Assembly (NCBI GenBank): GCA_963732135.1
Contig: CAVSYC010000004.1
Location: 34,484-98,483, forward strand
Direction of reading: 5' to 3'
Length of the DNA stretch: 64,000 bases
DNA from: an uncultured Acidobacteriota bacterium
GTDB lineage: Bacteria; Acidobacteriota; Terriglobia; Acidiferrales; UBA7541
Shown here: positions 1 through 64,000 of the stretch, piece after piece
How the letters are laid out: each line of letters begins with the position of its first letter
Numbering within the stretch: position 1 is the first letter of the stretch
The notes under the pieces: model-generated
Database searches by the model: none
Told to the model about the DNA's origin: nothing
What the model saw: only the letters and a program-made list of their open reading frames with translations
Position numbers and translations under genes: made by a program

Positions 1-344
1 CGTTGAGCCCGCTCGCTGTGAAAATTATCGGCGTCCAGCAAAGATAAGTTTGGCACGATTCCGAAATGCCGGGCGTGCTGGCTCATGGCGTGCAAAACTG
101 CATTAATGCGCAGCGCAAGGCGCGCGCACAGTTCACCGACCACGCCGATCTCCTCGCACGCTTTGCTCGCATCGCCACTTCGCCGCAAAGCAATGGCTTC
201 ATTCAGAGAGATGCTAAGCATGACGTAGGCGTTTTCGAGCTTGTCGGTGTGATCGGTAAAAAGCGAACCCTGCGCGCAAGGCAAAATGGCGCGCCAATCT
301 TGCTGAACAGACGTGTACCTCCGGGCAGGGGCGGCGGCCTTCAC
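1..344 (-). CDS. Hypothetical protein, partial (runs off window start)
   Basis: Manual translation of the minus strand: GTG at 344 after GGGAG gives MKAAAPARRYTSVQQDWRAILPCAQGSLFTDHTDKLENAYVMLSISLNEAIALRR..., open to position 1. Divergent from lysS; absent from the ORF track because it has no stop in the window. Confidence 0.6.
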   Translation of the reverse strand, partial: MKAAAPARRYTSVQQDWRAILPCAQGSLFTDHTDKLENAYVMLSISLNEAIALRRSGDASKACEEIGVVGELCARLALRINAVLHAMSQHARHFGIVPNLSLLDADNFHSERAQ

Positions 345-468
345 TGTTCTGTCTCCCAAGAGGCGAGAGTATATCAAAAAGCGGAGTGATTGGTACCGGT
401 TTGTTGCGGCAGGCTCGTCCGGGCCGTTATACTCGCCGTTTATCTTTCAAGGAACAGGGGCGCAAGCA

Positions 469-2052
469 TTGCAATTCGAGCCAAAAGATCAGTTCGACCA
501 GCGGCAGCGCAAACTGGACAAAATCATCGAGGCCGGGTTTACGGCGTACCCGCATGAATTTCGCTGGACCGCGACGCCCGCCGAGCTTGCTAAAAAGTAT
601 GCCGATGCCACTGCGCCGGAACTGGCAGCAAGCAAGATCGAGGCTAGCATTGCAGGGCGCCTGGTGTCATACCGCCTGATGGGCAAGGCCGGCTTTGCTC
701 ACGTGCAGGGAGGCGAAGGGCGGCTGCAAATCTACGTTCGAAAGGACGTGGTTGGCGAGCGGGGATTCGGGCTATTTCATCAGTTGGACCTCGGCGACTT
801 CATCGGTGCGCGCGGCCATCTTTTCCGGACGAAAACGGGAGAGCTGTCGCTCTGGGTTGACGAATTAACGTTGTTGTCGAAAGCGCTCTTGCCGTTGCCA
901 GAGAAATGGCACGGTTTGACCGACGTCGAGTTACGTTACCGGCAGCGCTATTTGGACTTGATTGCCAACGAAAGTTCCCGCCGGATATTTCTGACGCGCG
1001 CCAAAATTGTCCAAGAGCTGCGGCGGTTCTTCGATGCTCGCGGATATATAGAGGTTGAAACTCCAATGATGCATCCGATTCCGGGAGGAGCGGCGGCGCG
1101 GCCGTTCGTGACGCACCACAACACCCTGGACATTGATTTGTATTTGCGGATTGCGCCGGAGCTTTATCTGAAAAGGCTGGTGGTTGGCGGTCTGGATCGC
1201 GTGTATGAAATCAACCGCAATTTCCGCAACGAGGGAATTTCCACTCAGCACAATCCGGAATTCACCATGTTGGAATTTTATGAAGCCTACAGCAACTATC
1301 GGGATCTGATGACGATGAACGAAGAGTTGCTGGCGCAATTGGCGACGAAGATTACCGGTTCGACGAAAGTAAAATATGGAGAAGTGGAGCTGGACTTCGC
1401 GAACATAGAGCGGCTGACGATGCGTGGGGCGATCGTGAAGTATTGGCCGGAAGGCGCTGGCACCGCTCCAACCGTCGAAGACCTGGGTGTGCCAGGAGGC
1501 GCAAAAGCTTCGACCGAGCGCTACAACGTATGGGCCAAGACCGCTCGTGCACCCTATGCAGCGTCGAAAGGCGCTTTGAGCGACGGCGAATGGACCGGAT
1601 TGCTCTTCGAAGCCATGGCCGAGGATAAATTGATCCAGCCGACGATTTTGTACGATTTTCCCACCGACATTTCACCGCTTTCCAAGCAAAAACCGGATGA
1701 TCCATCGCTGACCGAACGTTTCGAGATTTACGTCGCGGGGATGGAAATTGCCAACGGCTTTTCCGAACTAAATGATCCGGCCGAACAGGAGCGCCGCTTC
1801 CTGGCGCAAATACAGCAAGGAGGCGATGAAGTACCAAAGCAATTGGATGTGGACTACGTTCGCGCACTTTGTCATGGACTGCCGCCGACGGCGGGCGAAG
1901 GAATTGGAATCGATCGTTTGACGATGCTGCTCACCGATTCGCACTCCATTCGCGACGTCATCTTGTTCCCGCAACTTCGTCCCGAAGCGCCAGCCTGCGT
2001 AGAGCCGGAGTCCCGCGAAGCCCCAGTGGAAACCGAAGGGCACGGCGCCTAG
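469..2052 (+). CDS. lysS: Lysine--tRNA ligase (class II)
   Basis: OB-fold anticodon domain (AGRLVSYRLMGKAGF), RYRQRYLDL, YLRIAPELYLKRL, FRNEG..HNPEFTMLEFY, motif 3 GIGIDRL. Likely TTG start at 469 after GGAACAGGGG; ORF is open from 313. Confidence 0.97.
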   Translation: MQFEPKDQFDQRQRKLDKIIEAGFTAYPHEFRWTATPAELAKKYADATAPELAASKIEASIAGRLVSYRLMGKAGFAHVQGGEGRLQIYVRKDVVGERGFGLFHQLDLGDFIGARGHLFRTKTGELSLWVDELTLLSKALLPLPEKWHGLTDVELRYRQRYLDLIANESSRRIFLTRAKIVQELRRFFDARGYIEVETPMMHPIPGGAAARPFVTHHNTLDIDLYLRIAPELYLKRLVVGGLDRVYEINRNFRNEGISTQHNPEFTMLEFYEAYSNYRDLMTMNEELLAQLATKITGSTKVKYGEVELDFANIERLTMRGAIVKYWPEGAGTAPTVEDLGVPGGAKASTERYNVWAKTARAPYAASKGALSDGEWTGLLFEAMAEDKLIQPTILYDFPTDISPLSKQKPDDPSLTERFEIYVAGMEIANGFSELNDPAEQERRFLAQIQQGGDEVPKQLDVDYVRALCHGLPPTAGEGIGIDRLTMLLTDSHSIRDVILFPQLRPEAPACVEPESREAPVETEGHGA

Positions 2053-2066
2053 CCCGTGTATTCCTG

Positions 2067-3293
2067 ATGCGATTCGAATGGTTTGTCGCCCGGCGGCATT
2101 TACGGTCGCCGAACCGTCCAGCTGTGCTGCGGCTGGTTACCGCGTTCAGCATACTCGGGGTTATGGCAGGCGTGGCGACTCTGGTGATTGCGCTGGCGAT
2201 GAACACTGGATTTCGCGAAACGCTTCAGGATCGCCTACTCGGGGTGACCGCCCACATTTCGCTAACGCGGCCAGGGTCTGGTGGTATCCAGGATTACGAA
2301 GCGCTGGCAACTAAACTTTCGCGAATTCCAGGTGTAACGAGTGTGACTCCGGCCGTGTATCAAACGGTGTTGATGACATTCGGAGGAGAATCGCGCGGCG
2401 TGGTCGCAAAGGGAATCGAACCAGCTCGCGAAGAGGCTGCGGACGAAGCGCTGCGCAAACTGTTTTCAGGAAAGCTGGACTTTCAGTCCGATGCCGATGG
2501 TATTGATGCGCTGCTGGTGGGCAAACAACTGGCCGATGATTGGAGGCTTGGGCCCGGCGATTACGTGACACTGACCAGTCCGCAAGGCCGCCTGACGCCG
2601 TTCGGCCTGCTGCCACGAACCCGCCGATTTCGAGTAGCGGGAATTTTCGATTCCGGTTTTTATGATTATGATGCGAATTGGTGCTTCCTGAAAATAGATG
2701 CAGCGCAGGCACTCGCCGGCGCTTCGAATGTTGTAAACGTACTGGAGTTTCGATTACGGAATCCGGAAGCTGCTCCGGGGATCGCGCGTGAAATTGAGCA
2801 ACAAGCCGGCATGGGATTCGCGACGTCTACCTGGATGGAGCAGCAGCGAGCGCTGTTCCGGGCTTTGCGGCTGGAAAAACTGGTCACCGCCATTTTTATA
2901 GGGTTGATTACTCTAGTGGCGGGCTTGAATATTCTTGTGGTCCTCTCCATGACGGTGACCGACCGCGCGAAAGACATCGCGGTGCTGCGTTCGATGGGTT
3001 CGCGGTCGCGCCAACTGCGCACTATTTTCCTGTTGCAAGGATTTACGATCGGCGCAACGGGGACAATCCTGGGGCTAATATTAGGGTATTCGTTCGCGAT
3101 CATTGCAGCAAAATACCAGCTTATCCCGCTCGACCCACAGGTATACGCCGTACCTTACGTGCCGTTCCATCCGAGCGCGATGGACGGAGTGTGGATTTCA
3201 GTAGTAGCGATGGGAATATCGCTTCTCGCGACGATGGTGCCCGCGCGGGCTGCCGCGAAGCTGTTACCTGTGGAAATCCTTCGTTTTGAGTGA
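2067..3293 (+). CDS. LolC/LolE-family (FtsX/MacB-type) lipoprotein-releasing ABC permease
   Basis: MRFEWFVARRHL start, SILGVMAGVATLVIALAMNTGF TM1, periplasmic domain, AIFIGLITLVAGLNI and DIAVLRSMG motifs; followed by a LolD-like ATPase. Confidence 0.88.
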   Translation: MRFEWFVARRHLRSPNRPAVLRLVTAFSILGVMAGVATLVIALAMNTGFRETLQDRLLGVTAHISLTRPGSGGIQDYEALATKLSRIPGVTSVTPAVYQTVLMTFGGESRGVVAKGIEPAREEAADEALRKLFSGKLDFQSDADGIDALLVGKQLADDWRLGPGDYVTLTSPQGRLTPFGLLPRTRRFRVAGIFDSGFYDYDANWCFLKIDAAQALAGASNVVNVLEFRLRNPEAAPGIAREIEQQAGMGFATSTWMEQQRALFRALRLEKLVTAIFIGLITLVAGLNILVVLSMTVTDRAKDIAVLRSMGSRSRQLRTIFLLQGFTIGATGTILGLILGYSFAIIAAKYQLIPLDPQVYAVPYVPFHPSAMDGVWISVVAMGISLLATMVPARAAAKLLPVEILRFE

Positions 3294-3634
3294 GTTAGTC
3301 CCGCACAACGCAGTGCAAGTTTGGCCCCCGGCTTGCACTTTACTCCAATTGGAAGTGGCCCGAAATGCGGTTCGGTCGCGCCTCGAAAAGACCACATTTC
3401 GGCACCGCAGAAGTGCTTGATATGTAAATGCTTGCGAGATTCCCGAAATGGCGTTTTGCTTCCGGCTCCTCTCGACGGACTGATTGCTTGAAAAACGGGA
3501 CCAAACGGAAACAAACGATTCAGCGGGTGTAATGTTCCGAGGACGCCACAGTTCTGGCTATTTCTTGCATCTAATTGAGTGACGATAAGTAAGCAAGGGC
3601 CAAAGGATAAAAAGCTGGGATTGTTCTCTCAACC

Positions 3635-4444
3635 ATGAATGCCAGCGCTCCGAACTCGACGGCAAACGACGGCCAGCAAACGCTGGTCGCTGACGATGCC
3701 GGGAAAATTGTGTTGGAAGCGCGCGGACTGGGAAAGATATACGGTTCGGGTGAGCGTCAGTTAAACGTTTTTCAACAGCTGCATCTGACTTTGCATCAAG
3801 GCGAGATGGTGGCGATCGTCGCGCCGTCGGGCGCCGGAAAAAGCACGCTACTGCATCTGCTGGCAACTCTGGACACGCCAACAAGCGGTGCTATATACTT
3901 CGAATCGAAACACATTGAAACAAATGATGAAGCGGCGCTTTCGAATTTTCGCAATTGCGTCGTGGGATTTTTGTGGCAAAGGCATCAGTTGCTGCCGGAT
4001 TTTACGGCGGAAGAAAACGTAGCGATGCCGCTGCTGCTGCGCGGGGAGTCTATTTCGAGAGGCCGGGAAAAGGCGCGAAATTGGCTCGCGGAAGTAGGTC
4101 TGGCGGAGCGCGCCGGGCACCTCGCGGGAGAGCTTTCTGGTGGGGAACAGCAGCGCGTGGCGATCGCCCGGGCCCTCGTCACCAGGCCGCGCGTGCTGCT
4201 GGCGGATGAACCTACCGGAGACTTGGACGAGCGGAATGCTTGGGCCGTTTTCGAGTTGCTGGAGCGATTGCATCGCGCGCACGGATTGACGTCGTTGATT
4301 GCGACGCACAATCTTGCCCTTGCGCAACGCTGCGATCGAATTCTGGGACTGGAACACGGCGTTCTGCAGACTCGCAAGGACTTTGCCGGATCTCAGCCGG
4401 GGCAGTCTTTAGCGGGCAGGGACCCACTGGGAGAAACGAGCTAA
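3635..4444 (+). CDS. lolD: LolD-like lipoprotein-releasing ABC ATP-binding protein
   Basis: Walker A APSGAGKST, signature [30 protein letters not shown]; downstream of the LolC/E permease. Confidence 0.85.
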   Translation: MNASAPNSTANDGQQTLVADDAGKIVLEARGLGKIYGSGERQLNVFQQLHLTLHQGEMVAIVAPSGAGKSTLLHLLATLDTPTSGAIYFESKHIETNDEAALSNFRNCVVGFLWQRHQLLPDFTAEENVAMPLLLRGESISRGREKARNWLAEVGLAERAGHLAGELSGGEQQRVAIARALVTRPRVLLADEPTGDLDERNAWAVFELLERLHRAHGLTSLIATHNLALAQRCDRILGLEHGVLQTRKDFAGSQPGQSLAGRDPLGETS

Positions 4445-4445
4445 A

Positions 4446-6872
4446 GTGTTTGAACGCTACACGGAAAAGGCGCGTCGCGTAATCTTTTTTGCGCGGTATG
4501 AAGCGAGCCAGTACGGAAGTCCATACATCGAGACTGAGCACCTCTTGCTCGGCCTGATGCGCGAAGACAAAGCCCTGGCCAATCGCTTTCTGCGGCAACA
4601 GGGCTCGATCGAATCCATCCGCAAGGAGATCGAAGCGCGCATCACCATCCGCGAACGCATCTCCACTTCGGTGGAAGTCCCGCTCAGCGCGGAATGCAAA
4701 CGCATCCTGAACATGGCAGCGGAAGAGGCCGAACGGCTCGGCGTGAAGCACGTTGCTACCGAACACCTGCTGCTAGGAATCCTGCGCGAGGAAAAATGCT
4801 TCGGCGCGGAAATTCTGATGGAGCGCGGGCTGCGTCTTTCCGCTTTGCGCGAAGAACTTGCGCGGACTTCCGGCGAAAAACCGGCGGCTGCGCGTCCCAA
4901 AGAAACTTCATTGCTCTCAGAATTCAGCCGCGATCTCACGCAGGCAGCCACGGAAGGCTCGCTGGACCCGCTGGTGGGCCGCGAAGGCGAAGTGGACCGG
5001 GTAATCCAGATACTGTGCCGCCGCACGAAAAACAATCCGGTGTTGATCGGCGAACCGGGCGTCGGGAAAACTGCAATCGTCGAAGGGCTTGCGCAACGAA
5101 TTTCTGACGGCGACGTGCCGCCATTCCTGGCAGACAAGCGAATTCTCTCGCTGGACCTCTCGTTGATCGTTGCCGGAACCAAATACCGCGGACAATTTGA
5201 AGAGCGGCTTAAGACCATCATGAAAGAATTGATGGAGAGTCAAAACTCCATCATCTTCATAGATGAGTTGCACACACTTGTCGGCGCTGGCTCGGCGGAA
5301 GGCTCGCTCGACGCGGCTAACATTTTAAAGCCGGCGCTATCGCGCGGCGAAATTCAGTGCATCGGCGCAACAACGCCCGGCGAATACCGCAAGTCGGTGG
5401 AAAAAGATCGTTCGCTCGAGCGCCGTTTCCAATCCGTGAAAGTTCCCGCTCCCAACGAAGAAGAAGCCATCCTGGTACTGAGCGGTGTGCGCGAGCGCTA
5501 TGAGAAGTTTCACGCCGTCAGCTACACCGAAGAAGCGATGCGCTACGCTGTTTACCTTTCCAACCGCTACATTCCCGACCGTTTTCTGCCCGACAAGGCC
5601 ATTGATCTGATGGACGAAGCCGGTGCGCGTGTGAAATTGCGCCAGGCAACGGTACCGGATGAAGTCAGCGAAGTGCAGAAGCGCGTGAAGTTCATCACCC
5701 ATCGCATGGAAAGCGCTATCGCCGCGCACGAATTCGAAAAGGCGCGTTTCTACTCCGAAGAAGAACGCAAGGAAAAGGAAACGCTGCGCGGTCTGCGCGA
5801 TCGCTACAAGCTGGACGATGCAACGACCGGCGTGGTCACTCGCGAGGACATCGAAGAAGTAGTTTCGCGCTGGACTGGTGTGGCCGTCACCTCCATTAAG
5901 GAAGACGAGCAGCAGAAATTGCTACGTATCGAGCCGGAACTGCACAAGCGCGTCATCAGCCAGGACAAGGCTATCACCGCACTCGCCCGCGCCATCCGCC
6001 GGAGCCGCGCTGGACTGAAATCGCCTGCGCGTCCGGTTGGCTCTTTCGTTTTCCTCGGTCCCACCGGAGTTGGCAAAACCGAAGTTGCCCGCCGCCTCGC
6101 TGAATTTCTTTTTGGCTCTGACAAATCGCTGGTGCGGTTTGATATGTCGGAATTCATGGAAAAACATTCCGTTTCCAAGCTAATCGGCGCGCCTCCGGGC
6201 TATGTCGGCTACGAAGAAGGGGGCCAGCTCACAGAACGCGTGCGCCGGACGCCATATTCGGTTATCCTCTTGGACGAAATCGAAAAGGCTCATCCAGACG
6301 TTTTCAACATCCTGCTTCAAGTCTTCGAAGACGGACAGTTATCGGATGGTTTGGGCAACACGGTGGATTTCCGGAATACGATCATTATCATGACGTCGAA
6401 TCTCGGCGCGCGGCATTTGCAAAAACGCACCGGGATCGGCTTCCAGAGCGGCACCGACGAAGCGGGTGCAAAGTCCATGGAAGACATGGTGATGAACGAA
6501 GTGAAGCGGGCGTTCAATCCGGAGTTTCTCAACCGGCTGGACGAAGTGATCATCTTCAATCCGCTCGGTGATGAGGATTTGCTCCGCATCATCGACTTGC
6601 TTGTGGGCCAGCTGAATGACACGCTGATTCATAGGCAGGTGCAGGTTGTACTATCGCCGGAAGCAAGTCAGTGGATTTTGGAGAAGACGTGCGGAGACCG
6701 CAGCTACGGTGCGCGGCCGCTGCGCAGGGCTCTTCAGAAATATGTGGAAGACCCGCTCTCCGAAGCGCTGATTCAGGGTGGAATTCAAAGGCCTGCGACG
6801 CTGCAGATTTATGTCGCAGGGGAAGCTCTTGCGTTCCGTCCGGTGGTTGAGGCAACCCCGGTCATTCACTAA
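4446..6872 (+). CDS. clpC: ATP-dependent Clp protease ATP-binding subunit ClpC
   Basis: [16 protein letters not shown] double Clp-N domain, GEPGVGKT and GPTGVGKT Walker A motifs, UVR-like coiled coil, [20 protein letters not shown] start. Confidence 0.95.
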
Positions 6873-7037
6873 CGAATCTGACACCAACACGCGTGGCTGT
6901 TCTTCAGCTACGCACGGGCTGGCCCGCAGCGTGTATAACCGCGAACCGGTTTTTCACGCGTGACTATAAGCTTGGTCAATCGTGGACCGGCAGGAGAAAA
7001 ACAACTTGGGTTTGGGGGCGCGGCCTTGATCGTGTCA

Positions 7038-10000
7038 ATGGCCGCTTTTAGAAAAGTTTGTTCTCCGTTTGGGATTTTTCCAATCTTGGGTTTGGGTCTT
7101 GCCACGATGTTATTGTGTCTCGCGGACGCCCGGCCTCTCGCTGCGGAAGGTGATTCCCGTTCGGGAGCATCGCCGTCTTCAGATAGCCCGTCCCCCTCGC
7201 AAGCGTCGCACGGCGCCGTTTCGTTCCTGATCACCTCCTCATTGGATTTGCTGACAGGCGAAGTGGTTATACGGGAAAGTCGTCCGGGCCGCGCCGCGGA
7301 GCCGCAGGAAGCACAGCAGCAACAAAAACCCACGATCATCGAACGTATTGATTTCATTGGCAACCGCCGGGTGCGCAACGATACGCTGAAAGCGCGCATC
7401 TTTAGCCGTGAAAACGACGCATATAACGAAGAAACGTTGCGCCGCGATTTTCAGGCGCTCTGGAACACGCAATTTTTCGAGGACGTGAAGCTGCGTGTGG
7501 AAGATTCTCCCGACCGCGAAAATGCCAAGATCATTGTGTTTGAAGTGAAGGAACGTCCGATCATCCGGCGCATTCGCTACGACAACATTCATTCCGTTTC
7601 GGAGTCGGACATTCTGGATCGTTTCAAGGAACGCAAAGTCGGCCTCAGCGTGGAAAGCCAGTTCGATCCCACCAAGATCAAGAAAGCGGAAGTGGTCATC
7701 AAGGAACTGCTGGGCGAACACGGACGGCAGTTTGCCAAAGTCAGCCCGCAGTACGAACGCATTGCCTCCAGCAACGCGGTCATTCTTATTTTTAAGGTGG
7801 AAGAAGGTCCGAAGGTAAAGGTTGGCAAGATCAAATTCACTGGCAACCACGCCTTCAGCGATCGCAAGCTGATCCGCGCCATGAAGCACGACCGGCCGTA
7901 CCAGATTCCTCTGTACATAACAGAAATCAATGTGCTCTCAAAGACCTACGATCGGGACAAACTGAACGAAGACCTGGAAGTCGGCGTCCGCGGAATGTAT
8001 CAGGACAACGGTTACTTTCACGTGCTGGTCAAGGAACCCATCCTGGAGAATATCGACACGCAGAATAACAAGCTCGGCATGCCGGTGCCAGTTTTGGGAA
8101 AATCGTCCGGCAAGGCCGTAAACATTACCATTCCGATTGAAGAAGGTCCGCAATACCACATGGGCACGTTGAAGATTGTCAGCGCCGACCCGGATAAGGC
8201 TCTTTCGCTTAAGGTAGAAGCGCTGAAGGGCGCTTTTCCAGTAAAACAGGGAGACATCTTCAACGTCTCCAAACTACGTAAAGCGATGAAGGATTACACC
8301 AGCATCTATGGTGAATACGGGTTCATCGACTTCACGCCTGAGCCGGACTTCGATTTACACGACGACACCAAGGTCATCGATCTCACTCTGAAGTTCGATG
8401 AACAGAAACAATACTATGTCCGTCGCATCGACTTCAGTGGGAACACCACCACCCGCGACAAAGTGATTCGCCGCGAGCTGCTGATCGATGAAGGCCAGCT
8501 GTTCAACAAGCGAGCGTGGGAAATCAGCATTCTGCGGCTGAATCAGCTTAACTTTTTCGACAAGATCGAGGAAGACAAGGCCGTCGAAATCAAGCGCAAC
8601 ACCAAGGAAGGCACAGTCGACCTGAACCTCAAGGTTCACGAAAAAGGCAAACAGTCCATCGGCTTGAATGGCGGTGTCAGCGGGCTTGCTGGCGGCTTCA
8701 TCGGACTTACCTATCAGACCAACAATTTTCTGGGACTTGGCGAAACGCTTACCTTCTCCGCGCAATTCGGCAGTTTGCAGAGGAGCTTGCAGTTCGGCTT
8801 CACCGAGCCCTATTTATTCGACCGCCCGATTTCCACCGGCTTCACCGTTTTCTCCAGCCGCTATAGCTTCAACCAAGCCAAGCAGGAAGCGTTGCTGCTC
8901 GGCCAGTCCGTCAGCATCAATCCGCAATTTATTCAGAATTACAATCAGAACAGTACCGGCTTCACAGCGTTCGCCAGCTATCCCGTGAAGCGTTTTTCGT
9001 TTTTGCGTGTTGGGCTGACTTATGGTCTTACGCGAACGAACATCGAAGCATTCAACGATGCTTCGCAACTGCTCTTTCAATCCATTCAATTCCGCAGTTT
9101 TGCCGGACCCAGCGCCCTCAACGGCATCATTTCCAGTACCATCACGCCGACGGTCTCTTATAACAATATCGACAACCCGCAGGAGCCGACAAAAGGGAAG
9201 AGCCTTTTCTACTCGCTGGCGTTTACCGGCGGCCCCATCGGCGGCAACGTCAACACCATTACCAACGTACTGGAATTCAAGAAGTTCAAGCCGATGCAGA
9301 AGCGCCGGAATATTCTGGGATTGCATGCCCAGGTTGCCTATATCGCCGGTTATGGCGGCAGGGAAATACCGCCGTTCAATCGCTTTTACATGGGCGGCGA
9401 AAACGACATCCGCGGTTATGATATCCGTTCGATTTCGCCGGTTACCTTCATTCCGACCGCCAGCGCGCAAACCATTTTCTATAACGATCCCGCCTCGGGC
9501 GGCGCGCTACGCTCCTTCACAATTCCGGTTTTGACGTATACCGCAACTCTACCCGGTGGAGACCTGCAGGGTTTCGGCAACATTGAATACCGCATTCCAA
9601 TTGTCGGGCCGGTTCAAGCCGCGCTGTTCTTTGACGGTGGCACCAACGGCATATCCAACCGCAGCGGACTGAGACTCGATCCTTCCGCGCTGTCCTCGCA
9701 GAATGGCTGCACGGGATTGCCGCCGATTAGCCTGGTTTGCCAGTTTCCGGATGCCAAGATCAGCGCCCAGTTGCCGATCGAATCGGGAACCAACTTCCGC
9801 TTGCGCGGCTCCGCCGGCATTGAATTTGTAGTTAGATTGCCCATCGTGCAGGCTCCTTTCCGGATTTACTATGCGTATAACGTGCACCGCTTGCATCAGA
9901 CCATCGTGGCGCAGTCGCCATTTATCGAAAAAAGCGAAATAGATTTCTTGCGCGCCAATCTGGACCCCACGGTTTTCAAGTTCCAGGTCGAGCCGCAGAT

Positions 10001-10085
10001 TAACTTGATCCAGAACAATCCGGGCAGCCTGAACTATTTCGAACCGGCCACAACGTTCCGCTTCACCGTCAGCAGAACGTTCTGA
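7038..10085 (+). CDS. bamA: Outer membrane protein assembly factor BamA
   Basis: POTRA repeats (IERIDFIGNRRV, VRRIDFSGNTTTRDKVIRRE), barrel motifs NFLGLGE, FYMGGENDIRGY, C-terminal FRFTVSRTF. Start uncertain (ORF open from 6960). Confidence 0.95.
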   Translation: MAAFRKVCSPFGIFPILGLGLATMLLCLADARPLAAEGDSRSGASPSSDSPSPSQASHGAVSFLITSSLDLLTGEVVIRESRPGRAAEPQEAQQQQKPTIIERIDFIGNRRVRNDTLKARIFSRENDAYNEETLRRDFQALWNTQFFEDVKLRVEDSPDRENAKIIVFEVKERPIIRRIRYDNIHSVSESDILDRFKERKVGLSVESQFDPTKIKKAEVVIKELLGEHGRQFAKVSPQYERIASSNAVILIFKVEEGPKVKVGKIKFTGNHAFSDRKLIRAMKHDRPYQIPLYITEINVLSKTYDRDKLNEDLEVGVRGMYQDNGYFHVLVKEPILENIDTQNNKLGMPVPVLGKSSGKAVNITIPIEEGPQYHMGTLKIVSADPDKALSLKVEALKGAFPVKQGDIFNVSKLRKAMKDYTSIYGEYGFIDFTPEPDFDLHDDTKVIDLTLKFDEQKQYYVRRIDFSGNTTTRDKVIRRELLIDEGQLFNKRAWEISILRLNQLNFFDKIEEDKAVEIKRNTKEGTVDLNLKVHEKGKQSIGLNGGVSGLAGGFIGLTYQTNNFLGLGETLTFSAQFGSLQRSLQFGFTEPYLFDRPISTGFTVFSSRYSFNQAKQEALLLGQSVSINPQFIQNYNQNSTGFTAFASYPVKRFSFLRVGLTYGLTRTNIEAFNDASQLLFQSIQFRSFAGPSALNGIISSTITPTVSYNNIDNPQEPTKGKSLFYSLAFTGGPIGGNVNTITNVLEFKKFKPMQKRRNILGLHAQVAYIAGYGGREIPPFNRFYMGGENDIRGYDIRSISPVTFIPTASAQTIFYNDPASGGALRSFTIPVLTYTATLPGGDLQGFGNIEYRIPIVGPVQAALFFDGGTNGISNRSGLRLDPSALSSQNGCTGLPPISLVCQFPDAKISAQLPIESGTNFRLRGSAGIEFVVRLPIVQAPFRIYYAYNVHRLHQTIVAQSPFIEKSEIDFLRANLDPTVFKFQVEPQINLIQNNPGSLNYFEPATTFRFTVSRTF

Positions 10086-10207
10086 CGCCTATGTTTTGGC
10101 CAAGTTTTTGGGGATTCCGAAGTACCGGACAGTCTTCCGGATAAATGTCGGTAAAACCGTGTGAACCGCTACGGCGGCTGGCGCGGAATTTGGGGGTTCT
10201 CGTGGTG

Positions 10208-13200
10208 ATGAAGGATAGAAATTCTTTTTTCAGGCTGTGGCCGAGCCTCAGCACAATCTTCGCGCTGGCCATTGCCGGTTGCGGCGGCAGCAGCAACACC
10301 AACGTGGTTACGGTCGCGGTCAGCCCCTCCGCAGCAACGGTCATCGTGTCCCAGTCCCTTACCTTGACCTCGCTGGTAAGCGGCGCGACCAATCTCAACG
10401 TGACCTGGGCGTGCACCTTCACCACCACTACGGTAGATTCAACCGGCAAAGCCACCACCGCCACGGCACTTCCTTGCACCTCAGACACCGGAAACATTCC
10501 CGCCAATTCGACCAACACCACGGTCATCTACACTGCGCCTAACAAGGTTCCCGATCCAACAAAGTTCCCCCTGCTTCAGATTATTATCACTGCGACTTCG
10601 GTTGAGGACCCCAAGGCGAAAACCACACCCGCGACACTGACTCTGGATTCCGGCATCTCGGTTAGTCTTACTCCGGCCACCGCCACCGTTCCCACCGGTG
10701 AACAACAGATTTTCAACGTCAATCTCACCAACGATTTGCAGACGCAGGGCGTCACCTTCCTGATCACTCAGGGAACTCCGACCAATACAATTCCTTTTCC
10801 TTCTCTTACCACATGCAGCCCAGCTTGCGGAACCATCACTGCAGGAGCCGCCAACACCTCTGCCACATACACCGCACCGTCCACGGTTCCAACCACCGCG
10901 GCTCTCACTATCGTGGCCACCTCCAAAGCCGACACTACGCGTTTCACGATCGGTACTATCACCATCATTCAGGGCGGACCCATTACTTTTAACGGTGTTT
11001 CGCCGACCATCGCGCCGCAGGGTGCGTCGCTCTATAACATCTATCTGGATGCACCGTTTATTTCCTCTTCGTCCTCCATCACGCTAACCGGCGCGACTTC
11101 CGGAAACAACATCAACATCAATTCCGGCACCGGACAAATGAAAGTGCTTTTCCCGATTCCCACTTCCAGCGTGACCAATCCAGCGTCCACCGGAGTCCGG
11201 ATACAATTAACAGCTGCGAATCTTGCCACAGCGGACACCTATACTGTGTCGGTCATGGATCCTGCGGAACCGGTAACAAAAGGTGCCGGGCCGTTTACTA
11301 TCACGGTAGTTCCGGTTCGCCCGACCAGCGTTGCCAGTCTTCCAGATAGCTTCCCGCAAAACGGTACCGGAAACGAATTGAATCTCGCCGTGGACGGCGG
11401 CTATTTTGGAAATGACGGCCAGCTTGCCTTGACCACGTTCAATGGCAACGCCCTGGTCCAAAGCTCCGATCTGTCCAGTTTTTCGCGCCAACTTAATCTT
11501 ACTTTTCCACCCAGCGCCATAAGCTCCTCACCCGGCCTTTATCCCCTCTCGGTAGCGCGAACTACCCCGCCGCTTCCCGCGCAGAACAATCCGTCGGTGA
11601 CCAACATCGCCGTTTTCCCGGATTACTCCGTAACCCCTCCAGCCCTGGTTGGTTCAGGAACCAACGCAGGCACCAATCCAGGCGCAATTGATATTGATAC
11701 AAGGTTGGGAGTTCTAGCTGTTGCGGAGACTTCTTCAGACCAGGTGCAATTTTTCAGCATCGGCAGTGGCTCTCTCACCCCGGTTTCCGGCGGTCTCGGC
11801 ACCGCTTCAGTGACCAAACCGTCCAGCCTCTCCATTAATCAGGCAAATCACACTGTCGCTGTAGTCAGTTTCCAGGATCAAGTCGTTACGGTGTTCCAGA
11901 TTCCTGATGCCGCAGGCAATGTCCCTGCGGGTTCAGGAGCGCCAGGAGTCACCTATCCCCTCACCATTTCATTTAGCAGCCTAATCCCGCCCGATTTCAC
12001 GCCCACACCTTTGATTTACTCGGTCGGGGTAGATTCCGATACCAACAACGCCATCGTTGCCTACTCTTCGACCGCGAACCCAACCACCGCGAAAATCGGT
12101 TTCCTCCTGGATCTGAACAAGGACTCGATGCCTTGCTTGCCCAGCCTGACCAGCGCCACTCCGCCTTGCATCCACGCGCAGGTCACTCTGAATACTGGCC
12201 AATTCCCGCAGGTTGCGATGATTCCGCACCAGCATCAGGCGCTGGTTACTCCGGGCGGCCAGGGATTTATTCAGGGTGTTGACGTTACGCAAGGTTCGTC
12301 TGCCTTTACGATCGCCAACGTGACTTTAAGTTCTGGCCTGGTGACGGTTACGCTGAACATCCCTTCCGGCCAGACGCTTTCACTGAATCCCGGAAATCCC
12401 GGTTCAGTTCTAATCCAAAACGTTCCCGCTGGCACGACAAACGGCACCAATTTCAATGGCATATTCACCATTCAAAGCGTTCTGAATAACAACAGTTTCA
12501 CTTACGCGCTGAGTTCGACCGTGAATGATTCTGCCATCCCGACTCAGAGCCCCGACACCGCCTTTGCATTTTTCGGTGCCCCGAACACCACCGTGGCAAT
12601 CAGTCAGACCGTGCAAGGGATCGCCATCAATCCCATTACCCGCACCGCTGCCATTGCCGATGCCAACGCCACTGGAATCAATGGTCCGCAGATTGACTTG
12701 CTCAATTCACTCGATCAGTCCGTTTCGTCCATCACTTTCCATTCGGGAAACGGCAGCACGACCGGGCCGCAAGGATGCACGGTTTTTACGACCACCTGTG
12801 CGAATGCTCCGGAATTGCTGGGAACTTCCTCGGTTGCTTTCCAGCCCTACTCGAATTCACTGGTTTCTTACAATCCCCAACTGAACCAAATCTCCGTTTC
12901 GAATCCGGTAACGCAAGCCCGTTATGCGGTTGTTCAGCTCGGAAGCGGTAGCTTGCAGACCCTACCGGTTGTTCCGGTGACCGTCGCCGGCGCTCCGCAA
13001 AACCTGACCGTCTTCGGTGGCGTGGCCGTGGATCCGGCCACCAATCAGGCGTTCGTCGTCGATCCCATTGCCGGAAAGATCCAAATCGTAAACCTTGGAC
13101 CCACTTCTGCTACGACTTTGAAGCCGGTTGAGATCACGGAACTTCAGGTGCCTACCGTTGCCGGCGCCTTGATTGGCGGAATTTCCGGGGCAGTGATGCC

Positions 13201-14476
13201 GCAAGGAACGCTGACTTCAAGCACCAGCCTCGCCGGTGTGAAAATCTTCGGCTCCGGTTTCGTGAACAATAGCTCCGTCCAGCTCGATAGCGTGGATATC
13301 ACTTCGCAGGGCGGAAGTATCACCAATATCGCCGCCAACGGCCGCGAGATTGATTTTACGATTCCGGCATTTTTCCTGTCCGCCCCGCATCGCTACGCCG
13401 TGGATGTTGTCAGCAACGGCGTGAAGTCCAATGCGACTGACTTTTTCGTAATAAAGGCAGTGGACTTGACTAAGGTCTGCGCCACACCGCAGCCAAGCTC
13501 CGTGGCCATTGCCGATCAGTTGCCGGGCCAGGCTTTTTCACCCATCGCGGTGGTCAGTAACAGCGGTTGCAACAATATTTCTGTCATCGATATAAATCCG
13601 CAGAGCCCCACTTTCGGCTCCATCAAATCTTCGATTCCCACCGGCAGTGACCCGCAGGGAGTCGCGGTAAGCCCGCGATTCGGTGTGGCCGTGGTGGCAA
13701 ACAACACCGCTGGCACCGCTTCCGTTTTGAATTTGCTCACCAGCACACAGAAGGTACCAGACGTCACTGTCGGCACATCGCCCACCGGAGTTGCTATTGA
13801 CGAAGGAACTGGCACCGCCCTGATTGCTAACACGGGCAGCGGCACTGTTTCCGAACTTAATCTTGCTCTGCTGGTGCCAACAACTGCCAACCCCACGCCG
13901 CCAACGACGCTTAGTTCCATCTCGATCGCCATTGACACATCGCCTATCGCGGTCGCTATTGACCCGGATCGCGGCACCAACAACAACGGCTTGGCCGTGG
14001 TGACAGCATTGCAATTGATCAGCGGCTCGTCGCCAATTGGCGTTCTCGATGCCATCGATTTGGGCGGGCAATCACCGGCAAAGAGCACCACTGCTGCTGT
14101 GGGTTCGGTGACTTCGACACCCACTGGAGTCGTTTTCAATCCCAGCGTGTCGCCGACGCTTTTCTACGCCACCTCGAGTGGCGGCAACGTCGTCACGACT
14201 TTCAATCCGGATACCGGCGCCAGCACTTCCGTACACGTCGGAATCAATCCAACTTCTCTGGCGATCAACCCGCAAACTGGCGGCATCATGACCGTCAATT
14301 CCGCCAGCAAGACCATCTCGATCATTGACACACTTTCAAGTCCGTTTAAGACTCGCAGCTCCTTCGGACTTGGCGGTTCGCCGCAGTTCGGCGTCGCCAT
14401 CGACCAGTTCACCAATCTGGCTGTGCTTGCCGATCAGGCGAACAATCGCGTTTTGATTTTCCCTGTGCCGAACTGA
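10208..14476 (+). CDS. Large predicted lipoprotein: Ig-like/IPT domains plus two YVTN/YncE-like beta-propeller regions
   Basis: Signal MKDRNSFFRLWPSLSTIFALAIAG-C (lipobox), VAVSPSAATV...YTAP Ig-like repeats, IPT-like KIFGSGF, propeller blades such as PTGSDPQGVAVSP, VGTSPTGVAID, VGINPTSLAINP. Thr/Ser/Asn-rich. Confidence 0.8.
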   Translation: MKDRNSFFRLWPSLSTIFALAIAGCGGSSNTNVVTVAVSPSAATVIVSQSLTLTSLVSGATNLNVTWACTFTTTTVDSTGKATTATALPCTSDTGNIPANSTNTTVIYTAPNKVPDPTKFPLLQIIITATSVEDPKAKTTPATLTLDSGISVSLTPATATVPTGEQQIFNVNLTNDLQTQGVTFLITQGTPTNTIPFPSLTTCSPACGTITAGAANTSATYTAPSTVPTTAALTIVATSKADTTRFTIGTITIIQGGPITFNGVSPTIAPQGASLYNIYLDAPFISSSSSITLTGATSGNNININSGTGQMKVLFPIPTSSVTNPASTGVRIQLTAANLATADTYTVSVMDPAEPVTKGAGPFTITVVPVRPTSVASLPDSFPQNGTGNELNLAVDGGYFGNDGQLALTTFNGNALVQSSDLSSFSRQLNLTFPPSAISSSPGLYPLSVARTTPPLPAQNNPSVTNIAVFPDYSVTPPALVGSGTNAGTNPGAIDIDTRLGVLAVAETSSDQVQFFSIGSGSLTPVSGGLGTASVTKPSSLSINQANHTVAVVSFQDQVVTVFQIPDAAGNVPAGSGAPGVTYPLTISFSSLIPPDFTPTPLIYSVGVDSDTNNAIVAYSSTANPTTAKIGFLLDLNKDSMPCLPSLTSATPPCIHAQVTLNTGQFPQVAMIPHQHQALVTPGGQGFIQGVDVTQGSSAFTIANVTLSSGLVTVTLNIPSGQTLSLNPGNPGSVLIQNVPAGTTNGTNFNGIFTIQSVLNNNSFTYALSSTVNDSAIPTQSPDTAFAFFGAPNTTVAISQTVQGIAINPITRTAAIADANATGINGPQIDLLNSLDQSVSSITFHSGNGSTTGPQGCTVFTTTCANAPELLGTSSVAFQPYSNSLVSYNPQLNQISVSNPVTQARYAVVQLGSGSLQTLPVVPVTVAGAPQNLTVFGGVAVDPATNQAFVVDPIAGKIQIVNLGPTSATTLKPVEITELQVPTVAGALIGGISGAVMPQGTLTSSTSLAGVKIFGSGFVNNSSVQLDSVDITSQGGSITNIAANGREIDFTIPAFFLSAPHRYAVDVVSNGVKSNATDFFVIKAVDLTKVCATPQPSSVAIADQLPGQAFSPIAVVSNSGCNNISVIDINPQSPTFGSIKSSIPTGSDPQGVAVSPRFGVAVVANNTAGTASVLNLLTSTQKVPDVTVGTSPTGVAIDEGTGTALIANTGSGTVSELNLALLVPTTANPTPPTTLSSISIAIDTSPIAVAIDPDRGTNNNGLAVVTALQLISGSSPIGVLDAIDLGGQSPAKSTTAAVGSVTSTPTGVVFNPSVSPTLFYATSSGGNVVTTFNPDTGASTSVHVGINPTSLAINPQTGGIMTVNSASKTISIIDTLSSPFKTRSSFGLGGSPQFGVAIDQFTNLAVLADQANNRVLIFPVPN

Positions 14477-14748
14477 TCGGCACCGAACAGATTGAGACCG
14501 GTGGGGTACAACGCAAGCCGCTGGTCCGCGCATCGCATAAGGCAGAGCTTTTCCTGCTTCGTCTGCCGCTAAATATGCGCTTTGCCGTTGCTTGGGAAGG
14601 TTAGCCTCGGCTATACTTTTCAGTTTGTACGGGGCCCGCGAATCCCCGCAGGGACGAGCGTGAACAAGAGTCTTGGATAAAGGATTTTGCCAATTCCGAT
14701 TGGCGCAAAAGGAGGCGCTCAGCGCTTCCTCACAACAAGGAGACTACA

Positions 14749-15399
14749 GTGAACAAGATGTATCTTTCCGCCGCCCTCGCAGCGGCCAGCCTGATCGGTG
14801 CGGCATCGATCGTCGCGCAGTCAGCGCCGTCATCAGCGGGAACCGCAAGCAGCACCGGCAAAGTCGGCGTCCTGAATGTTCGCCAGGCCATCGTTGCCAC
14901 CTCGGAAGGGAAACAAGCCTCAGGCGAACTGCAGGGTCAATTCACTTCGCGGCAAACCGAGCTTGAGAATCTGAACAAGCAGCTCGCAGATATCAGCCAG
15001 CGGCTGCAAGCCAACGGCGACAAGTTGAGCCCGGAGGAGGCTGCCCGCTTGCAACGTCAGGGCGAATCGCTGCAAAAGCAACTGACACGCAAAAAGGAAG
15101 ATTATCAAGAGGACGTCAACGCCTCGCAGCAGGAAGTGATCGATCGCATCGGCCGCAAAATGATGGATGTTCTGGATCGCTACGCCAGAGAGAACGCTTA
15201 CATCGCCATTTTTGATTCGTCGGCACAGGGCGCTCCGATTTATGTTTCGAACGGCATCGACGTCACGGCCGACATCGTCAAGCTTTACGATCAGGCGTAT
15301 CCAGCCAAGGCATCCGCCACCACTGCCAAACCCGCGGCGAGCAAGCCTGCTTCCACGGCACCGAAGCCCACTTCCACCACCGCGCCACCGAAACCGTAA
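14749..15399 (+). CDS. skp: Skp/OmpH periplasmic chaperone
   Basis: Signal peptide, KVGVLNVRQAI, long Gln/Glu coiled coil, DVTADIVKLYD. GTG start after AAGGAG; near bamA. Confidence 0.9.
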   Translation: MNKMYLSAALAAASLIGAASIVAQSAPSSAGTASSTGKVGVLNVRQAIVATSEGKQASGELQGQFTSRQTELENLNKQLADISQRLQANGDKLSPEEAARLQRQGESLQKQLTRKKEDYQEDVNASQQEVIDRIGRKMMDVLDRYARENAYIAIFDSSAQGAPIYVSNGIDVTADIVKLYDQAYPAKASATTAKPAASKPASTAPKPTSTTAPPKP

Positions 15400-15423
15400 T
15401 AGCCCGGCTTTTTTCGCTTTCAC

Positions 15424-15456
15424 CGCGTCTCGTTCGAACGTTTCGGACGAGACGCG
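15424..15456 (+). terminator. Long hairpin downstream of skp (possible terminator or transcript-stabilising stem)
   Basis: CGCGTCTCGT-T-CGAA-cgt-TTCG-G-ACGAGACGCG: 15-bp stem with one G-U pair; weak downstream U tract. Confidence 0.45.
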
Positions 15457-15500
15457 ATTTCGCTTAGATTTAGGTTCGAAATTGCCGTGGACCCTGTGCC

Positions 15501-15529
15501 TTGCTTTTGTCTTGCCCTGGGCATATACT
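15501..15529 (+). promoter_or_regulatory. Sigma70-type promoter of the rimP-nusA-infB operon
   Basis: TTGCTT (15501-15506), 17-bp spacer, TATACT (15524-15529). Confidence 0.65.
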
Positions 15530-15560
15530 TTGGTTTCGCTCTGTATCGGGTCGCACGACT

Positions 15561-15584
15561 GGGTGGGCGCAAGCCCACTTTTTT
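15561..15584 (+). promoter_or_regulatory. rimP-leader-like hairpin / attenuator
   Basis: GTGGGC-GCAA-GCCCAC followed by TTTTTT between the promoter and rimP; matches the form and position of the known rimP leader terminator motif. Confidence 0.75.
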
Positions 15585-15603
15585 GTTGGGCCGGCTGAGT
15601 TTT

Positions 15604-15697
15604 AGGGTTTGTACTTGCAAACCCTGATTCGGAAAACGCCCTCAGGGTTTGTACTTGCGAACTCTGATTTGGAAACGCCTTCAGGCTTTGTAGTTGC
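15604..15697. repeat. Tandem ~40-bp palindromic REP-like repeats (family C, AGGGTTT...AAACCCT), about 2.4 copies
   Basis: Units start at 15604, 15644 and 15683: AGGGTTTGTACTTGCAAACCCTGATTCGGAAAACGCCCTC / AGGGTTTGTACTTGCGAACTCTGATTTGGAAACGCCTTC / AGGCTTTGTAGTTGC. Confidence 0.8.
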
Positions 15698-15749
15698 CCT
15701 GGCACGAAGTTGGTGGGCATAAAACCGGCCTAGGTCGGGGAGTCTCTGC

Positions 15750-16286
15750 TTGCAGTTGGAAAAAATTCGCGAAGCCGCCGAGCGGGTAGCGCGCTCGGAA
15801 GGGCTGGAAGTCGTTGACGTCGAGTGGAAAATCGGCAAACAGCGCTTCCTGCGGGTGTACATCGATCGCCTTCCTGCTTCCGTCGGTGAATCGCACTTTA
15901 CGGATTCTTCGGTTGGGGATGAGAACGGCGACCAGGCACCCGACCCGTATCCGAAGATCTCTCATGCGGATTGTGAGCGGGTCAGCAAGCAGTTGAGCGT
16001 TATCCTCGATGTCGAGGAATTGGTGCCCGGGCCAGGTTTCGTCCTGGAAGTCAGTTCTCCCGGAATGGATCGCGCTCTAAAGAAAGCCGCGGATTACGTG
16101 AGATTCACCGGGCGCGCGGCCAAGGTTTGGACGGATGAACCGGTGGATGAAATGAAGTTTTTTGAGGGCCGTCTTGCGGGCGTTGTGAGCGACAGCGTCC
16201 AGTTGGAGTTGAAAGGCAAGACTCCGCGCACGGTTGCCGTGCCGCTAGCCCTCATTCGTAAGGCGCACCTCGTCGTCGAGTTTTAG
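15750..16286 (+). CDS. rimP: Ribosome maturation factor RimP
   Basis: EGLEVVDVEW..RFLRVYIDR, ISHADCERVSKQLSVILD, LEVSSPGMDRAL; first gene before nusA. TTG start. Confidence 0.95.
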   Translation: MQLEKIREAAERVARSEGLEVVDVEWKIGKQRFLRVYIDRLPASVGESHFTDSSVGDENGDQAPDPYPKISHADCERVSKQLSVILDVEELVPGPGFVLEVSSPGMDRALKKAADYVRFTGRAAKVWTDEPVDEMKFFEGRLAGVVSDSVQLELKGKTPRTVAVPLALIRKAHLVVEF

Positions 16287-16299
16287 TCCACACTCTGCG

Positions 16300-16335
16300 T
16301 CAGGGTTTCAGGGTTCGTTGTTGCGACCCTGAGAC
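16300..16335. repeat. REP-like element, family C
   Basis: TCAGGGTTTCAGGGTTCGTTGTTGCGACCCTGAGAC; shares TCAGGGTTTCAGGGTTC with the copy at 51700. Confidence 0.6.
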
Positions 16336-16430
16336 ATGTAGTCGTGGCGGCCCAAGTTTCTCTGGCGCGCTCGCGCAGCAGTTGCGGCAATTTTGCCGCA
16401 GCGGCCTCGGAATTCGCGCGGGTGCGAATT

Positions 16431-16456
16431 TGTAGTGGCCGGTCGTTCAGGCCGGT
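16431..16456 (+). repeat. GTAG-type REP element (family B)
   Basis: TGTAGTGGCCGGTCGTTCAGGCCGGT; similar to 21640 and 31915. Confidence 0.65.
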
Positions 16457-16529
16457 GCTTTTAGCGGTTTATAGTGCCGGAATTCAGTCCGGCAGCAGTT
16501 AGGAGAATTTCTCAGTCCGGGAATGCATT

Positions 16530-18152
16530 ATGGCGAATTTGCTCTATCAACAGATTGAAATGCTCAGCCGAGAGAAGCATATCGAGCCGGAAATCGTGGT
16601 GTCCGCGATCGAGGATGCGATGGTGGTCGCCGCTCGCAAGTATTACAAGACCGAAGAGGACTTGCGCGGCAAGTTCAACTCGGAAACCGGTCAGGTGGAT
16701 GTTTTCTCCGTACTGACCGTGGTCGAGGAAGTTGCCGACCCCACGCGCGAAATCAGCGTCACCGATGCTCGCCGCAAAAACCCCGGGGCCGAAGTCGGCA
16801 CGGAAATTTTGACCACCAAGCCCACCGATGTGCTTGGTCGCATCGCTGCGCAGACCGCCAAGCAGGTCATCCTGCAAAAAGTGCGCGAAGCGGAGCGCGA
16901 CACGATTTTCAACGAATACCACACTCGTGTCGGCGAACTTGTAACGGTAATCGTCAAGCGCGCCGAAGGCCCCGACCTGATCGTAGACATGGGCCGTACC
17001 GAAGCTCGTTTGCCCAAGCGCGAACAGTCCAAGCTGGAAACATACAATATCGGCGAACGTCTCCGTGTTGTGATTCGTATGGTGGACCGCGCCGCCAAAG
17101 GTCCGCAAGTAATCGTATCCCGCGCGGATGCGGCTTTAGTACAACGCCTGTTTGAAATGGAAGTTCCGGAAATTTACGACGGCACGGTGCAAATTCGCGC
17201 CGCCGCGCGTGAATCCGGCGAACGCACCAAGGTCGCCGTGTTCAGCCGCGACAAGGACGTCGATCCGGTCGGCGCCTGCGTCGGCATGAAGGGTATGCGC
17301 GTTCAATCCATCATCCGCGAACTGCGCGGCGAAAAAATCGACATCATTCCGTACAGCGAAGAAACCGTAGCCTTCGCGCAAAAAGCGCTGAGCCCGGCAA
17401 AAGTCACGCGCGTGCAAATCACCGATCCGGAAAGCCACAAGCTCGAAGTGATCGTGGAAGATTCGCAGCTTTCGCTGGCGATTGGAAAAAAAGGACAGAA
17501 CGTACGCCTCGCCAGCAAATTAATCGGCTGGGACATTGATATCAAGAGCGAAGAAGAAAAGCGCCGCGAAATCGAAGAGCAGATGACGGCTCTGACCGCG
17601 CCCACCACACCGCTCACCGCGCTGGCAGGTGTCGGCCCCAAGACCATCGAAAAAATCGAAGCCGCTGGCATCACTTCGCTCGAACAACTAGCCGGCATGA
17701 CGCCCGAACAGCTCATGGAGATTCCCGGCATCGGCGAAAAAATGGTGGACAAGATCTACCAGGCCGTCAATCAGTTCTACGAAAGTGGCGGGACTGCGAC
17801 AGAAGGCTCCGCCGAAACTGGCGAATCCGCCGAGGGAGAAACTGCTGAGGGCGAAGTTGCTCAGGGTGAGGTTGCGGCGGAAGCGGACTCGGAGACCGCT
17901 GCGCCCGAAACAACAGAACGCGGATCAGCCGGAGCCGACACATCCGAAACCGCTGGCGCCGAATCTCCCGTTTCTCAAACGGAAGAAACTTCGCAAACCG
18001 AAGAAGCCTCCGCCAACGAAGTAGTACAGACCGAATTGCCTCCGGAAACGGCCGGCGAACCAGCAGTGGAATCCGAGCCGACCTCTGATGTACCCGAGGC
18101 AAGCGACGCGAAAACGCTTTCAGAAAAACACGAAGAGAAAAGTTCAGAGTAA
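16530..18152 (+). CDS. nusA: Transcription termination/antitermination factor NusA with HhH domain and long acidic tail
   Basis: GRIAAQTAKQVILQKVREAER, S1 domain, KH motifs DPVGACVGMKGMRVQ and AIGKKGQNVRLASKL, HhH GVGPKT / GIGEKM. Confidence 0.97.
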   Translation: MANLLYQQIEMLSREKHIEPEIVVSAIEDAMVVAARKYYKTEEDLRGKFNSETGQVDVFSVLTVVEEVADPTREISVTDARRKNPGAEVGTEILTTKPTDVLGRIAAQTAKQVILQKVREAERDTIFNEYHTRVGELVTVIVKRAEGPDLIVDMGRTEARLPKREQSKLETYNIGERLRVVIRMVDRAAKGPQVIVSRADAALVQRLFEMEVPEIYDGTVQIRAAARESGERTKVAVFSRDKDVDPVGACVGMKGMRVQSIIRELRGEKIDIIPYSEETVAFAQKALSPAKVTRVQITDPESHKLEVIVEDSQLSLAIGKKGQNVRLASKLIGWDIDIKSEEEKRREIEEQMTALTAPTTPLTALAGVGPKTIEKIEAAGITSLEQLAGMTPEQLMEIPGIGEKMVDKIYQAVNQFYESGGTATEGSAETGESAEGETAEGEVAQGEVAAEADSETAAPETTERGSAGADTSETAGAESPVSQTEETSQTEEASANEVVQTELPPETAGEPAVESEPTSDVPEASDAKTLSEKHEEKSSE

Positions 18153-18155
18153 CAG

Positions 18156-21100
18156 GTGACCCAAACAGAACTAATGACCGACGCCAATCAAGTTCGAATT
18201 AACGAGCTGGCCCGTGAGCTCGAAGTCAAAGCAAAGGCCATCATTGACCTTCTGCCAGGCTTCGGGGTTACGGAGAAAAAGACTCACTCCAGCTCGATAC
18301 CGGTCGATGTTGCCGAAAAAGTTCGCGGCGCCATTCAGGGGCAAGCGCAAGCTGACGCAGCCGCCGAGTCCGCCGCAGTGTCTGAGAAACAGGCTCGCGA
18401 GGCCGCTGCAAGAGCTGCTCGTCAGAGGCCTGCTGCTCCTCCGGCCGTCGCTGCGCCGCCTTCCGCTGCGCCTGCCGCTCCGGCCCACGTCCCTGCGCCC
18501 GCAGTTCCTGTCCCGCCAACGGCAGCCAAGCCTGCTGTGCCCGCTGTTCCGCCAACTGCTCCGTACCAAGCTCCGCCGACTCAAACGCCACCAGCACCCG
18601 CCGCTTCCGCGCCAGCCGGACCGCCGAAACCGGCGCCGACGCCGGTCGCTCCTTCAGCCCAGACTCCTGCCGCGCCAGTCGCCGCTCGACCTGCGGCTCC
18701 AACAGTTCAACGTCCATCCGCTCCGGCTGCGCCTCAGGCTCAAGCACCATCCGCACCCAAACCAGTTCAGCCAACTCCACACGGACAGCCCTTACGCCCA
18801 GCCGCCCAAGGTACACCCGGCGCTGCGCCTTCACAGCGTCCCGTCTCGCCCGGCCAACAACGGCCGGGTCAGCCAGGAGCCGCCCGGCCTGCGGCTGGCG
18901 CTTCCGCGCGACCCGGCACCGGCACTCAGCCCCAACGTCCTTTGCCGACCGGGAATCGCGGCCCTCTTCCAACCGGAAATCGCGGACCGATGCCAACCGG
19001 CAATCGTGGTCCTTTGCCGTCCGGTGATCGTCCGAGCGGCCCACGTCCCGGCCAGCCCATGCGGCCGAATCAGCCGATGCGTCCGCAACAAGGTGGACCC
19101 GGCGGGCAAGGTCGCCCCTATTCTCCTCGTCCTACCGGGCCTGGTGGCCCTGGCGGTCCGCAAAATCGTCCGTACGGCCAGCGTCCCGGCGCAGTTCCGT
19201 CCGGCACGCGTCCTGGCCCGCGCCAACCCGGCCGGCCAGGCATGCTTCCCGCTCCGCCGCCGGACAAAATGCCGTCTCGCGCCGAGCCCGGCAAGCCTCT
19301 CTATACTCGCCGCCCCACGCAACGCCAGCGTCCCGGCGCCGATAAGCGCGAGATGGAAGGTGAGCGCAAGCTACATCCAACCCGGCAACGTCCCGGTGCA
19401 GGCGATCGCCGTTCCGTTATGCCGATCGCTCCGCCTGAGCCCCGCGCCCCACGCGACATTCAGATCACCGAGGGCATTACCATTCGCGAGCTCGCCGAGA
19501 AACTCGACGTTCGCGCCAAAGAACTTCTGAAAGTTCTGCTCGACAAAGGCATTTTCGCCAGCATTAACCAGGCTCTTGATTCGCCCACTGCAACCCAGCT
19601 TGCCGAATCGTTTAACGGTGTCGTCACCGTCGTCTCTTTCGAAGACGAAATGATGCTCGAGGTCGCCAAGGAAGAGACCAAGGAAAATCTCAAGCCGCGT
19701 CCGCCTGTCGTCACCGTCATGGGCCACGTCGACCACGGCAAAACCAGTTTGTTGGACGCCATCCGTTCAGAAGACGTAGCTGCAGGCGAAGCTGGCGGCA
19801 TCACTCAGCATATCGGCGCATACAAAATTCAGGTCAACGATCGTGCGGTGGTTTTCGTTGACACTCCCGGCCACGAAGCCTTCACTCGCATGCGCGCGCG
19901 CGGCGCAAAAGTTACCGACATCGTGGTGTTGGTCGTCGCTGCGGACGATGGAGTCATGCCGCAAACCAAGGAAGCCATCGACCACGCCAAAGCCGCCAAC
20001 GTTCCCATCATCGTGGCCATCAACAAAATCGATAAGCCCGAAGCGCAAGTGGAACGCGTCAAGCGCCAGCTCAGCGATCTCGGGCTGATGCCCGCGGAAT
20101 GGGGCGGCGACACGGAATTCGTCGAAGTTTCCGCCAAACAGAAAAAGGGTCTCGATCGCCTGCTGGAAATTATTCTGCTCGTAGCCGATTTGCGCGAACT
20201 CAAAGCCAATCCAGACGCGCCAGGCAGTGGCACCGTCCTCGAATCTCGCGTGGACAAAGGCCGCGGCCCAGTCGCCACCATCCTTATTCAAAACGGCACG
20301 CTCAAGGCCAGTGACTTCTTCATCTGCGGCGCAGTCTTCGGTAAAGTGCGGGCTCTTTTCGACGATCATGGCCGCTCCATAAAAGAAGCTGGACCGTCCA
20401 CTCCCGTCGAAGTCCTCGGCCTGCAAGGCGTTCCAGAAGCGGGCGACCATTTCCAGGTCACCGACGAAGCCAAGGCTCGCCACATCGTGGATTATCGCCA
20501 AGGCAAGCAACGCGATGCGCAACTCCGCGCCAGCGCCGGCGGCCGCATCACTCTCGATCAGCTGCACGAGCAGTTGAAGACCGGCGAAGTGAAAGAACTC
20601 GGCGTGGTCATCAAGGCCGACGTGCAGGGCTCGGTCGAAGTTCTCAGCGAAATGTTGCCGAAGCTTTCCACCGACCAGGTCAAACTCAAGATTATCGGGT
20701 CCGGTGTAGGCGCAGTCAGCGAAAACGACGTGTTGCTCGCGTCCGCCTCTGGCGCCATCATCATCGCTTTCGGTGTTCGCCCCGAGCGCAAAGCCGCCGA
20801 CCTCGCTCAGCAAGAGGGCGTGGACATTCGCACCCACAAAATCATTTACGAAGTTTCCGACGAAATTAAAAAAGCGATGGAAGGGCTGCTCGAACCAGTC
20901 TTCCAGGAGAGCTACCTCGGCCGCGCGGAAGTTCGTAACACCTTCCGCGTCAAGGGCGCCGGCACTATCGCCGGCTGTTACGTAACCGATGGCGTCCTCA
21001 ACCGCCAGGCGCAAATACGTGTGATTCGCGACGGCGTCGTCATCAACACTTCCAAACTCAGCTCTTTGAAACGGTTCAAGGACGACGCCAGCGAAGTTCG

Positions 21101-21233
21101 CACCGGCTTCGAATGTGGCGTAGGCATCTCCAATTTCAACGACGTCAAAATCGGCGACATACTGGAAGCCTTCAGCATTCAAAAAGTGAGCGGCGCGGAA
21201 GCCGCCGCGCAAGTCGGCGCCGCCCGCCGTTAA
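18156..21233 (+). CDS. infB: Translation initiation factor IF-2
   Basis: [12 protein letters not shown]-domain, [41 protein letters not shown]-terminal GFECG. Start GTG 18156 or ATG 18174. Confidence 0.98.
18939..19034 (+). repeat. In-frame 24-bp x4 repeat in infB encoding P(L/M)P(T/S)G(N/D)R(G/P)
   Basis: [32 protein letters not shown], with synonymous divergence between units. Confidence 0.85.
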
Positions 21234-21313
21234 GTTCGTTCAAATTGAGCAGTATTTGAGCCGCATCGCGTTTGCACTTTTGCGCTCTTACACTCTTATA
21301 CTTCTCTTCTGAA

Positions 21314-21595
21314 ATGCCCGTAGGCCTCCTCACTCTCGAACTCCGCCTCCCGGATGCCCACTCCCTTAAGGACAAGCGCCAAATCCTCCGCAGCCTCAAG
21401 GACCGCCTCCGCCGCAAATTCAACGTCGCCGTCGCCGAACTGGATTTTCAGGACGTCTGGCAATCCTCCACCATCGGCATCGTCACTCTCTCCAATGCCG
21501 AACAACACGTCGAAGAGTCCCTGCAACACGTCCTGCGCGAAGCCGAACGCCTGCTGGGCCCCATCCTGGTAGATCACTCCGTAGATTTCCTCTAA
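21314..21595 (+). CDS. DUF503 (YlxP-like) protein
   Basis: MPVGLLTLELRLPDAHSLKDKRQILRSLKDRLRRKFNVAVAELD; typical position between infB and rbfA. Confidence 0.9.
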   Translation: MPVGLLTLELRLPDAHSLKDKRQILRSLKDRLRRKFNVAVAELDFQDVWQSSTIGIVTLSNAEQHVEESLQHVLREAERLLGPILVDHSVDFL

Positions 21596-21639
21596 CTCAC
21601 AAGAGTTCGGATGCCGGCGTTTTGTTTTACTCGGGCAGT

Positions 21640-21710
21640 TGTAGCGGCCGGCCTTCAGCCGGTGCATCTGACTTTTGTTCTGCGGTGGTAGCCTCGGGTT
21701 TCAACCCCGG
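21640..21710 (+). repeat. Two GTAG-type REP elements (family B)
   Basis: TGTAGCGGCCGGCCTTCAGCCGGT (21640-21663) and GTAGCCTCGGGTTTCAACCCCGG (21688-21710). Confidence 0.65.
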
Positions 21711-21807
21711 CCGAAGCATTTTTCTTCGCCACTCTCTTGTGCCAGCATTTCCATTACGCTAAAAAACAATTCATAATGTTTATGTCCTCGCCATCGCGCA
21801 GGCCAAC

Positions 21808-22176
21808 ATGACCACCGTCAACCATCGTCACGAACGTATCGGCGAAGAAATCGCCCACGAAATCAATGCCATGCTCGCCGGCGAATTAAAGGACCCGCGC
21901 CTGGAAATTTCTGTCGTCGTCAATCAAGTCCTCATCGCCCAGGACATGCGTCACGCCCGCGTCCTGGTTGGCGCGCGAGGCACTCAAGCCGAACAAAAAG
22001 GCGCCATCAAAGCTCTCGAACACGCCGCCAACTTCATCCGCCACGAAATTATCGAACGCCTGCAACTGCGCCGCGTCCCGGAACTCCACTTCACTCTCGA
22101 CAATTCCCAGGAGTACACCGAACGCATCGATCAAATCCTCAAAGAAATGAAGAAGGACTCCCCGCCCACATCATGA
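21808..22176 (+). CDS. rbfA: 30S ribosome-binding factor RbfA
   Basis: RHERIGEEIAHEI, LKDPRL, DMRHARV, LRRVPELHFTLDNS. Confidence 0.93.
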   Translation: MTTVNHRHERIGEEIAHEINAMLAGELKDPRLEISVVVNQVLIAQDMRHARVLVGARGTQAEQKGAIKALEHAANFIRHEIIERLQLRRVPELHFTLDNSQEYTERIDQILKEMKKDSPPTS

Positions 22177-22289
22177 CGCGTTCGACTGCTCACGGGTGCA
22201 GCAACATCTTTCTCGTCCCTTTGAATTTTCCACTTGCGATTTCCAATTCCGACCGTGCGCAGCTCACGTATCGATCGCGCGCCGCCGGC

Positions 22290-22317
22290 CACCAGTCACT
22301 TTTCACCAGTCACTGAT
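22290..22317. repeat. Heptamer tandem array
   Basis: CACCAGT CACTTTT CACCAGT CACTGAT, ending 6 nt before the truB ATG. Confidence 0.55.
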
Positions 22318-22323
22318 CCTTCC

Positions 22324-23298
22324 ATGCCCCGCAAACCACAACCCGCGCCCTTCGACGGCGCTCTCGTCATCGACAAGCCACAAGGCAAAACCTCGCACGA
22401 CATCGTCGACGCCGTCCGTCACCTCGCCGGAATGCGCCAGATCGGCCATCTTGGCACGCTCGATCCGCTAGCCACGGGAGTCCTCGTTCTGCTCCTCGGA
22501 CGCGCCACCCGCTTCGTCCAGTTCTACACCGGCCGCCGTAAACGCTACACCGCCGGCTTCCGTTTCGGCTTTGCCACCGACACTTACGATTCCGAGGGCC
22601 AGGCGCAAGGTCCGGACCATCCTCCCGTTCTCGATCGCGGCACTCTCGAAAAATTAGCCAACGAACGCGTCGGCCTCTTCGCCCAGATGCCACCCATCTA
22701 CTCAGCCAAAAAAATTCACGGCCGACCCGCCTACGAACTGGCCAGAAAAAATCTGCCAGTGGAACTCAAGCCGGTAGAAGTGGAAGTCTTCGAATACCGC
22801 CTCGTAGAAATCGAAGGAACTATCGCGCGTTTCGTAATCGAATGTTCTTCCGGCACCTACATTCGCTCCCTCGCCCACGAAATGGGGGAAAAACTCGGTT
22901 GCGGCGCGCACCTCACAGAAATCTCCCGCACCGCGGTCGGCGAATTTTCCCTCGATCAGGCGCTCAAGCTCGAAGAAGTGGCCGAAGCTTCACGCAACGG
23001 AAAATTCGAATCCTGCCTCATTAAGCTGGAACATCTCCTGCCCAATTTCCCCAGCGTCAATGTCCTCCCGGTAGTCGAAAAGCGCGTCCGCCACGGCTCC
23101 AAATTCACCATCACTCTTTCGCAACTCCAGCCCGGCCGCACCGAACCACCTCCGGGTGCTACCACGCAACTGGACTCAGGCGAAGCCAAACCGCCACGCC
23201 TCCGCGTCTTCAACCAGCAGCAAAAATTAATCGCCATAGCCGAAGCCGTGGTCCCCCGCACCTACCAACCCACAGTAGTCTTCGATCCCTTACCCTGA
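22324..23298 (+). CDS. truB: tRNA pseudouridine(55) synthase TruB
   Basis: DGALVIDKPQGKTSHD, GHLGTLDPLATGVL, QMPPIYSAKK, CSSGTYIRSLA. Confidence 0.96.
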   Translation: MPRKPQPAPFDGALVIDKPQGKTSHDIVDAVRHLAGMRQIGHLGTLDPLATGVLVLLLGRATRFVQFYTGRRKRYTAGFRFGFATDTYDSEGQAQGPDHPPVLDRGTLEKLANERVGLFAQMPPIYSAKKIHGRPAYELARKNLPVELKPVEVEVFEYRLVEIEGTIARFVIECSSGTYIRSLAHEMGEKLGCGAHLTEISRTAVGEFSLDQALKLEEVAEASRNGKFESCLIKLEHLLPNFPSVNVLPVVEKRVRHGSKFTITLSQLQPGRTEPPPGATTQLDSGEAKPPRLRVFNQQQKLIAIAEAVVPRTYQPTVVFDPLP

Positions 23299-23310
23299 AT
23301 GTAGTTTTCA

Positions 23311-23336
23311 GTAGGGCGCGACTCGTTGTGCCCCAC
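23311..23336 (+). repeat. GTAG-type REP-like element
   Basis: GTAGGGCGCGACTCGTTGTGCCCCAC imperfect hairpin after truB. Confidence 0.5.
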
Positions 23337-23470
23337 GAAGGCAAGATTTCAACCGCCGCTCTTTCCTTTGCTGTCTTTCTCTGTGAACTGCGGCTCCGCG
23401 TTATCCTTTCTCCGTCTTTTGATTGCGTGCTAAATTCAATACATTCTCGCCCGGATCGCACGAGGACCTC

Positions 23471-24514
23471 ATGCTTGCCAAACTAGCAGTCGGTATCGCA
23501 ACTGTTTCTTTCCTGACTTTCGCCCAATCCACCGCGCTCCTCGCCCAGACCACGCCTCGTGAATCCCTCCTCGTCCTCTCCAAACAAGATCACACCGTAG
23601 CCATCGTCGATCCCACCACGCTCAAAGTTCTCGCGCGCATTCCGGTGGGCAATGATCCCCACGAAGTCATCGCATCCTCCGACGGAAACACCGCCTACGT
23701 TTCAAACTACGGTGGCGGCGCTTACAACACACTTACCGCCGTCGATGTCGCCTTGCAGACTCTGCTCAATACCATCGATCTCGGCCCGCTTCGTGGCCCC
23801 CACGGTCTCGATTTCGTTGGCGGTAAAGTCTGGTTCACCGCCGAAGCCGCCAAAGCCATCGGCAGCTATGATCCGGCCTCAAGCAAAGTCGATTGGATTT
23901 TAGGCACCGGCCAAAATCGCACTCACATGATTTACGTTGCGCCGGATGTGAAGCGCATCGTCACCACCAATGTCAGTTCCGGCACCGTCAGCATCATCGA
24001 AAGTTCCGAAAACCGTTCGCCGAACGCAGCTGCAAACGCTGCGCCGTCCAGCCCGCCTCGCGAAGACTGGAATGAGAGCGTCATCAAGGTTGGCAACGGC
24101 TCTGAAGGATTCGACGTCTCTCCTGATCGCAAGGAAATTTGGGTAGCCAATGCGCAGGACGGCACAATCTCCATCATCGACGCCGCACAAAAGAGCGTTA
24201 CACAAACGCTCGCTGCCAATGTTCGCGGCGCCAATCGGCTCAAATTTACGCCCAACGGCAAATTGGTACTGGTGTCGGCTCTTCGCAGTCCGGACGTCGT
24301 GGTTTTCGATGCCGCCGTCCGCAAGGAAATCAAACGGGTCCCAGTGGGTCACGGCGCCGCCGGAATCCAGATGCAGCCAGATGGCTCTCGGGCATTCGTC
24401 GCCTGTACGCCCGACAACTACGTCGTCGCCATTGACTTAAAATCCCTGCAAGTCACCGCGCACATAGATGCCGGCGGCGGACCTGACGGCATGGCCTGGG
24501 CCGGCCGCCGCTAG
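23471..24514 (+). CDS. Exported YncE/YVTN-family beta-propeller protein
   Basis: Signal peptide; blades IPVGNDPHEV, GPHGL, TGQNRTHM, VGNGSEGFDVSPD, VGHGAAGI, AGGGPDGMAW. ATG 23471 after GAGGA. Confidence 0.8.
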   Translation: MLAKLAVGIATVSFLTFAQSTALLAQTTPRESLLVLSKQDHTVAIVDPTTLKVLARIPVGNDPHEVIASSDGNTAYVSNYGGGAYNTLTAVDVALQTLLNTIDLGPLRGPHGLDFVGGKVWFTAEAAKAIGSYDPASSKVDWILGTGQNRTHMIYVAPDVKRIVTTNVSSGTVSIIESSENRSPNAAANAAPSSPPREDWNESVIKVGNGSEGFDVSPDRKEIWVANAQDGTISIIDAAQKSVTQTLAANVRGANRLKFTPNGKLVLVSALRSPDVVVFDAAVRKEIKRVPVGHGAAGIQMQPDGSRAFVACTPDNYVVAIDLKSLQVTAHIDAGGGPDGMAWAGRR

Positions 24515-24589
24515 TCACAACACTCTTGTTGTCTGATTTTAAAAATGCGCACGGGTACTTCGTCGCGTATTTCATTCCGGGAGAAAACA

Positions 24590-25138
24590 ATGAGCACTAA
24601 ACCACACAGCGCAGCGCAATCCGCAAGTTCCGTTCCGCCCGACGATCCGCAGCGCAACCTCGTCGCCAGCCAGGCAGAGGATCGCAACCTGCCGCACATC
24701 GGACTGGTTGGCGATACCTACACCACACTTCTAACCGGCAAGGACACCGCTGACCGCTTTTGCCTGATCGACATGCACGTTCCGCCTGGAGGCGGACCGC
24801 CTCCCCACCGCCACGACTTCGAAGAATCGTTCGTTGTTCTCGAAGGCGAGATTGAGACCATCTTTCGTGGCGCAAAGTCCATCGTAACCGCGGGCAAGAC
24901 CATTCACATCCCCGCCAACGCCCCGCACCAGTTCCGAAACGCGAGCGAAAAACCGGCGCGCCTCCTCTGCATTTGCTCAACCGCAGGCCAGGAAGAGTTC
25001 TTCGCGCAAGTCGGCGCCCCGGTCGCCACCCGTACTACAGCTCCGCCCAAACTCGACGACAAAGCCCAGGCAGAATTCAGAGCCAAAGCCCAGGCGCTCG
25101 CCCCAAAATACAAAACCGAGTTCCTGCAACACGCCTAA
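24590..25138 (+). CDS. Cupin-domain protein
   Basis: PPGGGPPPHRHDFEESFVVLEGE and IPANAPHQF cupin metal motifs. Confidence 0.85.
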   Translation: MSTKPHSAAQSASSVPPDDPQRNLVASQAEDRNLPHIGLVGDTYTTLLTGKDTADRFCLIDMHVPPGGGPPPHRHDFEESFVVLEGEIETIFRGAKSIVTAGKTIHIPANAPHQFRNASEKPARLLCICSTAGQEEFFAQVGAPVATRTTAPPKLDDKAQAEFRAKAQALAPKYKTEFLQHA

Positions 25139-25308
25139 AATCCATTTCGCTGCGAGCGTCAAACCATCTACGGATGCTCGGTCGCTTCCTTCATGAATTG
25201 CGTTGCTGTGTCTAAAGCATACGTGGATAGGGGAGAAAAACACATCGCGACAATGTAATACGCGTGTGGCTGCACCGTATTCAAGGAATATTCCTACAAG
25301 AATTTCTC

Positions 25309-25800
25309 CTACGGCTTGGCCAGCGTGATCTGCTCCGCCACGCACTGCCACCGCCCATCGCGCAAAATCCAAGTATCAATGAACCGTTCATAGCGATGCG
25401 TCGGCGCTCCGTTGCTGCCTTTGGTCGTGATGTCATCCAGGCCGCTCGCGATCACCGTGTTTGTTGCTACCGCATGTGCCACCAGCACCTGCATCTTCAG
25501 ACTAATCACCCGTGGCGCCTCTTCCTTGTAACCGGTCACCATCGTCTCTTTATTTCCCAGACTCCCATCCGAATCCACAATCACAAAATCGTCAGAAATC
25601 ATTTTCGAAAGCTTTGCCCAGTCATTCGCCTGCTGAATCGCAAACCATTCCTGCTCCAGCTTGGTGACCGCGCGCTCAGCTTCCGCAAAGCCGGACGCTT
25701 TGCCCGCTTGCCCTGCACGCGCGTTACTGTTCCATGCGCCCACGCACATCAACAAAACCGCCGACCCTGCGGCAATCTTCCGCACAACTCCGTGATTCAT
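25309..25800 (-). CDS. Exported NTF2-like (DUF4440) protein
   Basis: Signal peptide; LEQEW...ISDDFVIVDSDG...RFIDTWILRDGRWQCVA NTF2-like pattern. Confidence 0.75.
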   Translation of the reverse strand: MNHGVVRKIAAGSAVLLMCVGAWNSNARAGQAGKASGFAEAERAVTKLEQEWFAIQQANDWAKLSKMISDDFVIVDSDGSLGNKETMVTGYKEEAPRVISLKMQVLVAHAVATNTVIASGLDDITTKGSNGAPTHRYERFIDTWILRDGRWQCVAEQITLAKP

Positions 25801-25941
25801 TTGCGCGTTCTCCTTACCATCCGCCAATAATGTCGAAGGGATAAAACTAAAGACACCTAACGATAGTCGTAAAGAAGCGAACGATGGAAGTTGTTTCTCG
25901 AATCCCGCTACGCAAGATTCACGGAGGGAACTGCAGCATCC

Positions 25942-28900
25942 TTACGGCTCTGGCTCTGAAGGAGTCGGCGCGGGTGACGGTGCGCCCGCACCACCTGCCC
26001 CGCCACGCCCGGCGAATCTGGTCAACGACGTTCTCACGCGGTCACTCATCCGCCGCGGCGTCACCACGATCAACAATTCCGTGTCAGTCAACGAGGTATT
26101 CCGTTGCCCAAACGCGTAGCCTACGCCCGGCAAATTCGCCAGCCCCGGAATCCCGCTCAGCGATTTTGTTTCTTCGTTGTCCAGTAGCCCCGCGACGATC
26201 GAAGGTTCGCCTTCTTTCAGCCTGACCGTCTGCGAAACCGTGCGGTTGGTGATAATCGGAATTCCGTTTACGTTGTTCCCGGCCAGCGCTCGAATCTCGA
26301 ATTCCAACTGCAGCGTCACCTCATTTTCTTCATGCACCGTCGGAGTAGCTTTTACCTTAATTCCCAGATCTATATATTCCGATCCCGGATAGGGAGTCTG
26401 CTGCGCTCCGCCGATTCCCGATGCGAAACTCGAAGGGTCCAGCAGCACAGTTACAAAATTGTTGTTCCCTGAGCTGGCCGTCAGCACCGCGTCGGGCAAG
26501 CCGCTTGATGTCAGCAACGCGGTGATTAACGCCAACGGCCCCGGTGGCGTGCTCAATTCGATTCGCGATGAAAATTGTCCCGAGCCCAGACCTGCGTAAA
26601 CGCCCAGCGTGCCCGCTCCGTTATTGGTCACCGCGATGTCGCCAATTCCATCGTTTGTGAAGTCCGCAATCGCCACGCCCGCTGGAGTTGCCGCCGTTGC
26701 CAGCGGCGAGCCGGCAGCCGCGGTAAACACGCCAGTCGTGTCGTTCAGCAGCACCGTCACTGTATTCTCCGATTGGTTTACAACCGCGAAATCATCAATG
26801 TTATCGGCATTCAAATCGCCCACTGCAAAGGCCACCGGATCGGGGCCCGTCGCCACCGGCGACCCGCTCAATTCCGCAAACGTTCCGTTGAATGTGCTGT
26901 CACCCGTTGCCTGAAAAATTCCGATGTTCTGTGTCGCAGCATTTAACACGGCAATTTCCGGCCTGCCCGATTGGTCAAACGTGCCGGACAGCACCGCAAT
27001 CGGCCCCTTTTCCGCGCTTGGCAGTGCAAATGGCGACTTTGGAAACGGAGTGAACCCACCCTGCCCGTCGCCCTGAAAAACCGAAATGGTGTTGTCTCCC
27101 TGATTGATCACTGCAAAGTCCAGCAACCCATCGCCGTTGAAGTCCGCAATCACCACGCCGCTGGGCTTAGCCCCCACCGCGAACGGCGAACCCGTCGCCT
27201 CCGTGAATGTGCCATCAAAATTCTCGCTGCCCAGCAGCACGCTCACCGTATTCGATCCGCTGTTCGCGATCACCAGGTCCGCGGGCTGCACCAGGTGCGT
27301 CGCGTCTGTCAGACGAAAAATCTTGGAAGCGATGGCCGAAGGCAGCAGCTCGTTAGTGCCCAGTTTGATCGGCGATCCCGCGGTCGCGGTAAAATTTCCA
27401 TTATCGTTGTTAAATAAAATTGAGATGGAACCGTCGTTTTGATTCGCCACCGCCAGGTCCAGCAGCGCATCGTTGTTGAAATCCTGCGCCACAACCGCAA
27501 CCGGATTATTCCCAACCGCAAAATCCGTTCGCGCGAATACCGTCGAGGAAACAGCGCTCCCAACAGACGTTCCGCCCAGGCTCGTGGACAACAGCGACAA
27601 CGTCACCGGAAATCGCTGCCCCACAAAAAATGTTGCCGCTTTTCCATCCTGCGCCCGCATCAGGATTTGCCGACCGCTCTTCACCAGCGATAACCCGTTG
27701 GAAAATGTTGCGGACGCGCTCGGCATGGTCAGCAAAAACGTGCTTCTTCCTCCACCCACCGGCAAAACGTCCGTAGGGCTCGCTGTAATGCCATGTGCAG
27801 TAAACACCTGCGTCACCAATGAAAGTAAGTTCGTGATGTCGGTGGCCTGCTCCAATTGCGCAACGTCTGACGTGCTGAGCGGGAACGCTTGTACATTCGC
27901 CGGCGGCGTTATGCCCAGCGTTCTCGCCGCGTTTCGGTCCACTTCCAGCAGCTCGATATCCAGCATCACGTCCCGGCGCGCCTGCTCCAATTCCTTGATC
28001 AACTGTCCGGCCAGCGCCACTTTGTCCGCGCTTTCCCGCACCGTCAGGCTATGGTTGGCGATGTCCGTGGTAATGCGCGTCGAGTTCGTGATTTCGCGGA
28101 TCACCCGGACCATCTCTGTTATATCTTCCGGCGAAACGGTATTGTCCAGCCGGAATGTCTGCTCCAGTTCCTCCGCATACTCTTTGCGCTTGGCAATCGT
28201 GTCCTCGGCCACGAACATCAGCGTTGCATTCACCGCCCGGTAAAATGTTTTTGATTCCGCGCCCAGCAATTGCATCGCGGTATAGAAATCCACGTCGTTT
28301 ACTCGCAGCCTGATATTCTTCGACGCCAGGTCCGGGTCAAACGCCACCGTGATTCCGTACATCCTCGCCACTTGTTCGTACGCGCTCTTCGAATCTCCCC
28401 GCACATTCACGGCTTTTTTGCCCGGCTGCGGTTTCAGCGCCGACGATCCTTTTATCGCGTAATCTTCTTTGTCTCCGCGCGGCAGGTACTCCTTCATCTG
28501 CTTCATCTGCGCCAGCCGCTCCGCTACGATGGTATTTCCCGGATCAATCTTCAGCGCTTCATACATCAAGTCCGTTGCGCTTACGACGAACCCGTCCAGC
28601 GCATCAGTTTCCGCCTGGTCCACTAGTTTTTGCACCACCTCCGCGCGCCTTGCTGCGGCCCTGCGCACAATCCCGGCGTCTCCCGGAGCGCGCTTCACCG
28701 CCTGCTGGTATTCCGCCAAGGCCTCATCCATCCTGCCCGCGGCAAGAAATTTGTCGCCGCGATCAGCCAACTGCTCCGCCTGCTTGATATCTTCTTTCGA
28801 ATCCTTGGCGACTTGCGGTTTATTGGCAGCTTGGCCCAACGTTGCCGTTCCCGCGAGCAAGCAGACGGCGGCCACGCATACCGCACGGCCCAGCTGCCAT

Positions 28901-28956
28901 ACCGGGCTAGCTGCGGTCGACTGACTCCGCCCCTGTCGTAGATCTGCAATTTTCAT
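25942..28956 (-). CDS. Secretin (type II/III secretion system D-like) with N-terminal TPR and an internal 7x FG-GAP propeller
   Basis: Signal peptide, TPR helices, STN/N-domain (GITVAFDPDL), N3 (IANHSLTVRES), secretin strands DVMLDIELLEV, ATFFVGQRFPV, YIDLGIKVKATPTV, RTVSQTVRLKEGE, PGLANLPGVGYAFG, TELLIVVTPR; FG-GAP DFNxDGxxD repeats at about 26430-27535. Confidence 0.88.
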   Translation of the reverse strand: MKIADLRQGRSQSTAASPVWQLGRAVCVAAVCLLAGTATLGQAANKPQVAKDSKEDIKQAEQLADRGDKFLAAGRMDEALAEYQQAVKRAPGDAGIVRRAAARRAEVVQKLVDQAETDALDGFVVSATDLMYEALKIDPGNTIVAERLAQMKQMKEYLPRGDKEDYAIKGSSALKPQPGKKAVNVRGDSKSAYEQVARMYGITVAFDPDLASKNIRLRVNDVDFYTAMQLLGAESKTFYRAVNATLMFVAEDTIAKRKEYAEELEQTFRLDNTVSPEDITEMVRVIREITNSTRITTDIANHSLTVRESADKVALAGQLIKELEQARRDVMLDIELLEVDRNAARTLGITPPANVQAFPLSTSDVAQLEQATDITNLLSLVTQVFTAHGITASPTDVLPVGGGRSTFLLTMPSASATFSNGLSLVKSGRQILMRAQDGKAATFFVGQRFPVTLSLLSTSLGGTSVGSAVSSTVFARTDFAVGNNPVAVVAQDFNNDALLDLAVANQNDGSISILFNNDNGNFTATAGSPIKLGTNELLPSAIASKIFRLTDATHLVQPADLVIANSGSNTVSVLLGSENFDGTFTEATGSPFAVGAKPSGVVIADFNGDGLLDFAVINQGDNTISVFQGDGQGGFTPFPKSPFALPSAEKGPIAVLSGTFDQSGRPEIAVLNAATQNIGIFQATGDSTFNGTFAELSGSPVATGPDPVAFAVGDLNADNIDDFAVVNQSENTVTVLLNDTTGVFTAAAGSPLATAATPAGVAIADFTNDGIGDIAVTNNGAGTLGVYAGLGSGQFSSRIELSTPPGPLALITALLTSSGLPDAVLTASSGNNNFVTVLLDPSSFASGIGGAQQTPYPGSEYIDLGIKVKATPTVHEENEVTLQLEFEIRALAGNNVNGIPIITNRTVSQTVRLKEGEPSIVAGLLDNEETKSLSGIPGLANLPGVGYAFGQRNTSLTDTELLIVVTPRRMSDRVRTSLTRFAGRGGAGGAGAPSPAPTPSEPEP

Positions 28957-28983
28957 AAAGCTCGTGTATTCTATCGCGAAGAA

Positions 28984-29004
28984 ATAGGACTAGATTAGTC
29001 CGAT
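28984..29004. promoter_or_regulatory. Imperfect palindrome, candidate operator in the divergent promoter
   Basis: ATAGGACTAG-A-TTAGTCCGAT (8/10 arm match; core GGACTA-gat-TAGTCC is perfect), abutting TTGACT. Confidence 0.4.
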
Positions 29005-29033
29005 TGACTTGCGAAGCCCCCAAGCGGTAAACT
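29004..29033 (+). promoter_or_regulatory. Sigma70-type promoter of the FTR1 operon
   Basis: TTGACT (29004-29009), 18-bp spacer, TAAACT (29028-29033). Confidence 0.55.
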
Positions 29034-29062
29034 TACAATTGTAGTTGCAACTCATTTACAAG
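29033..29062. promoter_or_regulatory. Candidate Fur-like operator
   Basis: AT-rich TTACAATTGTAGTTGCAACTCATTTACAAG containing palindromes TACAATTGTA and AGTTGCAACT; TGCAACT-C-ATTTACA matches 9 of 14 positions of the 7-1-7 Fur box TGATAAT-N-ATTATCA; lies at the predicted transcription start. Confidence 0.45.
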
Positions 29063-29114
29063 TAGACACCCGAACCTTAAGTCTCTACTACAACAACTTT
29101 CGACTGGATGTCTC

Positions 29115-30383
29115 GTGCTTTCTGCTTTCCTTATCTCGCTCCGTGAGGGCGTCGAAGCCGCCCTGGTTGTTGGCATCATACTAGTTTATCTTGCCCGCAC
29201 CGGGCGTTCGAATCTTACCCGCTTTGTCTGGGCCGGCGTCGCACTGGCTGGCGCTCTCAGCCTGGCCGTAGCCATTGCCCTCGAACGCTGGCAAATCAGC
29301 GAAGACGGCTTCGAAGGCCTGATGCTGCTGCTGGCCGCGGTCTTCGTCATTTCGATGATCCTTTGGATGAACCGCGTTGCGCGGCATCTGCGAAAAGATA
29401 TCGAGCAAAAAATTGAAAATTACGCGGTGCGCGCGGGTTCCGCCGCCGGATGGGGAATTTTTCTTTTCGTGTTTCTAATGGTGGTGCGCGAAGGCGCCGA
29501 GCTGGCGCTGATCTTGCGCGCCGTGCAGCTTTCCAGCGAAGGCATTCAGACCTGGATAGGCACGATTGCAGGCATCGCGGCCGCGATTGCCGTCGGACTA
29601 TTTTTCTTCAAAGGCACTTTGAAAATCCCGTTGCACCGTTTTTTTGCTGCGACGACGATTATTTTGTGGCTGGTTGCTGCCCAACTCGCGCTTACGGGTT
29701 TGCACGAGCTTAGCGAAGCGCAGTGGCTGCCTTCCGGCAAGCAGGAAATGGCGCTGATTGGGCCCATCGTTCGCAACGAAATTTTCTTCTTCGTATTTAT
29801 TTTTGGCGCGGCGGTGCTGTTGATTCTTCGCGAGTGGCTGACGGCCTCGCACGCCAAGCTCGAGGCTGCTGCCAACGATGCCGAGCGGCGCCTGCTTTCG
29901 GCACAGCAGCGCCGCCAGCGCAACTGGATGCTCGCCGCGGCTTCGGCTTGTCTCGCCGTCATTCTCGTTCTCACCGCCGATTTTATCTACGTCCGCGCCA
30001 ACTCCGCGCCGCCCTCCGCGCGCGCAATCGCGGCTTGCGGTTCTTCGCACGACGAACTCCGCGTGCCACTCAGCGAAGTGCAGGACGGCAACCTGCATCT
30101 TTTTAACGTTAAAACCGGCGATCAGTCTTTCCGCTTCCTGGTCATCAAGAAACCGCAAGGCTGGGGCGTAGCGCTCGATGCCTGCCGCATTTGCGGCGCG
30201 GAAGGCTATCGCCAGGACGGCCAAAATGTGATTTGCCGCCACTGCGGCTCCGCAATTTATGTCCCCACCATTGGCGAAGCCGGCGGCTGCAATCCCATAG
30301 GCGTACCCTTCCGCGTGGACGGCTCCGACATCGTGGTGAATGTCGCCGCCATCACCAAATCCTGGACGGAAGTGCCCAAATGA
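29115..30383 (+). CDS. FTR1-family iron permease fused to a C-terminal DUF2318 (Cys-rich, predicted Fe-S) domain
   Basis: Two REGxE motifs (REGVE, REGAE), TM helices, then LDACRICG...ICRHCG...GGCNP. GTG start. Confidence 0.88.
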   Translation: MLSAFLISLREGVEAALVVGIILVYLARTGRSNLTRFVWAGVALAGALSLAVAIALERWQISEDGFEGLMLLLAAVFVISMILWMNRVARHLRKDIEQKIENYAVRAGSAAGWGIFLFVFLMVVREGAELALILRAVQLSSEGIQTWIGTIAGIAAAIAVGLFFFKGTLKIPLHRFFAATTIILWLVAAQLALTGLHELSEAQWLPSGKQEMALIGPIVRNEIFFFVFIFGAAVLLILREWLTASHAKLEAAANDAERRLLSAQQRRQRNWMLAAASACLAVILVLTADFIYVRANSAPPSARAIAACGSSHDELRVPLSEVQDGNLHLFNVKTGDQSFRFLVIKKPQGWGVALDACRICGAEGYRQDGQNVICRHCGSAIYVPTIGEAGGCNPIGVPFRVDGSDIVVNVAAITKSWTEVPK

Positions 30384-30414
30384 AAGGGATGTCCACATTC
30401 CGTCAGAACAGCCC

Positions 30415-30468
30415 GTCATTCCGAGCGCAGCGACCGAGGGTTCCGACTTTGTCGGAAGGAATCTCTCT
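30415..30468 (+). repeat. REP-like element, family A, with an inserted hairpin
   Basis: GTCATTCCGAGCGCAGCGA-ccgaggg-TTCCGACtttGTCGGAA-GGAATCTCTC; the core matches 59481. Confidence 0.7.
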
Positions 30469-30482
30469 TCGATTCGTCGCTT

Positions 30483-30517
30483 TTCACGAGTCACTAGTCA
30501 CAAGTCACTAGTCACGA
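30483..30517. repeat. Heptamer tandem array (5 units)
   Basis: TTCACGA GTCACTA GTCACAA GTCACTA GTCACGA, ending 2 nt before ATG 30520. Confidence 0.7.
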
Positions 30518-30519
30518 AC

Positions 30520-31833
30520 ATGTTTCTCCGCCTCATCGCCGACAACTTCACACGCCGCCCGCGCCGCAAATTTCTCACCGCCGCGGCTCTGTCGCTAGGC
30601 ATGGCCGTAGCCACCGCCGCCCTCAGCGTCTCCCTCGACGTAGGCGACCGTCTCTCCGAAGAATTCAAATCCCTAGGCGCAAATCTGGTGGTCACTCCCG
30701 AAGCCGATTCGCTTCCCCTGGAAATCGGCGGCGTTGATTTCCGCCCGGCCAATTCCGGCGCCTATCTCCCCGAACCGGACCTCCCCAAAATCAAATCCGT
30801 CTTCTGGCACAACAACATCACCGCCTTCGCGCCCATCCTTGATTTACGGGTTCAAGCCCATCGGTATTCTTTGCCAGTTAGCACACCGATAGGGCCTGAG
30901 ACCAATGCCACACTGATTGGCACTTGGGCGAGCCACGCAGTTCACAATCCAGATGCGTCAAGCTTCATTACAGGAATCAAGAACGCGAATCCGTGGTGGC
31001 ATGTGGATGGCAAGTGGTTCGATGACAACGAGCGGGAATGCTTGATTGGCGCGGACTTTGCCAGAAGCCAAAAGCTGAAGACGAACGACACACTCTACAT
31101 ATACGCCGTAAGCAAGACGGTTCCCGTTATGGTTGAGCTGCGTATCGTTGGAATTCTAGACACTGGAGGCCCGGAGAATAATGCAATCGTCGCGCCGCTG
31201 ATGGTTGCTCAATGGCTCGCCGACAAGCCGGGCCAATACCGCAAACTCTACGTCTCCGCGTTGACTAAGCCTGAAGACGATTTTGCACGGCGCGACCCGC
31301 GAACCATGAAGCCAGACGAACTCGAACGCTGGTCCTGTTCACCGTACGTTTCTTCAATCGCGTATTCGATTAAACAGGTTCTGCCCGGTTCCGACGTCCG
31401 CGTAATCCGTCGCGTAGCCGATGGCGAAGGCAAAATTCTCACTCGCGTCCGTACGCTGCTCTGGCTGGTAACATTCGCATCTCTGCTGGCCGCCGCGCTA
31501 GCTGTAGGCGCATCCTCCGCCGCATCAGTCATCGAACGCCGCACCGAAATAGGCCTGATGAAAGCGCTAGGCGCAGCCTCCGGCACCGTCGGCTGGCTGC
31601 TTGCAGCCGAACAACTCCTCCTGGCATTCGTAGGCGGCTGCGCAGGCTACGCAGTGGGCTTGCTTCTAGCGCGTTTCCTCGGCACAAAAATTTTCGGTGT
31701 CCCGCCCGAACCCTCGCTGCTAGTCCTCGGCGTAATCCTCGTCCTCGCCGCCGCCGTAACCCTCCTCGGCAGCGCACTGCCGCTACGCCGCGCCGCCCAC
31801 TTTGATCCCGCGCCCATCCTCCGAGGCGAATGA
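30520..31833 (+). CDS. MacB/FtsX-type ABC permease (first of two)
   Basis: LGANLVVTP, periplasmic domain, YVSALTKPED, WSCSPY, ERRTEIGLMKALGA, C-terminal DPAPILRGE. Confidence 0.88.
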   Translation: MFLRLIADNFTRRPRRKFLTAAALSLGMAVATAALSVSLDVGDRLSEEFKSLGANLVVTPEADSLPLEIGGVDFRPANSGAYLPEPDLPKIKSVFWHNNITAFAPILDLRVQAHRYSLPVSTPIGPETNATLIGTWASHAVHNPDASSFITGIKNANPWWHVDGKWFDDNERECLIGADFARSQKLKTNDTLYIYAVSKTVPVMVELRIVGILDTGGPENNAIVAPLMVAQWLADKPGQYRKLYVSALTKPEDDFARRDPRTMKPDELERWSCSPYVSSIAYSIKQVLPGSDVRVIRRVADGEGKILTRVRTLLWLVTFASLLAAALAVGASSAASVIERRTEIGLMKALGAASGTVGWLLAAEQLLLAFVGGCAGYAVGLLLARFLGTKIFGVPPEPSLLVLGVILVLAAAVTLLGSALPLRRAAHFDPAPILRGE

Positions 31834-31865
31834 TGCGCATTGCTCATAGACCACGCGAAATGAAA

Positions 31866-31938
31866 ACCTGTCTAAAGGCCGCCCGCTACAACAGCAATCA
31901 AGCCCTCGCTTTTCGTAGCGGCCGACCTTCAGGTCGGT
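31866..31938. repeat. Divergent pair of GTAG-type REP elements (family B)
   Basis: Minus-strand TGTAGCGGGCGGCCTTTAGACAGGT (31866-31890) and plus-strand GTAGCGGCCGACCTTCAGGTCGGT (31915-31938). Confidence 0.7.
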
Positions 31939-31965
31939 GGTTTTTATTCTTCTCGGAGCGTTCCC

Positions 31966-33123
31966 ATGCCTGAGCGCCGCTCCGCTAACCGCACCATGTT
32001 CTGGCGCGTTCTCCGCCGCTCAGTCTTCGCCGACCGCGGCCGCCTTTTCGTCGTTCTTCTCGCACTGGGAGCTGGCGCCGCTATCACCGCCGCTCTCCTG
32101 AATCTTCAAGTCGATGCCAAGCGCCGCATCAACACGGAATTTAGCATTTTCGGGCCAAGCGCCCTCATTGTCCCAGCCGGTACCTCGGCGACCTTCGCAG
32201 AAACGAACTTCGATGAGTTGGTTAAGGGCGGACCGCTTTCGAATTCACGGGCGACTCTCCTCTTGATTAGTGAGGTGGCCACCCAGACCAGCCCGCAACG
32301 ATCGATGCGTGCGGTCGTAGCCGGAACCCGCCCACTCCAACGGATCGACGAGCCAGGCAGGATTATTGCGCCGTCAAGTCAATCTGAACCGTACGATAGC
32401 CGTCAACTCTGCTTCGCCGGCGGGCGTCTTGCTTCCCGGATGCAAATAAAGGTCGGTGACGAAGTCGTCCTCCGGAGTAATGGGCGCGAGGAACCTTGCA
32501 AGATCGCTAGCATCTGGCTTCACGGCGATTCCACAGACGACCAAATTATGCCCAGTCTCGGAATTGCTCAAAGGCTTGCGGGTCTCCCCGGGCGCATCAG
32601 CTTTATCGATCTCAGTCTACGAGGGAGTCCTGAAGAGCAAGGCTCCTACATTTCTAGTCTGCAGCATCGCTTTTCAGGATTGGAGGTACGTCCCCTTCGG
32701 GAATTCAATCAAGCACAAGTAAACATTTATAACCGTATCTCTGGAATTTTGACGGCCACTGTCGCGGTCGTGCTGCTTCTCACCGCCCTCTGTGTAATGG
32801 CCGCCATGACCAACGTCGCCATGGAACGCAAGAACGACGTCGGCTTAATGAAAGCCATCGGCGGCTCAGTTCGCCGCGTCCTGCGTCTTTTCCTCGCCGA
32901 GGCCGCGTTGCTCGGACTAGCAGGCGGATTGATCGGCGCAGCAATCGGCATCGCAGTCTCCATCGGCCTCGGCAAAGCCGTCTTCGGCGTAGCCGCGCAG
33001 CCTCGCCTCATCGTGTATCCTATTTCTGTGGCCCTCACGGTGGTTGTAGCGATTCTCGCGGCTTATCCGCTGCGCCGCCTAGTGCACATCCGTCCCGCAT
33101 CCGTCTTCCGAGGCGAAGAATGA
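31966..33123 (+). CDS. MacB/FtsX-type ABC permease (second of two)
   Basis: TM1 LLALGAGAAITAALLNL, ERKNDVGLMKAIGG, C-terminal [10 protein letters not shown]; overlaps the next ATG. Confidence 0.87.
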   Translation: MPERRSANRTMFWRVLRRSVFADRGRLFVVLLALGAGAAITAALLNLQVDAKRRINTEFSIFGPSALIVPAGTSATFAETNFDELVKGGPLSNSRATLLLISEVATQTSPQRSMRAVVAGTRPLQRIDEPGRIIAPSSQSEPYDSRQLCFAGGRLASRMQIKVGDEVVLRSNGREEPCKIASIWLHGDSTDDQIMPSLGIAQRLAGLPGRISFIDLSLRGSPEEQGSYISSLQHRFSGLEVRPLREFNQAQVNIYNRISGILTATVAVVLLLTALCVMAAMTNVAMERKNDVGLMKAIGGSVRRVLRLFLAEAALLGLAGGLIGAAIGIAVSIGLGKAVFGVAAQPRLIVYPISVALTVVVAILAAYPLRRLVHIRPASVFRGEE

Positions 33124-34370
33124 CCGCGCAAACACAAGTCGTGCCTAAGCTCGCCACGCAAGTCGTCATCGATGCGCTGGTCAAACAATACGGCGCGCTG
33201 CGCGCACTGAATGGCGTCTCCTTCGACATCGCACCCGGCGAATGGGTCGCGCTGATGGGTCCGTCGGGCTCCGGCAAGACCACGCTCATCAATATTCTCG
33301 GCGGCCTCGACACCCTCACCTCCGGCCGCGTCGTAGTGGACGGCGTCGATCTCGCAAAGCTCAACGAAAACGCCCTGGTACGTTACCGCGCAGAAAAAAT
33401 CGGCTTCGTCTTCCAGCAATTTCACCTCGTTCCGTATCTCAATGCAGTAGAAAACGTGATGCTGGCGCAATATTTCCATTCCGTCACTGACGAAAAACAA
33501 GCCGAGGAAGCGCTGAAGCATGTTGGCCTCGGCGAACGCCTTACCCATCTTCCATCGCAGCTCTCCGGCGGCGAACAGCAACGCGTAGCCATCGCCCGCG
33601 CCCTCATCAATCAGCCCAAATTAATTCTCGCCGACGAACCCACCGGCAATCTCGACGAAGCCAACGAACAAATCGTCATCAATCTTTTCCGCGATCTGCA
33701 CAAATCCGGCCACACCATCCTGATGGTCACGCACGATCCGGACATCGCGCGCCAGGCCGACCGCCGCATCGAGCTCGCGCACGGCCACTTGTCTTTTGAC
33801 ACAGCGCAGCACGGCCCCAATCATCCAATGGCTTGCCCGCTCGCCAATACCGCCGATTGCTGCACGCCAGTCACAGCCGACGACGATATCCGCGTGGATC
33901 ACCTGCTCGAACAAATCTGGATTTGCGGCGAAGAAGGCAAGCCCGCGCAGCCGGAACTGTTGCGCGTCGAAGGACCAGCCGGCCAGTTGCCAATTGTCGG
34001 CGCCGAACCGGCAACCCGCCTGCTCGCGCGCATGGCCGATTCGCGCCTAATCGAATTCAACGGAAACAAAAATGGAAACGCCACGAGCGTGCCAATCGAT
34101 TCAGCGAATGGCGCGGAAGTTCACCTGACCGAATCCGGCTCACGCCGCGCTCGCGACGTAGTCCGCCGCCACCGCCTCGCCGAACGCTTGTTCACGGACA
34201 CTTTCGCCATCGAAGATGCCGAAGCGCACGTGCAAGCCTGCCGCTTCGAACACATCATCACGCCCGAACTAGACCAGCGCATCTGCTCTTTCCTCGGCCA
34301 TCCCAAAACCTGTCCGCACGGGAATCCGATTCCACCGGGAGCATGTTGCGAGATAAACCCGAAAGACTGA
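33120..34370 (+). CDS. ABC ATPase fused to a C-terminal DtxR/IdeR-like metal-binding and dimerisation domain
   Basis: [36 protein letters not shown]; then RHRLAERLF...[10 protein letters not shown]...[13 protein letters not shown]. Confidence 0.88.
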
Positions 34371-34389
34371 TTACTGAAAACTTCTTCCC

Positions 34390-34782
34390 ATGCCCATTCC
34401 CATCGACCAGCGCCGCAAGCCCGCCAGCGTGAAAATTCACGTAAGCAGCGGCGCGGGTGTGGACATCGTCTGGGCCGACGGCCACGCCAGCCATTTTGAT
34501 TTTGCCTATCTGCGCGAAAATTGTCCCTGCGCCACCTGCAACGATGAACGCATCAAAAAGGAATCCCTCGGCGAAGCTTCCCCCGCCTTCGCTTCTTCTC
34601 CCGCGTTGCCCATGTTCAAGCCCAAGGCCCGCGCGGAATCCGCAACGCCAATAGGCCAGTACGCGATACAACTTTCTTTTTCCGATGGCCACTCCACTGG
34701 CATTTACTCCTACGACCATCTCCGTTCCATCTGTCCCTGCCAGGAATGCACCGCACAGCGCACGCAATCCATACGCGCCTAA
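34390..34782 (+). CDS. DUF971 (GBBH-like N-terminal) domain protein
   Basis: IVWADGH, YLRENCPCATC, GQYAIQLSFSDGHSTGIYSYDHL. Confidence 0.88.
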   Translation: MPIPIDQRRKPASVKIHVSSGAGVDIVWADGHASHFDFAYLRENCPCATCNDERIKKESLGEASPAFASSPALPMFKPKARAESATPIGQYAIQLSFSDGHSTGIYSYDHLRSICPCQECTAQRTQSIRA

Positions 34783-34798
34783 CTTAAGCCGGCCAAGT

Positions 34799-34830
34799 TG
34801 TCATCCTGAGCGAAGCGCATCAGGAAATCT
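34799..34830 (+). repeat. REP-like element, family A variant
   Basis: TGTCATCCTGAGCGAAGCGCATCAGGAAATCT. Confidence 0.55.
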
Positions 34831-34904
34831 TAACTTGTCACAAGACACGGCTTGTGGAATTCTCTGGCCACTTCAGGTAACAATTTGTTTCGGAGAGGTG
34901 GCCC

Positions 34905-35762
34905 ATGGCTTGCGATCCTCAAGAATTAAGACACGTACCGCTTTTTGCGCTACTTGACGACGAGGAAGCCTGCGTCCTCGCTTCGCAGGTGGAAAAAAGA
35001 ACATTCACGCCGCGCCAGCGCATTTACAAAATCGGTGATACCGATGGAAAGGCGTACGTGATGTTCTCCGGCAAAGTGCGCGTAACCACCGTGGATGAGG
35101 ATCATCAGGAAGTGGTCATCGATGAACCGAGCCACGGCGAATTTTTCGGCTTCGCTTCGATGCTCGAGCAAACTCCGCACCAGACCAACGCCACCGCCGT
35201 TGAAGAAACGATTTGTATCGAGGTGGACCGTACCGACATCGCTGTGCTGCTCGAACGCAAGCCGCTGGCAGGAATGGACATGCTCACCGTGCTCGGCAAA
35301 CAGTTTCACGCCTCGCAGCTACTCGTGCGCCTTCGCGCCACACGCAATGCCAACGAAGTCATCGAGAAAGACGCAACCTTCGGAGAACGCATTGCCGACC
35401 ACGTGGCCGGCTTTGGCGGCTCGTGGACTTTCATTATTACTTTTCTCTCGTCGCTGCTGGCGTATTCCGCTCTCAGTATTTACATGGGCAAAAATTCCTG
35501 GGATCCCTATCCCTTTATTTTACTAAATCTTTTTCTGTCCATGCTTGCCGCCATTCAGGCCCCGGTGATCATGATGAGTCAGAATCGCCAGGACACCAAA
35601 GACCGCCTGCGTGGCGAACTCGATTACGACGTCAACCGCCGCGCCGAATCGGAAATCCAGGGCCTGGCCCGCAAGCTAAACGCTCTCGACGACAAGCTTT
35701 CCGACATCCACGGCCATCTTCACGGCGCCTCTTCCGACCCTTCGGGCGGCCCTGTTCGTTGA
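34905..35762 (+). CDS. cNMP-binding-domain plus DUF1003 membrane protein
   Basis: VPLFALLD...GEFFG cNMP fold; GERIADHVAGFGGSWTF, WDPYPFILLNLFLSMLAAIQAPVIMMSQNRQ (DUF1003). Confidence 0.88.
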   Translation: MACDPQELRHVPLFALLDDEEACVLASQVEKRTFTPRQRIYKIGDTDGKAYVMFSGKVRVTTVDEDHQEVVIDEPSHGEFFGFASMLEQTPHQTNATAVEETICIEVDRTDIAVLLERKPLAGMDMLTVLGKQFHASQLLVRLRATRNANEVIEKDATFGERIADHVAGFGGSWTFIITFLSSLLAYSALSIYMGKNSWDPYPFILLNLFLSMLAAIQAPVIMMSQNRQDTKDRLRGELDYDVNRRAESEIQGLARKLNALDDKLSDIHGHLHGASSDPSGGPVR

Positions 35763-35957
35763 CACCTGTGGCATTGCATTCCGTTTTTCGTAGTGTCGGC
35801 CCTTAGCGCGACCTCTTTCTTTTTCTTTCTTTTTTCTTGTTTTCCAGCCCCTCTAAAGCCCGTATTACAAGTTAGCGTCCTCCGCAAATATTTTTCATCC
35901 GCGCAATTCCGTGCGCGATAGCATTTCCCCAGTCCCGTCCCCCGGAAAGGTTCACCC

Positions 35958-36287
35958 ATGCCCGATGAACGCCGCCGATCTCCACGAATTCCATTTGCCG
36001 CGAGCGCCGAAATCATTGACGAAGCAGAAAATACCCGCAGCGCATCGCAAGTTTGCGATTTAAGCCTGCACGGCTGTTTTGTTCAACTCTCGAATCCGTT
36101 TCCGGAAGGCACTCCGGTCACCATCGAAATTTATAAAGACGAGGACTTCGTTGAAACGCCGGCAACCGTCGCCTATTTCATGCCCAAGCGCGGAATGGGA
36201 CTGACCTTCAACGGAATGGAGCCTCAGTTCGCCGCAGTCCTGAAAAAATGGCTCAGCCAACCGAAAATTACCGCGCGCCACGCTTGA
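35958..36287 (+). CDS. Single-domain PilZ protein
   Basis: ERRRSPR (RxxxR) and DLSLHG (DxSxxG) c-di-GMP motifs; GMGLTF. Confidence 0.88.
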   Translation: MPDERRRSPRIPFAASAEIIDEAENTRSASQVCDLSLHGCFVQLSNPFPEGTPVTIEIYKDEDFVETPATVAYFMPKRGMGLTFNGMEPQFAAVLKKWLSQPKITARHA

Positions 36288-36494
36288 AGGAGTTTTGCGC
36301 GGCTATTCGAGCGGTTCGCGGCTGGAACCCCCACGCCCTCCCTGCCGCAAAGGCACCGCTCCATCTCACGAAGAACACCCCACAATAATCCTCCGCAATG
36401 AAGGAACAATCGCTTCGCGATTTCGACCTTCCCAACTGGACTTAGTACAACAAATTTGCGAGCATTTTAACCTGCGAGTTCCAACAGCCCTTAC

Positions 36495-38774
36495 ATGAGT
36501 ACCACTTCCAACAACACCGTGGCGAATGCTCGCCGCGGCAACGGCATTCCGCGCGTCATCGTTGCCACCACCGCGCTCCTCACCTTCATTTCTTTCTGGC
36601 GGGCTGCTGCAATCGTTCTGAATGATCTGGCATCGTCGGCGTATTACGCGGGCGGTGAAGCGGAAGGCTACATCGGAAAAACCGCGCCCTGGTTCATCCT
36701 GGCCATCATGCTCTTTTCCTACGCCGTGCGCGCGGTGTACGTGGAAAGCTGCAGCATGTTCGTGCGCGGGGGAGTCTACCGCGCCGTCAAACAATCGCTC
36801 GGCGGCACGCTGGCTAAATTCAGCGTCTCTGCCCTGATGTTTGACTACATTTTAACCGGCCCGATCAGCGGCGTGGCAGCGGGCCAATACGTCGGCGGAC
36901 TCCTCAGCGAGCTTCTGCCGTACGCGCACATAACGACTGGACCGCTTTCGCCTCACTCCATCAACTTCATCGCCTCGTGTTTTGCCATCATAGTCACCGT
37001 TTATTTCTGGTGGGAAAACACCAAGGGCATTCCCGAATCCAGCGAAAAAGCCCTGCACATCATGAAGCTTGTCACCGTGATGGTGGTGATCCTAATCGGC
37101 TGGTGCGTTTACACCATTGCCCTGCGCCACTCGGCGCTTCCGCCCTTTCCTTATCCCCGCAATCTTCATCTCACCGCGGGCTCCCTCGGTTGGCTGGCGC
37201 ATAGCTCTTTGCCACACATGTTTGGCATCGTCGCCATATTCATCGCGCTGGGCCACTCCGTACTGGCCATGAGCGGAGAGGAATCCCTGGCACAGGTCTA
37301 TCGCGAAATCGAAAGTCCCAAACTGGTCAACCTGAAAAAGGCTGGACTGGTGATTTTCGTTTACAGCATGGTCTTCACTTCGCTGGTTTCCTTCTTCGCG
37401 GTGATGATCATTCCGGACGACGTGCGGCAAAGTTTCCTGGAAAATCTTATTGGCGGATTGGCCATGAACCTCGCCGGGCCATTCCTGGTTCGGCTGATCT
37501 TTCACGCCTTCGTGGTTGTGGTGGGCGCGGTAATCCTTGCGGGCGCGGTCAACACCGCAATCGTCGGTTCGAATGGCGTACTGAACCGTGTTTCCGAGGA
37601 TGGCGTGCTCAGCGATTGGTTCCGCCAGCCGCATCCGCGTTTTGGCACCAGCTATCGCATCATCAACATCATCGTTATTTTGCAGATTCTCACCATTTTT
37701 ATCAGCCGCGGCGATGTGACGTTCCTGGCGAACCTGTACGCGTTTGGCGTGATCTGGAGTTTTGCCATGAACGGCCTGGCAGTGCTGGTATTGCGCTACA
37801 CGAATCCGGGCCAGCGCGAGTTTCAGGTTCCGCTTAATTTTACAATCCGCGGAAAACAAGTTCCGCTCGGACTGGGAATAATCACGCTCACGTTGTTTCT
37901 GATCGCGTTCGTCAACTTGTTTACCAAGCCCGTGGCCACCATGGCTGGCGGCGCGTTTTCCGTGCTGCTGTATATCGTCTTTACAATTTCCGAAAAGCGA
38001 GCGCGGCACGCTGGCGTAGCGCATGTGGAAATGGACCAGTTCAACCTGGAGCTGGAAGGCGAATTGACTCCGGAAGCGGTCGGCGCAAGGCCCGGCAACA
38101 TCCTCGTCCCCATCAGCAACCATTTCAATATGTATCATCTGGGTAATGTTCTGGATCGCGTGAAACCAGGGAGGCGCGACGTTGTTGTCCTGCACGTGCG
38201 CATGTTGCGCCGCTCCGCCTCTGGCGAGCAGGAATTGGACGCGGATCAACTCTTCGGCAGCATCGAGCAGCATCTTTTTTCGCAAGCGTTGAGCATGGCG
38301 GAAAAACGTGGCAAATCCATTCGGCTTGCAGTGGTCGCCGCAAACGACCTCTGGGACGGTATTCTACGCGCCGGAAACAGCCTGCAATCGTCAACGATTG
38401 TGGTCGGCACTTCCAGCCACTGGCAGAGCGAAGAGCAAGCGCGCCAGATCGGCGAAGCGTGGGAGAGGCTTCCCGACCCCAAGCCACAATTCAATTTGGA
38501 AGTGCATTTGCCGAACGGCGACAAGGTCTACAAAGTTCTTGGCCCGCACGCGCCGAACCTGACCGCCAACGAAGTGAATTTGCTGCACCGCCTCTGGTTG
38601 CGATTCAGCGATCAGGTTGCACCGGAAGAATTGCACCACCACGATGTGGTGCACTTCAGCCTGGAAGAATTGCAGCGCGAAATTGACGAAGGCCGTGAAG
38701 AGCAGGTAGTCGAACGCCTGCGCGCGCATCTGATCGCTAACCGTAAAAAGAAAAACCCAGGCAGCAGCTTATAG
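36495..38774 (+). CDS. APC-superfamily transporter, KimA/KUP-like, with a cytoplasmic USP-like C-terminal domain
   Basis: About 12 TM helices; DLASSAYY, GGVYRAVKQSLG, FDYILT, SGEES motifs; C-terminal ILVPISN...VVVLHV...IVVG alpha/beta domain. Confidence 0.8.
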   Translation: MSTTSNNTVANARRGNGIPRVIVATTALLTFISFWRAAAIVLNDLASSAYYAGGEAEGYIGKTAPWFILAIMLFSYAVRAVYVESCSMFVRGGVYRAVKQSLGGTLAKFSVSALMFDYILTGPISGVAAGQYVGGLLSELLPYAHITTGPLSPHSINFIASCFAIIVTVYFWWENTKGIPESSEKALHIMKLVTVMVVILIGWCVYTIALRHSALPPFPYPRNLHLTAGSLGWLAHSSLPHMFGIVAIFIALGHSVLAMSGEESLAQVYREIESPKLVNLKKAGLVIFVYSMVFTSLVSFFAVMIIPDDVRQSFLENLIGGLAMNLAGPFLVRLIFHAFVVVVGAVILAGAVNTAIVGSNGVLNRVSEDGVLSDWFRQPHPRFGTSYRIINIIVILQILTIFISRGDVTFLANLYAFGVIWSFAMNGLAVLVLRYTNPGQREFQVPLNFTIRGKQVPLGLGIITLTLFLIAFVNLFTKPVATMAGGAFSVLLYIVFTISEKRARHAGVAHVEMDQFNLELEGELTPEAVGARPGNILVPISNHFNMYHLGNVLDRVKPGRRDVVVLHVRMLRRSASGEQELDADQLFGSIEQHLFSQALSMAEKRGKSIRLAVVAANDLWDGILRAGNSLQSSTIVVGTSSHWQSEEQARQIGEAWERLPDPKPQFNLEVHLPNGDKVYKVLGPHAPNLTANEVNLLHRLWLRFSDQVAPEELHHHDVVHFSLEELQREIDEGREEQVVERLRAHLIANRKKKNPGSSL

Positions 38775-38787
38775 CATCAGTCTTCGA

Positions 38788-38818
38788 GGGTGCCCCAGGT
38801 GCCGGGTTTACACCTGGG
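38788..38818. repeat. GGGTG-type REP-like hairpin between convergent genes
   Basis: GGGTGC-CCCAGGTG-ccgggttta-CACCTGGG (8-bp stem). Confidence 0.5.
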
Positions 38819-38898
38819 TCTTGAATTTTTTCCTTGCATTATCATTTTGTTCAGTCGCTGCAGCAGTTCCGACGATACACAGATGCCGAAGAGCAAGT

Positions 38899-39330
38899 CT
38901 AGACAGCCGACGTGCAATGCCCGCACTTTTTTGCCGCAATGGGAATCGCCATCGCGCACTGCGGACAGTCTTTGGTGCTGGGCGCGGCGGCGGGCGCCGG
39001 CTTCACCAGCCAGCGATTGACGACGCGCAGCAAAAGAAAAATAGCAAACGCGACGATCAAAAAATTCACGATGGTATTCAGGAATAAGCCATAGTTCAGC
39101 GTTGCCGCTCCATGCGCCTTGGCGTCGGGGATAGTCGCATAATGCGTGTCGCCTAAATTTATGAACAGGTTCGAAAAATCCACGTGCCCCAGTGCGCGGC
39201 CGATGGGCGGCATGATGATGTCATCCACCAGCGACGATACGATTTTTCCGAAGGCTGCGCCGATAATGATTCCGACTGCCATATCGAGAACATTGCCGCG
39301 CATTGCAAATTCTTTGAATTCCTTGAGCAT
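38899..39330 (-). CDS. mscL: Large-conductance mechanosensitive channel MscL
   Basis: [35 protein letters not shown]...[17 protein letters not shown]; C-terminal CPQC...CGHC zinc-ribbon-like tail. Confidence 0.96.
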
Positions 39331-39388
39331 CGCAGATCTCCTTGCAGATGTAGTGTCAGAGCAGCGCGCCTGGCGGCGCGAGGAGCAT

Positions 39389-39751
39389 TCAGTTTCGCCG
39401 AAACACTAACACGGAACCTACCAGGCCGCGCAACAGAAGAAGCAGGCCGGCGACGGAGAGCAGCGGACCCACCCAGGGAAATGGGACGCGGGAAATCGCC
39501 AGCATCACCACGCCGAGCAAAAGTAACGAAAGTCCACGAGTGAAATTTTCCGAGCGCGACCAGTATTTTCCCGGCTGATACAGTGCCCGCGCTCCCCATA
39601 GAATCAGCGCGATACTCAGCAGCGACCAGCCGATTCGGCGCCGGTCAAAGAAGATGTGATGCGTCGCCCCAAGCCAAATAACCAGCCCGCCCAGCAGAAT
39701 AAAAATAATCTCAATGGAGAGCCGCAAAGATTTGTCAGGCGTAAGCAGCAT
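39389..39751 (-). CDS. Small hypothetical membrane protein (4 TM)
   Basis: Four hydrophobic segments; directly upstream of and co-oriented with mscL. Confidence 0.7.
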
Positions 39752-39768
39752 GTGAGAAGTTTTCTTTC

Positions 39769-39848
39769 GTCATTCCGAGCCCAGCGAGGAATCTCTCTTC
39801 GTCTTGGATTGGCGCGCCGGAGAGATTCCTCGCTTCGCCCGCAATGAC
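39769..39848. repeat. REPIN-like inverted doublet, family A
   Basis: GTCATTCCGAGCCCAGCGAGGAATCTCTC ... GAGAGATTCCTCGCTTCGCCCGCAATGAC forms a long imperfect hairpin. Confidence 0.8.
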
Positions 39849-39915
39849 GCCACACCAGCGGCATTCCATACCGGGCGAAAACGTGTTTTCAAATTCCCAC
39901 ATTGCGAGACAAGTT

Positions 39916-40443
39916 TTAAGACACGCGCTCGATTTTTACGTGGTTGATGGTGACCGGCGTATTGGGGCGGTCGTTGCGATCGCGCGGCACACCAGAAATC
40001 TTGTTGGCGATATCCTGACCCTCCACCACTTCGCCAAAAACAGTGTGGCGATTATCGAGGTGCGGCGTCGGCGCAACCGTGATGAAGAATTGGCTGCCGT
40101 TGGTATTGGGCCCGGAATTGGCCATCGAGAGTTTTCCCGCCTTGGAATGTTTCAACTCAGGATGAAATTCGTCGGCGAATTTGTATCCCGGGCCGCCCAT
40201 TCCGGAGCCGTGTGGGCATCCGCCCTGAATCATGAAATTGGGAATGACACGATGGAAAATCAAACCGTCGTAGAAAGGGCGTTTTTCTTTTTTGCCGGTT
40301 TTTTCGTTGGTGAATTCCTTGGTGCCTTCCGCAAGGCCGACAAAGTTTTCCACGGTCTTAGGCGCTTCCTTCTCGAATAATTTAATTACCATGTTGCCTT
40401 GCGAAGTTTCAAAAGTGGCGTACGTGCCGGTCGGACGAGTCAT
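39916..40443 (-). CDS. Cyclophilin-type peptidyl-prolyl cis-trans isomerase
   Basis: APKTVENFVGLA, FYDGLIFHRVIPNFMIQGG, LSMANSGPNTNGSQFFIT, HTVFGEV. Confidence 0.95.
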   Translation of the reverse strand: MTRPTGTYATFETSQGNMVIKLFEKEAPKTVENFVGLAEGTKEFTNEKTGKKEKRPFYDGLIFHRVIPNFMIQGGCPHGSGMGGPGYKFADEFHPELKHSKAGKLSMANSGPNTNGSQFFITVAPTPHLDNRHTVFGEVVEGQDIANKISGVPRDRNDRPNTPVTINHVKIERVS

Positions 40444-40594
40444 GCGATCTCCTTGAAATGGGTGGAGAAATTATCGTACACGAGGCCGTGGCCAGTGGCC
40501 AGCAACCGCGAGTGGAACACGGCATAGAAAAGACTTAGCACAAAGTTCGCAGAGAGCGGAGACAGAGGACGCGGAGAGTTTTTTGATTGAGCGA

Positions 40595-41650
40595 TCACTT
40601 CGCAGCCAGGATTTGGAATTGGGCGATGATGCCTCCGGGCCCGGCGGCGTAAACGTGCTGGGGGTCGAGCGCGAACAGGGCGTTCAGCGGTAGCGGTGAG
40701 AAAGGCTTCCAGTGCAGGCCGGCGTCGACGGAAATATCGGAACCGCTCGGACCGACCGCTAAAAGTGTCGGACCGTCCTGGGAAGCAACCGCGGAACGAT
40801 AGCCGGCGGGCTGTTGCGCAGGGGTTTGCCAGGTTTTGGATTGATCCTCGGAGAAAGCGGCGATACGCGAAGCGACAGTCGGATTTTCGTAGTCGCCGCC
40901 GACCGCGGCAAGGCTGCCAACACTCGAACGCGCGATAGAAAAAATTCCGGATGAGGCGTTGTCCGCGGCGATGGGCACCGCGGACACGGCCCAGTCTTTC
41001 CCAGCATCAGTGGTATGAAGAACGCGGGCAGCGAACGCTCCGGTAACGACAAACAGTTCGCTGTCAGACACGGCCAGCAGATTTGAATTGCTGGCGGCGA
41101 ATGCACCTTCCCTCGGCAATGCCGGCGGCAGATTTTGTGGAGGCAGCGGATTCCAGCGGTGGCCATCGGTGGTTTGCAGCAACAGGAATCTTCCGTTGAT
41201 GGGATCGCCGAGCGCGAAACAGTTTGTCGGCGAAGAGCAGGCAATGGAGTCGAGAAAAAAAGCACTGTTTACGTCGGTGTATTGAAGCTCCCAGTGGATG
41301 CCGCCGTCGATGGTTTTGTGAATTTTGGATTTGTCGCCATTTCCGCTGGACATGAGATACGCGGTTTTGTCGTCGAAAGCGACGATACCGCGAAAATCAA
41401 GGTCGGGCTGGCCGGGAATGGAGAGGTGGGTCCACGTGCCGCCGTCGTCGAGCGAACGAAGAATTACGTCGTGCGTGCCAGAAGCCCAAATGACGACGTG
41501 GCCCGTGGCGATTTTTGTTGCGCTGATGGCGCGCAAATTGGTGTCGCCGCCGGAATTCAGAGTGGTCCATGATTGCGCGCGAGCGCCAGCGGATAAGGCA
41601 AAAGCGCAAATCAAGAAGGCCAGGAGCAGGAATGAGGCTCGACTACGCAT
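40595..41650 (-). CDS. Exported YCF48-like/BNR-repeat propeller protein
   Basis: Signal peptide; repeated S/T-x-DGG-x-T/H-W motifs (SLDDGGTW, TIDGGIHW, TTDGHRW, TTDAGKDW). Confidence 0.8.
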   Translation of the reverse strand: MRSRASFLLLAFLICAFALSAGARAQSWTTLNSGGDTNLRAISATKIATGHVVIWASGTHDVILRSLDDGGTWTHLSIPGQPDLDFRGIVAFDDKTAYLMSSGNGDKSKIHKTIDGGIHWELQYTDVNSAFFLDSIACSSPTNCFALGDPINGRFLLLQTTDGHRWNPLPPQNLPPALPREGAFAASNSNLLAVSDSELFVVTGAFAARVLHTTDAGKDWAVSAVPIAADNASSGIFSIARSSVGSLAAVGGDYENPTVASRIAAFSEDQSKTWQTPAQQPAGYRSAVASQDGPTLLAVGPSGSDISVDAGLHWKPFSPLPLNALFALDPQHVYAAGPGGIIAQFQILAAK

Positions 41651-41682
41651 AGAAAGATTGTAGCAATGCCGCCTTGCAAACG

Positions 41683-43641
41683 TCAGGGGAGAGCGAAAGC
41701 CAGCACCGAGTCTCCTTGTTTGGTTCCGAGTTTGCCGTGGCCGCCCGCGGCGATGACCACATATTGCTTGCCTTTATATGCGTATGTCATGGGTGTGGCC
41801 TGGCCACCCGCGGGAAGCTCAAATTGCCAGAGTTCTTTTCCGGTTTGCGAGTCGAAAGCGCGGATGACGTTATCCATCGTGGCGCTGGTAAAAACGAGCC
41901 CACCGGCGGTGACCATCGGCCCGCCAAGATTGATGGTGCCGGTATGCTGGCCAGGTGCGAAAGAACCCAGAGGAACGTTCCAAATAATTTTTCCCGTGAA
42001 AAGATCGACGGCTGCAGTGGTGCCCCAGGGCGGAGCATTGCACGGTGTTCCCCCGAGTGAAAAAAGAAAAGTGCGATAGAGGCCGAATGCGGCTCCGCGC
42101 TGTTCGCCGAATTCGCCGTAGACGCGATTGTCCTGATCGGCTTTGGTTTGCGCGTCGTATTCGGCGCGCGGAATCAATTTGTTCCAGGCAATCAACCGAT
42201 TGGTGTTTGCGAACATCAGATGGCTCTGCGGATCGTACGCGGCACTGCCCCAATTTACGCCGCCGACATTGCCGGGGTAGACGACGCTGCCTTTCAGGCT
42301 GGGCGGAGTGAAAATTCCTTCGGAGCGGGATGCTTTCAGTTTTTCCTGGCACCATTTCACGTCTTCGGGAGCCCTTCCCCACAGATCTTCGAGAGCGATT
42401 TTTTCCGGCACCAGCGAGATCATGGAAAAGGGTTGCGTCGGCGAAGTTTTCTCACCGGGGATATCGGTTTGCGGAACGGGTCGCTCTTCAATGGGAAGCA
42501 GCGCAGCGCCAGTCAAACGGTTGAGAACGAAGACGTGACCCATCTTCGTGTTGATGACGACAGCGGGCGTGCCGTCTTTCCAGGTGAAGAGCGTGGGCTG
42601 CGAAGCGACATCGTAGTCCCACAGATCGTGATGAACTACCTGAAAGCCCCAAACGAATTCGCCGGTGGACGCGCGCAAAGCTACCACTGAGTTGGCCCAT
42701 TTGTTGTCGCCGAGCCGAAGGCCGCCGAAATAATCCGGGCTGGCGCTGCCAGTGGGAATGAACACGAGATCGTGTTCGGCGTCAACGCTCAAAGTTGACC
42801 AGGCATTGCCCGCTCCGGTGTGAGGATTGGAATTGTTGGCCCACGGAATGGGATCCCAGGTCCAACGCAGTTTGCCGGTGCGCGCGTCGAAGGCGCGTAC
42901 CATGCCGCGGCCGACGTCCACTTTCCAATTGTCGGCGATCGAGGAGCCGGTGATGACGAGATCATTGGCGATAGCTGGCGCGGATGTGACTTGATAGCCG
43001 CCACGCCATTCTGGGGTCGTGGAAGCGTCGGCGGAAAGATCGAAAGTGCCAGCGTTGGCAGAATCGGTGCAAGGCTTGCCGGTTTGAGCGTCGAGAGCGA
43101 TGAGCCGTGCATCGAGAGTGCCGAGAAAAATGCGCAGAGCGCAGGGAGCGCCTGCCTGGGCTTTGGAGTCGCGCCAAGCGGAGACGCCGCGTGAAGTTAC
43201 TTCCGAATAGTTGCGCGTCAGGTCCACGTGCGGATCGAATTCCCAGATTTTTTCCCCGGTGGCGGGGTCGAGAGCGAAAACCTTATCGTAGGGTGAAGTG
43301 AGAAAGAGTTTGTTGTCGAAAAGGATGGGAGTGGACTCGAAAGCGGCCTTACGGACCAGTTTGGTTTCGAGCTGGGATGCTCCGGTGTGGAAAGTCCAGG
43401 CGACTTTGAGCTGCGCGACATTTTCGCGAGTGATTTGCGAGGCGCCGGAATAGCGCGAGCCGCCGGGATCGCCACCGTAGGTGTCCCATCCTTCAGATGG
43501 TTGCCTGGGCGGGGTAGGGGCCACGACGGGGCGATCTTCGATCGTTGGTTGCTGTGCCGCCGAGAGCGTACAGCAGAAAAACAGCGGAAAAAAGGCTGCG
43601 AAGATGCGGGTCGCGTAGTTGACTTTTTGCGAGGCATGCAT
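41683..43641 (-). CDS. PQQ-dependent (glucose/quinate-family) dehydrogenase
   Basis: WDTYGGD..GSRYS, ESTP, SRGV, VVHHDLWDYD, GGPMVTAGGLVF, GGQATPMTY, YVVIAAGGHG. Confidence 0.9.
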   Translation of the reverse strand: MHASQKVNYATRIFAAFFPLFFCCTLSAAQQPTIEDRPVVAPTPPRQPSEGWDTYGGDPGGSRYSGASQITRENVAQLKVAWTFHTGASQLETKLVRKAAFESTPILFDNKLFLTSPYDKVFALDPATGEKIWEFDPHVDLTRNYSEVTSRGVSAWRDSKAQAGAPCALRIFLGTLDARLIALDAQTGKPCTDSANAGTFDLSADASTTPEWRGGYQVTSAPAIANDLVITGSSIADNWKVDVGRGMVRAFDARTGKLRWTWDPIPWANNSNPHTGAGNAWSTLSVDAEHDLVFIPTGSASPDYFGGLRLGDNKWANSVVALRASTGEFVWGFQVVHHDLWDYDVASQPTLFTWKDGTPAVVINTKMGHVFVLNRLTGAALLPIEERPVPQTDIPGEKTSPTQPFSMISLVPEKIALEDLWGRAPEDVKWCQEKLKASRSEGIFTPPSLKGSVVYPGNVGGVNWGSAAYDPQSHLMFANTNRLIAWNKLIPRAEYDAQTKADQDNRVYGEFGEQRGAAFGLYRTFLFSLGGTPCNAPPWGTTAAVDLFTGKIIWNVPLGSFAPGQHTGTINLGGPMVTAGGLVFTSATMDNVIRAFDSQTGKELWQFELPAGGQATPMTYAYKGKQYVVIAAGGHGKLGTKQGDSVLAFALP

Positions 43642-43855
43642 AGTACGTAGATAGCATTTTCCGGGCGAAGCGACAATCAGTGTGACTTTGGAGATTGAGT
43701 TTTGGTGTCGGGCACTTTGGTGGTCTGGATCATGAGTTGGGCGATGTAGGCGAGAAGAGCGCCTGGCGGAGATCGATCTTTTTGAGGGAGACGGCGGAGA
43801 AGAGTTGTGCGAGGACCTGATTGAATGACATTGGTTACGCGTGGACCGACAGCGT

Positions 43856-43906
43856 TGTCATGCACAAGGAAAAGCAGGCCCTTGTCGCTGCGCTCTCCGA
43901 ATGACA
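43856..43906 (-). repeat. Degenerate family A REP element
   Basis: Reverse complement TGTCATTCGGAGAGCGCAGCGACAAGGGCCTGCT... Confidence 0.5.
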
Positions 43907-43919
43907 AAGTTTACAGGAA

Positions 43920-43944
43920 GGGGCACGGCTTAACGCCGTGCCCC
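43920..43944. terminator. GC-rich hairpin (REP-like or terminator) after the Big_2 lipoprotein gene
   Basis: GGGGCACGGC-ttaac-GCCGTGCCCC perfect 10-bp stem, 5 nt past the stop. Confidence 0.55.
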
Positions 43945-43949
43945 CTGCT

Positions 43950-45896
43950 TCAGTTTGCCGACAGATTGGTGGTGGCGGTGATGCCGCTGTGGTTGACACC
44001 GATGGTTGTGGTGCCAGTCGCAAAGGTGGTCGCCAGACCGGCGTGGATTGGGGCATTAGCGATGGTGGCGACGGTTGGAACCGTGGAGCTCCAGTGAGAG
44101 TTAATGGTGACGTCTTGGGTGGTGCCGTCGCTGAAGGTGCCGGTCGCGGTTAATTGCTGTGTGGACCCTGCGGCGACAGAAGAGTTCGCCGGAGTAATGA
44201 CGACGGATACCAGCGTGCCGGTGCCAATGGTGACGGGGGTTGAACCGGTTATGCCGGACGAAGTGGCTGACAGAGTCAGCGTGCCAGACTTCTTGGCATG
44301 CAGGATTCCGGTGCTGCGCATATTGGCAAATTGCGGTTTCGAGGAGTGCCAGGAAACGGTGGCCAAAGTAGAAGTGCTGCCGTCGCTATACACGCCGGTA
44401 GCGGTAAACAAGAGAGAGGTATGAACCTCAACCCGTGAGTTGGCTGGCGAAATCGTGATAGATACCAGCTTAACGGTGGAAACTGTGAGCGTAGTGGAGC
44501 GCGAAACGGCGCCCGAAGTTGCGGTGATGGTTGTGCTGCCGGTGATGAGGCTGTTGACTGTGCCAACGTTGTTGATGGTGGCGACGGCCGGGTTAGATGT
44601 GGTCCAGAGGACGGACTGGGTCAAGTCTTGACTCGAGTTATCGCTGAAAGTACCGATGGCGCTGAATTGTTTGACCGCTCCTGCGGGCATGGAAGAGTTA
44701 TTGGGAGCAATCTGGAGGGAAACCAGAGTCGCGCCGGTTACGGTGACGGAAGCAGTCGCGGCGATGCTGCCGGAGGTGGCGGTGACAGTCGAAGTGCCGG
44801 GCGCTACACCCAGGCCAAGCCCGTTAACGTCTACGGTGAGTACGCTGGTGGCGCTTGAGGACCACTGTAGAGAGGTGAGCACTTGAGTGCTGCCGTCATC
44901 AAAATTGCCGGTCGCGGTGAACTGCTGTTGGGTCCCAGCCGCGATGGACACGGTGGCCGGAGACACGGTAATGGAAGTGAGCTGCGCCGGAATGACAGTG
45001 ATAGTGGTTGAGTCGGTGAAAGAGCCGACGGTGGCGGTAATAGTGGTGGCGCCCGCGGCGAGAATCGCAGCTAAACCGTTGTTGTCGATGGTCGCGACAG
45101 AGGTGGTAGAAGACGTCCAAGTGACTCCGCCGACCAGGTCTTGGACGGTGCCGTCGCTGTAGTTCGCGGACGCGGTGAACTGTTGGTTGATGCCGATAGC
45201 AAGCGTCAAGTCGTCTGGCGTAACCGAGATGGAAGTGATGGTGGGAGCGGTGACGGTGACCGAGGTGGACTTGGAAACGCTGCCCAGGGTTGCAGTAATG
45301 GTTGAGGCTCCAGCAGCGACTCCGCTGACCAAACCAGCGGCATCTACGGTGGCGTTGGCAATGGTTGAGGAGGACCAGGTAACAAGGTTAGTGAGATCGC
45401 GGCTGCTGCCGTCGCTGTAACTGCCCGTGGCTGTAAGTTGTTGCGTAGTATTGATAGGAATAGAAGGGCTAGCGGGCGAGATGGCGATCGAGGTCAGAGT
45501 GGGGCCGGCTCCGCCGGTGACCGTGATGGCAGCAGAACTGGTGAAAGCTCCGGACTGGGCGGTAATCGTGGCGGCACCGCTGGCAACTCCTGTGACCACG
45601 CCGGCCGTGCTAACGGTAGCAACCTTCGAATCCGAGGAGGCCCATGTGGCAGAGGAGCTCAGATCTTTAGTTGTGCCGTCGGAGTAGGTCCCCGTCGCGT
45701 GGAGAGTGGCGGTAGACGTCGCGGCTATGGACGTTGCGTTGGGAGTGACCGAGAGGCCGCTGAGGGAGGCCGTAACTGGCTGTCCGCTCGAGCCGGACTG
45801 TCCGCCACTGCCACCTGAGCTTAGGCCCTTGGTGCCGACGCCGCTGCAGCCTGCGAGGAGCAGGCAGAATAAGGGAATCCAAGTCTTGTAATGCAC
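43950..45896 (-). CDS. Lipoprotein of seven tandem Big_2 (Ig-like) domains
   Basis: Lipobox LLAG-C, Gly/Ser linker, seven L.SI.I/VSP...QF/LTATG.Y/FSDG...W.SS repeats. Confidence 0.9.
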   Translation of the reverse strand: MHYKTWIPLFCLLLAGCSGVGTKGLSSGGSGGQSGSSGQPVTASLSGLSVTPNATSIAATSTATLHATGTYSDGTTKDLSSSATWASSDSKVATVSTAGVVTGVASGAATITAQSGAFTSSAAITVTGGAGPTLTSIAISPASPSIPINTTQQLTATGSYSDGSSRDLTNLVTWSSSTIANATVDAAGLVSGVAAGASTITATLGSVSKSTSVTVTAPTITSISVTPDDLTLAIGINQQFTASANYSDGTVQDLVGGVTWTSSTTSVATIDNNGLAAILAAGATTITATVGSFTDSTTITVIPAQLTSITVSPATVSIAAGTQQQFTATGNFDDGSTQVLTSLQWSSSATSVLTVDVNGLGLGVAPGTSTVTATSGSIAATASVTVTGATLVSLQIAPNNSSMPAGAVKQFSAIGTFSDNSSQDLTQSVLWTTSNPAVATINNVGTVNSLITGSTTITATSGAVSRSTTLTVSTVKLVSITISPANSRVEVHTSLLFTATGVYSDGSTSTLATVSWHSSKPQFANMRSTGILHAKKSGTLTLSATSSGITGSTPVTIGTGTLVSVVITPANSSVAAGSTQQLTATGTFSDGTTQDVTINSHWSSTVPTVATIANAPIHAGLATTFATGTTTIGVNHSGITATTNLSAN

Positions 45897-46167
45897 GTAT
45901 TTCCTCCAAAAATTTAGTAGCGCGTGAAATCGGGTTTATGGTTTCGACCGATGCGGACCAGTGTGTGGTGACCTGACTGGTACGCGAGTGAATAGTGAGT
46001 TGCGCTGGAGATAAGTGTGAGGGTTTGCTAACAAGGAGCCAATCTGGAACTCGTTAGACCGTTCCAATGCGACACAACTCATTGATTCGACACAGTTCTA
46101 CTAAATCGGTACTTTCGTTTGGGTGAAAGGGTCAGAGACAGTTGGGCGGAATTGCCGGAGATTGAGG

Positions 46168-47277
46168 TTACTGGGGAAGGTGGACGGTTTGGCCGGAGGA
46201 GGCGGAGCGGCGGGCGGCGTCGAGGATTTCGGTGACGATTAGGTTGGTTTCGAGGGAAGAAAGGGCGTCGGGTTTGGCTCCATCGAGGAGGACGGCTCGG
46301 AGGTAGGTTAGGGAGTCGTTATAGGGTGCGGGGATGGGCGCGGCGGCGCGGGTGCTGGATTGCGCCTGGTGCGGGAGGCGTATGGCGATGTCGTTGGCGG
46401 CGATTGTGATGACGGAGCCGGTGCGGCCGTAAACTTCCATGTCTTTGCGCGCGTAGGGCCAATTCCAGGAGGCTTGTAGGATGGCTTGGGCTTTGGGGTA
46501 GGTGAGGACGATAGTGGCTTCGTCGTCCACGTGCGGGTAGATGTCGGGCTTGATTTGCTGCGTGACGGCGGTGACCGTTAGGGGGCGCTGGCCGTCCATC
46601 AGCCAGGTCATGAGGTCGGCACCGTAGCAGCCGAAATCGAAGAGGGCGCCTGCGCCATTGAGTTTCGGATCAGTGAGCCATTTGAAAAATTCGGGCTGGA
46701 CGTTGATTTCTTTCGGCCCTTCGTGGCCGTCGTGGACGACGACTTTGCGCACGTCACCGATGGCGCCTGAGCGGACGACTTCATAAGCTTCGTGATTGCT
46801 GGGATACCAGGAAGTTTCATAGTTGACGAGGACCTGAATTTTGCCGGCGCGCGCGGCGCTGGCGATGGCTTGCGCGTCTTCGTAGGAAACGGCGAGCGGT
46901 TTTTCCATCATGACCGGAACGGAATAACGGGCGCAAAGTTCGACGACTTTGCGGTGGTCGTAAGTGGAAGTGTAGACGAGGACAGCCTGGGGCTTGGTGG
47001 AGCGGAGAGTTTCTTCGAGATCGGCGTGATAGAGAGAGGGATCGAGATGGAATTTGCCGGCGTAGCGATCGAAGAGCCCGCGGTCGGGTTCGGCGATGGC
47101 GACGATCTGGATTTCCGGACGGTTGAGTGAATGGGACAAAAAGCCATCGGCGTGGCCGTGAACGAGCCCGGCGACGGCTACGCGGAGAGGGGGCTTGGTG
47201 TCGGCGGCGGGAAGTGCGGCTGCGAAGAAGAGGGCGATTGCGATTGGCGCGCCGTAACGAAGGAAATTTGTTGACAT
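46168..47277 (-). CDS. Gfo/Idh/MocA-family oxidoreductase with predicted signal peptide
   Basis: RVAVAGLVHGH, VMMEKPLA, GAGALFDFGCYG. Confidence 0.88.
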   Translation of the reverse strand: MSTNFLRYGAPIAIALFFAAALPAADTKPPLRVAVAGLVHGHADGFLSHSLNRPEIQIVAIAEPDRGLFDRYAGKFHLDPSLYHADLEETLRSTKPQAVLVYTSTYDHRKVVELCARYSVPVMMEKPLAVSYEDAQAIASAARAGKIQVLVNYETSWYPSNHEAYEVVRSGAIGDVRKVVVHDGHEGPKEINVQPEFFKWLTDPKLNGAGALFDFGCYGADLMTWLMDGQRPLTVTAVTQQIKPDIYPHVDDEATIVLTYPKAQAILQASWNWPYARKDMEVYGRTGSVITIAANDIAIRLPHQAQSSTRAAAPIPAPYNDSLTYLRAVLLDGAKPDALSSLETNLIVTEILDAARRSASSGQTVHLPQ

Positions 47278-47485
47278 GCAGGAGGCTCCGAAAACCAGAG
47301 GATGATAGCACCGGATCGTTGGTTTGGTTGACAGCGCAAAGCGAAAGATAAAGAAAGAGGAAGCGGCACAAGGCCACTGCTACATCAGAACGACGATACC
47401 TTCGGAAAAGCTTAGATTCTGTTGACAGGTGACTTATAGTGAAGGGCAATTTATTAGGTTCGAGGCTTCTACCGGAAGGAAACGG

Positions 47486-48259
47486 ATGTTTGGACTGAGC
47501 CACTTGTTTTATCCGTGGGGACTCTTGTTGCAATTGCTGGCGCTGGTGCACTTTGTGAAGCGGCGGCCGGAGACGTATTGGCTGTGGATTATTCTGATCG
47601 GCGGGCCGATTGGGGCGGGGGCGTATTTGCTGGTGGAAGTGGCGCCGGATGCGCGGCTGCTAGGCGGAGTGTTTCAGGGATTTGGGAGGCGGTCGCGAAT
47701 TCAGAAGCTGGAGATGGAGATACTGGATAATCCGTCGGCGGGGAATTACGAGGAGTTGGGCGAGCTGAACCTGGAAGAGAAGAAATACGCTAAGGCGCGT
47801 GAAGCGTTTGCGAAAGCGATTGAAGCGTACGGGGCGCGCAGGGCGAATGCGTCGGCGAACGACACGCTGCACACGTATTATGGACGAGCGAAGAGCGCGC
47901 TGGGATTAGGCGACTATGCGAGCGCGATTCCGGATTTGGAGCGGGTCGCGTGCGCCGACGTGAAATTCGATTACTATCGCGCGTCGGGATTGCTGGGCGA
48001 CGCTTATGCGCGAACCGGCGAGATGGACAAGGCGGCGCGATGGTTCGCGCCGGCTACGCAATATTCGACGACGCCGGAGACTTTCTATAACTACGCGTGG
48101 TTTTTGAAAGCAGAAGGCAAGCCCGACGAAGCGCGGGAGTGGGTGAATAAGCTGATGAACAAGAAGCGAACGCTGCCGGGATACATGCAGAGGGTGGAAC
48201 GGCCATGGTTCCGCAAAGGGAAGGCGCTGAAGAAAGAACTGGAAGCGAAGAAGAAGTAA
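47486..48259 (+). CDS. Membrane-anchored TPR protein
   Basis: Two N-terminal TM helices (YWLWIILIGGPIGAGAYL) followed by TPR-like repeats. Confidence 0.75.
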   Translation: MFGLSHLFYPWGLLLQLLALVHFVKRRPETYWLWIILIGGPIGAGAYLLVEVAPDARLLGGVFQGFGRRSRIQKLEMEILDNPSAGNYEELGELNLEEKKYAKAREAFAKAIEAYGARRANASANDTLHTYYGRAKSALGLGDYASAIPDLERVACADVKFDYYRASGLLGDAYARTGEMDKAARWFAPATQYSTTPETFYNYAWFLKAEGKPDEAREWVNKLMNKKRTLPGYMQRVERPWFRKGKALKKELEAKKK

Positions 48260-48314
48260 AGAAGCCCAAAAACAGAAGGCTGCAAAAGTACAAAAGTACG
48301 AAAGGACAAACCTA

Positions 48315-49895
48315 ATGGCGGACGAAAATAATAATGGCAACGCGCGGAGGGGGTTTTTGCAAGGAGCTGGCGTGACGGCAATGACGGCGATGGCCGCGCC
48401 GAATTTTGTGAGCGCTGCAGTGGCACGAAATTTGGCAATGATGGGACGCGCAATTCCTGGATTGGGAGCCGCGGACACGGATGCCATACGGGCGGAAATC
48501 GAGAAGCGGCACGAAGAGTCCGTAAAGCGCTTGCAGACGTGGATCAAGCAGCCGTCAATCGCGGCGGAAAATCGCGGAATGAATGAAGGCTGCGAATTGA
48601 TGATGCAGATGTTGCGGGAAGCGGGCTTCCAAAAAGTTCAGAAGATGCGGACTGACGGGCAGCCGGGAATCTTTGCGACGCTGGACGCGGGCGCGCCGAA
48701 GAGCCTGGGACTTTATTTCATGTATGACGTCAAGCAGGCGGACCCGGCGGAATGGAGTTCGCCACCGTTCGAAGCGGCGCTGGTGGAGAAGCCGGGACTT
48801 GGGAAAGTGGTGATGGGGCGCGGCGCGGTGAATCAAAAGGGGCCGGAGGCGACCTTGCTGGCGGCACTGCAGGCGATTCACGGAAGCGGGAAGAAACTGC
48901 CGGTGAACCTGGTGTTTGTGGCGGAAGGCGAAGAGGAAATTGGCTCGCCGCATTTCCCGCAGGTGGTACGGCAGCCGGAAGTGCTGGAAGCACTACGAAA
49001 ATGCGTGGGCGTTTATATGCCGTTCGCATCGCAGGATATGGACGGATCGGTGACGACATTTCTGGGCGCGAAAGGCGTGATCGAATTGGAATTGGTTTCG
49101 AGCGGCGAAAGGTGGGGGCGAGGTCCGCGCAAGGATGTGCACTCGAGCAATAAAGCGCGGCTGGACAGTCCGGCGTGGCATTTGGTTGAGGCATTGACGA
49201 CATTGGTCACGCCAGACGGGAATGAGCCCGCGATTGAGGGGTACACGGCGAAGGCGCTGCCGTTAAACGCGGAAGACAAGCGCATGATTGCAGTGGCGGC
49301 GAAACGTTTGGATGAAAACACCGCGAAAAAGGGAATGGGCGTCCAGCACTGGGTGCGCGATGTGAGTTGGGAAGAGGCCCTGGAGCTGCTGGTATCAAAG
49401 CCGACGATCAATATCGAGGGCTTAGTCGGCGGGTACACTGGTCCCGGCGGCAAAACAATCTTGCCGGGGCGCGCGGTGGCAAAACTCGATTTGCGGCTGG
49501 TGCCGGACATGACAGCGAAAGAATCATTGCAATTATTGAAGACGCACCTTGCGAAAAAAGGATTCGGAGACATCGAAGTGAACATGACTGGCGGCTACGA
49601 TCCGACGAGCACGCCTCCGGATGCGAAGATCGTTCGCGTGGAGGAAGCCGTCTATAAATCGCACGGGATTGATCCGGTCGTGATGCCGAGGCTGGCAGGT
49701 TCTTGGCCAGGATATGTGTTTACAGGCGAGCCACTGAAGATGGCAGCGAGCCACTTCGGACTTGGTCATGGAAACGGGGCCCACGCTCCGGACGAGTACT
49801 ACCTGATTGAATCGAAAAATCCCAAGATACAGGGAATGGATGGAGCCGCGTTTTCCCACGTGGAGTATTTGTACGAAATTGCGGCGAGTGGGTGA
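48315..49895 (+). CDS. M20/M25/M40-family metallopeptidase with Tat signal
   Basis: ARRGFLQG Tat motif; MYDV, GRGAVNQKG, EGEEEIGS, AHAPDEY. Confidence 0.87.
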   Translation: MADENNNGNARRGFLQGAGVTAMTAMAAPNFVSAAVARNLAMMGRAIPGLGAADTDAIRAEIEKRHEESVKRLQTWIKQPSIAAENRGMNEGCELMMQMLREAGFQKVQKMRTDGQPGIFATLDAGAPKSLGLYFMYDVKQADPAEWSSPPFEAALVEKPGLGKVVMGRGAVNQKGPEATLLAALQAIHGSGKKLPVNLVFVAEGEEEIGSPHFPQVVRQPEVLEALRKCVGVYMPFASQDMDGSVTTFLGAKGVIELELVSSGERWGRGPRKDVHSSNKARLDSPAWHLVEALTTLVTPDGNEPAIEGYTAKALPLNAEDKRMIAVAAKRLDENTAKKGMGVQHWVRDVSWEEALELLVSKPTINIEGLVGGYTGPGGKTILPGRAVAKLDLRLVPDMTAKESLQLLKTHLAKKGFGDIEVNMTGGYDPTSTPPDAKIVRVEEAVYKSHGIDPVVMPRLAGSWPGYVFTGEPLKMAASHFGLGHGNGAHAPDEYYLIESKNPKIQGMDGAAFSHVEYLYEIAASG

Positions 49896-49963
49896 GTCAA
49901 TGAAGGCGACGCTTAATTTTGAGCACGAGACGTCGTCAAGAAGTGCTTCGCCGGGGCGTGGAG

Positions 49964-50485
49964 CTACCAGGATTTTTGTTTGCGAAGTTCAGTGATGTGC
50001 GCGGTATGGTGGCGACCATGCCAGGCGTACAGGAAAAGCAACCAGTCCACTGTGCGCGGGCCGTGTTCAGGATGGACAAAGACACGGCCAAACTGATCGG
50101 CAGTGAGAGAACGCCAGAGTCGAACCCAGCGGTCGTGCAGCGAATCCAGAAGAGCGAGAGAAATTTCGACCGGGGAGGTTTTTGCGTCGGGTAGTTGCGC
50201 CCAGAGATTTTCCTCGTACGGTTTAATGGTGGGCTGCTCTTCGGTCAGAGCAAGCCGATGACGCATATATGCGTTCATGTGGCTATCCGCGACGTGATGC
50301 ACGACCTGGCGAACGGTCCAACCGCCTTCACGATAGGGTGTATCGAGTTGCGTTGGAGAAAGATCGCTGGCGGCGGCACGAAGTCTTGCGGGAGCTTCGG
50401 CTACGATCTCAATCGCCTGCTGGCGCAGTGCCGGGTTAACGTCGAGCGGCTGCTGAAACTTTCCAATCGGGTAACGCGGATCCAT
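49964..50485 (-). CDS. YfiT/BstA-like DinB-family thiol transferase
   Basis: MDPRYPIGKF, LDTPYREGGWTVRQVVHHVADSHMN, YAWHGRHHTAHI. Confidence 0.9.
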   Translation of the reverse strand: MDPRYPIGKFQQPLDVNPALRQQAIEIVAEAPARLRAAASDLSPTQLDTPYREGGWTVRQVVHHVADSHMNAYMRHRLALTEEQPTIKPYEENLWAQLPDAKTSPVEISLALLDSLHDRWVRLWRSLTADQFGRVFVHPEHGPRTVDWLLFLYAWHGRHHTAHITELRKQKSW

Positions 50486-50734
50486 GGGGATAGAGGTCTC
50501 CTGAGGAATTTTAGTCGAATGACGAATGAAGCTTCACGTTATTTGACGGCGGAACACGATGATTGGTGACACTTCATCCGAGAAACCCTGAGCGTAAGAA
50601 AAATCGCAAGCCAAAGTGGACCATTTGGGGTCGGCCGTGATCTCCGAGTAAGATTAACCTCGAATGGTACAATGCCGTTTCGCGTTTGTAACCTGGAGCC
50701 GCTTCGCGAATCCAATGTAGGGAGAAATTAGCGA

Positions 50735-51658
50735 ATGGAGAATGTGGTAATTATCGGAAGCGGATGCGCGGGGCTCACGGCTGCGATTTATGCAGCGCGG
50801 GCGAACTTGAAGCCCTTGGTGCTCGAAGGACACGAGCCCGGCGGACAGCTTTCCTTGACGACGCACGTGGAGAATTTTCCTGGCTTTCCCGAAGGAATTC
50901 TTGGGCCAGAGTTAATCGAAAACATGAAAAGGCAGGCGGCGCGGTTTGGGACGGAGTTCAAAGCCGGCGCGGTCACGGAAGTGGATTTGAGCGAGCGGCC
51001 TTTCAAGATCACCGCGGGCGGGCACACGTATCACACGAAGACGCTGATTGTGGCAGCGGGAGCGTCCGCGCGGCTGCTGGGATTGAAAGGCGAAAAGGAA
51101 TTGATTGGGCGCGGCGTTTCGACTTGCGCGACCTGCGACGGCTACTTTTTTCGCGGAAAGCCGATTGCGGTGGTTGGCGGTGGGGACTCGGCGATGGAAG
51201 AAGCGAATTTTCTTTCCCGCTATGCGAGCAAGGTGTATCTGATTCACCGCCGCAATGATTTTCGCGCATCGAAAATTATGATTGACCGCGCGCGAGCCAA
51301 CGAAAAAGTGGAGTTTGTCACGCCGTACCTGGTGGAAGAAATTCTTTCGCCGCAGGGATTGGTGTGCGGAGTGAAGCTTCGCAATACGGAAGGCAGTGAC
51401 ACGCGCGAGATTGAAGTGGACGGCGTGTTCGTGGCCATCGGACATGATCCGAACAGCACGGTATTCAAGGGCAAGCTGGACATGGATGCGAATGGCTACC
51501 TTATCGCAAAACATGGCGGCGTATCGAATATTCCGGGCGTGTTTATCGCGGGCGACGTGCAAGACCACCGCTACCGGCAGGCGGTGACGGCCGCGGGGTC
51601 GGGCTGCATGGCGGCGATCGATGCGGAAAAGTTCCTGGAAGCACACCATCACGCGTAA
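50735..51658 (+). CDS. trxB: Thioredoxin-disulfide reductase
   Basis: IIGSGCAGLTAAIY, CATCDG active site, VVGGGDSAMEEA, HRR, GDVQD..YRQAVTAAGSG. Confidence 0.97.
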   Translation: MENVVIIGSGCAGLTAAIYAARANLKPLVLEGHEPGGQLSLTTHVENFPGFPEGILGPELIENMKRQAARFGTEFKAGAVTEVDLSERPFKITAGGHTYHTKTLIVAAGASARLLGLKGEKELIGRGVSTCATCDGYFFRGKPIAVVGGGDSAMEEANFLSRYASKVYLIHRRNDFRASKIMIDRARANEKVEFVTPYLVEEILSPQGLVCGVKLRNTEGSDTREIEVDGVFVAIGHDPNSTVFKGKLDMDANGYLIAKHGGVSNIPGVFIAGDVQDHRYRQAVTAAGSGCMAAIDAEKFLEAHHHA

Positions 51659-51697
51659 GCGCTCGTAAAGAATGATACGAGACGGGCATAATACGGG

Positions 51698-51762
51698 TCT
51701 CAGGGTTTCAGGGTTCCTATTACAAACCCTGAGATAAACAAGCTGTACTCGCAAACCCTGAG
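51698..51762. repeat. REP-like element pair, family C
   Basis: GTCTCAGGGTTTCAGGGTTCCTATTACAAACCCTGAGA...GTACTCGCAAACCCTGAG. Confidence 0.65.
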
Positions 51763-51774
51763 CTAAAAGAGGCC

Positions 51775-52683
51775 ATGGTCCGTTCGACGCTTCTCAAATT
51801 ATCCGAAAACAAATCGTTTGCTCGCTGGGTGACATCGAATCAGACGACCCGGAAAATGTCGCACCGCTTCGTGGCCGGCGAAGCGCTCGACGAAGCAATC
51901 GCCGCGGCGCGCGTTTGCAACAACCAGGGGATGCTGGTTAGCCTGGATTATCTTGGCGAGAATGTCGCCACGGCCGCGGATGCGCAGCGCGCGCGCGACG
52001 CCTACCTGCAAGTGTTCGACAGAATTTCCGCGGAAAAGCTAAATGCGAATGTCTCCTGTAAGCTGACGCAGCTGGGCCTGGACATCAGCGCGGAGTTTTG
52101 CGAAGGGCAGTTGCTGTCGATTGTGGAACGGGCGGCTGCGTATGGCGGTTTTCTGCGCGTGGATATGGAAGGGTCACTGTACACGGCGCGGACGATTGAT
52201 GTGGTGAAGCGGGTGCGAACGCAGAATCCCGCAGTAGGCACGGTGATTCAATCGTATCTGTATCGCAGCGAGCAGGACGTGAACGACTTGCTGGCTTATG
52301 GATGCCGGATTCGCCTGTGCAAGGGCGCGTACAAAGAGCCGGCGCAAGTGGCCTTTCCGCGAAAGCAGGACGTGGACGCGAATTACGTGAAGCTGATGCA
52401 GATTTTATTGTCAAGCGGGTTCTATCACGGCATTGCCACGCACGATCCGAAAATGATTGCCGCGACGATCCGGCACGCCGCGAAAGAGAAAATTTCCAAG
52501 GACGATTTTGAGTTTCAGATGCTGTACGGAGTACGCACGGATTTGCAGCGGCAGCTGGTGCGCGACGGTTTCCGGTTGAGGATTTATATCCCTTACGGCC
52601 AGGACTGGTTTCCGTATTTCATGCGGCGCTTGGCGGAGCGCCCGGCGAATTTGGCGTTTTTCGCGCGAAACTTCTTTCGCTAG
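51775..52683 (+). CDS. Monofunctional proline dehydrogenase
   Basis: RFVAGE, LDYLGE, SCKLTQLGL, RVDME, RLCKGAYKE, ATHD, EFQMLYG, RIYIPYG, YFMRRLAERPAN. Confidence 0.94.
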   Translation: MVRSTLLKLSENKSFARWVTSNQTTRKMSHRFVAGEALDEAIAAARVCNNQGMLVSLDYLGENVATAADAQRARDAYLQVFDRISAEKLNANVSCKLTQLGLDISAEFCEGQLLSIVERAAAYGGFLRVDMEGSLYTARTIDVVKRVRTQNPAVGTVIQSYLYRSEQDVNDLLAYGCRIRLCKGAYKEPAQVAFPRKQDVDANYVKLMQILLSSGFYHGIATHDPKMIAATIRHAAKEKISKDDFEFQMLYGVRTDLQRQLVRDGFRLRIYIPYGQDWFPYFMRRLAERPANLAFFARNFFR

Positions 52684-52695
52684 TCCATTTCAATT

Positions 52696-53235
52696 CTATC
52701 GTGGGATGATCATTCCGGGTGGCGGTTCCGGCAACAATTGCAGGAATGCCGGGCTGGCGCTGGAAAAGTATCCGTATTTCCGGTCAATGTGTTTGGCGTG
52801 AAGCAATGAACTGAACATGATAAGGCAGACCAAACCCGCGACCATTGCCAGCGATCCCGCCGCGATTCCCCATCCCATATAAGGTTCCGGCAAGTAAGTT
52901 CCGGCCGCGACCATTTCCGGAATGCAGCCGAGCAGCAATGCTCCCGCCGCGAAGCGGAGTGCTTTGTATTTTTCCAAATGCGCGGAGCACAAAGGGATCT
53001 GCAGCGAAATGCTTCTCCTCATGGCCAGAGCAACGAGGATGTAAATAAGGATAGCGATCAAAATGAAGATGTATATCCATCGAGGATGCCAGGTGAATTT
53101 TTTGGAAAGAGTATTCGGGTCGGCGGGACGTCCGCACCTGATGCAATACGGCGGCAGCACAGCATTGTGCCCAGTGATCAGTAACTTGCCGGATGCCCAG
53201 GCACCTTGCGGCGTCAGCGTCCCGAGTACGCTCAT
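52696..53235 (-). CDS. Hypothetical membrane protein (3 TM, CxxC)
   Basis: LPPYCIRCG, three hydrophobic segments, LPEPPP tail. Confidence 0.7.
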   Translation of the reverse strand: MSVLGTLTPQGAWASGKLLITGHNAVLPPYCIRCGRPADPNTLSKKFTWHPRWIYIFILIAILIYILVALAMRRSISLQIPLCSAHLEKYKALRFAAGALLLGCIPEMVAAGTYLPEPYMGWGIAAGSLAMVAGLVCLIMFSSLLHAKHIDRKYGYFSSASPAFLQLLPEPPPGMIIPR

Positions 53236-53342
53236 GGATTCACCCGCGCCACTATACTGCTCTCTGTATTCGCCGCGCCAGAAAAGAAGTCATCGAACGC
53301 GAAGCAGTTACGAGAGTTGGCGAGCCAAGGCGATAACTCAGT

Positions 53343-54056
53343 TCATAGGGAGGCGCCGGGCTGCAGGGGGTGGATGGTTAGCCCGGGAATGTCTTTGGTT
53401 TCTTTTTGCAAGGCGTCTGGAGTGCCGGTGAGCATCGGAAAGGTCGCGTAGTGCATGGGGATTACGTCTTTTACGTTGAGGAAACGAATGGCCATGGCGG
53501 CCTCGTGCGGCCCCATGGTAAAAAGATCGCCGATCGGCAGCAGAGCGATTTGCGGTTGATAGAGTTCGGCGATGAGTTTCATGTCGCCGAAGACGGCCGT
53601 GTCTCCGGCGTGGTACAGCGTAACGCCGCCAGGCAGGCGTATGACATATCCGGACGGCTCTCCGGCGTACAAACGAGTGCCATTCTCGTCGATCGAATTG
53701 GAATGCATCGCGTGAGTCATGGTGACGTAGAAATCGCCAACTTGCTGCGAGCCGCCCTTATTCATGGGAGCGATTTGCTTTTCAAAGCCTTTGCCGGCGA
53801 GCCACAGGCAGGTTTCGAAATTCGCGACCAGCTTGGGATGAAACTCTTTTGCGATGGCCACCAGGTCGCCGAGGTGATCGGAGTGCGCATGAGTCAGAAA
53901 AATTGCGTCGACGCGAGCCAGCTTCTTGAGAGTTTCCGGACAACGAGGATTGGTCATGACCCAAGGGTCGATGAGCGCCACCTGTCCTGAAGGAGTGGTC
54001 ACGGAAAAAGTGCTGTGGCCGAAATAGGTGATGCGGTTGCCTTTCAAGTCGAGCAT
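53343..54056 (-). CDS. Metallo-beta-lactamase-fold hydrolase (UPF0173-like)
   Basis: ITYFGHS, IDPW, THAHSDH, HAMHS, YHAGDT, PIGD.FTMG, IPMHY. Confidence 0.92.
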   Translation of the reverse strand: MLDLKGNRITYFGHSTFSVTTPSGQVALIDPWVMTNPRCPETLKKLARVDAIFLTHAHSDHLGDLVAIAKEFHPKLVANFETCLWLAGKGFEKQIAPMNKGGSQQVGDFYVTMTHAMHSNSIDENGTRLYAGEPSGYVIRLPGGVTLYHAGDTAVFGDMKLIAELYQPQIALLPIGDLFTMGPHEAAMAIRFLNVKDVIPMHYATFPMLTGTPDALQKETKDIPGLTIHPLQPGASL

Positions 54057-54287
54057 CAGAATGCCCTTTCAAATTGGAGCTACCTGAAAAGGCTAAAACG
54101 AATGCGCACTTCGAACAATACCCATAAGCGATTAAGAGAGAGCAGCGTGCATTTTGCGGAGAGTTGAGAAACGAAAGGCTGGCGGGTACACTTAATTAGA
54201 AAGCTTTTGGGCCACCCCGAGAGCGCGAGAATTTGCCGCACCGTGACGCAAGTTGGCGGCGACGGATTGAATCAAAGGAGAAGCTGA

Positions 54288-54551
54288 ATGGCTTATGTGA
54301 TAGCCGAGCCGTGTATCGGCACCAAGGACACTGCCTGCGTGGATGTGTGCCCGGTGGATTGCATCCACCCACGTAAAGACGAACCGGAACATGAGGGCGT
54401 GACGCAGCTGTATATCAATCCGGTCGAGTGCATTGATTGCGGCGCGTGCGTGCCCGTCTGTCCGGTGACAGCGATTTTTGCCCTGGAAGATTTGCCGGAG
54501 AAGTGGCAATCGTTCACGGCGTTGAACTCGGATTGGTACGCAAAGAAGTAA
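54288..54551 (+). CDS. fdxA: Ferredoxin (7Fe FdxA-type)
   Basis: MAYVIAEPCIGTKDTACVDVCPVDCIH and CIDCGACVPVCP. Confidence 0.93.
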   Translation: MAYVIAEPCIGTKDTACVDVCPVDCIHPRKDEPEHEGVTQLYINPVECIDCGACVPVCPVTAIFALEDLPEKWQSFTALNSDWYAKK

Positions 54552-54575
54552 GCTGACGGATCGAATGGAAGAACG

Positions 54576-54605
54576 AAAACGGCACGCGAGAGCGCGCCGT
54601 TTTTT
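54576..54605 (+). terminator. Rho-independent terminator of fdxA (group IIC intron target hairpin)
   Basis: AAAACGGCACGC-GAGA-GCGCGCCGTTTTTT. Confidence 0.85.
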
Positions 54606-54609
54606 ATTG

Positions 54610-55234
54610 GTACGCCGCGCATGCTCGACAGCTTGGAGGTGCAAGTCCTCTTCACAACCTGATAGAGGTGAAGTGATAGCGAAGCGCAAGGGCGTCGCTG
54701 CGAGGCGGGGTCTGAAGGAAGCGTGGAGCAAAAACGCGAGCCAATGTACAAGAACCGAATCTGAGGCGTGAGTGTCGGGCGAGCGGGCCAATGATCGCGA
54801 AGCCCATATCTATCAAGGACGCAAAGCGTAAATTCGGTGGTTGTGCGTGGAAAGCAGTCGAGCTTATCGCGGGAGATCTGTTGCATGTCTCGGATTCGGG
54901 ACTGAGCGTGGAGTAATTCACGCTGATCCTGCAGCAGAAGTCAGCAGCGGGCGTAGTACTCACGCGAGTGAGGAAGGCCCAAACAGTAAGAGTGAATAGT
55001 AGAACGTCGAACTCACGGGTGGCACTGCGCCAGCCAATCAGCTCCGGCTGAGCTTTACAGGTTCAGAAGACGGTGAAGCCGAAACGGAAACCTGCAGAGC
55101 GGCGAAGCCCTTGTGGCGGACGACGACTCGAACCTCCGGCCCGCAAGGGCTCAACTTGCTGAACCGCCGTATGCGGACCCGCCTGTACGGTGGTGTGGGA
55201 GGGGCGAGCAGGTGACTGCTCCCCCTATCCCGAT
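54610..55234 (+). mobile_element. ORF-less class IIC group II intron (625 nt)
   Basis: 5' GTACGCCGCGCATG; DI landmarks GAGGTGCAAGTCCTC, CGCAAGGG...TCTGAAGGAAGCG, GTAAAT, GGAAAG...CTTA..GGGAGATCTG; DIII CAGAAGTCAGCAG...GTAGTAC...GGAAGG...AAC; DV GAACCGCCGTATGCGGACCCGCCTGTACGGTGGT (55161-55194); DVI ending CCCCCTATCCCGAT with a bulged A. DIV is only about 176 nt. Inserted just after a terminator. Confidence 0.92.
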
Positions 55235-55280
55235 GTGCGCCCGGCAGGGGCGGACGGGTGACCGTCCCCCCTATGTCGAT
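55235..55280 (+). mobile_element. 46-nt group II intron remnant (5' end fused to DVI and 3' end)
   Basis: GTGCGCCCGGCA + GGGGCGGACGG-GTGA-CCGTCCCCCCTATGTCGAT. Confidence 0.8.
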
Positions 55281-55400
55281 TTTGGTAAGGTCGCAGGCAT
55301 CGCTGGGTGGACGACCGCCAACCCTCCTTCGGACTTTGACATCTATGGAATTGCCGAGCTGGCTTGGGAGTAGTTAGGGAACGCTCGGGAGGAATAGCAC

Positions 55401-57197
55401 GTGAGAAGAATTATTTCGATGATTGCCGGTGCGGCTTTGTTGACGGGCGCGGGACACCTGGGCGCTCCGGCGCAACAGCAGGCAGCAGCGGGCGCCGCGG
55501 CGAAGCACGGCAAAGCCGCAGGCGTTGTGCACCACGCTCCGGAAGAAGGAGATTGGAGCGGCGCGCTGCAGGTCGGCGAAGCGCAACTGCACCTGGTGCT
55601 GCATTTGAAAAAGAATGCGCAAGGCGAGTGGCAAGCGACGCTGGATAGTTTGAATCAGGCGGTATATGGAATGGAAGCCTCGAACGTGAAGCGCGGCGAA
55701 GATACGCTGGCATTCGAGTTGCCGTCAGTGGGGGCGCACTTTCAAGGCAAAATTTTGCCGGACTTTAAGACCATTCGCGGGTTGTGGGAACAGGGCGGGA
55801 CTGGCCTGCCGCTGTCGTTCGAAAAGCGCGTGCCGGGAGCAGAAAAGTCCGCCGCCAAAACAGTTTCGAAATTGGAAGGCACGTGGCAGGGCGCGATTGA
55901 AACCGGCAATATGCGGATGCGGCTGCAACTGCACGTCGCGCATGATGACAAAGGCGAATTGCTCGCGTCCGTGGATAGTCTGGACCAGGAAATACAGGGG
56001 ATTCCGGCGTCGAAAGTAACCGAGCGGGCAAGCGAAGTACGATTCGAGCTTGCTGCGTTCGGAGCGCAATATCTGGGAACGCTGAGCGCGACAAAAAACG
56101 AGATTGCCGGACACTGGAGGCAGAACGGAAATGATGAAAAGCTGGATTTCCTGCGCTCCGATAAAGTTTTGGAATTGCGACGGCCGCAAACTCCAGCCAA
56201 GCCGTACCCGTACAAGGTAGAAGAAATGTCGTTCCCAGCAGGAGATGGAAAAGCGACGCTTGCAGGGACGCTGACACTTCCGCAGGGAGCGGGGCCATTT
56301 CCAGCGGCAATTTTGATCGGTGGATCAGGCCCGGTAGATCGAGATGAAACGCTAGCCGGGCATAAGCCATTCCTGGTTCTCGCGGATGCGCTGACGAAAA
56401 ATGGAATCGCGATTCTGCGCTACGACAAACGCGGCATCGGACAATCCAAGGGCGACTACACGGAAGCGACGATGCAGGATTTTGCGCAAGACGCGCAAGC
56501 GGCTCTGGCGTACATGAAATCGCGCGGCGAAGTAGACGCCAAGCGATTGGGAATCATTGGCCACAGCGAAGGTGGAATTCTTGCTTCCCAGTTGGCGACG
56601 CGCTCGCAGGACATGCATTGGCTGGTGCTGCTGGCGACGCCGGCCACGACCGGAGAAAACACCTTATTGCGGCAGTCGGAGCTGATCGCTCGTGCGGGCG
56701 GATTGCCCGAGGAACAAATCACGCGCAGCCTGGAGTTTGATCGCAAGGCTTATGCGGCAGTGCGCGCAGAAAAAAACGCGGCTGCACTTGAGAAAAGGTT
56801 GGACGTGTTGGTGCAACAAAGCGGATTGGGCGAAGCGATGCCTCCCGCCGCGCTGCAAGCCCAGATCCGGTTCATGACTTCGCCCTGGTTCCGGCAATTC
56901 CTGGATTACGATCCACAACCGGTGCTGGAAAAGTTGCAGTGCCCGGTATTGGCGATGAGCGGCGACCGCGACCTGCAGGTGGACTCAACCGAAAACGTGC
57001 CGCTCTTGCGCAAGGCGTCCGAGATCAGCGAGAACAAGGATTTCACTGTGGTTGAGGTGGCAGGCGTCAACCATTTATTTCAGACGGCTCCGTCCGGCTC
57101 GCCGGCGCTTTATGGCGCGATCGAAGAAACAATGGCGCCGCAAGTGTTGACCGCCGTGACCAGTTGGGTGACGCGGCACACCTCGTCCTCGCAATGA
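55401..57197 (+). CDS. Exported alpha/beta-fold hydrolase with two N-terminal repeat domains
   Basis: Signal peptide; two G.W.GA...L.L.LH...DS..Q repeats; GSGPVDRDE, RYDKRG, nucleophile GHSEG, GDRDLQV, NHLFQ. GTG start after GGAGG. Confidence 0.88.
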   Translation: MRRIISMIAGAALLTGAGHLGAPAQQQAAAGAAAKHGKAAGVVHHAPEEGDWSGALQVGEAQLHLVLHLKKNAQGEWQATLDSLNQAVYGMEASNVKRGEDTLAFELPSVGAHFQGKILPDFKTIRGLWEQGGTGLPLSFEKRVPGAEKSAAKTVSKLEGTWQGAIETGNMRMRLQLHVAHDDKGELLASVDSLDQEIQGIPASKVTERASEVRFELAAFGAQYLGTLSATKNEIAGHWRQNGNDEKLDFLRSDKVLELRRPQTPAKPYPYKVEEMSFPAGDGKATLAGTLTLPQGAGPFPAAILIGGSGPVDRDETLAGHKPFLVLADALTKNGIAILRYDKRGIGQSKGDYTEATMQDFAQDAQAALAYMKSRGEVDAKRLGIIGHSEGGILASQLATRSQDMHWLVLLATPATTGENTLLRQSELIARAGGLPEEQITRSLEFDRKAYAAVRAEKNAAALEKRLDVLVQQSGLGEAMPPAALQAQIRFMTSPWFRQFLDYDPQPVLEKLQCPVLAMSGDRDLQVDSTENVPLLRKASEISENKDFTVVEVAGVNHLFQTAPSGSPALYGAIEETMAPQVLTAVTSWVTRHTSSSQ

Positions 57198-57277
57198 CTC
57201 GCAGCGAATCGTTGTGAAGTGGGCGCACCGGGCAGTGACCGCGATTTGCTATTGCAACGCTCGCGGTATGATGAAGG

Positions 57278-59422
57278 ATGGAGCCCAGGACCGTCCCCGT
57301 GCCGCCAAAATTCCATTTGTCTCTGCTGATACACGCACATCAGCCCGTCGGAAATTTTGAAGATGTTTTTGAGCGCTGCTACCAGCGCGCGTATCTTCCC
57401 TTCGTCCAACTCCTCGAAAAACACCCTGCTATTCGCGTGGCGCTGCATTTTTCCGGGCCGCTGCTTTCGTGGATTGAAGAAAATCATTCTGAATATTTCG
57501 AACTGTTGCGCTCCCTGGTGAAACGCAAACAGGTGGAAATGGTCGGCGGCGGATTTTACGAGCCGATTTTGGCGGTGATCCCGCCAGAAGATCAGCGCGA
57601 ACAGATTGAGCGGCTGGCCGAGTATCTGGAAACACATTTTGGCGAACGGCCGTCGGGCGCCTGGCTCGCCGAGCGCGTGTGGGAGCCGCAACTGCCGTCC
57701 GTACTGGCTGCGGGCCAAGTGAGTTACACGCTGGTGGACGATTTTCATTTTCTCGCGGCGGGGTTCGAACCGTCCGAATTGTTCGGCGCGTACCAGGCGG
57801 AAGATCGCGGCAAAGTCGTGCGGGTGTTTGCCGGACAGAAAGCGTTGCGCTACCTGGTTCCCTTCGGCACGGTCGAAGATACGATGCAGTATCTTCGCGA
57901 AGCGGCGATGATGCATCCGGGCGGACTCGCGGTTTTTGGCGACGACATGGAGAAATTCGGAGTGTGGCCCGGCACCTTCAAGCACTGCTACGACGAGCAC
58001 TGGCTCGAAGAATTTTTTACTGAGATCGAGAAAAATTCCGATTGGCTGAGCATCACCCCGCCGGGCGAATTCGCAGAATCTCACGCACCGCTCGGCCGCG
58101 CGGACCTGCCCACCGCGTCATACCCGGAAATGATGGAGTGGGCCTTGCCTACCGGAGTGCGGCAGAGATTTCACGCCGTGCAGCAGGAGTTTGCCAAGCG
58201 CCCGGAGGTCGATGCATTTTTGCGCGGGGGATCATGGCGCGGATTCTTTCGCAAATATTCCGAGTCCAACCTGCTGCACAAAAAAATGTTGCGAGCGGGA
58301 ACACGGTTGGCTGCAGTGCCGCAGCGCCGTACCGAAACTAAGCCGGCGCAGGAAATTGCCGCGGCTCGCGATCAATTGCTGCGCGCGCAATGCAACGATG
58401 GCTATTGGCACGGTGTTTTTGGCGGGCTGTACGCGCCGCATCTGCGCACAGAAATCTGGCGAAACTTAATCAGGGCCGAGGCCGCGGCGGACAAACTGAT
58501 TCCTGGAGGTCAGATTGGGCGCGTCGAAATGCTCGATTACGACGCCGACGGTAAGAACGAATTGTTATTTACCGGTCCGGAATATCAGGCGCTTCTGAAG
58601 CCCTCGGATGGCGGAACTCTTGCCGCTCTGGATTTTCGTTCGAACGCGGCGACGCTGATAAATTCCGTGCAGCGTCGCCCGGAAGCCTACCATGCGCGTT
58701 TACGCGAAACGTCGCAGACAGGGACCAGAATGGTGGCCTCGATTCACGAGCAGATGAGCGTCAAAGAACCGAATCTTGAGCGCTTTCTCAAATACGACCG
58801 CTGGGCGCGTCACGCGTTTCGCATTCTAGTTTTCGATCCCAGGAAGACTCACGCTGATTACGAATCCTTGCGATTGATGGAGGATGTGAGCTTCGCGGGC
58901 GGAGATTTCTCCGTACGTTCGTCCGCGCCGCATCAGGCCGAACTGTATCGGCAAACAACGATTGGTGGCAATCACGGTGACGAACCGGTTCCCGTTGATG
59001 TCACCAAACGTTTCTCGTTTGGACCGGCGCCCAACGGTTGCGAAATTTCCTGTGAAGTGGGCCTCAAGCTCAAACAATCTTTGGATCGCGCGGTAACGGT
59101 GGGTATCGAAACCATCGTAAATTTGCTGGCTCCAACGGAAAGTGACCGATTTATCGAAACCGCGGGTGGTCCGCAAGGACTGCGCTTCAGCGGGGAATTG
59201 CCCGGACCGATTCTTCACCTACAGGACGGCTGGCAAAAATTGCGAATTACCTTGCATGCGCCGGGAGCGGAAAATTTCTGGATCGCGCCGATCGAAACAG
59301 TTTCGGAATCGGAAGAAGGATTCGAACGCGTTTATCAAGGCTCGCAGATTCTGGCGCGTTGGCGGCTGAGTACGCAGAAGGTGCTGTCGGCGCGGATTGT
59401 CTGGCGCATCGAGGCAATCTGA
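57278..59422 (+). CDS. GH57 alpha-amylase / 4-alpha-glucanotransferase (DUF1925/DUF1926-type)
   Basis: HAHQPVGNF, GGGFYEPIL, WLAERVWEP, GDDMEKFGVWP, PTASYPEMMEW, QCNDGYWHGVFGGLY. Confidence 0.93.
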   Translation: MEPRTVPVPPKFHLSLLIHAHQPVGNFEDVFERCYQRAYLPFVQLLEKHPAIRVALHFSGPLLSWIEENHSEYFELLRSLVKRKQVEMVGGGFYEPILAVIPPEDQREQIERLAEYLETHFGERPSGAWLAERVWEPQLPSVLAAGQVSYTLVDDFHFLAAGFEPSELFGAYQAEDRGKVVRVFAGQKALRYLVPFGTVEDTMQYLREAAMMHPGGLAVFGDDMEKFGVWPGTFKHCYDEHWLEEFFTEIEKNSDWLSITPPGEFAESHAPLGRADLPTASYPEMMEWALPTGVRQRFHAVQQEFAKRPEVDAFLRGGSWRGFFRKYSESNLLHKKMLRAGTRLAAVPQRRTETKPAQEIAAARDQLLRAQCNDGYWHGVFGGLYAPHLRTEIWRNLIRAEAAADKLIPGGQIGRVEMLDYDADGKNELLFTGPEYQALLKPSDGGTLAALDFRSNAATLINSVQRRPEAYHARLRETSQTGTRMVASIHEQMSVKEPNLERFLKYDRWARHAFRILVFDPRKTHADYESLRLMEDVSFAGGDFSVRSSAPHQAELYRQTTIGGNHGDEPVPVDVTKRFSFGPAPNGCEISCEVGLKLKQSLDRAVTVGIETIVNLLAPTESDRFIETAGGPQGLRFSGELPGPILHLQDGWQKLRITLHAPGAENFWIAPIETVSESEEGFERVYQGSQILARWRLSTQKVLSARIVWRIEAI

Positions 59423-59480
59423 TTCGCCAAACGCTGTCTTTTTCTTACGTATATTTTACTTCAGACCGCCCGCCTCGTCC

Positions 59481-59509
59481 GTCATTCCGAGCGCAGCGAG
59501 GAATCTCTC
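59481..59509 (+). repeat. REP-like element, family A
   Basis: GTCATTCCGAGCGCAGCGAGGAATCTCTC, between convergent genes. Confidence 0.75.
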
Positions 59510-59525
59510 CTAGTCGTTGAAACTT

Positions 59526-60494
59526 TCACTCCACGATCCAGAGGTTCTGCGCGAAGGGCCACTCTTCGTCAACCCACTGCGCAATTTGACGGAATCCTGC
59601 GCGCTCCGCCATTTCCGCCGGCTCATTGGGACGATACTTGTGCGAACTTTCCGTCCAGATGGTTTCGCCCTCTTCCATTCGAACCAGCAACGCCGCGCCC
59701 AAAATATTCACGCGCTGGCGACGCAGAGATTGCAGGTGCATTTCAATGCGGCGCTCGGCGGAATTCCACAGAGCGAGGTGGCGGAAATCGCGCAAGCGAA
59801 AATCCGCGCCGAGTTCACGATTGATGCGCGCCAGCAAGTTTAGATTAAACGCGGCGGTGACGCCGACTGGATCGTCGTACGCCAGAAGCTGTACGTTAAC
59901 ATCTTTTTCGAAGTCGGTGCCAAGCAGCAACGAATCGCCTGGTTCCAGAACCTCGCGGACCTGGTTAAGAAAATCGTTCGCGGCGGGCCGGTCAAAATTT
60001 CCGATGGTGCTGCCCAGAAAAAGCACGCACAAATGTTCGCCAGCTTCGCGCCGCGCCGCTACCGCGCGCAACCCTTCCAGGTAGGGCTTTTCGTAGCCCA
60101 CCATGCTCACACAATCCAGCCGGCCGAGTTCCTTTTCGCACGCGGCGAGAGCTGCCGGTGAAATTTCGATCGGGTAATAAAATGTCTGCCGCCGGCAAGC
60201 CAACGCTTCGAGCAGGTAACGTGTTTTTTTACCGCTGCCGCTTCCCAACTCCGCCACATGCGCTGGCAGAGGCATCCGCGCGATGATTTCGTTCGCGTGC
60301 CTCTGCAGCAAACGGGTGTCAGCGCGCGTCAAGCCATATTCCGGAAGCAGGCAGATGGCTTCGAACAATTCCGAGCCGACTTCGTCATACAAATATTTGC
60401 TGGGAAGCTCGCGCTGGCCGGGTTTCGTCAGCCCGGCGCGGACATCAACCGCAAAATCCGACAACACCAGTTGTTGCACGGTTTGGCTCGACAT
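59526..60494 (-). CDS. egtD: L-histidine N-alpha-methyltransferase EgtD
   Basis: KYLYDEVGSELF, LPEY.LTR, ELGSGSGKKT, FLGSTIGNF, AFNLNLL, RIEMHL, TESSHKY. Confidence 0.92.
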   Translation of the reverse strand: MSSQTVQQLVLSDFAVDVRAGLTKPGQRELPSKYLYDEVGSELFEAICLLPEYGLTRADTRLLQRHANEIIARMPLPAHVAELGSGSGKKTRYLLEALACRRQTFYYPIEISPAALAACEKELGRLDCVSMVGYEKPYLEGLRAVAARREAGEHLCVLFLGSTIGNFDRPAANDFLNQVREVLEPGDSLLLGTDFEKDVNVQLLAYDDPVGVTAAFNLNLLARINRELGADFRLRDFRHLALWNSAERRIEMHLQSLRRQRVNILGAALLVRMEEGETIWTESSHKYRPNEPAEMAERAGFRQIAQWVDEEWPFAQNLWIVE

Positions 60495-60521
60495 TTTTTC
60501 TCCTGAACCGGGAGTTGCGAT

Positions 60522-61850
60522 TTACTCTTCCACGCAACGAAAAGTTGCGTAGACGTACGGGTAATGGGGCTGGAACCAATTGCGGAAGGAACGCCGCAGC
60601 ATGCAGGCGGCAGTGCGCGGCGACCCTCCTTTCATCACGTAGTGCTTTCCATCGAAGAAATTTGCGGAGTAGCCTGGATAGAACGGCATCGGCGCGAAGC
60701 CGGGCAGCGGCGCAAACACGGTGCGCGTCCATTCCCAGCCATTGCCTACAAGGTCGTGTACTCCAAATGCGCTGGCGCCCTCCGAATGCGCTCCGCATGG
60801 CGCAGGATCAAAATGCGCGCAATCGAAATTGCCATGTTGCGGCCCTGGCTTTTCTTCGCCCCACGGATAACTGCGCTCTTCGTCGGAGTGTGGGACTCCA
60901 TACGCGGCGCGATGGAACTGCTCTTCGGTCGGCAACTTTCGATCCAGCCATTTCGCGTACGCGGATGCTTCGGCATAGCTCACGTATACCGGCGAGTCCA
61001 TCGACAGCGGGGTCTCGTTGAACATGCCGTGGTACGTCCACATATTGCCGCGGCGCTCCCAAAAAATCGGATGCTCGATGCCATTTTGTTCGCGCCAGAC
61101 CCAGTCGGCACTCGACCACAATGAGCGGTCTCGATATCCGCCGTTCTGCACGAAGTGCATAAACTGACGATTGGTGACGTTTTGATTCTCGATGCTGAAG
61201 GCGGGTACGCGAACCGTCAAAGCTCCGCGCTCGTTATCCCATCCAAAAGTTTTCGCGTCAGTGGGTAAGCCGAGCGTTGCAGGTCCTTCTGGAATTTCAA
61301 CCAGATGATGCCGGATGCGTGGGGCACTCCAGTGATGTTTGGGCGCCACTCGCATTTTCATTTCGAGCGGCAAGCGATGGAACATGTATGCCAATGTTTC
61401 CGCGTGCATCAAGCGATGCTCGATGGCCGTGTCCAGCATGGTCAGAAGCTGCGGATGCCCTTCGTCGGGATGGCCGAGCGCTCGATCGATTGCGGAATCG
61501 AGTTCAGCGCGCAGCCGTTCGTTGTATACGGAGATCTGCTCACGTGAAGGCCAATCTCGCGGTTGGTCCGCAGGCAGTCCGCCGCCGACTGGATCGATCC
61601 CGAAAGCAAAAAGATGGTCGAAGGAACGGTTGAAACGGCGTAGGCCAAACGCGCGCTCGCCAAGAAGATTCCAGTCAAATGCTTCTACGTGGCCCAGATA
61701 AAAAATAACGCGATGGCGTTCAGCAATCGGCCGCTCGTAAAACGCATCGTCGCGCAGGATTTCGAATAGCTGATCGGTTGTGGCCCTGGCACGGATAAGT
61801 CGAAGATGCTGATCGTGGCTGGTGCGGACTGCGGTGGCGAGAGCTCCCAT
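60522..61850 (-). CDS. egtB: EgtB-family non-heme iron sulfoxide synthase (DinB-like plus FGE-sulfatase domains)
   Basis: IFYLGHVE, HRLMHAE (HX3HXE), FGWDNE, LPTEEQFHRAA, DLVGNGWEWT, KGGS; upstream of egtD. ATG 61850 chosen; ORF is open to 61979. Confidence 0.88.
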   Translation of the reverse strand: MGALATAVRTSHDQHLRLIRARATTDQLFEILRDDAFYERPIAERHRVIFYLGHVEAFDWNLLGERAFGLRRFNRSFDHLFAFGIDPVGGGLPADQPRDWPSREQISVYNERLRAELDSAIDRALGHPDEGHPQLLTMLDTAIEHRLMHAETLAYMFHRLPLEMKMRVAPKHHWSAPRIRHHLVEIPEGPATLGLPTDAKTFGWDNERGALTVRVPAFSIENQNVTNRQFMHFVQNGGYRDRSLWSSADWVWREQNGIEHPIFWERRGNMWTYHGMFNETPLSMDSPVYVSYAEASAYAKWLDRKLPTEEQFHRAAYGVPHSDEERSYPWGEEKPGPQHGNFDCAHFDPAPCGAHSEGASAFGVHDLVGNGWEWTRTVFAPLPGFAPMPFYPGYSANFFDGKHYVMKGGSPRTAACMLRRSFRNWFQPHYPYVYATFRCVEE

Positions 61851-61931
61851 GATTTTTTCCCTTCCGTTTGATGCGGCGGCCAATTGAAGGATGCACCGAT
61901 TCCTCGGCGCTGGGAGGCTGGCTACGTTAGG

Positions 61932-62744
61932 ATGTTGACTCCGGTTCCGAGGGATGTCAACCCGAACGCGAAAGCCCAAACTTTGAGCGAAACTAGCATT
62001 GAGTTCGCAAACGTGGAATACCGTATTTCTGGCAGAACTTCTTTGCCAGTCCTCTCGGGTATTTCACTCAAAATTCATCAGGGCGAAACGATCGCACTCC
62101 TTGGCCGCAGCGGCAGCGGAAAAACCACCATGCTGAAGCTGATCAACCGGCTGCGTACTTGTACTTCCGGTGATCTGCTGGTCGAGAACCGGCCGGTTCA
62201 CGATTGGGATGTGATTCAGCTTCGCAGGCGAATCGGCTACGTCATCCAGGAAGTGGGATTATTTCCACATTTCACAATCGAGCAGAACGTCTGCCTGGTG
62301 CCGGGCCTGGAAAATTGGCCGGCCGAACGAATCAAGACACGTTTTGCAGAGGTCATGCAGTTGGTTGGGCTGAACCCCTCCGAATATGCCGGCAAATATC
62401 CGCGCGAACTTTCCGGCGGCCAGAGGCAACGAATCGGTGTGGCGCGTGCCCTGGCTGCGGACCCCGCCATCATGCTGATGGATGAACCATTTGGTGCGCT
62501 CGATCCGGTAACGCGCGCCGAATTGCAGCGCGAATTTCTCGCCCTTTCCCGTAAAGTTTCGAAAACTACAGTACTTGTGACGCATGATCTGCGCGAAGCG
62601 TTATTTCTGGGAACGCGGGTGGTATTGCTGGACGCCGGGCGAATTGTCGCAGAGGCCAGCCCTGGCGATTTTCTGAAGCTCGATCAAAAGGTCGCGCGCG
62701 ATTTTATTGCTGCTTCGGAATTGGTGACGGGAGCCGCGCAATGA
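61932..62744 (+). CDS. OpuCA/ProV-like ABC ATPase (no CBS domains)
   Basis: GRSGSGKTTMLKLINRL, LRRRIGYVIQEVGLFPH, LSGGQRQRIGVARALAADP, MDEPFGALDP. Start uncertain (61884, 61932 or TTG 61983). Confidence 0.88.
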   Translation: MLTPVPRDVNPNAKAQTLSETSIEFANVEYRISGRTSLPVLSGISLKIHQGETIALLGRSGSGKTTMLKLINRLRTCTSGDLLVENRPVHDWDVIQLRRRIGYVIQEVGLFPHFTIEQNVCLVPGLENWPAERIKTRFAEVMQLVGLNPSEYAGKYPRELSGGQRQRIGVARALAADPAIMLMDEPFGALDPVTRAELQREFLALSRKVSKTTVLVTHDLREALFLGTRVVLLDAGRIVAEASPGDFLKLDQKVARDFIAASELVTGAAQ

Positions 62745-63376
62745 ATGTCTGGCAATTTTTCGCGACTCATCGCGAGGAAATTCTTGCGGCGACCCACGAG
62801 CACCTCAGCCTGGTCGTGATCTCGATGGCTATCGCGGTGGCAATCGCTGTGCCTCTCGGGCTCGCGCTTGTTGTGCGTCCCCGCTTGCGTACCGCAGCAT
62901 TGGCCGTCGCCAGCATTTTCCAAACCATTCCCAGCCTTGCGCTTTTTGGCTTCCTGATCCCGCTGCCTTTTCTTGGCGGCATCGGCGCACGCACTGCGAT
63001 CATTGCGCTGGTGTTGTACGCTCTGCTTCCCATTCTGCGTAACACTTACGTTGGCTTGACCAGCATCGATCCCGCGATCATCGAAGCCGCAGAAGCCATG
63101 GGTATGACCGAACGGCAGATTCTTTTTCGCGTGCGTCTTCCCCTGGCCACAAGTTTTATTCTTGCCGGCATTCGCACCGCCACTGTCATTACCATCGGCG
63201 TCGCCACCATTGCTGCGGCCATCGGAGCGGGGGGGCTTGGCACATTTATTTTTCGTGGCGTCGCCATGGTCAGCGACGCGGTGATTCTCGCTGGAGCCAT
63301 ACCTGCCGCGCTTCTGGCATTGCTCGCCGACTTTCTGCTCGGCTTATTGGAACGCCGGTTGCGAGTCGCAGGATGA
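62741..63376 (+). CDS. OpuCB/ProW-like ABC permease
   Basis: FQTIPSLALFGFLIP, ALVLYALLPILRNTY, EAAEAMGMT, IAAAIGAGGLG. Confidence 0.92.
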   Translation: MNVWQFFATHREEILAATHEHLSLVVISMAIAVAIAVPLGLALVVRPRLRTAALAVASIFQTIPSLALFGFLIPLPFLGGIGARTAIIALVLYALLPILRNTYVGLTSIDPAIIEAAEAMGMTERQILFRVRLPLATSFILAGIRTATVITIGVATIAAAIGAGGLGTFIFRGVAMVSDAVILAGAIPAALLALLADFLLGLLERRLRVAG

Positions 63377-64000
63377 AACGCTTCGTTACTCTCTATTTGC
63401 TGTTCGTAATATTTATTTGCAGCGCATGCCACGACCCTGCGCGAATGCAACTCGTCGTAAGTTCCAAATTCTTTACGGAACAGGTGGTGCTTTCGGAATT
63501 GCTTGCGCAGCATATCGAAGCGCGCACCGGCATTCACGTTCAGCGCAAGGCAAACCTCGGTGGGACATTACTGGTGCAAAAAGCCATGTTGAGCGGAGAC
63601 GTGGATCTGTACGTGGAATATACCGGCACGGCGCTCACCGCCGTTCTCGGAGAGAATCCGCAAGGCGATTCGAACGCGGTGTACCAGCGAGTGAAAGAAG
63701 AATATGCGCGTCGGTTCGCGTTCGAAGTCGCTGAACCTTTGGGATTCGCAAATTCATTTGCGATGGTGGTGCGCGGCGCGGACGCACGCAACCGGCATCT
63801 CGCTACGATGTCTGATATCGCGCCGCTCGCGCCTCAGTGGCGTGTCGGCGTAGGCTATGAATTTCTCGAACGTCCGGACGGCTACCGGGGCTGGATCGAA
63901 CGCTACGGCCTGAAATTCCGCAAGGAACCGAGCGTGCTCGATCTCGGTTTGCTCTATCGCGCTCTTGCCGAGAAAAAAGTGGATATTGTCGCCGGCAATT
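63373..64000 (+). CDS. OpuCC/OsmF-like substrate-binding lipoprotein, partial (runs off window end)
   Basis: ATG overlapping the permease stop; manual translation gives MKRFVTLYLLFVIFICSAC...SKFFTEQ...LGGT...YVEYTGT...LGFANSFAM...LDLGLLYRAL. Confidence 0.88.
   Translation, partial: MKRFVTLYLLFVIFICSACHDPARMQLVVSSKFFTEQVVLSELLAQHIEARTGIHVQRKANLGGTLLVQKAMLSGDVDLYVEYTGTALTAVLGENPQGDSNAVYQRVKEEYARRFAFEVAEPLGFANSFAMVVRGADARNRHLATMSDIAPLAPQWRVGVGYEFLERPDGYRGWIERYGLKFRKEPSVLDLGLLYRALAEKKVDIVAGN

Follow-up and report, generated by a model that had tools for sequence, protein, structure and literature searches.

A secretin family of uncultured Acidobacteriota with a seven-bladed FG-GAP propeller at the tip of the GATE1 hairpin

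Introduction

In all secretin structures known to us, the channel is closed by an iris of short GATE1 hairpins. GATE1 is the β4-β5 hairpin, kinked at the position equivalent to PulD G458 and GspD G453, which forms a barrier across the ~75 Å lumen and whose tip shifts about 40 Å toward the lip on opening (PMC6155069). Lineage-specific insertions that provide the secretin scaffold with a second constriction or support its gate have been described, as in the cap gate of Vibrio-type GspD and the T3SS-specific N3 β-insertion of InvG; these are, however, short hairpins or loops in the lip or in N3. In the case of PilQ, a seven-bladed Ca-binding propeller, that of PilY1, is found at the gate/outer cavity, where it has been proposed to serve as channel plug and surface adhesin (PMC11525922), yet PilY1 is a separate, single-copy protein delivered on the pilus tip.

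Here, we describe a secretin gene in a 64-kb stretch of DNA from an uncultured Acidobacteriota bacterium (the window), in which a whole 40-kDa domain sits in GATE1, so that a propeller would be borne covalently on the gate hairpin of each subunit. This propeller is of the FG-GAP type, and no homology to the PilY1 propeller is implied. We found no published account in the literature of a secretin joined to an FG-GAP or other β-propeller domain, and a propeller-on-gate secretin is apparently undescribed.

Domain organization of the protein

The gene and the regions of its product are as follows, with positions numbered from the start of the window.

25942-28956 (-): secretin coding sequence, 1004 aa in one unbroken reading frame, TPR-N0-N1-secretin with the propeller within GATE1 (open reading frame list, Pfam)
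28828..28956 (-), aa 1-43: signal-peptide-like N-terminus with hydrophobic core AVCVAAVCLLAG, cleavage likely after GQA (read by eye, no predictor)
28501..28797 (-), aa 54-152: TPR-like helical domain (sub-threshold Pfam TPR matches; helices in the AF2 model)
28180..28416 (-), aa 181-259: N0-like domain (β-α-β-β-α-β pattern in the AF2 model)
27973..28170 (-), aa 263-328: N1/N3-type ring-building domain (Secretin_N match; alignment to the last N-domain of GspD and PilQ)
27604..27972 (-), aa 329-451: secretin domain, first half, with β1, lip/AHL region, β3 and β4 carrying the FFVG446QRFPV hinge motif (spliced alignment to solved secretins)
27526..27603 (-): GATE1 N-arm TLSLLSTSLGG (aa 452-462) and Ser/Thr/Gly tether (aa 463-477) (regional conservation)
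26443..27525 (-), aa 478-838: seven-bladed FG-GAP (integrin-type) propeller (Pfam, blade alignment, AF2, Foldseek)
26332..26442 (-): C-side tether (aa 839-853) and GATE1 return arm QTPYPGSEYIDLG865IKVKATP (aa 854-875) (spliced alignment)
26047..26331 (-), aa 876-970: secretin domain, second half, with GATE2 strands and the last outer-barrel strand with its IPGLANLPGVGYAF motif (Pfam Secretin profile positions 51-166; aligned to GspD, PilQ and DR_0774)
25942..26046 (-), aa 971-1004 and stop codon: C-terminal tail, Gly/Pro-rich, poorly conserved (0.52)

The signal-peptide-like region has low pLDDT and is weakly conserved, and the TPR region that follows it matches the N-terminus of the NCBIfam Amuc_1098 family model, which describes TPR-secretins. 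The assignment of the two ring-building domains rests on weaker signals, the family profile aligning over the N0-like and N1 domains to P. aeruginosa PilQ residues 319-477 with only 5.8 bits and the Secretin_N match, at 25.8 bits, falling slightly below its cutoff of 28.2; α/β folds are predicted by AF2, and PF03958 is among the precomputed domains of many homologs. The Pfam Secretin match (PF00263) is strong (E 9.5e-28, 97.3 bits against a cutoff of 27.5), and is limited to profile positions 51-166, corresponding to aa 855-968. The thresholds of the more specific models are not met, either for the GspD equivalog TIGR02517 (89.4 bits against 351.35) or for PilQ, TIGR02515 (63.3 bits against 284.35), and for CpaC there is no NCBIfam match, with RcpA (8odn) only a mid-ranking match in the PDB. 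In JGI, the name 'Flp pilus assembly secretin CpaC' was assigned automatically.

The likeness to GspD-type secretins (V. cholerae 5wq8/5wq9, E. coli 5wq7, PulD) lies in the FxVGxxxP hinge motif, the G-I-K-x-K of the return arm, the GATE2 strands and the C-terminal vP.L..iP.lG, but this protein has two N-domains instead of N0-N3, an N-terminal TPR and no S-domain, its GATE1 tip bears a 361-aa propeller, and no gsp genes are nearby. The N0-N1-secretin core layout is shared with PilQ (P. aeruginosa 6ve2, D. radiodurans DR_0774 8co1) and the Amuc_1098 TPR-secretins; unlike these, the protein lacks AMIN domains and the locus a pilMNOP operon, and the gate insertion has no counterpart there. The first-pass annotation had called the gene an orphan with no T2SS or pilus genes adjacent, and this can be extended to the whole window, in which T2SS, T4P and Tad genes were sought and none found; nor are there pilus genes in the conserved flanks. 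The 1004-aa protein is a genuine secretin under purifying selection; for its oligomerization or its formation of an outer-membrane channel there is no multimer model or experiment.

Position of the insertion in GATE1

The same annotation had placed about 370 residues between ATFFVGQRFPV (aa 441-451) and YIDLGIKVKATPTV (aa 861-874), strands taken to flank the gate hairpin. The distance between these motifs is in fact 409 residues (aa 452-860); the figure given suits the propeller itself, about 361 aa at 26443-27525 and thus within the proposed 26430-27535, and what remains of the 409-residue span forms two tethers.

The position of the insert was assessed by deleting aa 463-848 in silico and re-aligning the spliced protein to solved secretins and to Pfam. 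The spliced protein aligns without a break over the junction to GspD (6i1y, 5wq7, 9k8v, 5wln), to RcpA (8odn) and to the D. radiodurans PilQ-type secretin DR_0774 (8co1), the last being its best full-span match in the PDB, and the insert falls at the GATE1 tip. Splicing also lifts the Pfam Secretin score from 97.3 to 111.5 bits and widens the matched part of the profile to positions 18-166, with positions 18-50 regained in the first half of the secretin domain. G446 aligns with Gly453 of V. cholerae GspD, the residue mutated in 5wq9 (G453A), G865 falls on the conserved glycine of the return arm, and insert-less orthologs have a plain hairpin at the exact insertion position. The contiguous alignment, the equivalence of G446 and this plain hairpin support the proposal that the insert lies in the gate hairpin and place the propeller at the tip of GATE1, the physical barrier.

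Contiguity was obtained only by splicing, a full-length family profile failing to bridge the insert when run against the PDB. An initial phmmer alignment that matched blade 7 to GspD β4 was spurious, as FFVGQRFPV fits far better once the insert is removed.

Few parts of the protein are as conserved as the hinge glycines and the gate arms. G446 and G865, the latter in the return arm, are invariant in a 40-sequence alignment, and the GATE1 N-arm is the most conserved segment of all (9 of 11 columns invariant); conservation of the propeller (0.82) is on a par with that of the barrel (0.83). The length of the connections is conserved as well: across the family the N-side one measures 27-38 residues and the C-side one 19-28, as compared with 36 residues in total over the same span in the insert-less P0294. 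The propeller tethers reach only about 4-14 residues past the ancestral hairpin tip.

The propeller

Pfam recognizes FG-GAP_3 (E 2.7e-30, six stretches) and FG-GAP (E 1.2e-9) in the insert, and together with the blade alignment and the AF2 model this confirms the seven-bladed FG-GAP propeller reported at first reading, whose seven quoted repeats are all there and can be aligned blade by blade (aa 478-530, 531-590, 591-643, 644-699, 700-750, 751-799 and 800-846). In the AF2 model these form seven four-stranded sheets, with pLDDT about 90 or higher over most of the propeller and an N-terminal strand (aa 476-480) positioned to complete blade 7. Loops of the D-x-[DN]-x-D-x-x-x-D type occur in blades 1, 3, 5 and 6 (aa 492-500, 605-613, 714-722 and 765-773), and their aspartates are invariant or near-invariant in the family alignment; by motif the propeller would be of the Ca-binding type, metal binding itself being inferred in the absence of binding data.

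The Foldseek matches include ITFG2, integrin alpha4 and the PVL lectin (E down to 4e-12, target-normalized TM 0.66-0.68), and also the AAL2 lectin. When the whole model was used as query, the top 50 matches were to propellers only, so that the barrel was not independently mapped, and in the AF2 monomer the barrel is weak (pTM 0.44), the tethers have pLDDT below 50 and nothing can be said on orientation. Some members of the family carry further modules nested in different propeller loops, namely He_PIG, three copies of Big_2, or ~300 aa of extra FG-GAP repeats. He_PIG, Big_2 and FG-GAP modules are typical of surface or extracellular proteins.

Distribution and origin of the family

The architecture is a conserved one and not a one-off. 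It is found in 121 species-level Acidobacteriota MAGs or genomes, is the same in all of the 120 homologs listed, and recurs unbroken in well over a hundred metagenome-derived protein clusters. We can thus scarcely entertain the idea of an artefact or a decaying gene, be it a chimeric assembly, a pseudogene or a non-pore remnant: nothing positive speaks for it, as it rests only on the absence of nearby partner genes and of transcript data, and it is effectively refuted by independent assembly in so many genomes and metagenome clusters and by the strong conservation of both secretin halves, the hinge residues and the propeller.

At 50% identity the relatives fall into at least 29 insert-bearing and 25 insert-less clusters. 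In a neighbour-joining tree built on the core only, the insert-bearing proteins form a single clade, whose sister is the insert-less positional ortholog P0294; a second insert-less protein, P0268, is nested within it. On this tree the propeller insertion apparently arose once and P0268 appears to have lost it secondarily; Ig-like modules were later nested in the insert. The insert-bearing lineage is one of soil Acidobacteriota that carry the labels Ca. Acidoferrum or Acidoferrales. With the N-terminal 462 aa as query, hardly anything but fragments of this family was recovered, which was uninformative on origin, a question answered by the exhaustive search of clusters at 50% identity. In the broader TPR-secretin family there is at least one link to prepilin-type genes, two of which follow the gene of a cohesin-bearing relative.

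Gating and the sidedness of the propeller

A ~40-kDa propeller, ~45-50 Å wide, would nearly fill the ~75 Å lumen alone, so that 12-15 of them cannot meet on the channel axis as closed GATE1 tips do. The earlier doubt that propellers could be fitted inside a 12-15-mer channel thus holds by simple size arithmetic, from which we also infer that the family cannot adopt the canonical closed GATE1 state.

The explanation that we favour, inferred rather than shown and held with a little less than even confidence, is that the propellers face outward. The GATE1 hairpins would be held extended, in an open-like state as in needle-bound InvG, along the inner wall toward the outer-membrane lip, and the propellers would come out of the outer mouth to form a crown, which would cap the channel instead of the hairpin iris. 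Such a crown may act as a Ca-dependent ligand-binding or adhesive module at the cell surface; the inserts may pass out through the channel prior to folding. The partner machinery is not encoded nearby. The outward option is favoured because of the nested Ig-like domains and the short tethers. Ig-like modules nested round the propeller imply space around it, and that a propeller can occupy a secretin's outer cavity has a precedent in the PilY1 cork of PilQ (PMC11525922). If outward display is right, an analogy of mechanism can be drawn with type V secretion (autotransporters, intimin/invasin), where a passenger is threaded as a loop or hairpin via its own β-barrel and Ig-like modules lie outside, albeit without kinship in sequence or fold and with a barrel that here would be multimeric. 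Against such a crown, the transfer of 12-15 hydrophilic 40-kDa domains across the outer membrane is a serious difficulty for biogenesis, hairpins that never kink would have less need of invariant hinge glycines, and no oligomer model or experiment is at hand. Nor is there a clade-specific motif or change in the lip/AHL region to house it, the FGGGxSTFLxTxP motif being common to insert-less relatives. The sidedness of the propellers thus rests only on geometry taken from other secretins and on the usual habitat of FG-GAP and Ig-like modules.

The propellers could instead face the periplasm, an arrangement that we regard as unlikely while still taking it seriously. The GATE1 arms would then point down or be unzipped, and the propellers would lie in or below the N1/N0/TPR vestibule as a platform on which a partner or cargo in the periplasm is docked or recognized, be it a pseudopilus tip, a substrate or part of the adjacent FTR1 system described below. 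No membrane would have to be crossed, as the propeller would fold where Sec delivers the protein; with only two ring-building domains (N0 and N1) the vestibule would be short, and spans of 32 and 22 residues could, by arithmetic, cover roughly 70-100 Å if fully extended. The C-terminus is periplasmic in known secretins, and it is there that related, cohesin-bearing secretins have an extra domain. A ~75 Å vestibule, however, takes about one propeller per layer, so that most copies would lie below the N-rings, beyond the reach of the tethers if the conserved gate arms remain paired; moreover, modules such as the nested Big_2 and He_PIG are more usual in surface proteins, and GATE1 in known structures opens up toward the lip and not down (PMC6155069).

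The steric conflict would also be relieved by a non-canonical assembly, in which the protein is a minority subunit in a ring mixed with an insert-less secretin, or forms a ring of another copy number or diameter, for instance with a single, PilY1-like cork. One propeller-containing protein does fit the PilQ outer cavity (PMC11525922), and insert-less TPR-secretins exist in the same broad family. The insert-less relatives examined nevertheless fill the same genomic slot in other genomes and are therefore orthologs rather than co-resident paralogs, and no second secretin was found in the window or the flanks inspected, which leaves one elsewhere possible given that whole genomes were not scanned. 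We consider such an assembly improbable, and return to the outward-facing crown as the preferred explanation.

Genomic neighbourhood and a possible link to iron uptake

Upstream of the secretin gene lies a divergently transcribed cluster, separated from it by a shared intergenic region with the following features.

29115..34782 (+): FTR1 permease fused to an FtrD-like domain, two FtsX/MacB-type permeases, ABC ATPase fused to Fe_dep_repr_C, and a GBBH-like_N protein (Pfam)
28957..29114 (no strand): shared divergent intergenic region with a TAGAAT (-10-like) box on the secretin side (conserved in 68 aligned loci; promoter scan)
28987-29001: inverted repeat GGACTAATCTAGTCC in the intergenic region (conserved in 68 aligned loci)
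29004-29033: FTR1-facing promoter-like pair TTGACT-18-TAAACT (promoter scan)
29043-29063: Fur-family-like palindrome AGTTGCAACTCATTTACAAGT (conserved in 68 aligned loci)

A homologous system is known from C. jejuni (1649-1656), where an FTR1 permease, P19, a membrane protein, two FtsX-type permeases and an ATPase lie behind a Fur box, and for which an outer-membrane component has not been identified (PMC6083913). By comparison, the window has the FTR1 protein (fused to the FtrD-like domain), two FtsX permeases, the ATPase and the Fur-like palindrome, and its cluster has no P19 homolog. The conserved intergenic motif occurs once in the window against 0.01 expected. The FTR1/FtsX/ABC iron-uptake cluster is probably Fur-regulated.

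The secretin might accordingly be suspected to be the outer-membrane part of the adjacent FTR1/FtrD-FtsX-ABC system, its propeller capturing an iron source and handing it over, a suggestion that we hold to be doubtful. In 72 of 80 loci FTR1 lies upstream in divergent orientation, with a median gap of 111 bp, the arrangement persists next to insert-less orthologs of ~30-35% identity, the palindrome and the further inverted repeat are conserved in the shared intergenic region, an outer-membrane component has not been identified in C. jejuni, and the cluster of the window lacks a P19 homolog. However, the palindrome is located so as to control the FTR1 promoter and not that of the secretin, and in P0268, on a 4-kb contig, the secretin adjoins the GBBH-like_N gene with no FTR1 cluster between. 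The gene order may also reflect a frozen core-genome block rather than shared function: the stretch that runs from bamA by way of truB and the secretin to the FTR1 cluster is syntenic as a whole, and since the adjacency to truB and the whole block from bamA to FTR1 are equally conserved, synteny cannot prove the link, which remains only a lead. We know of no secretin that imports metals. In its fullest form, in which a surface crown of gate-borne propellers captures the iron source and passes it into the channel as the missing outer-membrane component of an FTR1-type system, the proposal is again a long shot; if true, a secretin would serve import, its hairpin gate replaced by a passenger domain that it exports itself.

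Implications

Placing a 40-kDa domain on each hairpin tip excludes closure by an iris, and the family must therefore have another means of gating, capping or using its channel. Natural controls are provided by the insert-less orthologs of the same slot, a single apparent reversion and the variants that carry additional nested modules, making the family a tractable test of what a secretin gate can tolerate, and the possible tie to an iron-uptake system without a known outer-membrane component adds a second testable hypothesis. The hosts are uncultured Acidobacteriota, recovered for the most part from soil metagenomes, and next to nothing is known of their envelope biology; the family could show whether a secretin can display its own passenger domains on the cell surface.

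A propeller within an uninterrupted secretin frame

The secretin gene (25942-28956, minus strand) is a single uninterrupted 1004-residue reading frame, in which Pfam recognises FG-GAP_3 (E 2.7e-30, six stretches), FG-GAP (E 1.2e-9) and Secretin (E 9.5e-28). As the Secretin match is limited to profile positions 51-166, at residues 855-968, the first third of the domain must lie upstream of the repeats. The two motifs that a first-pass annotation of this DNA had quoted as strands flanking the gate hairpin were located at residues 441-451 and 861-874, and its seven repeats indeed align as seven blades with a common pattern. The AlphaFold2 model has seven four-stranded sheets, with pLDDT >90 across most of residues 480-750, and positions a strand (476-480) directly before blade 1 to close blade 7, so that both propeller ends exit side by side, as an insert at a hairpin tip needs. 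A Foldseek search of the PDB returned seven-bladed integrin-type propellers, namely ITFG2 in KICSTOR, integrin alpha4 and the fungal GlcNAc lectins PVL and AAL2 (E-values down to 4e-12, target-normalised TM-scores up to 0.66-0.68); most of the best-fitting compact matches (target-normalised TM ~0.5) are carbohydrate-binding lectins. Calcium-type D-x-N-x-D-x-x-x-D loops occur in blades 1, 3, 5 and 6, with aspartates that are strictly or almost strictly conserved across 40 family members.

Domain score and gate motifs identify the protein as a secretin, yet it scores far below the cutoffs of the curated GspD, PilQ, MshL and SctC models, and the operon contexts of those proteins are missing. Its predicted N0-N1 core is similar to that of PilQ, and its TPR N-terminus to that of the Amuc_1098 family. 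We found no published account of a secretin whose gate carries an inserted domain; the Vibrio cap gate and the InvG N3 beta-insertion, also lineage-specific additions, are by contrast short loops outside GATE1.

The insertion point in the gate

GATE1, the beta4-beta5 hairpin, is the physical barrier across the ~75 Å secretin lumen; it kinks at InvG Asn386 (equivalent to PulD Gly458 and GspD Gly453) and at a conserved return-arm glycine, and its tip shifts ~40 Å upward to the lip during opening (PMC6155069). When residues 463-848 were spliced out in silico before alignment to solved secretins, our protein aligned unbroken over the junction to GspD (four species), RcpA and a Deinococcus PilQ-type secretin, while the Pfam Secretin score rose from 97.3 to 111.5 bits and coverage widened to profile positions 18-166. 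G446 (in FFVGQRFPV) aligns with V. cholerae GspD residue 453, which is alanine in PDB entry 5wq9, an entry that is thus the G453A gate mutant. Judged from sequence, the propeller sits at the GATE1 tip, an assignment that rests on the splice alignments, the match of G446 to GspD 453 and the published definition of GATE1, and that upholds the gate-hairpin placement first proposed. Both hinge glycines, G446 and G865, are invariant in the family alignment, and the GATE1 N-arm, TLSLLSTSLGG, is the best-conserved segment of the entire protein (9/11 columns invariant). Separately, the protein and its sub-lineage relative P0239 lack, at residues ~385-395 (window ~27770-27800), a ~25-residue lip/AHL segment found in most other family members, insert-less ones included.

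Distribution and origin of the insert

The propeller-bearing secretin is a family rather than a one-off. The architecture is shared by all 120 homologs listed (58-94% identity), soil metagenomes being the main source of sequence matches, and, with each species represented by one genome, relatives turned up in 121 genomes, every one a MAG and nearly all labelled Acidobacteriota, Ca. Acidoferrum or Acidoferrales. The gene also occurs in several MAGs of the SMAG series that bear the labels of unrelated phyla (Eisenbacteria, Dormiibacterota, Methylomirabilota, Saccharimonadales, Verrucomicrobiia and others; loci L006, L007, L012, L016, L019, L020, L025, L043, L052, L054, L057 and L063), most with the same truB/FTR1 arrangement; these bins look mislabelled or contaminated, rather than evidence of wide phyletic spread.

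Cluster representatives at 50% identity were searched exhaustively with the N-domains and first half of the secretin domain as query, and the 54 proteins in which both secretin halves could be located were retained. Extra residues at the GATE1 tip number 355-670 in 29 of these and about 0-18 in the remaining 25, which have kept the layout of TPR, N-domains and secretin domain. Neighbour-joining on the core, with the insert left out, groups the insert-bearing proteins in a single clade whose sister is the insert-less P0294, with a hairpin, GDRFPIILASFTSIFFTPDMIKAILGGTFVPPIPAVQYEDLG, whose arms are recognisably homologous to RFPVTLSLLSTSL and TPYPGSEYIDLG of our protein. The insert-less P0268 falls inside the insert-bearing clade, a placement for which secondary loss is the simplest reading. 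Its gene (locus L081, 2060-3925) adjoins the GBBH-like_N gene without an intervening FTR1-FtsX-ABC cluster, making co-loss of propeller and iron cluster possible on the basis of a single short contig (4 kb). The propeller itself accommodates nested modules, placed in different loops in different variants: some have He_PIG Ig domains between blades 3 and 4, others three Big_2 domains within blades 1-3 or ~300 residues of additional FG-GAP repeats.

Genomic neighbourhood

The locus had been described as lacking adjacent T2SS or pilus genes, and this extends to the full 64-kb window, in which no T2SS, T4P or Tad genes were found. One flank is a housekeeping block (a LolCDE-like set, Clp ATPase, bamA, a 1443-residue protein, skp and rimP-nusA-infB-rbfA-truB); the other, divergently transcribed, encodes an FTR1/FtrD-like fusion, two FtsX/MacB-type permeases, an ABC ATPase fusion and a GBBH-like_N protein.

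10145-14476, plus strand: 1443-residue ORF that directly follows bamA and precedes skp
23423-25827: YncE-like beta-propeller, cupin and DUF4440/SnoaL-like genes, between truB and the secretin gene
29115-30383, plus strand: FTR1 iron permease fused to an FtrD-like (DUF2318) membrane iron-sulfur domain, 422 residues
33120-34370, plus strand: ABC-transporter ATPase fused to Fe_dep_repr_C

The 1443-residue ORF matches nothing in Pfam at E <= 1e-5 and by position might be a TamB/AsmA-like envelope protein. Further away, at 41683-45896 (minus strand), a PQQ-dependent dehydrogenase propeller (652 residues) adjoins a 648-residue protein with six Big_2 Ig-like domains, a probable pair of envelope or surface genes unrelated to the secretin.

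FTR1 lies directly upstream of and divergent from the secretin gene in 72 of 80 loci (median gap 111 bp), and the insert-less orthologs P0294 and P0332/P0386 occupy exactly the same genomic slot. In most species truB adjoins the secretin gene within about 20-300 bp, and at least two of the genes at 23423-25827 (the cupin was unscored) occur in just 6-9 of the 80 loci. As the whole bamA-to-FTR1 block is syntenic and the truB adjacency equally deep, gene order alone does not prove a functional tie, and synteny was ruled out as proof of a secretin-FTR1 link. Fe_dep_repr_C is the C-terminal domain through which DtxR/IdeR-type iron-dependent repressors bind metal and dimerise; its fusion to the ABC ATPase, kept beside the secretin in insert-less lineages too, suggests a metal-sensing ATPase.

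The secretin/FTR1 intergenic region is strongly conserved. An FTR1-facing promoter-like pair, TTGACT-18-TAAACT (within 29004-29063; conserved form TTGAC-N17-GTAnACT), is followed by a 21-bp palindrome, AGTTGCAAAT-N-ATTTACAACT, that abuts the ribosome-binding site and whose 7-1-7 core resembles Fur-family boxes. Between the two divergent promoters lie a secretin-side TAGAAT box and the inverted repeat GGACTAATCTAGTCC (GGAC-N7-GTCC, 28987-29001). The pair, palindrome and repeat are each conserved in ~68 species. In the C. jejuni 1649-1656 system the outer-membrane component is unidentified, according to its authors (PMC6083913); unlike that system, the window's FTR1 cluster has no P19/FetP-type periplasmic iron-binding protein, no P19 homolog being found in it.

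More distant TPR-secretins are situated elsewhere in their genomes. P0318 and P0328, insert-less members of a more distant clade, have a C-terminal cohesin domain, and downstream of the P0328 gene (locus L086, 10001-13169) come two prepilin-type (N_methyl) genes, while a sugar transferase and an STN-domain protein are encoded upstream of it.

A possible arrangement of the propellers

Seven-bladed propellers are about 45-50 Å across, and the 361-residue propeller has a calculated mass of ~40 kDa and volume of ~48,000 cubic Å. By this arithmetic one propeller nearly fills the 75 Å lumen and fifteen, perfectly packed, would need a column >160 Å tall, bearing out by inference the early remark that they are hard to fit in the channel. 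From this size we infer that the canonical closed state, with all GATE1 tips meeting on the axis, is sterically impossible. Between hinge glycine and propeller, the non-propeller peptide measures 27-38 residues N-terminally and 19-28 C-terminally (members 40-56% identical), against 36 in total over the corresponding span of P0294, so that, if the ancestral arms were kept, the propeller hangs just ~4-14 residues past the old tip.

An extended, open-like conformation has been described for InvG (PMC6155069). Were the hairpins to adopt such a posture along the inner wall up to the lip, the clash would be avoided, and the propellers could form a crown at or past the outer mouth, where both capping of the channel and ligand binding would be possible. 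This topology and function are inferred by analogy; the nested Ig-like modules and the prevalence of lectins among the compact Foldseek matches fit them, as does PilY1, a propeller-containing protein proposed as a cork of the PilQ outer cavity (PMC11525922). Against such a crown, 12-15 hydrophilic domains would have to cross the outer membrane, which poses a real difficulty for biogenesis, the invariant hinge glycines hint that the hairpins still kink, and there are no structural data on the oligomer. The main rival reading keeps the propellers on the periplasmic side, and mixed or non-canonical rings cannot be excluded, whole genomes being unscanned. A propeller-on-gate design should surprise the secretion-system specialist, and the family comes with its own natural control proteins.

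Follow-up and report, generated by a model that had tools for sequence, protein, structure and literature searches.

The window that we analysed, a 64-kb stretch of soil acidobacterial DNA, carries at positions 29115-34782 of its plus strand a cassette of five genes; all five, and both of the gene fusions described in the initial annotation, are in place. A 422-aa protein that joins FTR1 to a DUF2318/FtrD-like domain is followed by two FtsX/MacB-type permeases, an ABC ATPase and a DUF971 protein, and all coding segments given below lie on the plus strand. The cassette had been annotated as a relative of the Fet system (FetMP-FetABCDEF), and comparison with the canonical E. coli plasmid fet cluster (L082) bore this out, the permeases and the ATPase being orthologous to FetB, FetC and FetD. 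E. coli FetB scored 245.9 bits on the first permease against 108.6 on the second, FetC 147.6 bits on the second against 110.2 on the first, and FetD 273.5 bits on the cassette ATPase against 158.6 on the window's other MacB-type ATPase.

The first gene product (29115-30383) contains, according to Pfam, both FTR1 (142.9 bits, aa 1-211; gathering cut-off 25.3) and FtrD-like/DUF2318 (PF10080; 87.7 bits, aa 322-415; cut-off 26.3), confirming that the two domains share one polypeptide. Its FTR1 body (aa 1-243; 29115-29843) scores 171.5 bits against the NCBIfam EfeU model, under that model's cut-off of 255 bits. Two REXXE motifs are present, REGVE (aa 10-14; 29142-29156) and REGAE (aa 125-129; 29487-29501), and their residues are invariant or at least 90% conserved in 42 diverse relatives. 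By its sequence, the body is a genuine FTR1 permease that retains the two motifs intact. An AF2 model of the whole protein (mean pLDDT 89.7) places seven transmembrane (TM) helices in the body, and the loop charges of the body agree with an N-terminus on the outside; across the protein, the K+R count is 18 for inside loops and 3 for outside loops. A basic cytoplasmic linker (AERR...RRQRNW) and an eighth TM helix, TM8, come next (aa 244-295; 29844-29999), with R259 kept in 41 of 42 sequences. The remainder (aa 296-422; 30000-30383) is a beta-rich Cys domain of the DUF2318/FtrD-like family, modelled with block-mean pLDDT values of 91-97 across most of its length and predicted from loop charges and AF2 topology to be periplasmic. 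Its CxxC-x13-CxxC-x14-C motif (C357 to C392, encoded at 30183-30290) is invariant in the 42 relatives, as are D355, C357, C360, C374, C377, C392 and P394. A fold search of the PDB with the model of the whole protein returned no match.

Canonical FetA has eight TM helices followed by C-terminal periplasmic DUF2318 and YHS domains (PMC10783030), and the acidobacterial protein can be aligned to it over its full length (hhalign, Prob 99.9%), with the TM segments in the same series. The linker and TM8, which fall outside the Pfam domain, also match enterobacterial FetA when used alone (Prob 97.6%, E 4.4e-12; reversed control 0.13). This collinearity, together with homology extending into the linker and TM8, points to a FetA-type protein with an FTR1 body. 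The initial annotation's "FTR1-DUF2318 fusion" thus stands as a single polypeptide, but a FetM newly fused to FetA is disfavoured, since canonical FetA already combines eight TM helices with DUF2318. The first protein is best read as FetA-type, with an FTR1 body predicted to be functional, in a fetABCD-only operon.

A C-terminal extension is found in about 12 of 59 full-length representatives of the family, five of which show a YHS-type pattern; in the three extension-bearing representatives that were looked up, Pfam confirmed the YHS domain. In one family member, P0258, neither REXXE motif survives and PF10080 is the only annotation, but hhalign still aligns its 7-TM body with the FTR1 body (Prob 99.1%, E 1e-18, 61.9 bits), marking it by sequence as an intermediate form with an FTR1-derived body. 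Two genes lie upstream of P0258, one encoding a P19 with 60% identity to E. coli FetP (E 2e-57), the other a thioredoxin-fold (Redoxin) protein. The 7-TM body of enterobacterial FetA itself had no significant match to FTR1 (hhalign, E 0.015 against 0.054 for the reversed control), and a description of canonical FetA as a putative "degenerate FTR1" rests on one intermediate sequence and on collinearity.

The FetB orthologue (30520-31833) is a MacB_PCD plus FtsX permease by Pfam; its mechanically called reading frame opens at 30340, but relatives and the typical N-terminus indicate that translation most likely starts at 30520 (MFLRLIADNF...). By the same evidence the FetC orthologue, an FtsX permease (Pfam, 47 bits) with a frame spanning 31966-33123, is likely to start at 31996. 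The assignment of the ABC part to type VII was upheld, as it is MacB/LolCDE-like by family. The spacer between the fused gene and the first permease (30384-30519) contains short tandem repeats of the AGTCAC type as well as a repeat element. It is missing in a relative, as indicated by one metatranscriptome contig in which 30383 runs directly into 30519; metagenome depth over the spacer reaches about 4-7 times the level in adjacent bins, with loose ends at about 30413-30471, and the sequence therefore appears to be repeated in metagenomes. The two permease genes are separated by a terminator-like hairpin on the plus strand (31921-31938, from a terminator scan and the sequence) followed by GGTTTTTATT, unlike in many relatives, where these genes abut or overlap.

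The ATPase gene (33120-34370) encodes two parts. Residues 1-235 (33120-33824) form a MacB/LolD-type ATPase domain that is orthologous to FetD (ABC_tran 127 bits, aa 30-175), with recognizable Walker A, signature, Walker B and H-loop; the nearest PDB sequences are LolD, MacB and YbbA. Residues 236-416 (33825-34370) form an IdeR/DtxR-like module, in which Pfam detects Fe_dep_repr_C (PF02742; 98 bits against a cut-off of 27, aa 337-405). An ungapped alignment to IdeR residues 57-133 shows H79, E83, H98, C102, E105 and H106 all kept (codons at 34170-34253). Among 64 homologues E355, C374, E377 and H378 are invariant, H351 is found in 55 and H370 in 48. Flanking the sensor core are nine further conserved Cys/His residues. 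Foldseek aligns the AF2 model of the module to two-domain IdeR/DtxR structures over 147-156 columns (TMt 0.70-0.80). Pfam did not detect the N-terminal HTH domain (PF01325) in the module; where HTH helix 2 would be expected, the model is non-helical and less confident (block-mean pLDDT 72-74), and there is an insertion in the wing. The DtxR-like part of the ATPase noted initially is thus present, but as two domains with a degenerate winged HTH rather than a C-terminal domain only.

The last gene (34390-34782) encodes a small DUF971 (GBBH-like_N) protein (PF06155, 91 bits) with two CxCxxC motifs, whose cysteines are invariant in 19 orthologues. Its position after the ATPase, as annotated, holds for the window's operon but is not general: DUF971 was found in 18 of 65 loci, confined to one clade. 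Cofitness data have led to the family being named "FeS cluster maintenance" (bioRxiv 10.1101/072470).

Upstream of the cassette, a 158-bp divergent intergenic region contains a sigma-70-like promoter candidate on the plus strand (TTGACT, 18 nt, TAAACT; 29004-29033), which in a consensus scan is not above chance alone; the TTGAC...TA(A/G)ACT layout is retained upstream in relatives. Directly 5' of its −35-like hexamer is an imperfect palindrome, TAGGACTAGATTAGTCCGA (28985-29003), which is identical in L002, L004 and L005, diverged in L006 and absent from more distant loci. A 21-bp palindrome, AGTTGCAACTCATTTACAAGT (29043-29063), begins 10 nt past the −10-like hexamer and is unique in the window (0.14 matches expected by chance), matching on both strands. 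In 1.5 Mb of loci plus the window, all 35 matches of motif-A lie immediately 5' of the fusion gene. Terriglobales loci carry TTGAAATTGAAATTCATTTTCAA in its place, with 69 of 69 matches at the same position; in a direct comparison, 14 of 19 positions agree between TTGAAATTGAAATTCATTTTCAA and the classical Fur box. In L083 the fused gene overlaps at its start with a fur gene. The conserved palindrome, which overlaps the promoter, is a candidate operator.

The fused protein is represented by about 7,900 protein clusters. The fused gene is present in each of the 80 top-scoring genome loci, which with few exceptions come from Acidobacteriota, and 79 species-level loci carry the fusion. In every locus with enough sequence (65/65) the permease pair and the ATPase lie 3' of it, while the sensor module of the ATPase is present in 55 and missing in 10. 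Since both fusions are conserved among relatives they are not assembly artefacts; neither the sensor module nor DUF971, missing in 10 and 47 of the 65 loci, respectively, is essential to the core. REXXE-intact loci have housekeeping genes as neighbours. Small metatranscriptome contigs match four of the cassette genes, thin evidence for RNA because the contigs may include DNA. We conclude that the cassette is probably the fetA-fetB-fetC-fetD core of FetMP-FetABCDEF, iron-regulated, conserved in Acidobacteriota and lacking a separate FetM, P19 and thioredoxins, with its function, iron uptake included, deduced from sequence. The Fet system itself is known; what is new is the form that it takes here.

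To our knowledge, no FTR1 permease has been characterised that works without a redox or metal-binding partner (Fet3-Ftr1, EfeUOB, FetMP, FtrABCD), so the system could be a standard one that differs in arrangement alone, its partner (of the P19, EfeO or cupredoxin type) and a source of reductant being encoded elsewhere and co-regulated. We consider this unlikely. The operon had been described as lacking P19, cupredoxin and thioredoxin genes, and Pfam scans of 47 ORFs across the 64-kb window agree, detecting no P19, EfeO, cupredoxin or thioredoxin. A search with E. coli FetP (P19) as query, run with a threshold of E<=10, likewise found nothing, whether against the window translated in six frames or against the ORFs of 81 related loci, which represent about 80 species and were taken with flanks of up to 10 kb either way (0/81). 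The sole family member found near P19, P0258, is one that has lost its REXXE motifs, and in canonical systems P19 is always beside the permease, with one gene order in 33 of 33 species (PMC6083913).

It is also conceivable, though quite unlikely, that the IdeR-like module is a working repressor, with Fe(II)-loaded FetD binding the palindrome and shutting off its own operon as a membrane-tethered one-component regulator, in place of an ATPase under allosteric control. The Foldseek match extends over the DNA-binding domain as well as the dimerisation domain, helix 1 (DHLLEQIW) is conserved, as is an "ARM" stretch aligned by eye to the recognition helix, and the probable start of transcription is covered by a conserved palindrome. 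The degenerate HTH described above argues against this, as does an operator that is equally conserved where the ATPase has no module (L009, L011, L013, L021) and that is unlike the IdeR/DtxR box, its Terriglobales version being Fur-like. A very unlikely alternative is that the cassette imports no iron, but acts on a different metal (Mn, Cu, Zn, Pb), exports, or serves periplasmic maturation through an FTR1-like channel of different specificity. Some FTR1-family members have links to other metals, copper proteins typically feature YHS domains and CxxC motifs, MacB-type ABC systems export or extract their substrates and do not import them, and DUF971 mutants are sensitive to cobalt. Against this, both REXXE iron motifs are retained, and the module still has the Cys102-type primary site found in the iron sensors IdeR and DtxR, a Cys that is replaced in their Mn-specific relatives. 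The Fur-like box in Terriglobales, the adjacent fur gene of L083 and the iron-dependent phenotypes of the orthologous fetABCD genes (PMC10783030) further favour iron.

As a Fet core, the cassette shares with the reference clusters (C. jejuni cj1658-1665/CJJ81176_1649-1656 and the fet clusters of E. coli and Yersinia) a FetA-type protein with a periplasmic DUF2318 and an identical cysteine motif, FetB, FetC and FetD orthologues in the same order, a MacB-type ABC part and, probably, iron-responsive regulation. Unlike them it has no FetM, P19/FetP, FetE/FetF thioredoxins or FMN-binding protein; its FetA has an intact FTR1 as its body, REXXE motifs included, the window protein lacks YHS, FetD carries the IdeR-like module, and the window's clade adds DUF971. 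The EfeUOB system of E. coli and B. subtilis resembles it in the 7-TM FTR1 body with two REXXE motifs, for which the EfeU model gives the best score and plasmid-borne efeU genes show 33-42% identity. However, the cassette falls under the EfeU equivalog cut-off, has no EfeO or EfeB peroxidase, and adds TM8, the Cys domain and coupling to an ABC system. With yeast Fet3p-Ftr1p and the FtrABCD systems of Bordetella and Brucella it shares the logic of an FTR1 channel with an extracytoplasmic metal/redox partner, but here the proposed partner is the attached DUF2318, and no gene for a multicopper oxidase, P19, cupredoxin or polyferredoxin is present in the window. The mechanotransmitting type VII systems MacB, LolCDE and FtsEX have the same four-helix FtsX TM domain and periplasmic core domain, and the cassette's nucleotide-binding domain is nearest to LolD, MacB and YbbA; the cassette differs in having no adaptor (MacA) or TolC gene and in its metal-sensor extension. 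This extension has the two-domain fold of IdeR/DtxR with all six domain-2 ligands of both metal sites, but is fused to an ABC ATPase, lacks the SH3-like third domain and has a degenerate HTH, and DNA binding by it is doubtful. A C-terminal ligand-binding domain that could couple cytosolic substrate to the ATPase is also found in MetNI and ModBC-A, by analogy only, as the regulatory fold and the ABC type differ.

[quoted passage not shown] In the mechanism that we propose for the acidobacterial core, the Cys-rich DUF2318 domain would handle periplasmic iron through binding, a redox step or both, and, covalently tethered above the channel, would replace P19, EfeO or Fet3 as the partner of FTR1; the REXXE channel of the same polypeptide would then pass the iron. 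Candidate cofactors of the domain are a disulfide, Fe, Cu, Zn and an Fe-S cluster. FetBC, driven by FetD, may perform mechanical work in the periplasm in the manner of MacB, supporting the iron-handling step while carrying no iron itself. A rise in cytosolic Fe(II) would lead to binding to the IdeR-like module and restrain the ATPase, a protein-level feedback analogous to the trans-inhibition of MetNI and ModBC, with operator-based transcriptional repression acting separately. In the window's clade DUF971 may connect incoming iron with the supply of Fe-S clusters. This stripped-down cassette offers a clue to how the Fet proteins, which are poorly understood, act together.

Five genes follow one another on the + strand between positions 29115 and 34782 of the window. 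The first (29115-30383) codes for a 422-aa protein in which Pfam recognizes both the FTR1/EfeU family (PF03239; aa 1-211, 142.9 bits, gathering score 25.3) and the FtrD-like DUF2318 (PF10080; aa 322-415, 87.7 bits). It is followed by two permease genes, one with MacB_PCD and FtsX domains (30340-31833) and one with FtsX (31966-33123), by the gene for a 416-aa ATPase that joins ABC_tran (aa 30-175) to Fe_dep_repr_C (PF02742; aa 337-405, 98 bits; 33120-34370), and by a gene for a GBBH-like_N protein, the former DUF971 (34390-34782). The initial annotation, which had described these five genes with FTR1 and DUF2318 in a single polypeptide and a DtxR-like domain on the ATPase, is thus borne out at the coordinates it gave. 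Since the fusions are kept in 79 species-level loci, several of them on contigs of at least 1 Mb, an assembly or frameshift artefact could be ruled out as their origin.

The proposed relation of the operon to the Fet system was also upheld. E. coli FetB scored 245.9 bits on the first permease as compared to 108.6 on the second, FetC 147.6 bits on the second as compared to 110.2 on the first, and FetD 273.5 bits on the ATPase of the operon as compared to 158.6 on the other MacB-type ATPase of the window. This pattern is consistent with one-to-one orthology, so that the operon reads fetA-B-C-D; as in the canonical FetMP-FetABCDEF order, fetB, fetC and fetD follow fetA, and both permeases and the ATPase were found in 65/65 related loci with enough downstream sequence. 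Type VII (MacB-like) traits are evident in MacB_PCD and FtsX of the first permease; Pfam detects only FtsX in the second, whose orthologue FetC has the PCD. In NCBIfam the ATPase groups with LolD, MacB and FtsE, in agreement with PDB sequences, where the nucleotide-binding domain matched best an uncharacterized ABC ATPase (5xu1), then LolD and MacB. Another MacB-type permease of the window (MacB_PCD + FtsX) and an ABC ATPase, at 1869-4444 (+) beside the gene for lysyl-tRNA synthetase, are unrelated to the Fet-like operon. At a more distant locus (L087, 10001-13600), the fused gene of the distant relative P0203 is followed by an FtsX permease and then by a 369-aa protein with no Pfam family, with no ABC ATPase gene adjacent.

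The FTR1 part of the fused protein has EfeU as its nearest NCBIfam model, with a score (171.5 bits) below the cut-off of 255 that would make it an EfeU equivalog. Its two REXXE motifs lie in TM1 (REGVE, aa 10-14) and TM4 (REGAE, aa 125-129), and their residues are invariant or at least 90% conserved among 42 relatives. An AF2 model built from a 42-sequence alignment (mean pLDDT 89.7) consists of seven TM helices, a single long helix that spans both linker and TM8, and a beta-rich C-terminal domain (block-mean pLDDT mostly 91-97). The AF2 helices and the positive-inside count concur on seven TM helices with the N-terminus outside, and the loop charges (18 K+R inside, 3 outside) fit this orientation together with a periplasmic Cys domain, as proposed for FetA. 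The CxxC-x13-CxxC-x14-C motif of this domain, also described for C. jejuni FetA (PMC6083913), is invariant in 42 diverse members, in which D355, C357, C360, C374, C377, C392 and P394 are all unchanged; the "Fe-S" of the protein's name in databases is a prediction. A profile search of PDB sequences retrieved no match to FTR1 or DUF2318, and Foldseek with the whole-protein model found no solved structure at E<0.4. Tat export of the Cys domain through a twin-arginine before TM8 was considered and found no support, as a single Arg is invariant, ~13 residues ahead of the hydrophobic stretch.

The kinship with Fet held, and FTR1-DUF2318 is better read as a FetA-type protein than as a fresh fusion, since it is collinear with canonical FetA. 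FetA is not a small DUF2318 protein, being composed of eight TM segments followed by DUF2318 and then YHS (PMC10783030). The fused protein matches this eight-TM layout with a collinear TM pattern, carries a periplasmic DUF2318 with the FetA-type CxxC-x13-CxxC-x14/15-C, and gave one collinear match (Prob 99.9%) in a full-length profile alignment with E. coli FetA. The cytoplasmic linker and TM8 alone, which lie beyond the Pfam domain, also aligned with FetA (hhalign Prob 97.6%, E 4.4e-12; reversed control 0.13). Between the profiles of the 7-TM body and of the enterobacterial FetA body, the match was not significant (E 0.015, reversed control 0.054), and we therefore do not claim homology of the enterobacterial 7-TM body with the FTR1 body. 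By Pfam, YHS is absent from the window's fused protein and present in each of three longer relatives examined; a YHS-type pattern fits five.

A related protein, P0258, bears on this relationship. Annotated with PF10080 only, it retains neither REXXE motif, yet its 7-TM body is clearly FTR1-derived (Prob 99.1%, E 1e-18, 234 columns, 61.9 bits); against enterobacterial FetA the match reached only E 0.007. Upstream of its gene lie a P19 gene, whose product shares 60% identity with E. coli FetP, a gene of the thioredoxin fold (Redoxin) and an ORF of 53 aa; a FetB-like gene follows. Where REXXE is intact no P19 is in reach, and where it is lost, in P0258, P19 is present. Judged by its sequence, P0258 is a link between the REXXE-less FetA-type body and FTR1, and the existence of such an intermediate, its gene lying behind P19, hints at canonical FetA being a degenerate second subunit of the permease. 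We read the fused protein as one of the FetA type, with an FTR1 body that still works as a channel, encoded in an operon of fetABCD only, and not as a recent joining of FetM to FetA.

In contrast to the canonical Fet system, the operon has no separate FetM and P19/FetP, no FetE/FetF thioredoxins and no FMN-binding protein. As the initial annotation had claimed for the operon, Pfam found no P19 (PF10634), cupredoxin or thioredoxin, nor EfeO or Dyp peroxidase, in 47 ORFs scanned across the 64-kb window. FetP of the canonical E. coli plasmid fet cluster (L082), used as the P19 query, had no match even at E<=10 in a six-frame translation of the window and in all ORFs of 81 related loci. A FetE/FetF thioredoxin-like or FMN-binding protein was likewise not found in the window, and FetE-like matches appeared in just 4/81 loci. 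The surroundings of the operon in the window are housekeeping genes (LysRS, Clp ATPase, BamA, NusA, IF-2, TruB), and the conserved neighbours in Terriglobales loci, namely UvrA, TPR, SprT-like, racemase, TonB, IleRS, LspA and two small proteins with no Pfam family, include no recognized iron partner. A distant partner might nonetheless be encoded elsewhere in the genome, the search having covered the window and the 81 loci.

The second fusion places an IdeR/DtxR-like module at the end of the ATPase, whose last 186 residues align to IdeR/DtxR residues 57-133 without gaps. All six IdeR metal ligands compared (H79, E83, H98, C102, E105 and H106) are kept; C374, E377 and H378 of the primary site, as well as E355, are invariant in 64 homologues, with H351 kept in 55 and H370 in 48 of them. 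An AF2 model of the module (pLDDT 77) was matched by Foldseek to two-domain IdeR/DtxR over 147-156 columns (TMt 0.70-0.80), which points to a probable counterpart of the DNA-binding domain within the module; Pfam does not detect the N-terminal winged-helix domain (PF01325) that this match covers. In the model, the region of helix 2 is not helical and has lower confidence, the wing carries an insertion, and the SH3-like third domain is missing, the ATPase ending 11 residues past the PIP motif. Around the sensor core (ATPase aa 236-416, window 33825-34370), nine Cys/His outside the IdeR ligand set (C239, C247, C248, C389, H394, C398, H400, C409 and C410) are kept in nearly all covering sequences, which suggests a putative additional metal or Fe-S site. 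The DtxR-like module was present on the ATPase in 55/65 loci.

We favour an allosteric role for the module, in which it would restrain the ATPase in an Fe(II)-dependent manner, by analogy with trans-inhibited ABC transporters. A broader model, which we offer as a possibility and hold to be rather doubtful as a whole, is that FetA-type proteins in general descend from FTR1 permeases and that the acidobacterial form is a self-sufficient, P19-independent iron importer, its tethered periplasmic Cys domain replacing the soluble partner, and cytosolic Fe(II) acting directly on the IdeR-like domain to turn off its MacB-type ATPase. If true, this would be the first DtxR-family sensor to act in post-translational transporter control and not in DNA binding.

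Transcriptional control appears to be separate. A 21-bp palindrome and candidate operator, AGTTGCAACTCATTTACAAGT (29043-29063), begins 10 nt past a -10-like hexamer and is unique in the window. The motif is kept upstream of the fused gene across the window's clade and is replaced in Terriglobales loci by TTGAAATTGAAATTCATTTTCAA, which by our own comparison agrees with the classical Fur box at 14/19 positions; across 1.5 Mb of loci and the window, neither motif matched anywhere but directly ahead of the fused gene. Because the candidate operator also occurs at loci whose ATPase has no IdeR-like module, we argue for a separate regulator. The metagenomic contig L083 (330-2388) holds an FTR1 + DUF2318 + YHS gene whose start is overlapped by a gene of the FUR family. 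Between fetB and fetC, a terminator-like hairpin (GCCGACC...GGTCGGT) followed by GGTTTTTATT at 31921-31938 (+) could attenuate expression of the downstream genes; the spacer that holds it is missing in many relatives, and Rfam found no match inside the operon. Small contigs of a soil metatranscriptome, two of them with no differences, map to the fused gene, both permeases and the ATPase, and point weakly to transcription of the operon.

DUF971 was found in 18/65 loci, all in the window's clade, and is an accessory of that clade and not a core component. The cysteines of both its CxCxxC motifs are invariant in 19 orthologues, and cofitness data have led to the family being described as a factor in Fe-S cluster maintenance. 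In one metagenomic protein (P0451, 294 aa; PF02742 + PF06155), the ATPase C-terminus and sensor module apparently read through into DUF971, which hints that the two act together. Downstream of DUF971 lie genes for a membrane protein with cNMP-binding and DUF1003 domains and for a PilZ protein (34905-36287, +); this placement is confined to the closest relatives (L001, L002, L004 and L005 have both, L006 has the DUF1003 gene alone).

Several other features of the window were recorded. The 136-nt spacer from the fused gene to fetB (30384-30519) is absent from one relative, in which a contig joins 30383 to 30519; it includes a stretch repeated across soil metagenomes (depth ~4-7x that of neighbouring bins, loose ends at ~30413-30471), contains AGTCAC-type short tandem repeats, and looks like a small REP/MITE-type insertion. 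Just upstream of the operon and divergent from it lies the gene for a secretin of 1004 aa that carries TPR and FG-GAP repeats (25942-28956, -). The Acidoferrales-like clade keeps this arrangement in ~22 loci; the secretin could be an outer-membrane partner, or the arrangement could reflect clade synteny only. At 54694-55234 (+), Rfam models for three parts of group II introns (D1-D4-3, 124.8 bits; D1-D4-1; domain V/VI) match above their gathering scores within ~540 nt; with no reverse-transcriptase family in the ORFs scanned on either side, they may mark a compact ORF-less group II intron. The adjoining genes at 59526-61979 (-), coding for Methyltransf_33 (a histidine-specific SAM methyltransferase) and FGE-sulfatase + DinB_2, form the domain pair expected for EgtD and EgtB and are probably involved in ergothioneine biosynthesis.

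The fused protein is far from unique to this genome. Relatives number ~7,900 at E<=1e-5 (90%-identity clusters), the best 120 of which all carry both Pfam domains, all come from Acidobacteria ("Candidatus Acidoferrum"), and are named "Fe-S-containing protein" or "DUF2318 domain-containing protein" by NCBI. Among the top 150 representatives at 50% identity, 59 are full-length fusions, down to 26-30% identity, and 57 of these keep both REXXE motifs. A scan of species-representative genomes returned full-length fusions in all 80 best loci, nearly all labelled Acidobacteriota (Acidoferrales, Terriglobales, Bryobacterales), and the window is ~95% identical to one of these. No description of the variant was retrieved from the literature, which was searched for fusions of FTR1 with DUF2318 and of ABC with DtxR and for FTR1 in Acidobacteria. 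It is a variant of the known Fet system, present in databases and undescribed as far as the searchable literature shows.

The main value of the variant lies in its implications for the roles of FetA and FetBCD, which are still unknown in the Fet systems of Campylobacter, uropathogenic E. coli and Yersinia (PMC10783030), and in a four-gene minimal system. What we say of the operon's function we infer from sequence. An intact FTR1 channel joined to the FetA Cys domain provides Rosetta-stone evidence for joint action at the channel, and the ATPase-IdeR fusion, with one apparent ATPase-sensor-DUF971 read-through, would tie FetBCD activity to cytosolic iron status. With four genes as compared to eight, the operon offers a smaller system for Fet biochemistry and structure. 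Soil Acidobacteriota carry the cassette very commonly: its protein clusters run into the thousands, and the best matches alone include ~80 species-level genomes. It may be a main iron-uptake route of this abundant, hard-to-culture phylum.

Follow-up and report, generated by a model that had tools for sequence, protein, structure and literature searches.

A DtxR/IdeR-like module fused to the ABC ATPase of an acidobacterial Fet-type iron transporter: a candidate Fe(II)-responsive brake

Introduction

The control of bacterial iron uptake is understood almost wholly as transcriptional, exerted by Fur and DtxR/IdeR, and fast protein-level control of iron importers is, to our knowledge, barely documented. 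The familiar DtxR/IdeR proteins (C. diphtheriae DtxR; M. tuberculosis and S. erythraea IdeR) are free repressors. Here we analyze a 64-kb stretch of DNA from a soil acidobacterium (hereafter the window), in which a module of this kind instead forms the C-terminus of an ABC ATPase. It shares with DtxR/IdeR the two-domain fold, the PF02742 domain, the identity and spacing of the metal ligands, and a helix 1 ligand at the position of Met10. Yet it gives no PF01325 signal, has five DNA contacts replaced, carries His in place of Met10, and lacks the SH3-like third domain and hence the two ancillary-site ligands which that domain provides. It further differs in its extra Cys and His residues (CPHG where DtxR/IdeR have SP[FY]G, a terminal CC, and the linker cysteines), and a search with the 19-bp IdeR/DtxR box finds no site within 3 mismatches near the fusion operon or elsewhere in the window.

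Precedents for such an arrangement come from other transporters. C-terminal regulatory domains of ABC ATPases mediate trans-inhibition in MetNI and ModBC (PMC10710835), where, as in residues 228-416 here, an extra domain follows the nucleotide-binding domain. The MetNI C2 domain and the ModC C-terminal domain bind ligand, dimerize, sense the cytoplasmic nutrient and stop ATP turnover, a behavior that we propose, by analogy, for the module as well (PMC10710835). However, the module has the DtxR/IdeR fold rather than that of an ACT-like C2 or a TOBE domain and is not a member of either family; its linker is long and of low predicted confidence; and its motor is of the MacB/FtsX type (type VII) beside FTR1, not a binding-protein-dependent importer.

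On the iron side, the closest described operon is the iron-controlled C. jejuni FetMP-FetABCDEF (Cj1658-1665), which likewise combines FTR1, the DUF2318 motif, two FtsX-type permeases and a MacB-like ATPase (PMC6083913; PMC10783030), and whose fetA, fetB, fetC and fetD are each needed for growth under iron limitation (PMC10783030). In contrast to that cluster, FetM and DUF2318 are fused here and a DUF971 gene follows; neither P19 (FetP) nor the thioredoxins (FetE/F) are found among the operon genes and ten flanking genes scanned (16.5-43.6 kb); and the C. jejuni FetD carries no DtxR-like module. Finally, FeoC, a small winged-helix protein whose cysteines bind an Fe-S cluster and which acts post-translationally on FeoB and not on DNA (PMC10710835), is a precedent for a winged helix repurposed to transporter control, although it has no sequence or domain relation to DtxR and works via protection from proteolysis.

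Anatomy of the fusion protein

A single 416-residue open reading frame (33120-34370, + strand) joins an ABC ATPase, a Cys/His linker and the two-domain DtxR/IdeR-like module. The original prediction had read this frame as a complete MacB-type ATPase followed by a Cys/His linker with DCC, a TCPHGNPIP segment and a terminal CC, and each of these elements is found in place. The ATPase domain (residues 1-227; 33120-33800, +), MacB/LolD/FtsE-like and FetD-like by Pfam, NCBIfam and motifs, matches ABC_tran at residues 30-175 (E 7.7e-37 in a Pfam search of the whole frame) and has its Walker A (GPSGSGKT at 47), signature (LSGGE at 148), Walker B (LILADEP at 168) and H-loop (THD at 204) all intact. 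Its top NCBIfam matches, LolD, MacB and FtsE, all fall below their equivalog cut-offs, and the domain is therefore none of these themselves. ATPase identity is 79-95% in Acidoferrum-type loci and ~60% in the two other lineages described below.

The linker (residues 228-253; 33801-33878, +) contains H231, H235, C239, C247 and C248, which show no variation in 77 sequences; its Cys/His motif spans residues 231-240 and its DCC residues 246-248. The linker cysteines are missing from the two other fusion lineages and from some closer variants. In the full-length AF2 model (pTM 0.45) the linker has a pLDDT below 50 and no confident sensor-ATPase contact is seen. At the far end, TCPHGNPIP occupies residues 397-405, and the C-terminal tail (34335-34370, +, including the stop codon), delimited by conservation among homologues, holds the near-invariant C409-C410 and then six more residues.

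A Fet-type iron-uptake operon

The gene order is FTR1-DUF2318, two FtsX permeases, and then the ATPase fusion. The first gene (29115-30383, +) encodes an FTR1 iron permease fused to an FtrD-like, Cys-rich DUF2318 domain (FetM plus a FetA-like part, from Pfam, motifs and synteny) and is syntenic in all three lineages that carry the fusion. Its product matches FTR1 at 1.6e-41 and PF10080 at 6.3e-25 (Pfam), with two REXXE motifs and a CxxC-x13-CxxC-x14-C array, the DUF2318 motif being defined as CxxC-x13-CxxC-x14/15-C (PMC6083913). The FetB-like permease 1 follows (30340-31833, +; MacB_PCD, the MacB periplasmic core domain, 6.1e-11; FtsX 2.8e-17). Its true start is probably near 30520, and its relatives align only from about residue 46-61. 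The stop codon of the FetC-like FtsX-type permease 2 (31966-33123, +; FtsX 2.7e-12) overlaps the ATPase start (ATGA). Directly 3' of the fusion in 78 of 80 Acidoferrum-type loci lies a gene for a DUF971 (GBBH-like_N) protein with two CPCxxC motifs (34390-34782, +; Pfam, motifs), probably the last of the operon in the source lineage; it is absent from the Angelobacter loci examined. Mutant fitness ties DUF971 to Fe-S cluster maintenance (bioRxiv 10.1101/072470). Judged by its sequences, the operon is related to the fetMP-fetABCDEF iron-uptake cluster of Campylobacter; this Fet-type FTR1/DUF2318/FtsX identity of the transporter had gone unnoticed in the original prediction.

Spread and reality of the fusion

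An uninterrupted frame with both Walker A and the DtxR part, in the same operon, is present in 77 of 80 independent Ca. Acidoferrum-type genome loci. The fusion also occurs in Ca. Angelobacter and in Polarisedimenticolia at ~40% identity, each time in the order FTR1-DUF2318 / FtsX / FtsX / ABC-DtxR, and the ATPase/linker junction is covered, with one mismatch, by a 399-nt contig of a public soil run. These conservation patterns indicate that selection maintains the fusion, in every case within one type of transporter. A related operon without the DtxR-like module is also seen (L157).

The original prediction had left room for an assembly or frameshift artefact and for absence of the fusion from relatives; three acidobacterial lineages carry it, a spread that the prediction had not foreseen. 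It had also known of no characterized example, and our literature search likewise found no paper describing an ABC ATPase-DtxR-like fusion. The one observation that might speak for an assembly, frameshift or gene-calling artefact joining two genes is that many database entries resemble stand-alone "DtxR" proteins of 110-260 aa; these, however, are truncations, since they start inside the ATPase or sit on 1-2 kb contigs. The joining of two genes, to which we assign almost no probability, is ruled out by the intact frames in the 77 MAG loci and in two further lineages, with the soil contig across the junction as a further point against it.

The metal-binding domain

Residues 338-405 (34131-34334, +) form a DtxR-type dimerization/metal-binding domain, delineated by Pfam, PDB phmmer and alignment. 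Fe_dep_repr_C (PF02742), a match that the original prediction had anticipated, covers residues 337-405 with an E of 3.1e-28, and IdeR is matched at 1.9e-18 (PDB phmmer). The prediction's six ligands with DtxR spacing are borne out by alignment and conservation: H351, E355, H370, C374, E377 and H378 align to DtxR H79, E83, H98, C102, E105 and H106, at exactly the DtxR intervals of +4, +15, +4, +3 and +1, and in 77 homologues all are invariant except H370, which is 90% conserved. D260 and H261 are likewise invariant in these homologues, and H261 aligns with DtxR Met10. Met10 of DtxR is the primary-site ligand donated by the DNA-binding domain. Both this Met10-equivalent ligand and the retained winged-helix fold had escaped the original prediction.

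C389, C398 and H400 are subfamily-specific extras within the domain, and residues 228-416 as a whole contain eight invariant or near-invariant cysteines. A Cys at the C102 position favors Fe(II) over Mn(II) in the DtxR family (PMC10317159), and from ligand conservation together with DtxR/IdeR behavior (PMC10317159) we infer that the module's ligand would be Fe(II). As IdeR without its SH3 domain forms dimers metal-free (PMC10317159), dimerization of the module, which also lacks an SH3-like domain, may be constitutive.

The degenerate winged-helix domain

The N-terminal domain of the module (residues 254-337; 33879-34130, +), outlined by fold prediction, alignment, profile search and entropy, consists of helix 1 with D260/H261, a Pro/Gly-rich loop, helix 3 at residues 298-310 and a wing with a 16-residue insertion. 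A winged-helix fold is predicted by AF2 with pLDDT 83-95 in helices 1 and 3 and in the strands of the wing, helix 2 being shrunk to one turn plus the low-confidence Pro/Gly-rich loop, and Foldseek aligns the module with two-domain IdeR/DtxR across 147-159 columns at a target-normalized TM of 0.77-0.81. The Fe_dep_repress family (PF01325), which the original prediction had proposed to look for, finds no match in this domain even at E<=10, nor does any other HTH family; four canonical proteins, serving as positive controls, match PF01325 at 1e-11 to 1e-18. Its view that the recognition-helix segment is degenerate thus agrees with the lack of an HTH profile match, but the helix itself had been misplaced: residues 276-297, equated with it, run from helix 2 through the turn into the start of helix 3, and it is residues 298-310 that correspond to the recognition helix.

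The base and minor-groove contacts of IdeR are made by Ser37, Pro39, Thr40, Gln43 and Arg60 (PMC10317159), which align to V293, A295, E296, T299 and A332; the family majority at these positions is V, E, E, A and G, with 0/5 kept. The DNA-contact residues have been lost from the module. The HTH-equivalent, net acidic, is moreover the least conserved segment of the protein, with an entropy of 1.1-1.3 bits vs ~0.3 elsewhere. Within helix 3, R304 and M305 show no variation and 99% of sequences have a basic residue at position 300, and because these residues and the winged-helix fold are retained, the module may still bind DNA in a different register.

Promoter and flanking palindromes

Upstream of the operon lies a putative sigma-70-like promoter (TTGACT, 18-nt spacer, TAAACT; 29004-29033, +), recognized purely as a consensus match at 9 of 12 positions, with both hexamers in conserved alignment columns. 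The palindrome P1, GGACTAGATTAGTCC (6-3-6; 28987-29001, +), is unique in the window at 0 mismatches and its end sits 2 nt upstream of the -35 hexamer (i.e., 3 nt before). The k-mers of its downstream arm, GGTCCGGTTG/GTCCGGTTGAC, are present in 46-48 of the 67 Acidoferrum-type promoters aligned (~70%) and are missing from some promoters that keep the fusion (e.g., L011-L015). P1 (GGACYARAYTRGTCC) is not Fur-like.

Just 3' of the -10 hexamer, conservation and a palindrome search identify P2, AGTTGCAACTCATTTACAAGT (10-1-10; 29043-29063, +), a Fur-box-like putative operator and the sole such site in 64 kb, against a chance expectation of 0. Its family consensus is GTAGTTGCAAATCATTTACAACTGGAG; the counterpart is TTGAAATTCATTTTCAA in Angelobacter-lineage promoters and TTGCAAATCATTTGCAA in L148. 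By manual count P2 matches 10/14 positions of the 7-1-7 Fur consensus TGATAAT-N-ATTATCA, and its Angelobacter version matches 14/19 positions of the E. coli Fur box. P2 is common to lineages with different helix 3 sequences (LAMERMQEMGL in Angelobacter). These features suggest that P2 is the operator of another regulator, of the Fur type; the window contains no fur gene.

A possible Fe(II)-gated brake on the transporter

Our leading explanation, to which we give an even chance, is that a DtxR/IdeR-derived, two-domain Fe(II) sensor on the FetD-like ATPase acts on the transporter, not on DNA, as a brake. A separate Fur-type repressor at the conserved P2 would set operon transcription. Rising cytoplasmic Fe(II) would then fill two sites in a sensor dimer hanging below the two ATPase domains, namely an ancillary site of H351, E355 and H370 and a primary site of H261 (from helix 1), C374, E377 and H378. 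In DtxR/IdeR, metal binding swings the N-domains in a caliper-like motion and reshapes the beginning of helix 1, and the ATPase is attached exactly at this end of helix 1 via the Cys/His linker of about 30 residues. Since the two are joined there, such a movement could restrain the closing and opening of the nucleotide-binding domains and stop ATP turnover. The outcome would be a fast feedback brake on iron import, resembling the way in which methionine trans-inhibits MetNI and molybdate ModBC. Dimerization and coupling to the ATPase are presumed, and that the effect is inhibition is a guess at its direction. Several observations count against a brake: the tether, long and flexible, couples less well mechanically than the short MetN/ModC connections, the AF2 model contains no confident sensor-ATPase contact, the SH3-like domain is missing, the winged-helix fold is retained, P1 is not Fur-like, and related operons such as L157 and that of C. 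jejuni FetD work without the module.

The original prediction had offered two alternatives, a metal-gated switch and a transporter-tethered regulator; neither is proven, and the evidence favors the switch. In the second, a tethered or bifunctional transcription regulator would bind DNA through the module, for instance at its own P1 or P2, and couple iron flux to repression. The full two-domain IdeR/DtxR fold, including helix 3 and a beta-wing, is predicted, the R304, M305 and basic 300 positions are held, two conserved palindromes flank the promoter, and P1 has no other obvious candidate binder. We nevertheless regard this as unlikely, because no IdeR DNA contact survives (PMC10317159), sequence variation peaks in the HTH-equivalent even as the palindromes stay conserved, the Fur-like P2 also occurs in a lineage with another helix 3, and the nearest relatives are transporter-associated, HTH-less proteins. 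To this are added the absent HTH profile match, the low-confidence loop in place of helix 2, the fusion-bearing promoters without P1, the acidic, length-variable helix-3 equivalent of the wider subfamily, and the frequent presence at its feoB-side loci of their own Fur or canonical DtxR.

The cysteines raise a different prospect, that the module handles something other than free Fe(II), either an Fe-S cluster, a redox thiol or zinc site, or a handover of iron to DUF971. In the cluster, thiol or zinc version, C389, C398, H400, C409 and C410 with linker C239, C247 and C248 would be the residues concerned, in a FeoC-like form of reporting on Fe-S or redox status. Besides the cysteine count, the CPHG...CC motif that tracks the HTH-less state among relatives (see below), the neighboring DUF971 gene with its link to Fe-S maintenance, and the example of FeoC, a winged-helix protein that carries an Fe-S cluster and acts on FeoB (PMC10710835), all speak for it. 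However, full conservation of the classical DtxR ligand set argues that the core function is still to bind a mononuclear metal, the linker cysteines are missing in two fusion lineages and some closer variants, and the Angelobacter operons do without DUF971; we consider this reading improbable. Very unlikely, in our estimate, is a structural add-on, in which the DtxR domain merely holds two ATPase subunits as a constitutive dimer around a structural metal, with no regulation. MacB-type motors do act as dimers, but selection has kept helix 1 with its Met10-equivalent and the whole N-domain, which are dispensable for dimerization, along with all six sensing ligands, and homologous operons function without such a domain (L157; C. 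jejuni FetD, PMC10783030).

If the brake is real, nature has made a classical iron repressor into an allosteric switch that is part of a transporter, and iron feedback acting directly on an ABC motor can be put to the test. The brake would also give a handle on the job of the FetBCD-type motor, relevant to Campylobacter and other pathogens, and DtxR movement coupled to an ATPase could be a design template for metal-gated protein switches. Acid soils, in which Fe(II) swings widely, have Ca. Acidoferrum and Ca. Angelobacter among their most abundant bacteria (PMC7980381).

Free-standing relatives beside feoB

Over the whole module, the nearest free-standing relatives are DtxR-FeoA proteins without an HTH, at 38-44% identity; that the module belongs to this much larger subfamily had not been noticed in the original prediction. 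They share with it an EE.LE.LW-type helix 1, a variable acidic HTH remnant, the CPHG...CC motif, the ligand set and, by neighborhood, an association with iron transporters. They differ in being separate proteins with a C-terminal FeoA (SH3-like) domain whose partner is FeoB and not an ABC motor. Twenty relatives were tested, of which none matches PF01325 and 18 have the FeoA domain. CPHG...CC is found in ~117 of the 145 nearest cluster representatives, and 109 of these 117 lack the canonical helix-1 motif in our own motif check; the few members with a canonical HTH have CPHG but mostly not CC, so that CPHG...CC tracks the HTH-less state. Across the wider subfamily the helix-3 equivalent is acidic and variable in length.

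Of 80 loci from many phyla, 59 have the gene <=600 nt from feoB and in the same orientation; 22 loci also encode a Fur homologue and 6 a canonical DtxR. It is a tentative and on balance doubtful generalization that a large class of DtxR-derived proteins without DNA binding might serve as post-translational gatekeepers of iron import, ABC-fused in Acidobacteriota and FeoB-docked via FeoA in hundreds of anaerobic bacterial and archaeal lineages, possibly reading both Fe(II) and an Fe-S/thiol signal through an added Cys4/His site. Were this so, many "DtxR/MntR-family regulators" beside feoB, the annotation that these proteins now carry, would be re-annotated as probable transporter accessories. 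The HTH-less DtxR-FeoA proteins are found chiefly in anaerobes, spread over many phyla of Bacteria and Archaea.

Architecture and distribution of the fusion

The gene at 33120-34370 (+) is a single ORF of 416 aa, in which a Pfam scan places an ABC ATPase domain at residues 30-175 (E 7.7e-37) and a Fe_dep_repr_C domain, the DtxR-type metal-binding and dimerisation domain, at 337-405 (E 3.1e-28), and detects no HTH domain. The ATPase part, whose nearest families are LolD, MacB and FtsE, carries the full set of catalytic motifs. The Cys/His linker motif (231-240), DCC (246-248), TCPHGNPIP (397-405) and CC (409-410) all lie where they had been read from the sequence. The original prediction, an ABC-DtxR fusion with intact metal ligands and an eroded HTH, is confirmed with one correction: the segment it took for the recognition helix (276-297) is the counterpart of helix 2 plus the turn, and the recognition helix itself matches 298-310. 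A promoter-like site at 33796-33824, which might have expressed the DtxR-like module (residues 254-416) alone, was rejected, being one consensus match, no more frequent than background; module-only expression was also set aside, a conserved internal start codon being absent (M237 is Leu in 61/77 sequences).

The fusion is real and old. When one genome per species (GTDB) was scanned with the C-terminal 196 residues, >470 loci were recovered, the best 80 of which belong nearly all to Ca. Acidoferrum/Acidiferrum-type Acidobacteriota; 77 of these 80 hold a single unbroken ORF, in which no stop separates the ATPase with its Walker A motif from the DtxR part, two end at a contig edge and one is broken. 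The gene order in the Acidoferrum-type loci is divergent secretin / FTR1-FtrD / FtsX / FtsX / ABC-DtxR / DUF971, and an FTR1-FtrD / FtsX / FtsX / ABC-DtxR operon recurs in two further lineages, Polarisedimenticolia (gp22; module ~38% identical) and Ca. Angelobacter/Terriglobales (gp1; ~43% identical, 155 loci), so that the presence in relatives on which the prediction depended is borne out. At the read level, one soil-metagenome contig among low-depth Logan contigs crosses the ATPase/linker junction with one mismatch; a metatranscriptome contig from the same kind of assembly matches the ATPase part and is too thin for any expression statement. Apparent stand-alone DtxR relatives in the protein search proved to be truncated calls, which either start within the ATPase or come from contigs of 1-2 kb. 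Considering the unbroken ORFs in relatives, the two further lineages, the soil contig over the junction and the truncated nature of the stand-alone entries, an artefact of assembly or gene-call joining is refuted. One protein-search relative, P0064, resembled a DtxR-DUF971 fusion; its middle is garbled, frameshifts joining neighbouring genes are the best explanation, and it was not counted as an architecture.

An intact sensor and an eroded DNA-reading part

By sequence, the sensor part of the module is intact. H351, E355, H370, C374, E377 and H378 align with DtxR H79, E83, H98, C102, E105 and H106 at the same spacing, as predicted, and among 77 homologues all are invariant apart from H370, at 90% conservation. 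Invariance extends to D260 and H261, and H261 aligns to DtxR Met10, the sole primary-site ligand given by the DNA-binding domain (PMC10317159). The module also keeps the Cys at the C102 position, which tilts the DtxR family to Fe(II) over Mn(II) (PMC10317159). In DtxR/IdeR, an SH3-like third domain gives two ancillary-site ligands, whereas the module has no such domain. Fusions of the Angelobacter lineage (P0124-type proteins, loci L108-L156) lack the Cys/His linker and carry instead a ~40-residue His/Cys-rich insertion in the wing (…HTHRQILNRCHDALRP…HHGD…); set against the Acidoferrum linker, this insertion shows that each lineage has gained an extra metal-ligand-rich segment of its own.

In an AF2 model of residues 225-416 (pLDDT 80.5), the winged-helix fold appears to be kept: helix 1 (252-271) is followed by a one-turn remnant of helix 2 (278-280), a low-confidence Pro/Gly loop (281-297), helix 3 (298-307), a two-stranded wing with a 16-residue insertion (311-336) and the dimerisation helices (338-391), and Foldseek aligns 147-159 columns of the module with two-domain IdeR/DtxR at TM 0.77-0.81. 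In sequence, the residues that would read DNA are eroded. No HTH family match is found even at E<=10, and four canonical relatives used as controls match PF01325 at 1e-11 to 1e-18. The base and groove contacts of IdeR, namely Ser37, Pro39, Thr40, Gln43 and Arg60 (PMC10317159), align to V293, A295, E296, T299 and A332, and the family majority at these five positions is V, E, E, A and G. The slightly acidic HTH-equivalent is the most variable region of the whole protein, with an entropy of 1.1-1.3 bits as against ~0.3 bits for helices 1 and 4, the metal domain and the ATPase. Such variability, combined with a conserved operator, is the opposite of the pattern expected for a repressor.

The promoter and its palindromes

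Upstream of the FTR1 gene (29115-30383) lies a sigma-70-like promoter, TTGACT-18 nt-TAAACT (29004-29033), with a palindrome on either side. P2 (29043-29063), a 10-1-10 repeat just 3' of the -10 with the family consensus GTAGTTGCAAATCATTTACAACTGGAG, is unique within the 64-kb window, and its core agrees with 10/14 positions of the 7-1-7 Fur consensus by our own count. Angelobacter promoters carry TGAAATTGAAATTCATTTTCAA, which matches 14/19 positions of the Fur box (the consensus being that of E. coli), and one promoter of that lineage carries TTGCAAATCATTTGCAA. The operator core is therefore common to the Acidoferrum and Angelobacter lineages, while helix 3 differs between them (LAMERMQEMGL in Angelobacter), and for this reason a distinct repressor of the Fur type is the better candidate for binding P2. 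No IdeR/DtxR box occurs in the window, and neither does a fur or a second dtxR gene. P1 (28987-29001), a perfect 6-3-6 palindrome GGACTAGATTAGTCC that abuts the -35 hexamer, is not Fur-like and occurs in about 70% of Acidoferrum promoters. The operator comparison covers the Acidoferrum and Angelobacter lineages; in Polarisedimenticolia, the 250 nt that precede FTR1 resemble coding sequence.

HTH-less relatives beside feoB

A phmmer search of 1.84 billion cluster representatives places the module in a wider subfamily. About 117 of the 145 nearest representatives have the CPHG...CC motif, and 109/117 of these lack the canonical helix-1 motif in our motif check; typically, helix 1 is of the EE.LE.LW type and the stretch at the place of the HTH varies and is often acidic. 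Members that occur as separate proteins combine Fe_dep_repr_C with FeoA (FeoA in 18/20 sampled, PF01325 in 0/20). A genome scan for FeoA-type relatives with an 8-sequence alignment gave 80 loci across many bacterial and archaeal phyla. In 59/80 the gene lies <=600 nt from feoB on the same strand, and in 7 of the other 21 the upstream sequence is too short to judge; it stands immediately 3' of feoB in 56/80, the median gap being ~250 nt, and in several loci a small Cys-rich ORF occupies this gap. A Fur homologue is present in 22/80 loci and a canonical, HTH-bearing DtxR in 6/80. This adjacency to feoB, together with the Fur and DtxR genes in the same loci, suggests that the module's subfamily is habitually attached to iron transporters, next to genuine regulators. 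The Fe_dep_repr_C + FeoA proteins of loci L188-L267 and L102-L106 are annotated as DtxR/MntR-family regulators; they are probably transporter accessories misannotated as repressors.

A possible Fe(II)-gated brake on iron uptake

The first gene of the operon encodes an FTR1 iron permease with two REXXE motifs, fused to a DUF2318/FtrD-like domain that carries CxxC-x13-CxxC-x14-C, a motif known from C. jejuni FetA (PMC6083913). With its two FtsX-type permeases and MacB-like ATPase, the operon is by gene content related to the fetMP-fetABCDEF cluster for iron uptake, in which fetA, fetB, fetC and fetD are each required under iron limitation, their biochemical role being unexplained (PMC10783030). 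Unlike that cluster, which has P19 and thioredoxins, this operon and the scanned flanking genes have neither.

In IdeR/DtxR, metal binding orders the primary site, swings the N-domains like calipers and reshapes helix 1 in its first turn (PMC10317159), and it is at the helix-1 end that the ATPase joins the module, via a linker of ~30 residues that includes invariant His and Cys. The best reading, to which we give an even chance, is a brake on the transporter that Fe(II) operates, a form of the metal-gated switch which the original prediction put first of two possibilities: Fe(II) would fill the sensor dimer, the nucleotide-binding domains would be restrained and the motor would stop, on top of Fur-type transcriptional control. 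Such a brake would amount to trans-inhibition as in MetNI and ModBC (PMC10710835); anatomy and conservation are shown, and for the brake we infer which ligand binds, that the sensor dimerises, that the effect is inhibitory and that it reaches the ATPase. Its weak points are a long tether with predicted flexibility, the missing SH3-donated ligands and the unexplained job of FetBCD-type motors. The full-length AF2 model (pLDDT 64, pTM 0.45, linker <50) gives no confident docking of sensor on ATPase.

The second possibility, a transporter-tethered transcription regulator, could draw on the kept fold, on R304/M305 and on P1; with the DNA contacts lost, the HTH-equivalent variable and the operator Fur-like and shared between lineages, we consider it unlikely. 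The added cysteines and the DUF971 neighbour would suit a role in Fe-S chemistry, thiol chemistry or iron hand-off, which we likewise regard as improbable, and we very much doubt that the module is a purely structural dimeriser. A natural comparison of what the module contributes is offered by L157 (Acidobacteriaceae, contig CBDIBU010000005.1), an FTR1-FtrD / FtsX / ABC operon without the DtxR-like module. The host bacteria are abundant, iron-cycling inhabitants of acid soils (PMC7980381), which fits a need for quick protection from Fe(II) surges.

The fusion has kin in two known groups, the metal sensors of the DtxR family and the regulatory domains that some ABC ATPases carry at their C-terminus. 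In the searchable literature, which takes in few subscription journals, we found neither an ABC ATPase-DtxR fusion nor the HTH-less DtxR-FeoA group described; the architecture does appear in automated annotation, under the JGI name 'ABC-type lipoprotein export system ATPase subunit/Mn-dependent DtxR family transcriptional regul…'.

Neighbouring features

As listed, the FtsX1 ORF shares 44 nt with the FTR1-FtrD gene, and relatives do not conserve its first ~60 residues (within 30340-30520 (+)); translation probably begins at the Met of MFLRLIADNF, near 30520. The two FtsX permease genes are 132 nt apart, and a terminator-like GC-rich hairpin followed by a T-run (31921-31938 (+)) in the space between them may be an internal attenuator or RNA-stability element. 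The DUF971 (GBBH-like_N) protein (34390-34782 (+)), with two CPCxxC motifs, begins 19 nt 3' of the fusion gene, and its gene directly follows the fusion gene in 78 of the best 80 Acidoferrum-type loci; DUF971 has been named an Fe-S cluster maintenance protein on mutant fitness data (bioRxiv 10.1101/072470). Divergent from the iron operon is the gene for a 1004-aa secretin (25942-28956 (-)), in which Pfam finds Secretin and Secretin_N with FG-GAP repeats inserted; it is syntenic in Acidoferrum-type loci, absent from Angelobacter loci, and may be an outer-membrane partner of the iron system. Genes for a cNMP-binding + DUF1003 membrane protein and then a PilZ-domain protein (34905-36287 (+)) are syntenic in the closest relatives only. 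The GC skew changes sign at ~38000-40000, with a cumulative minimum near 36-40 kb, where gene orientation turns from + to -, and the + strand genes sit in C-rich (negative-skew) sequence.
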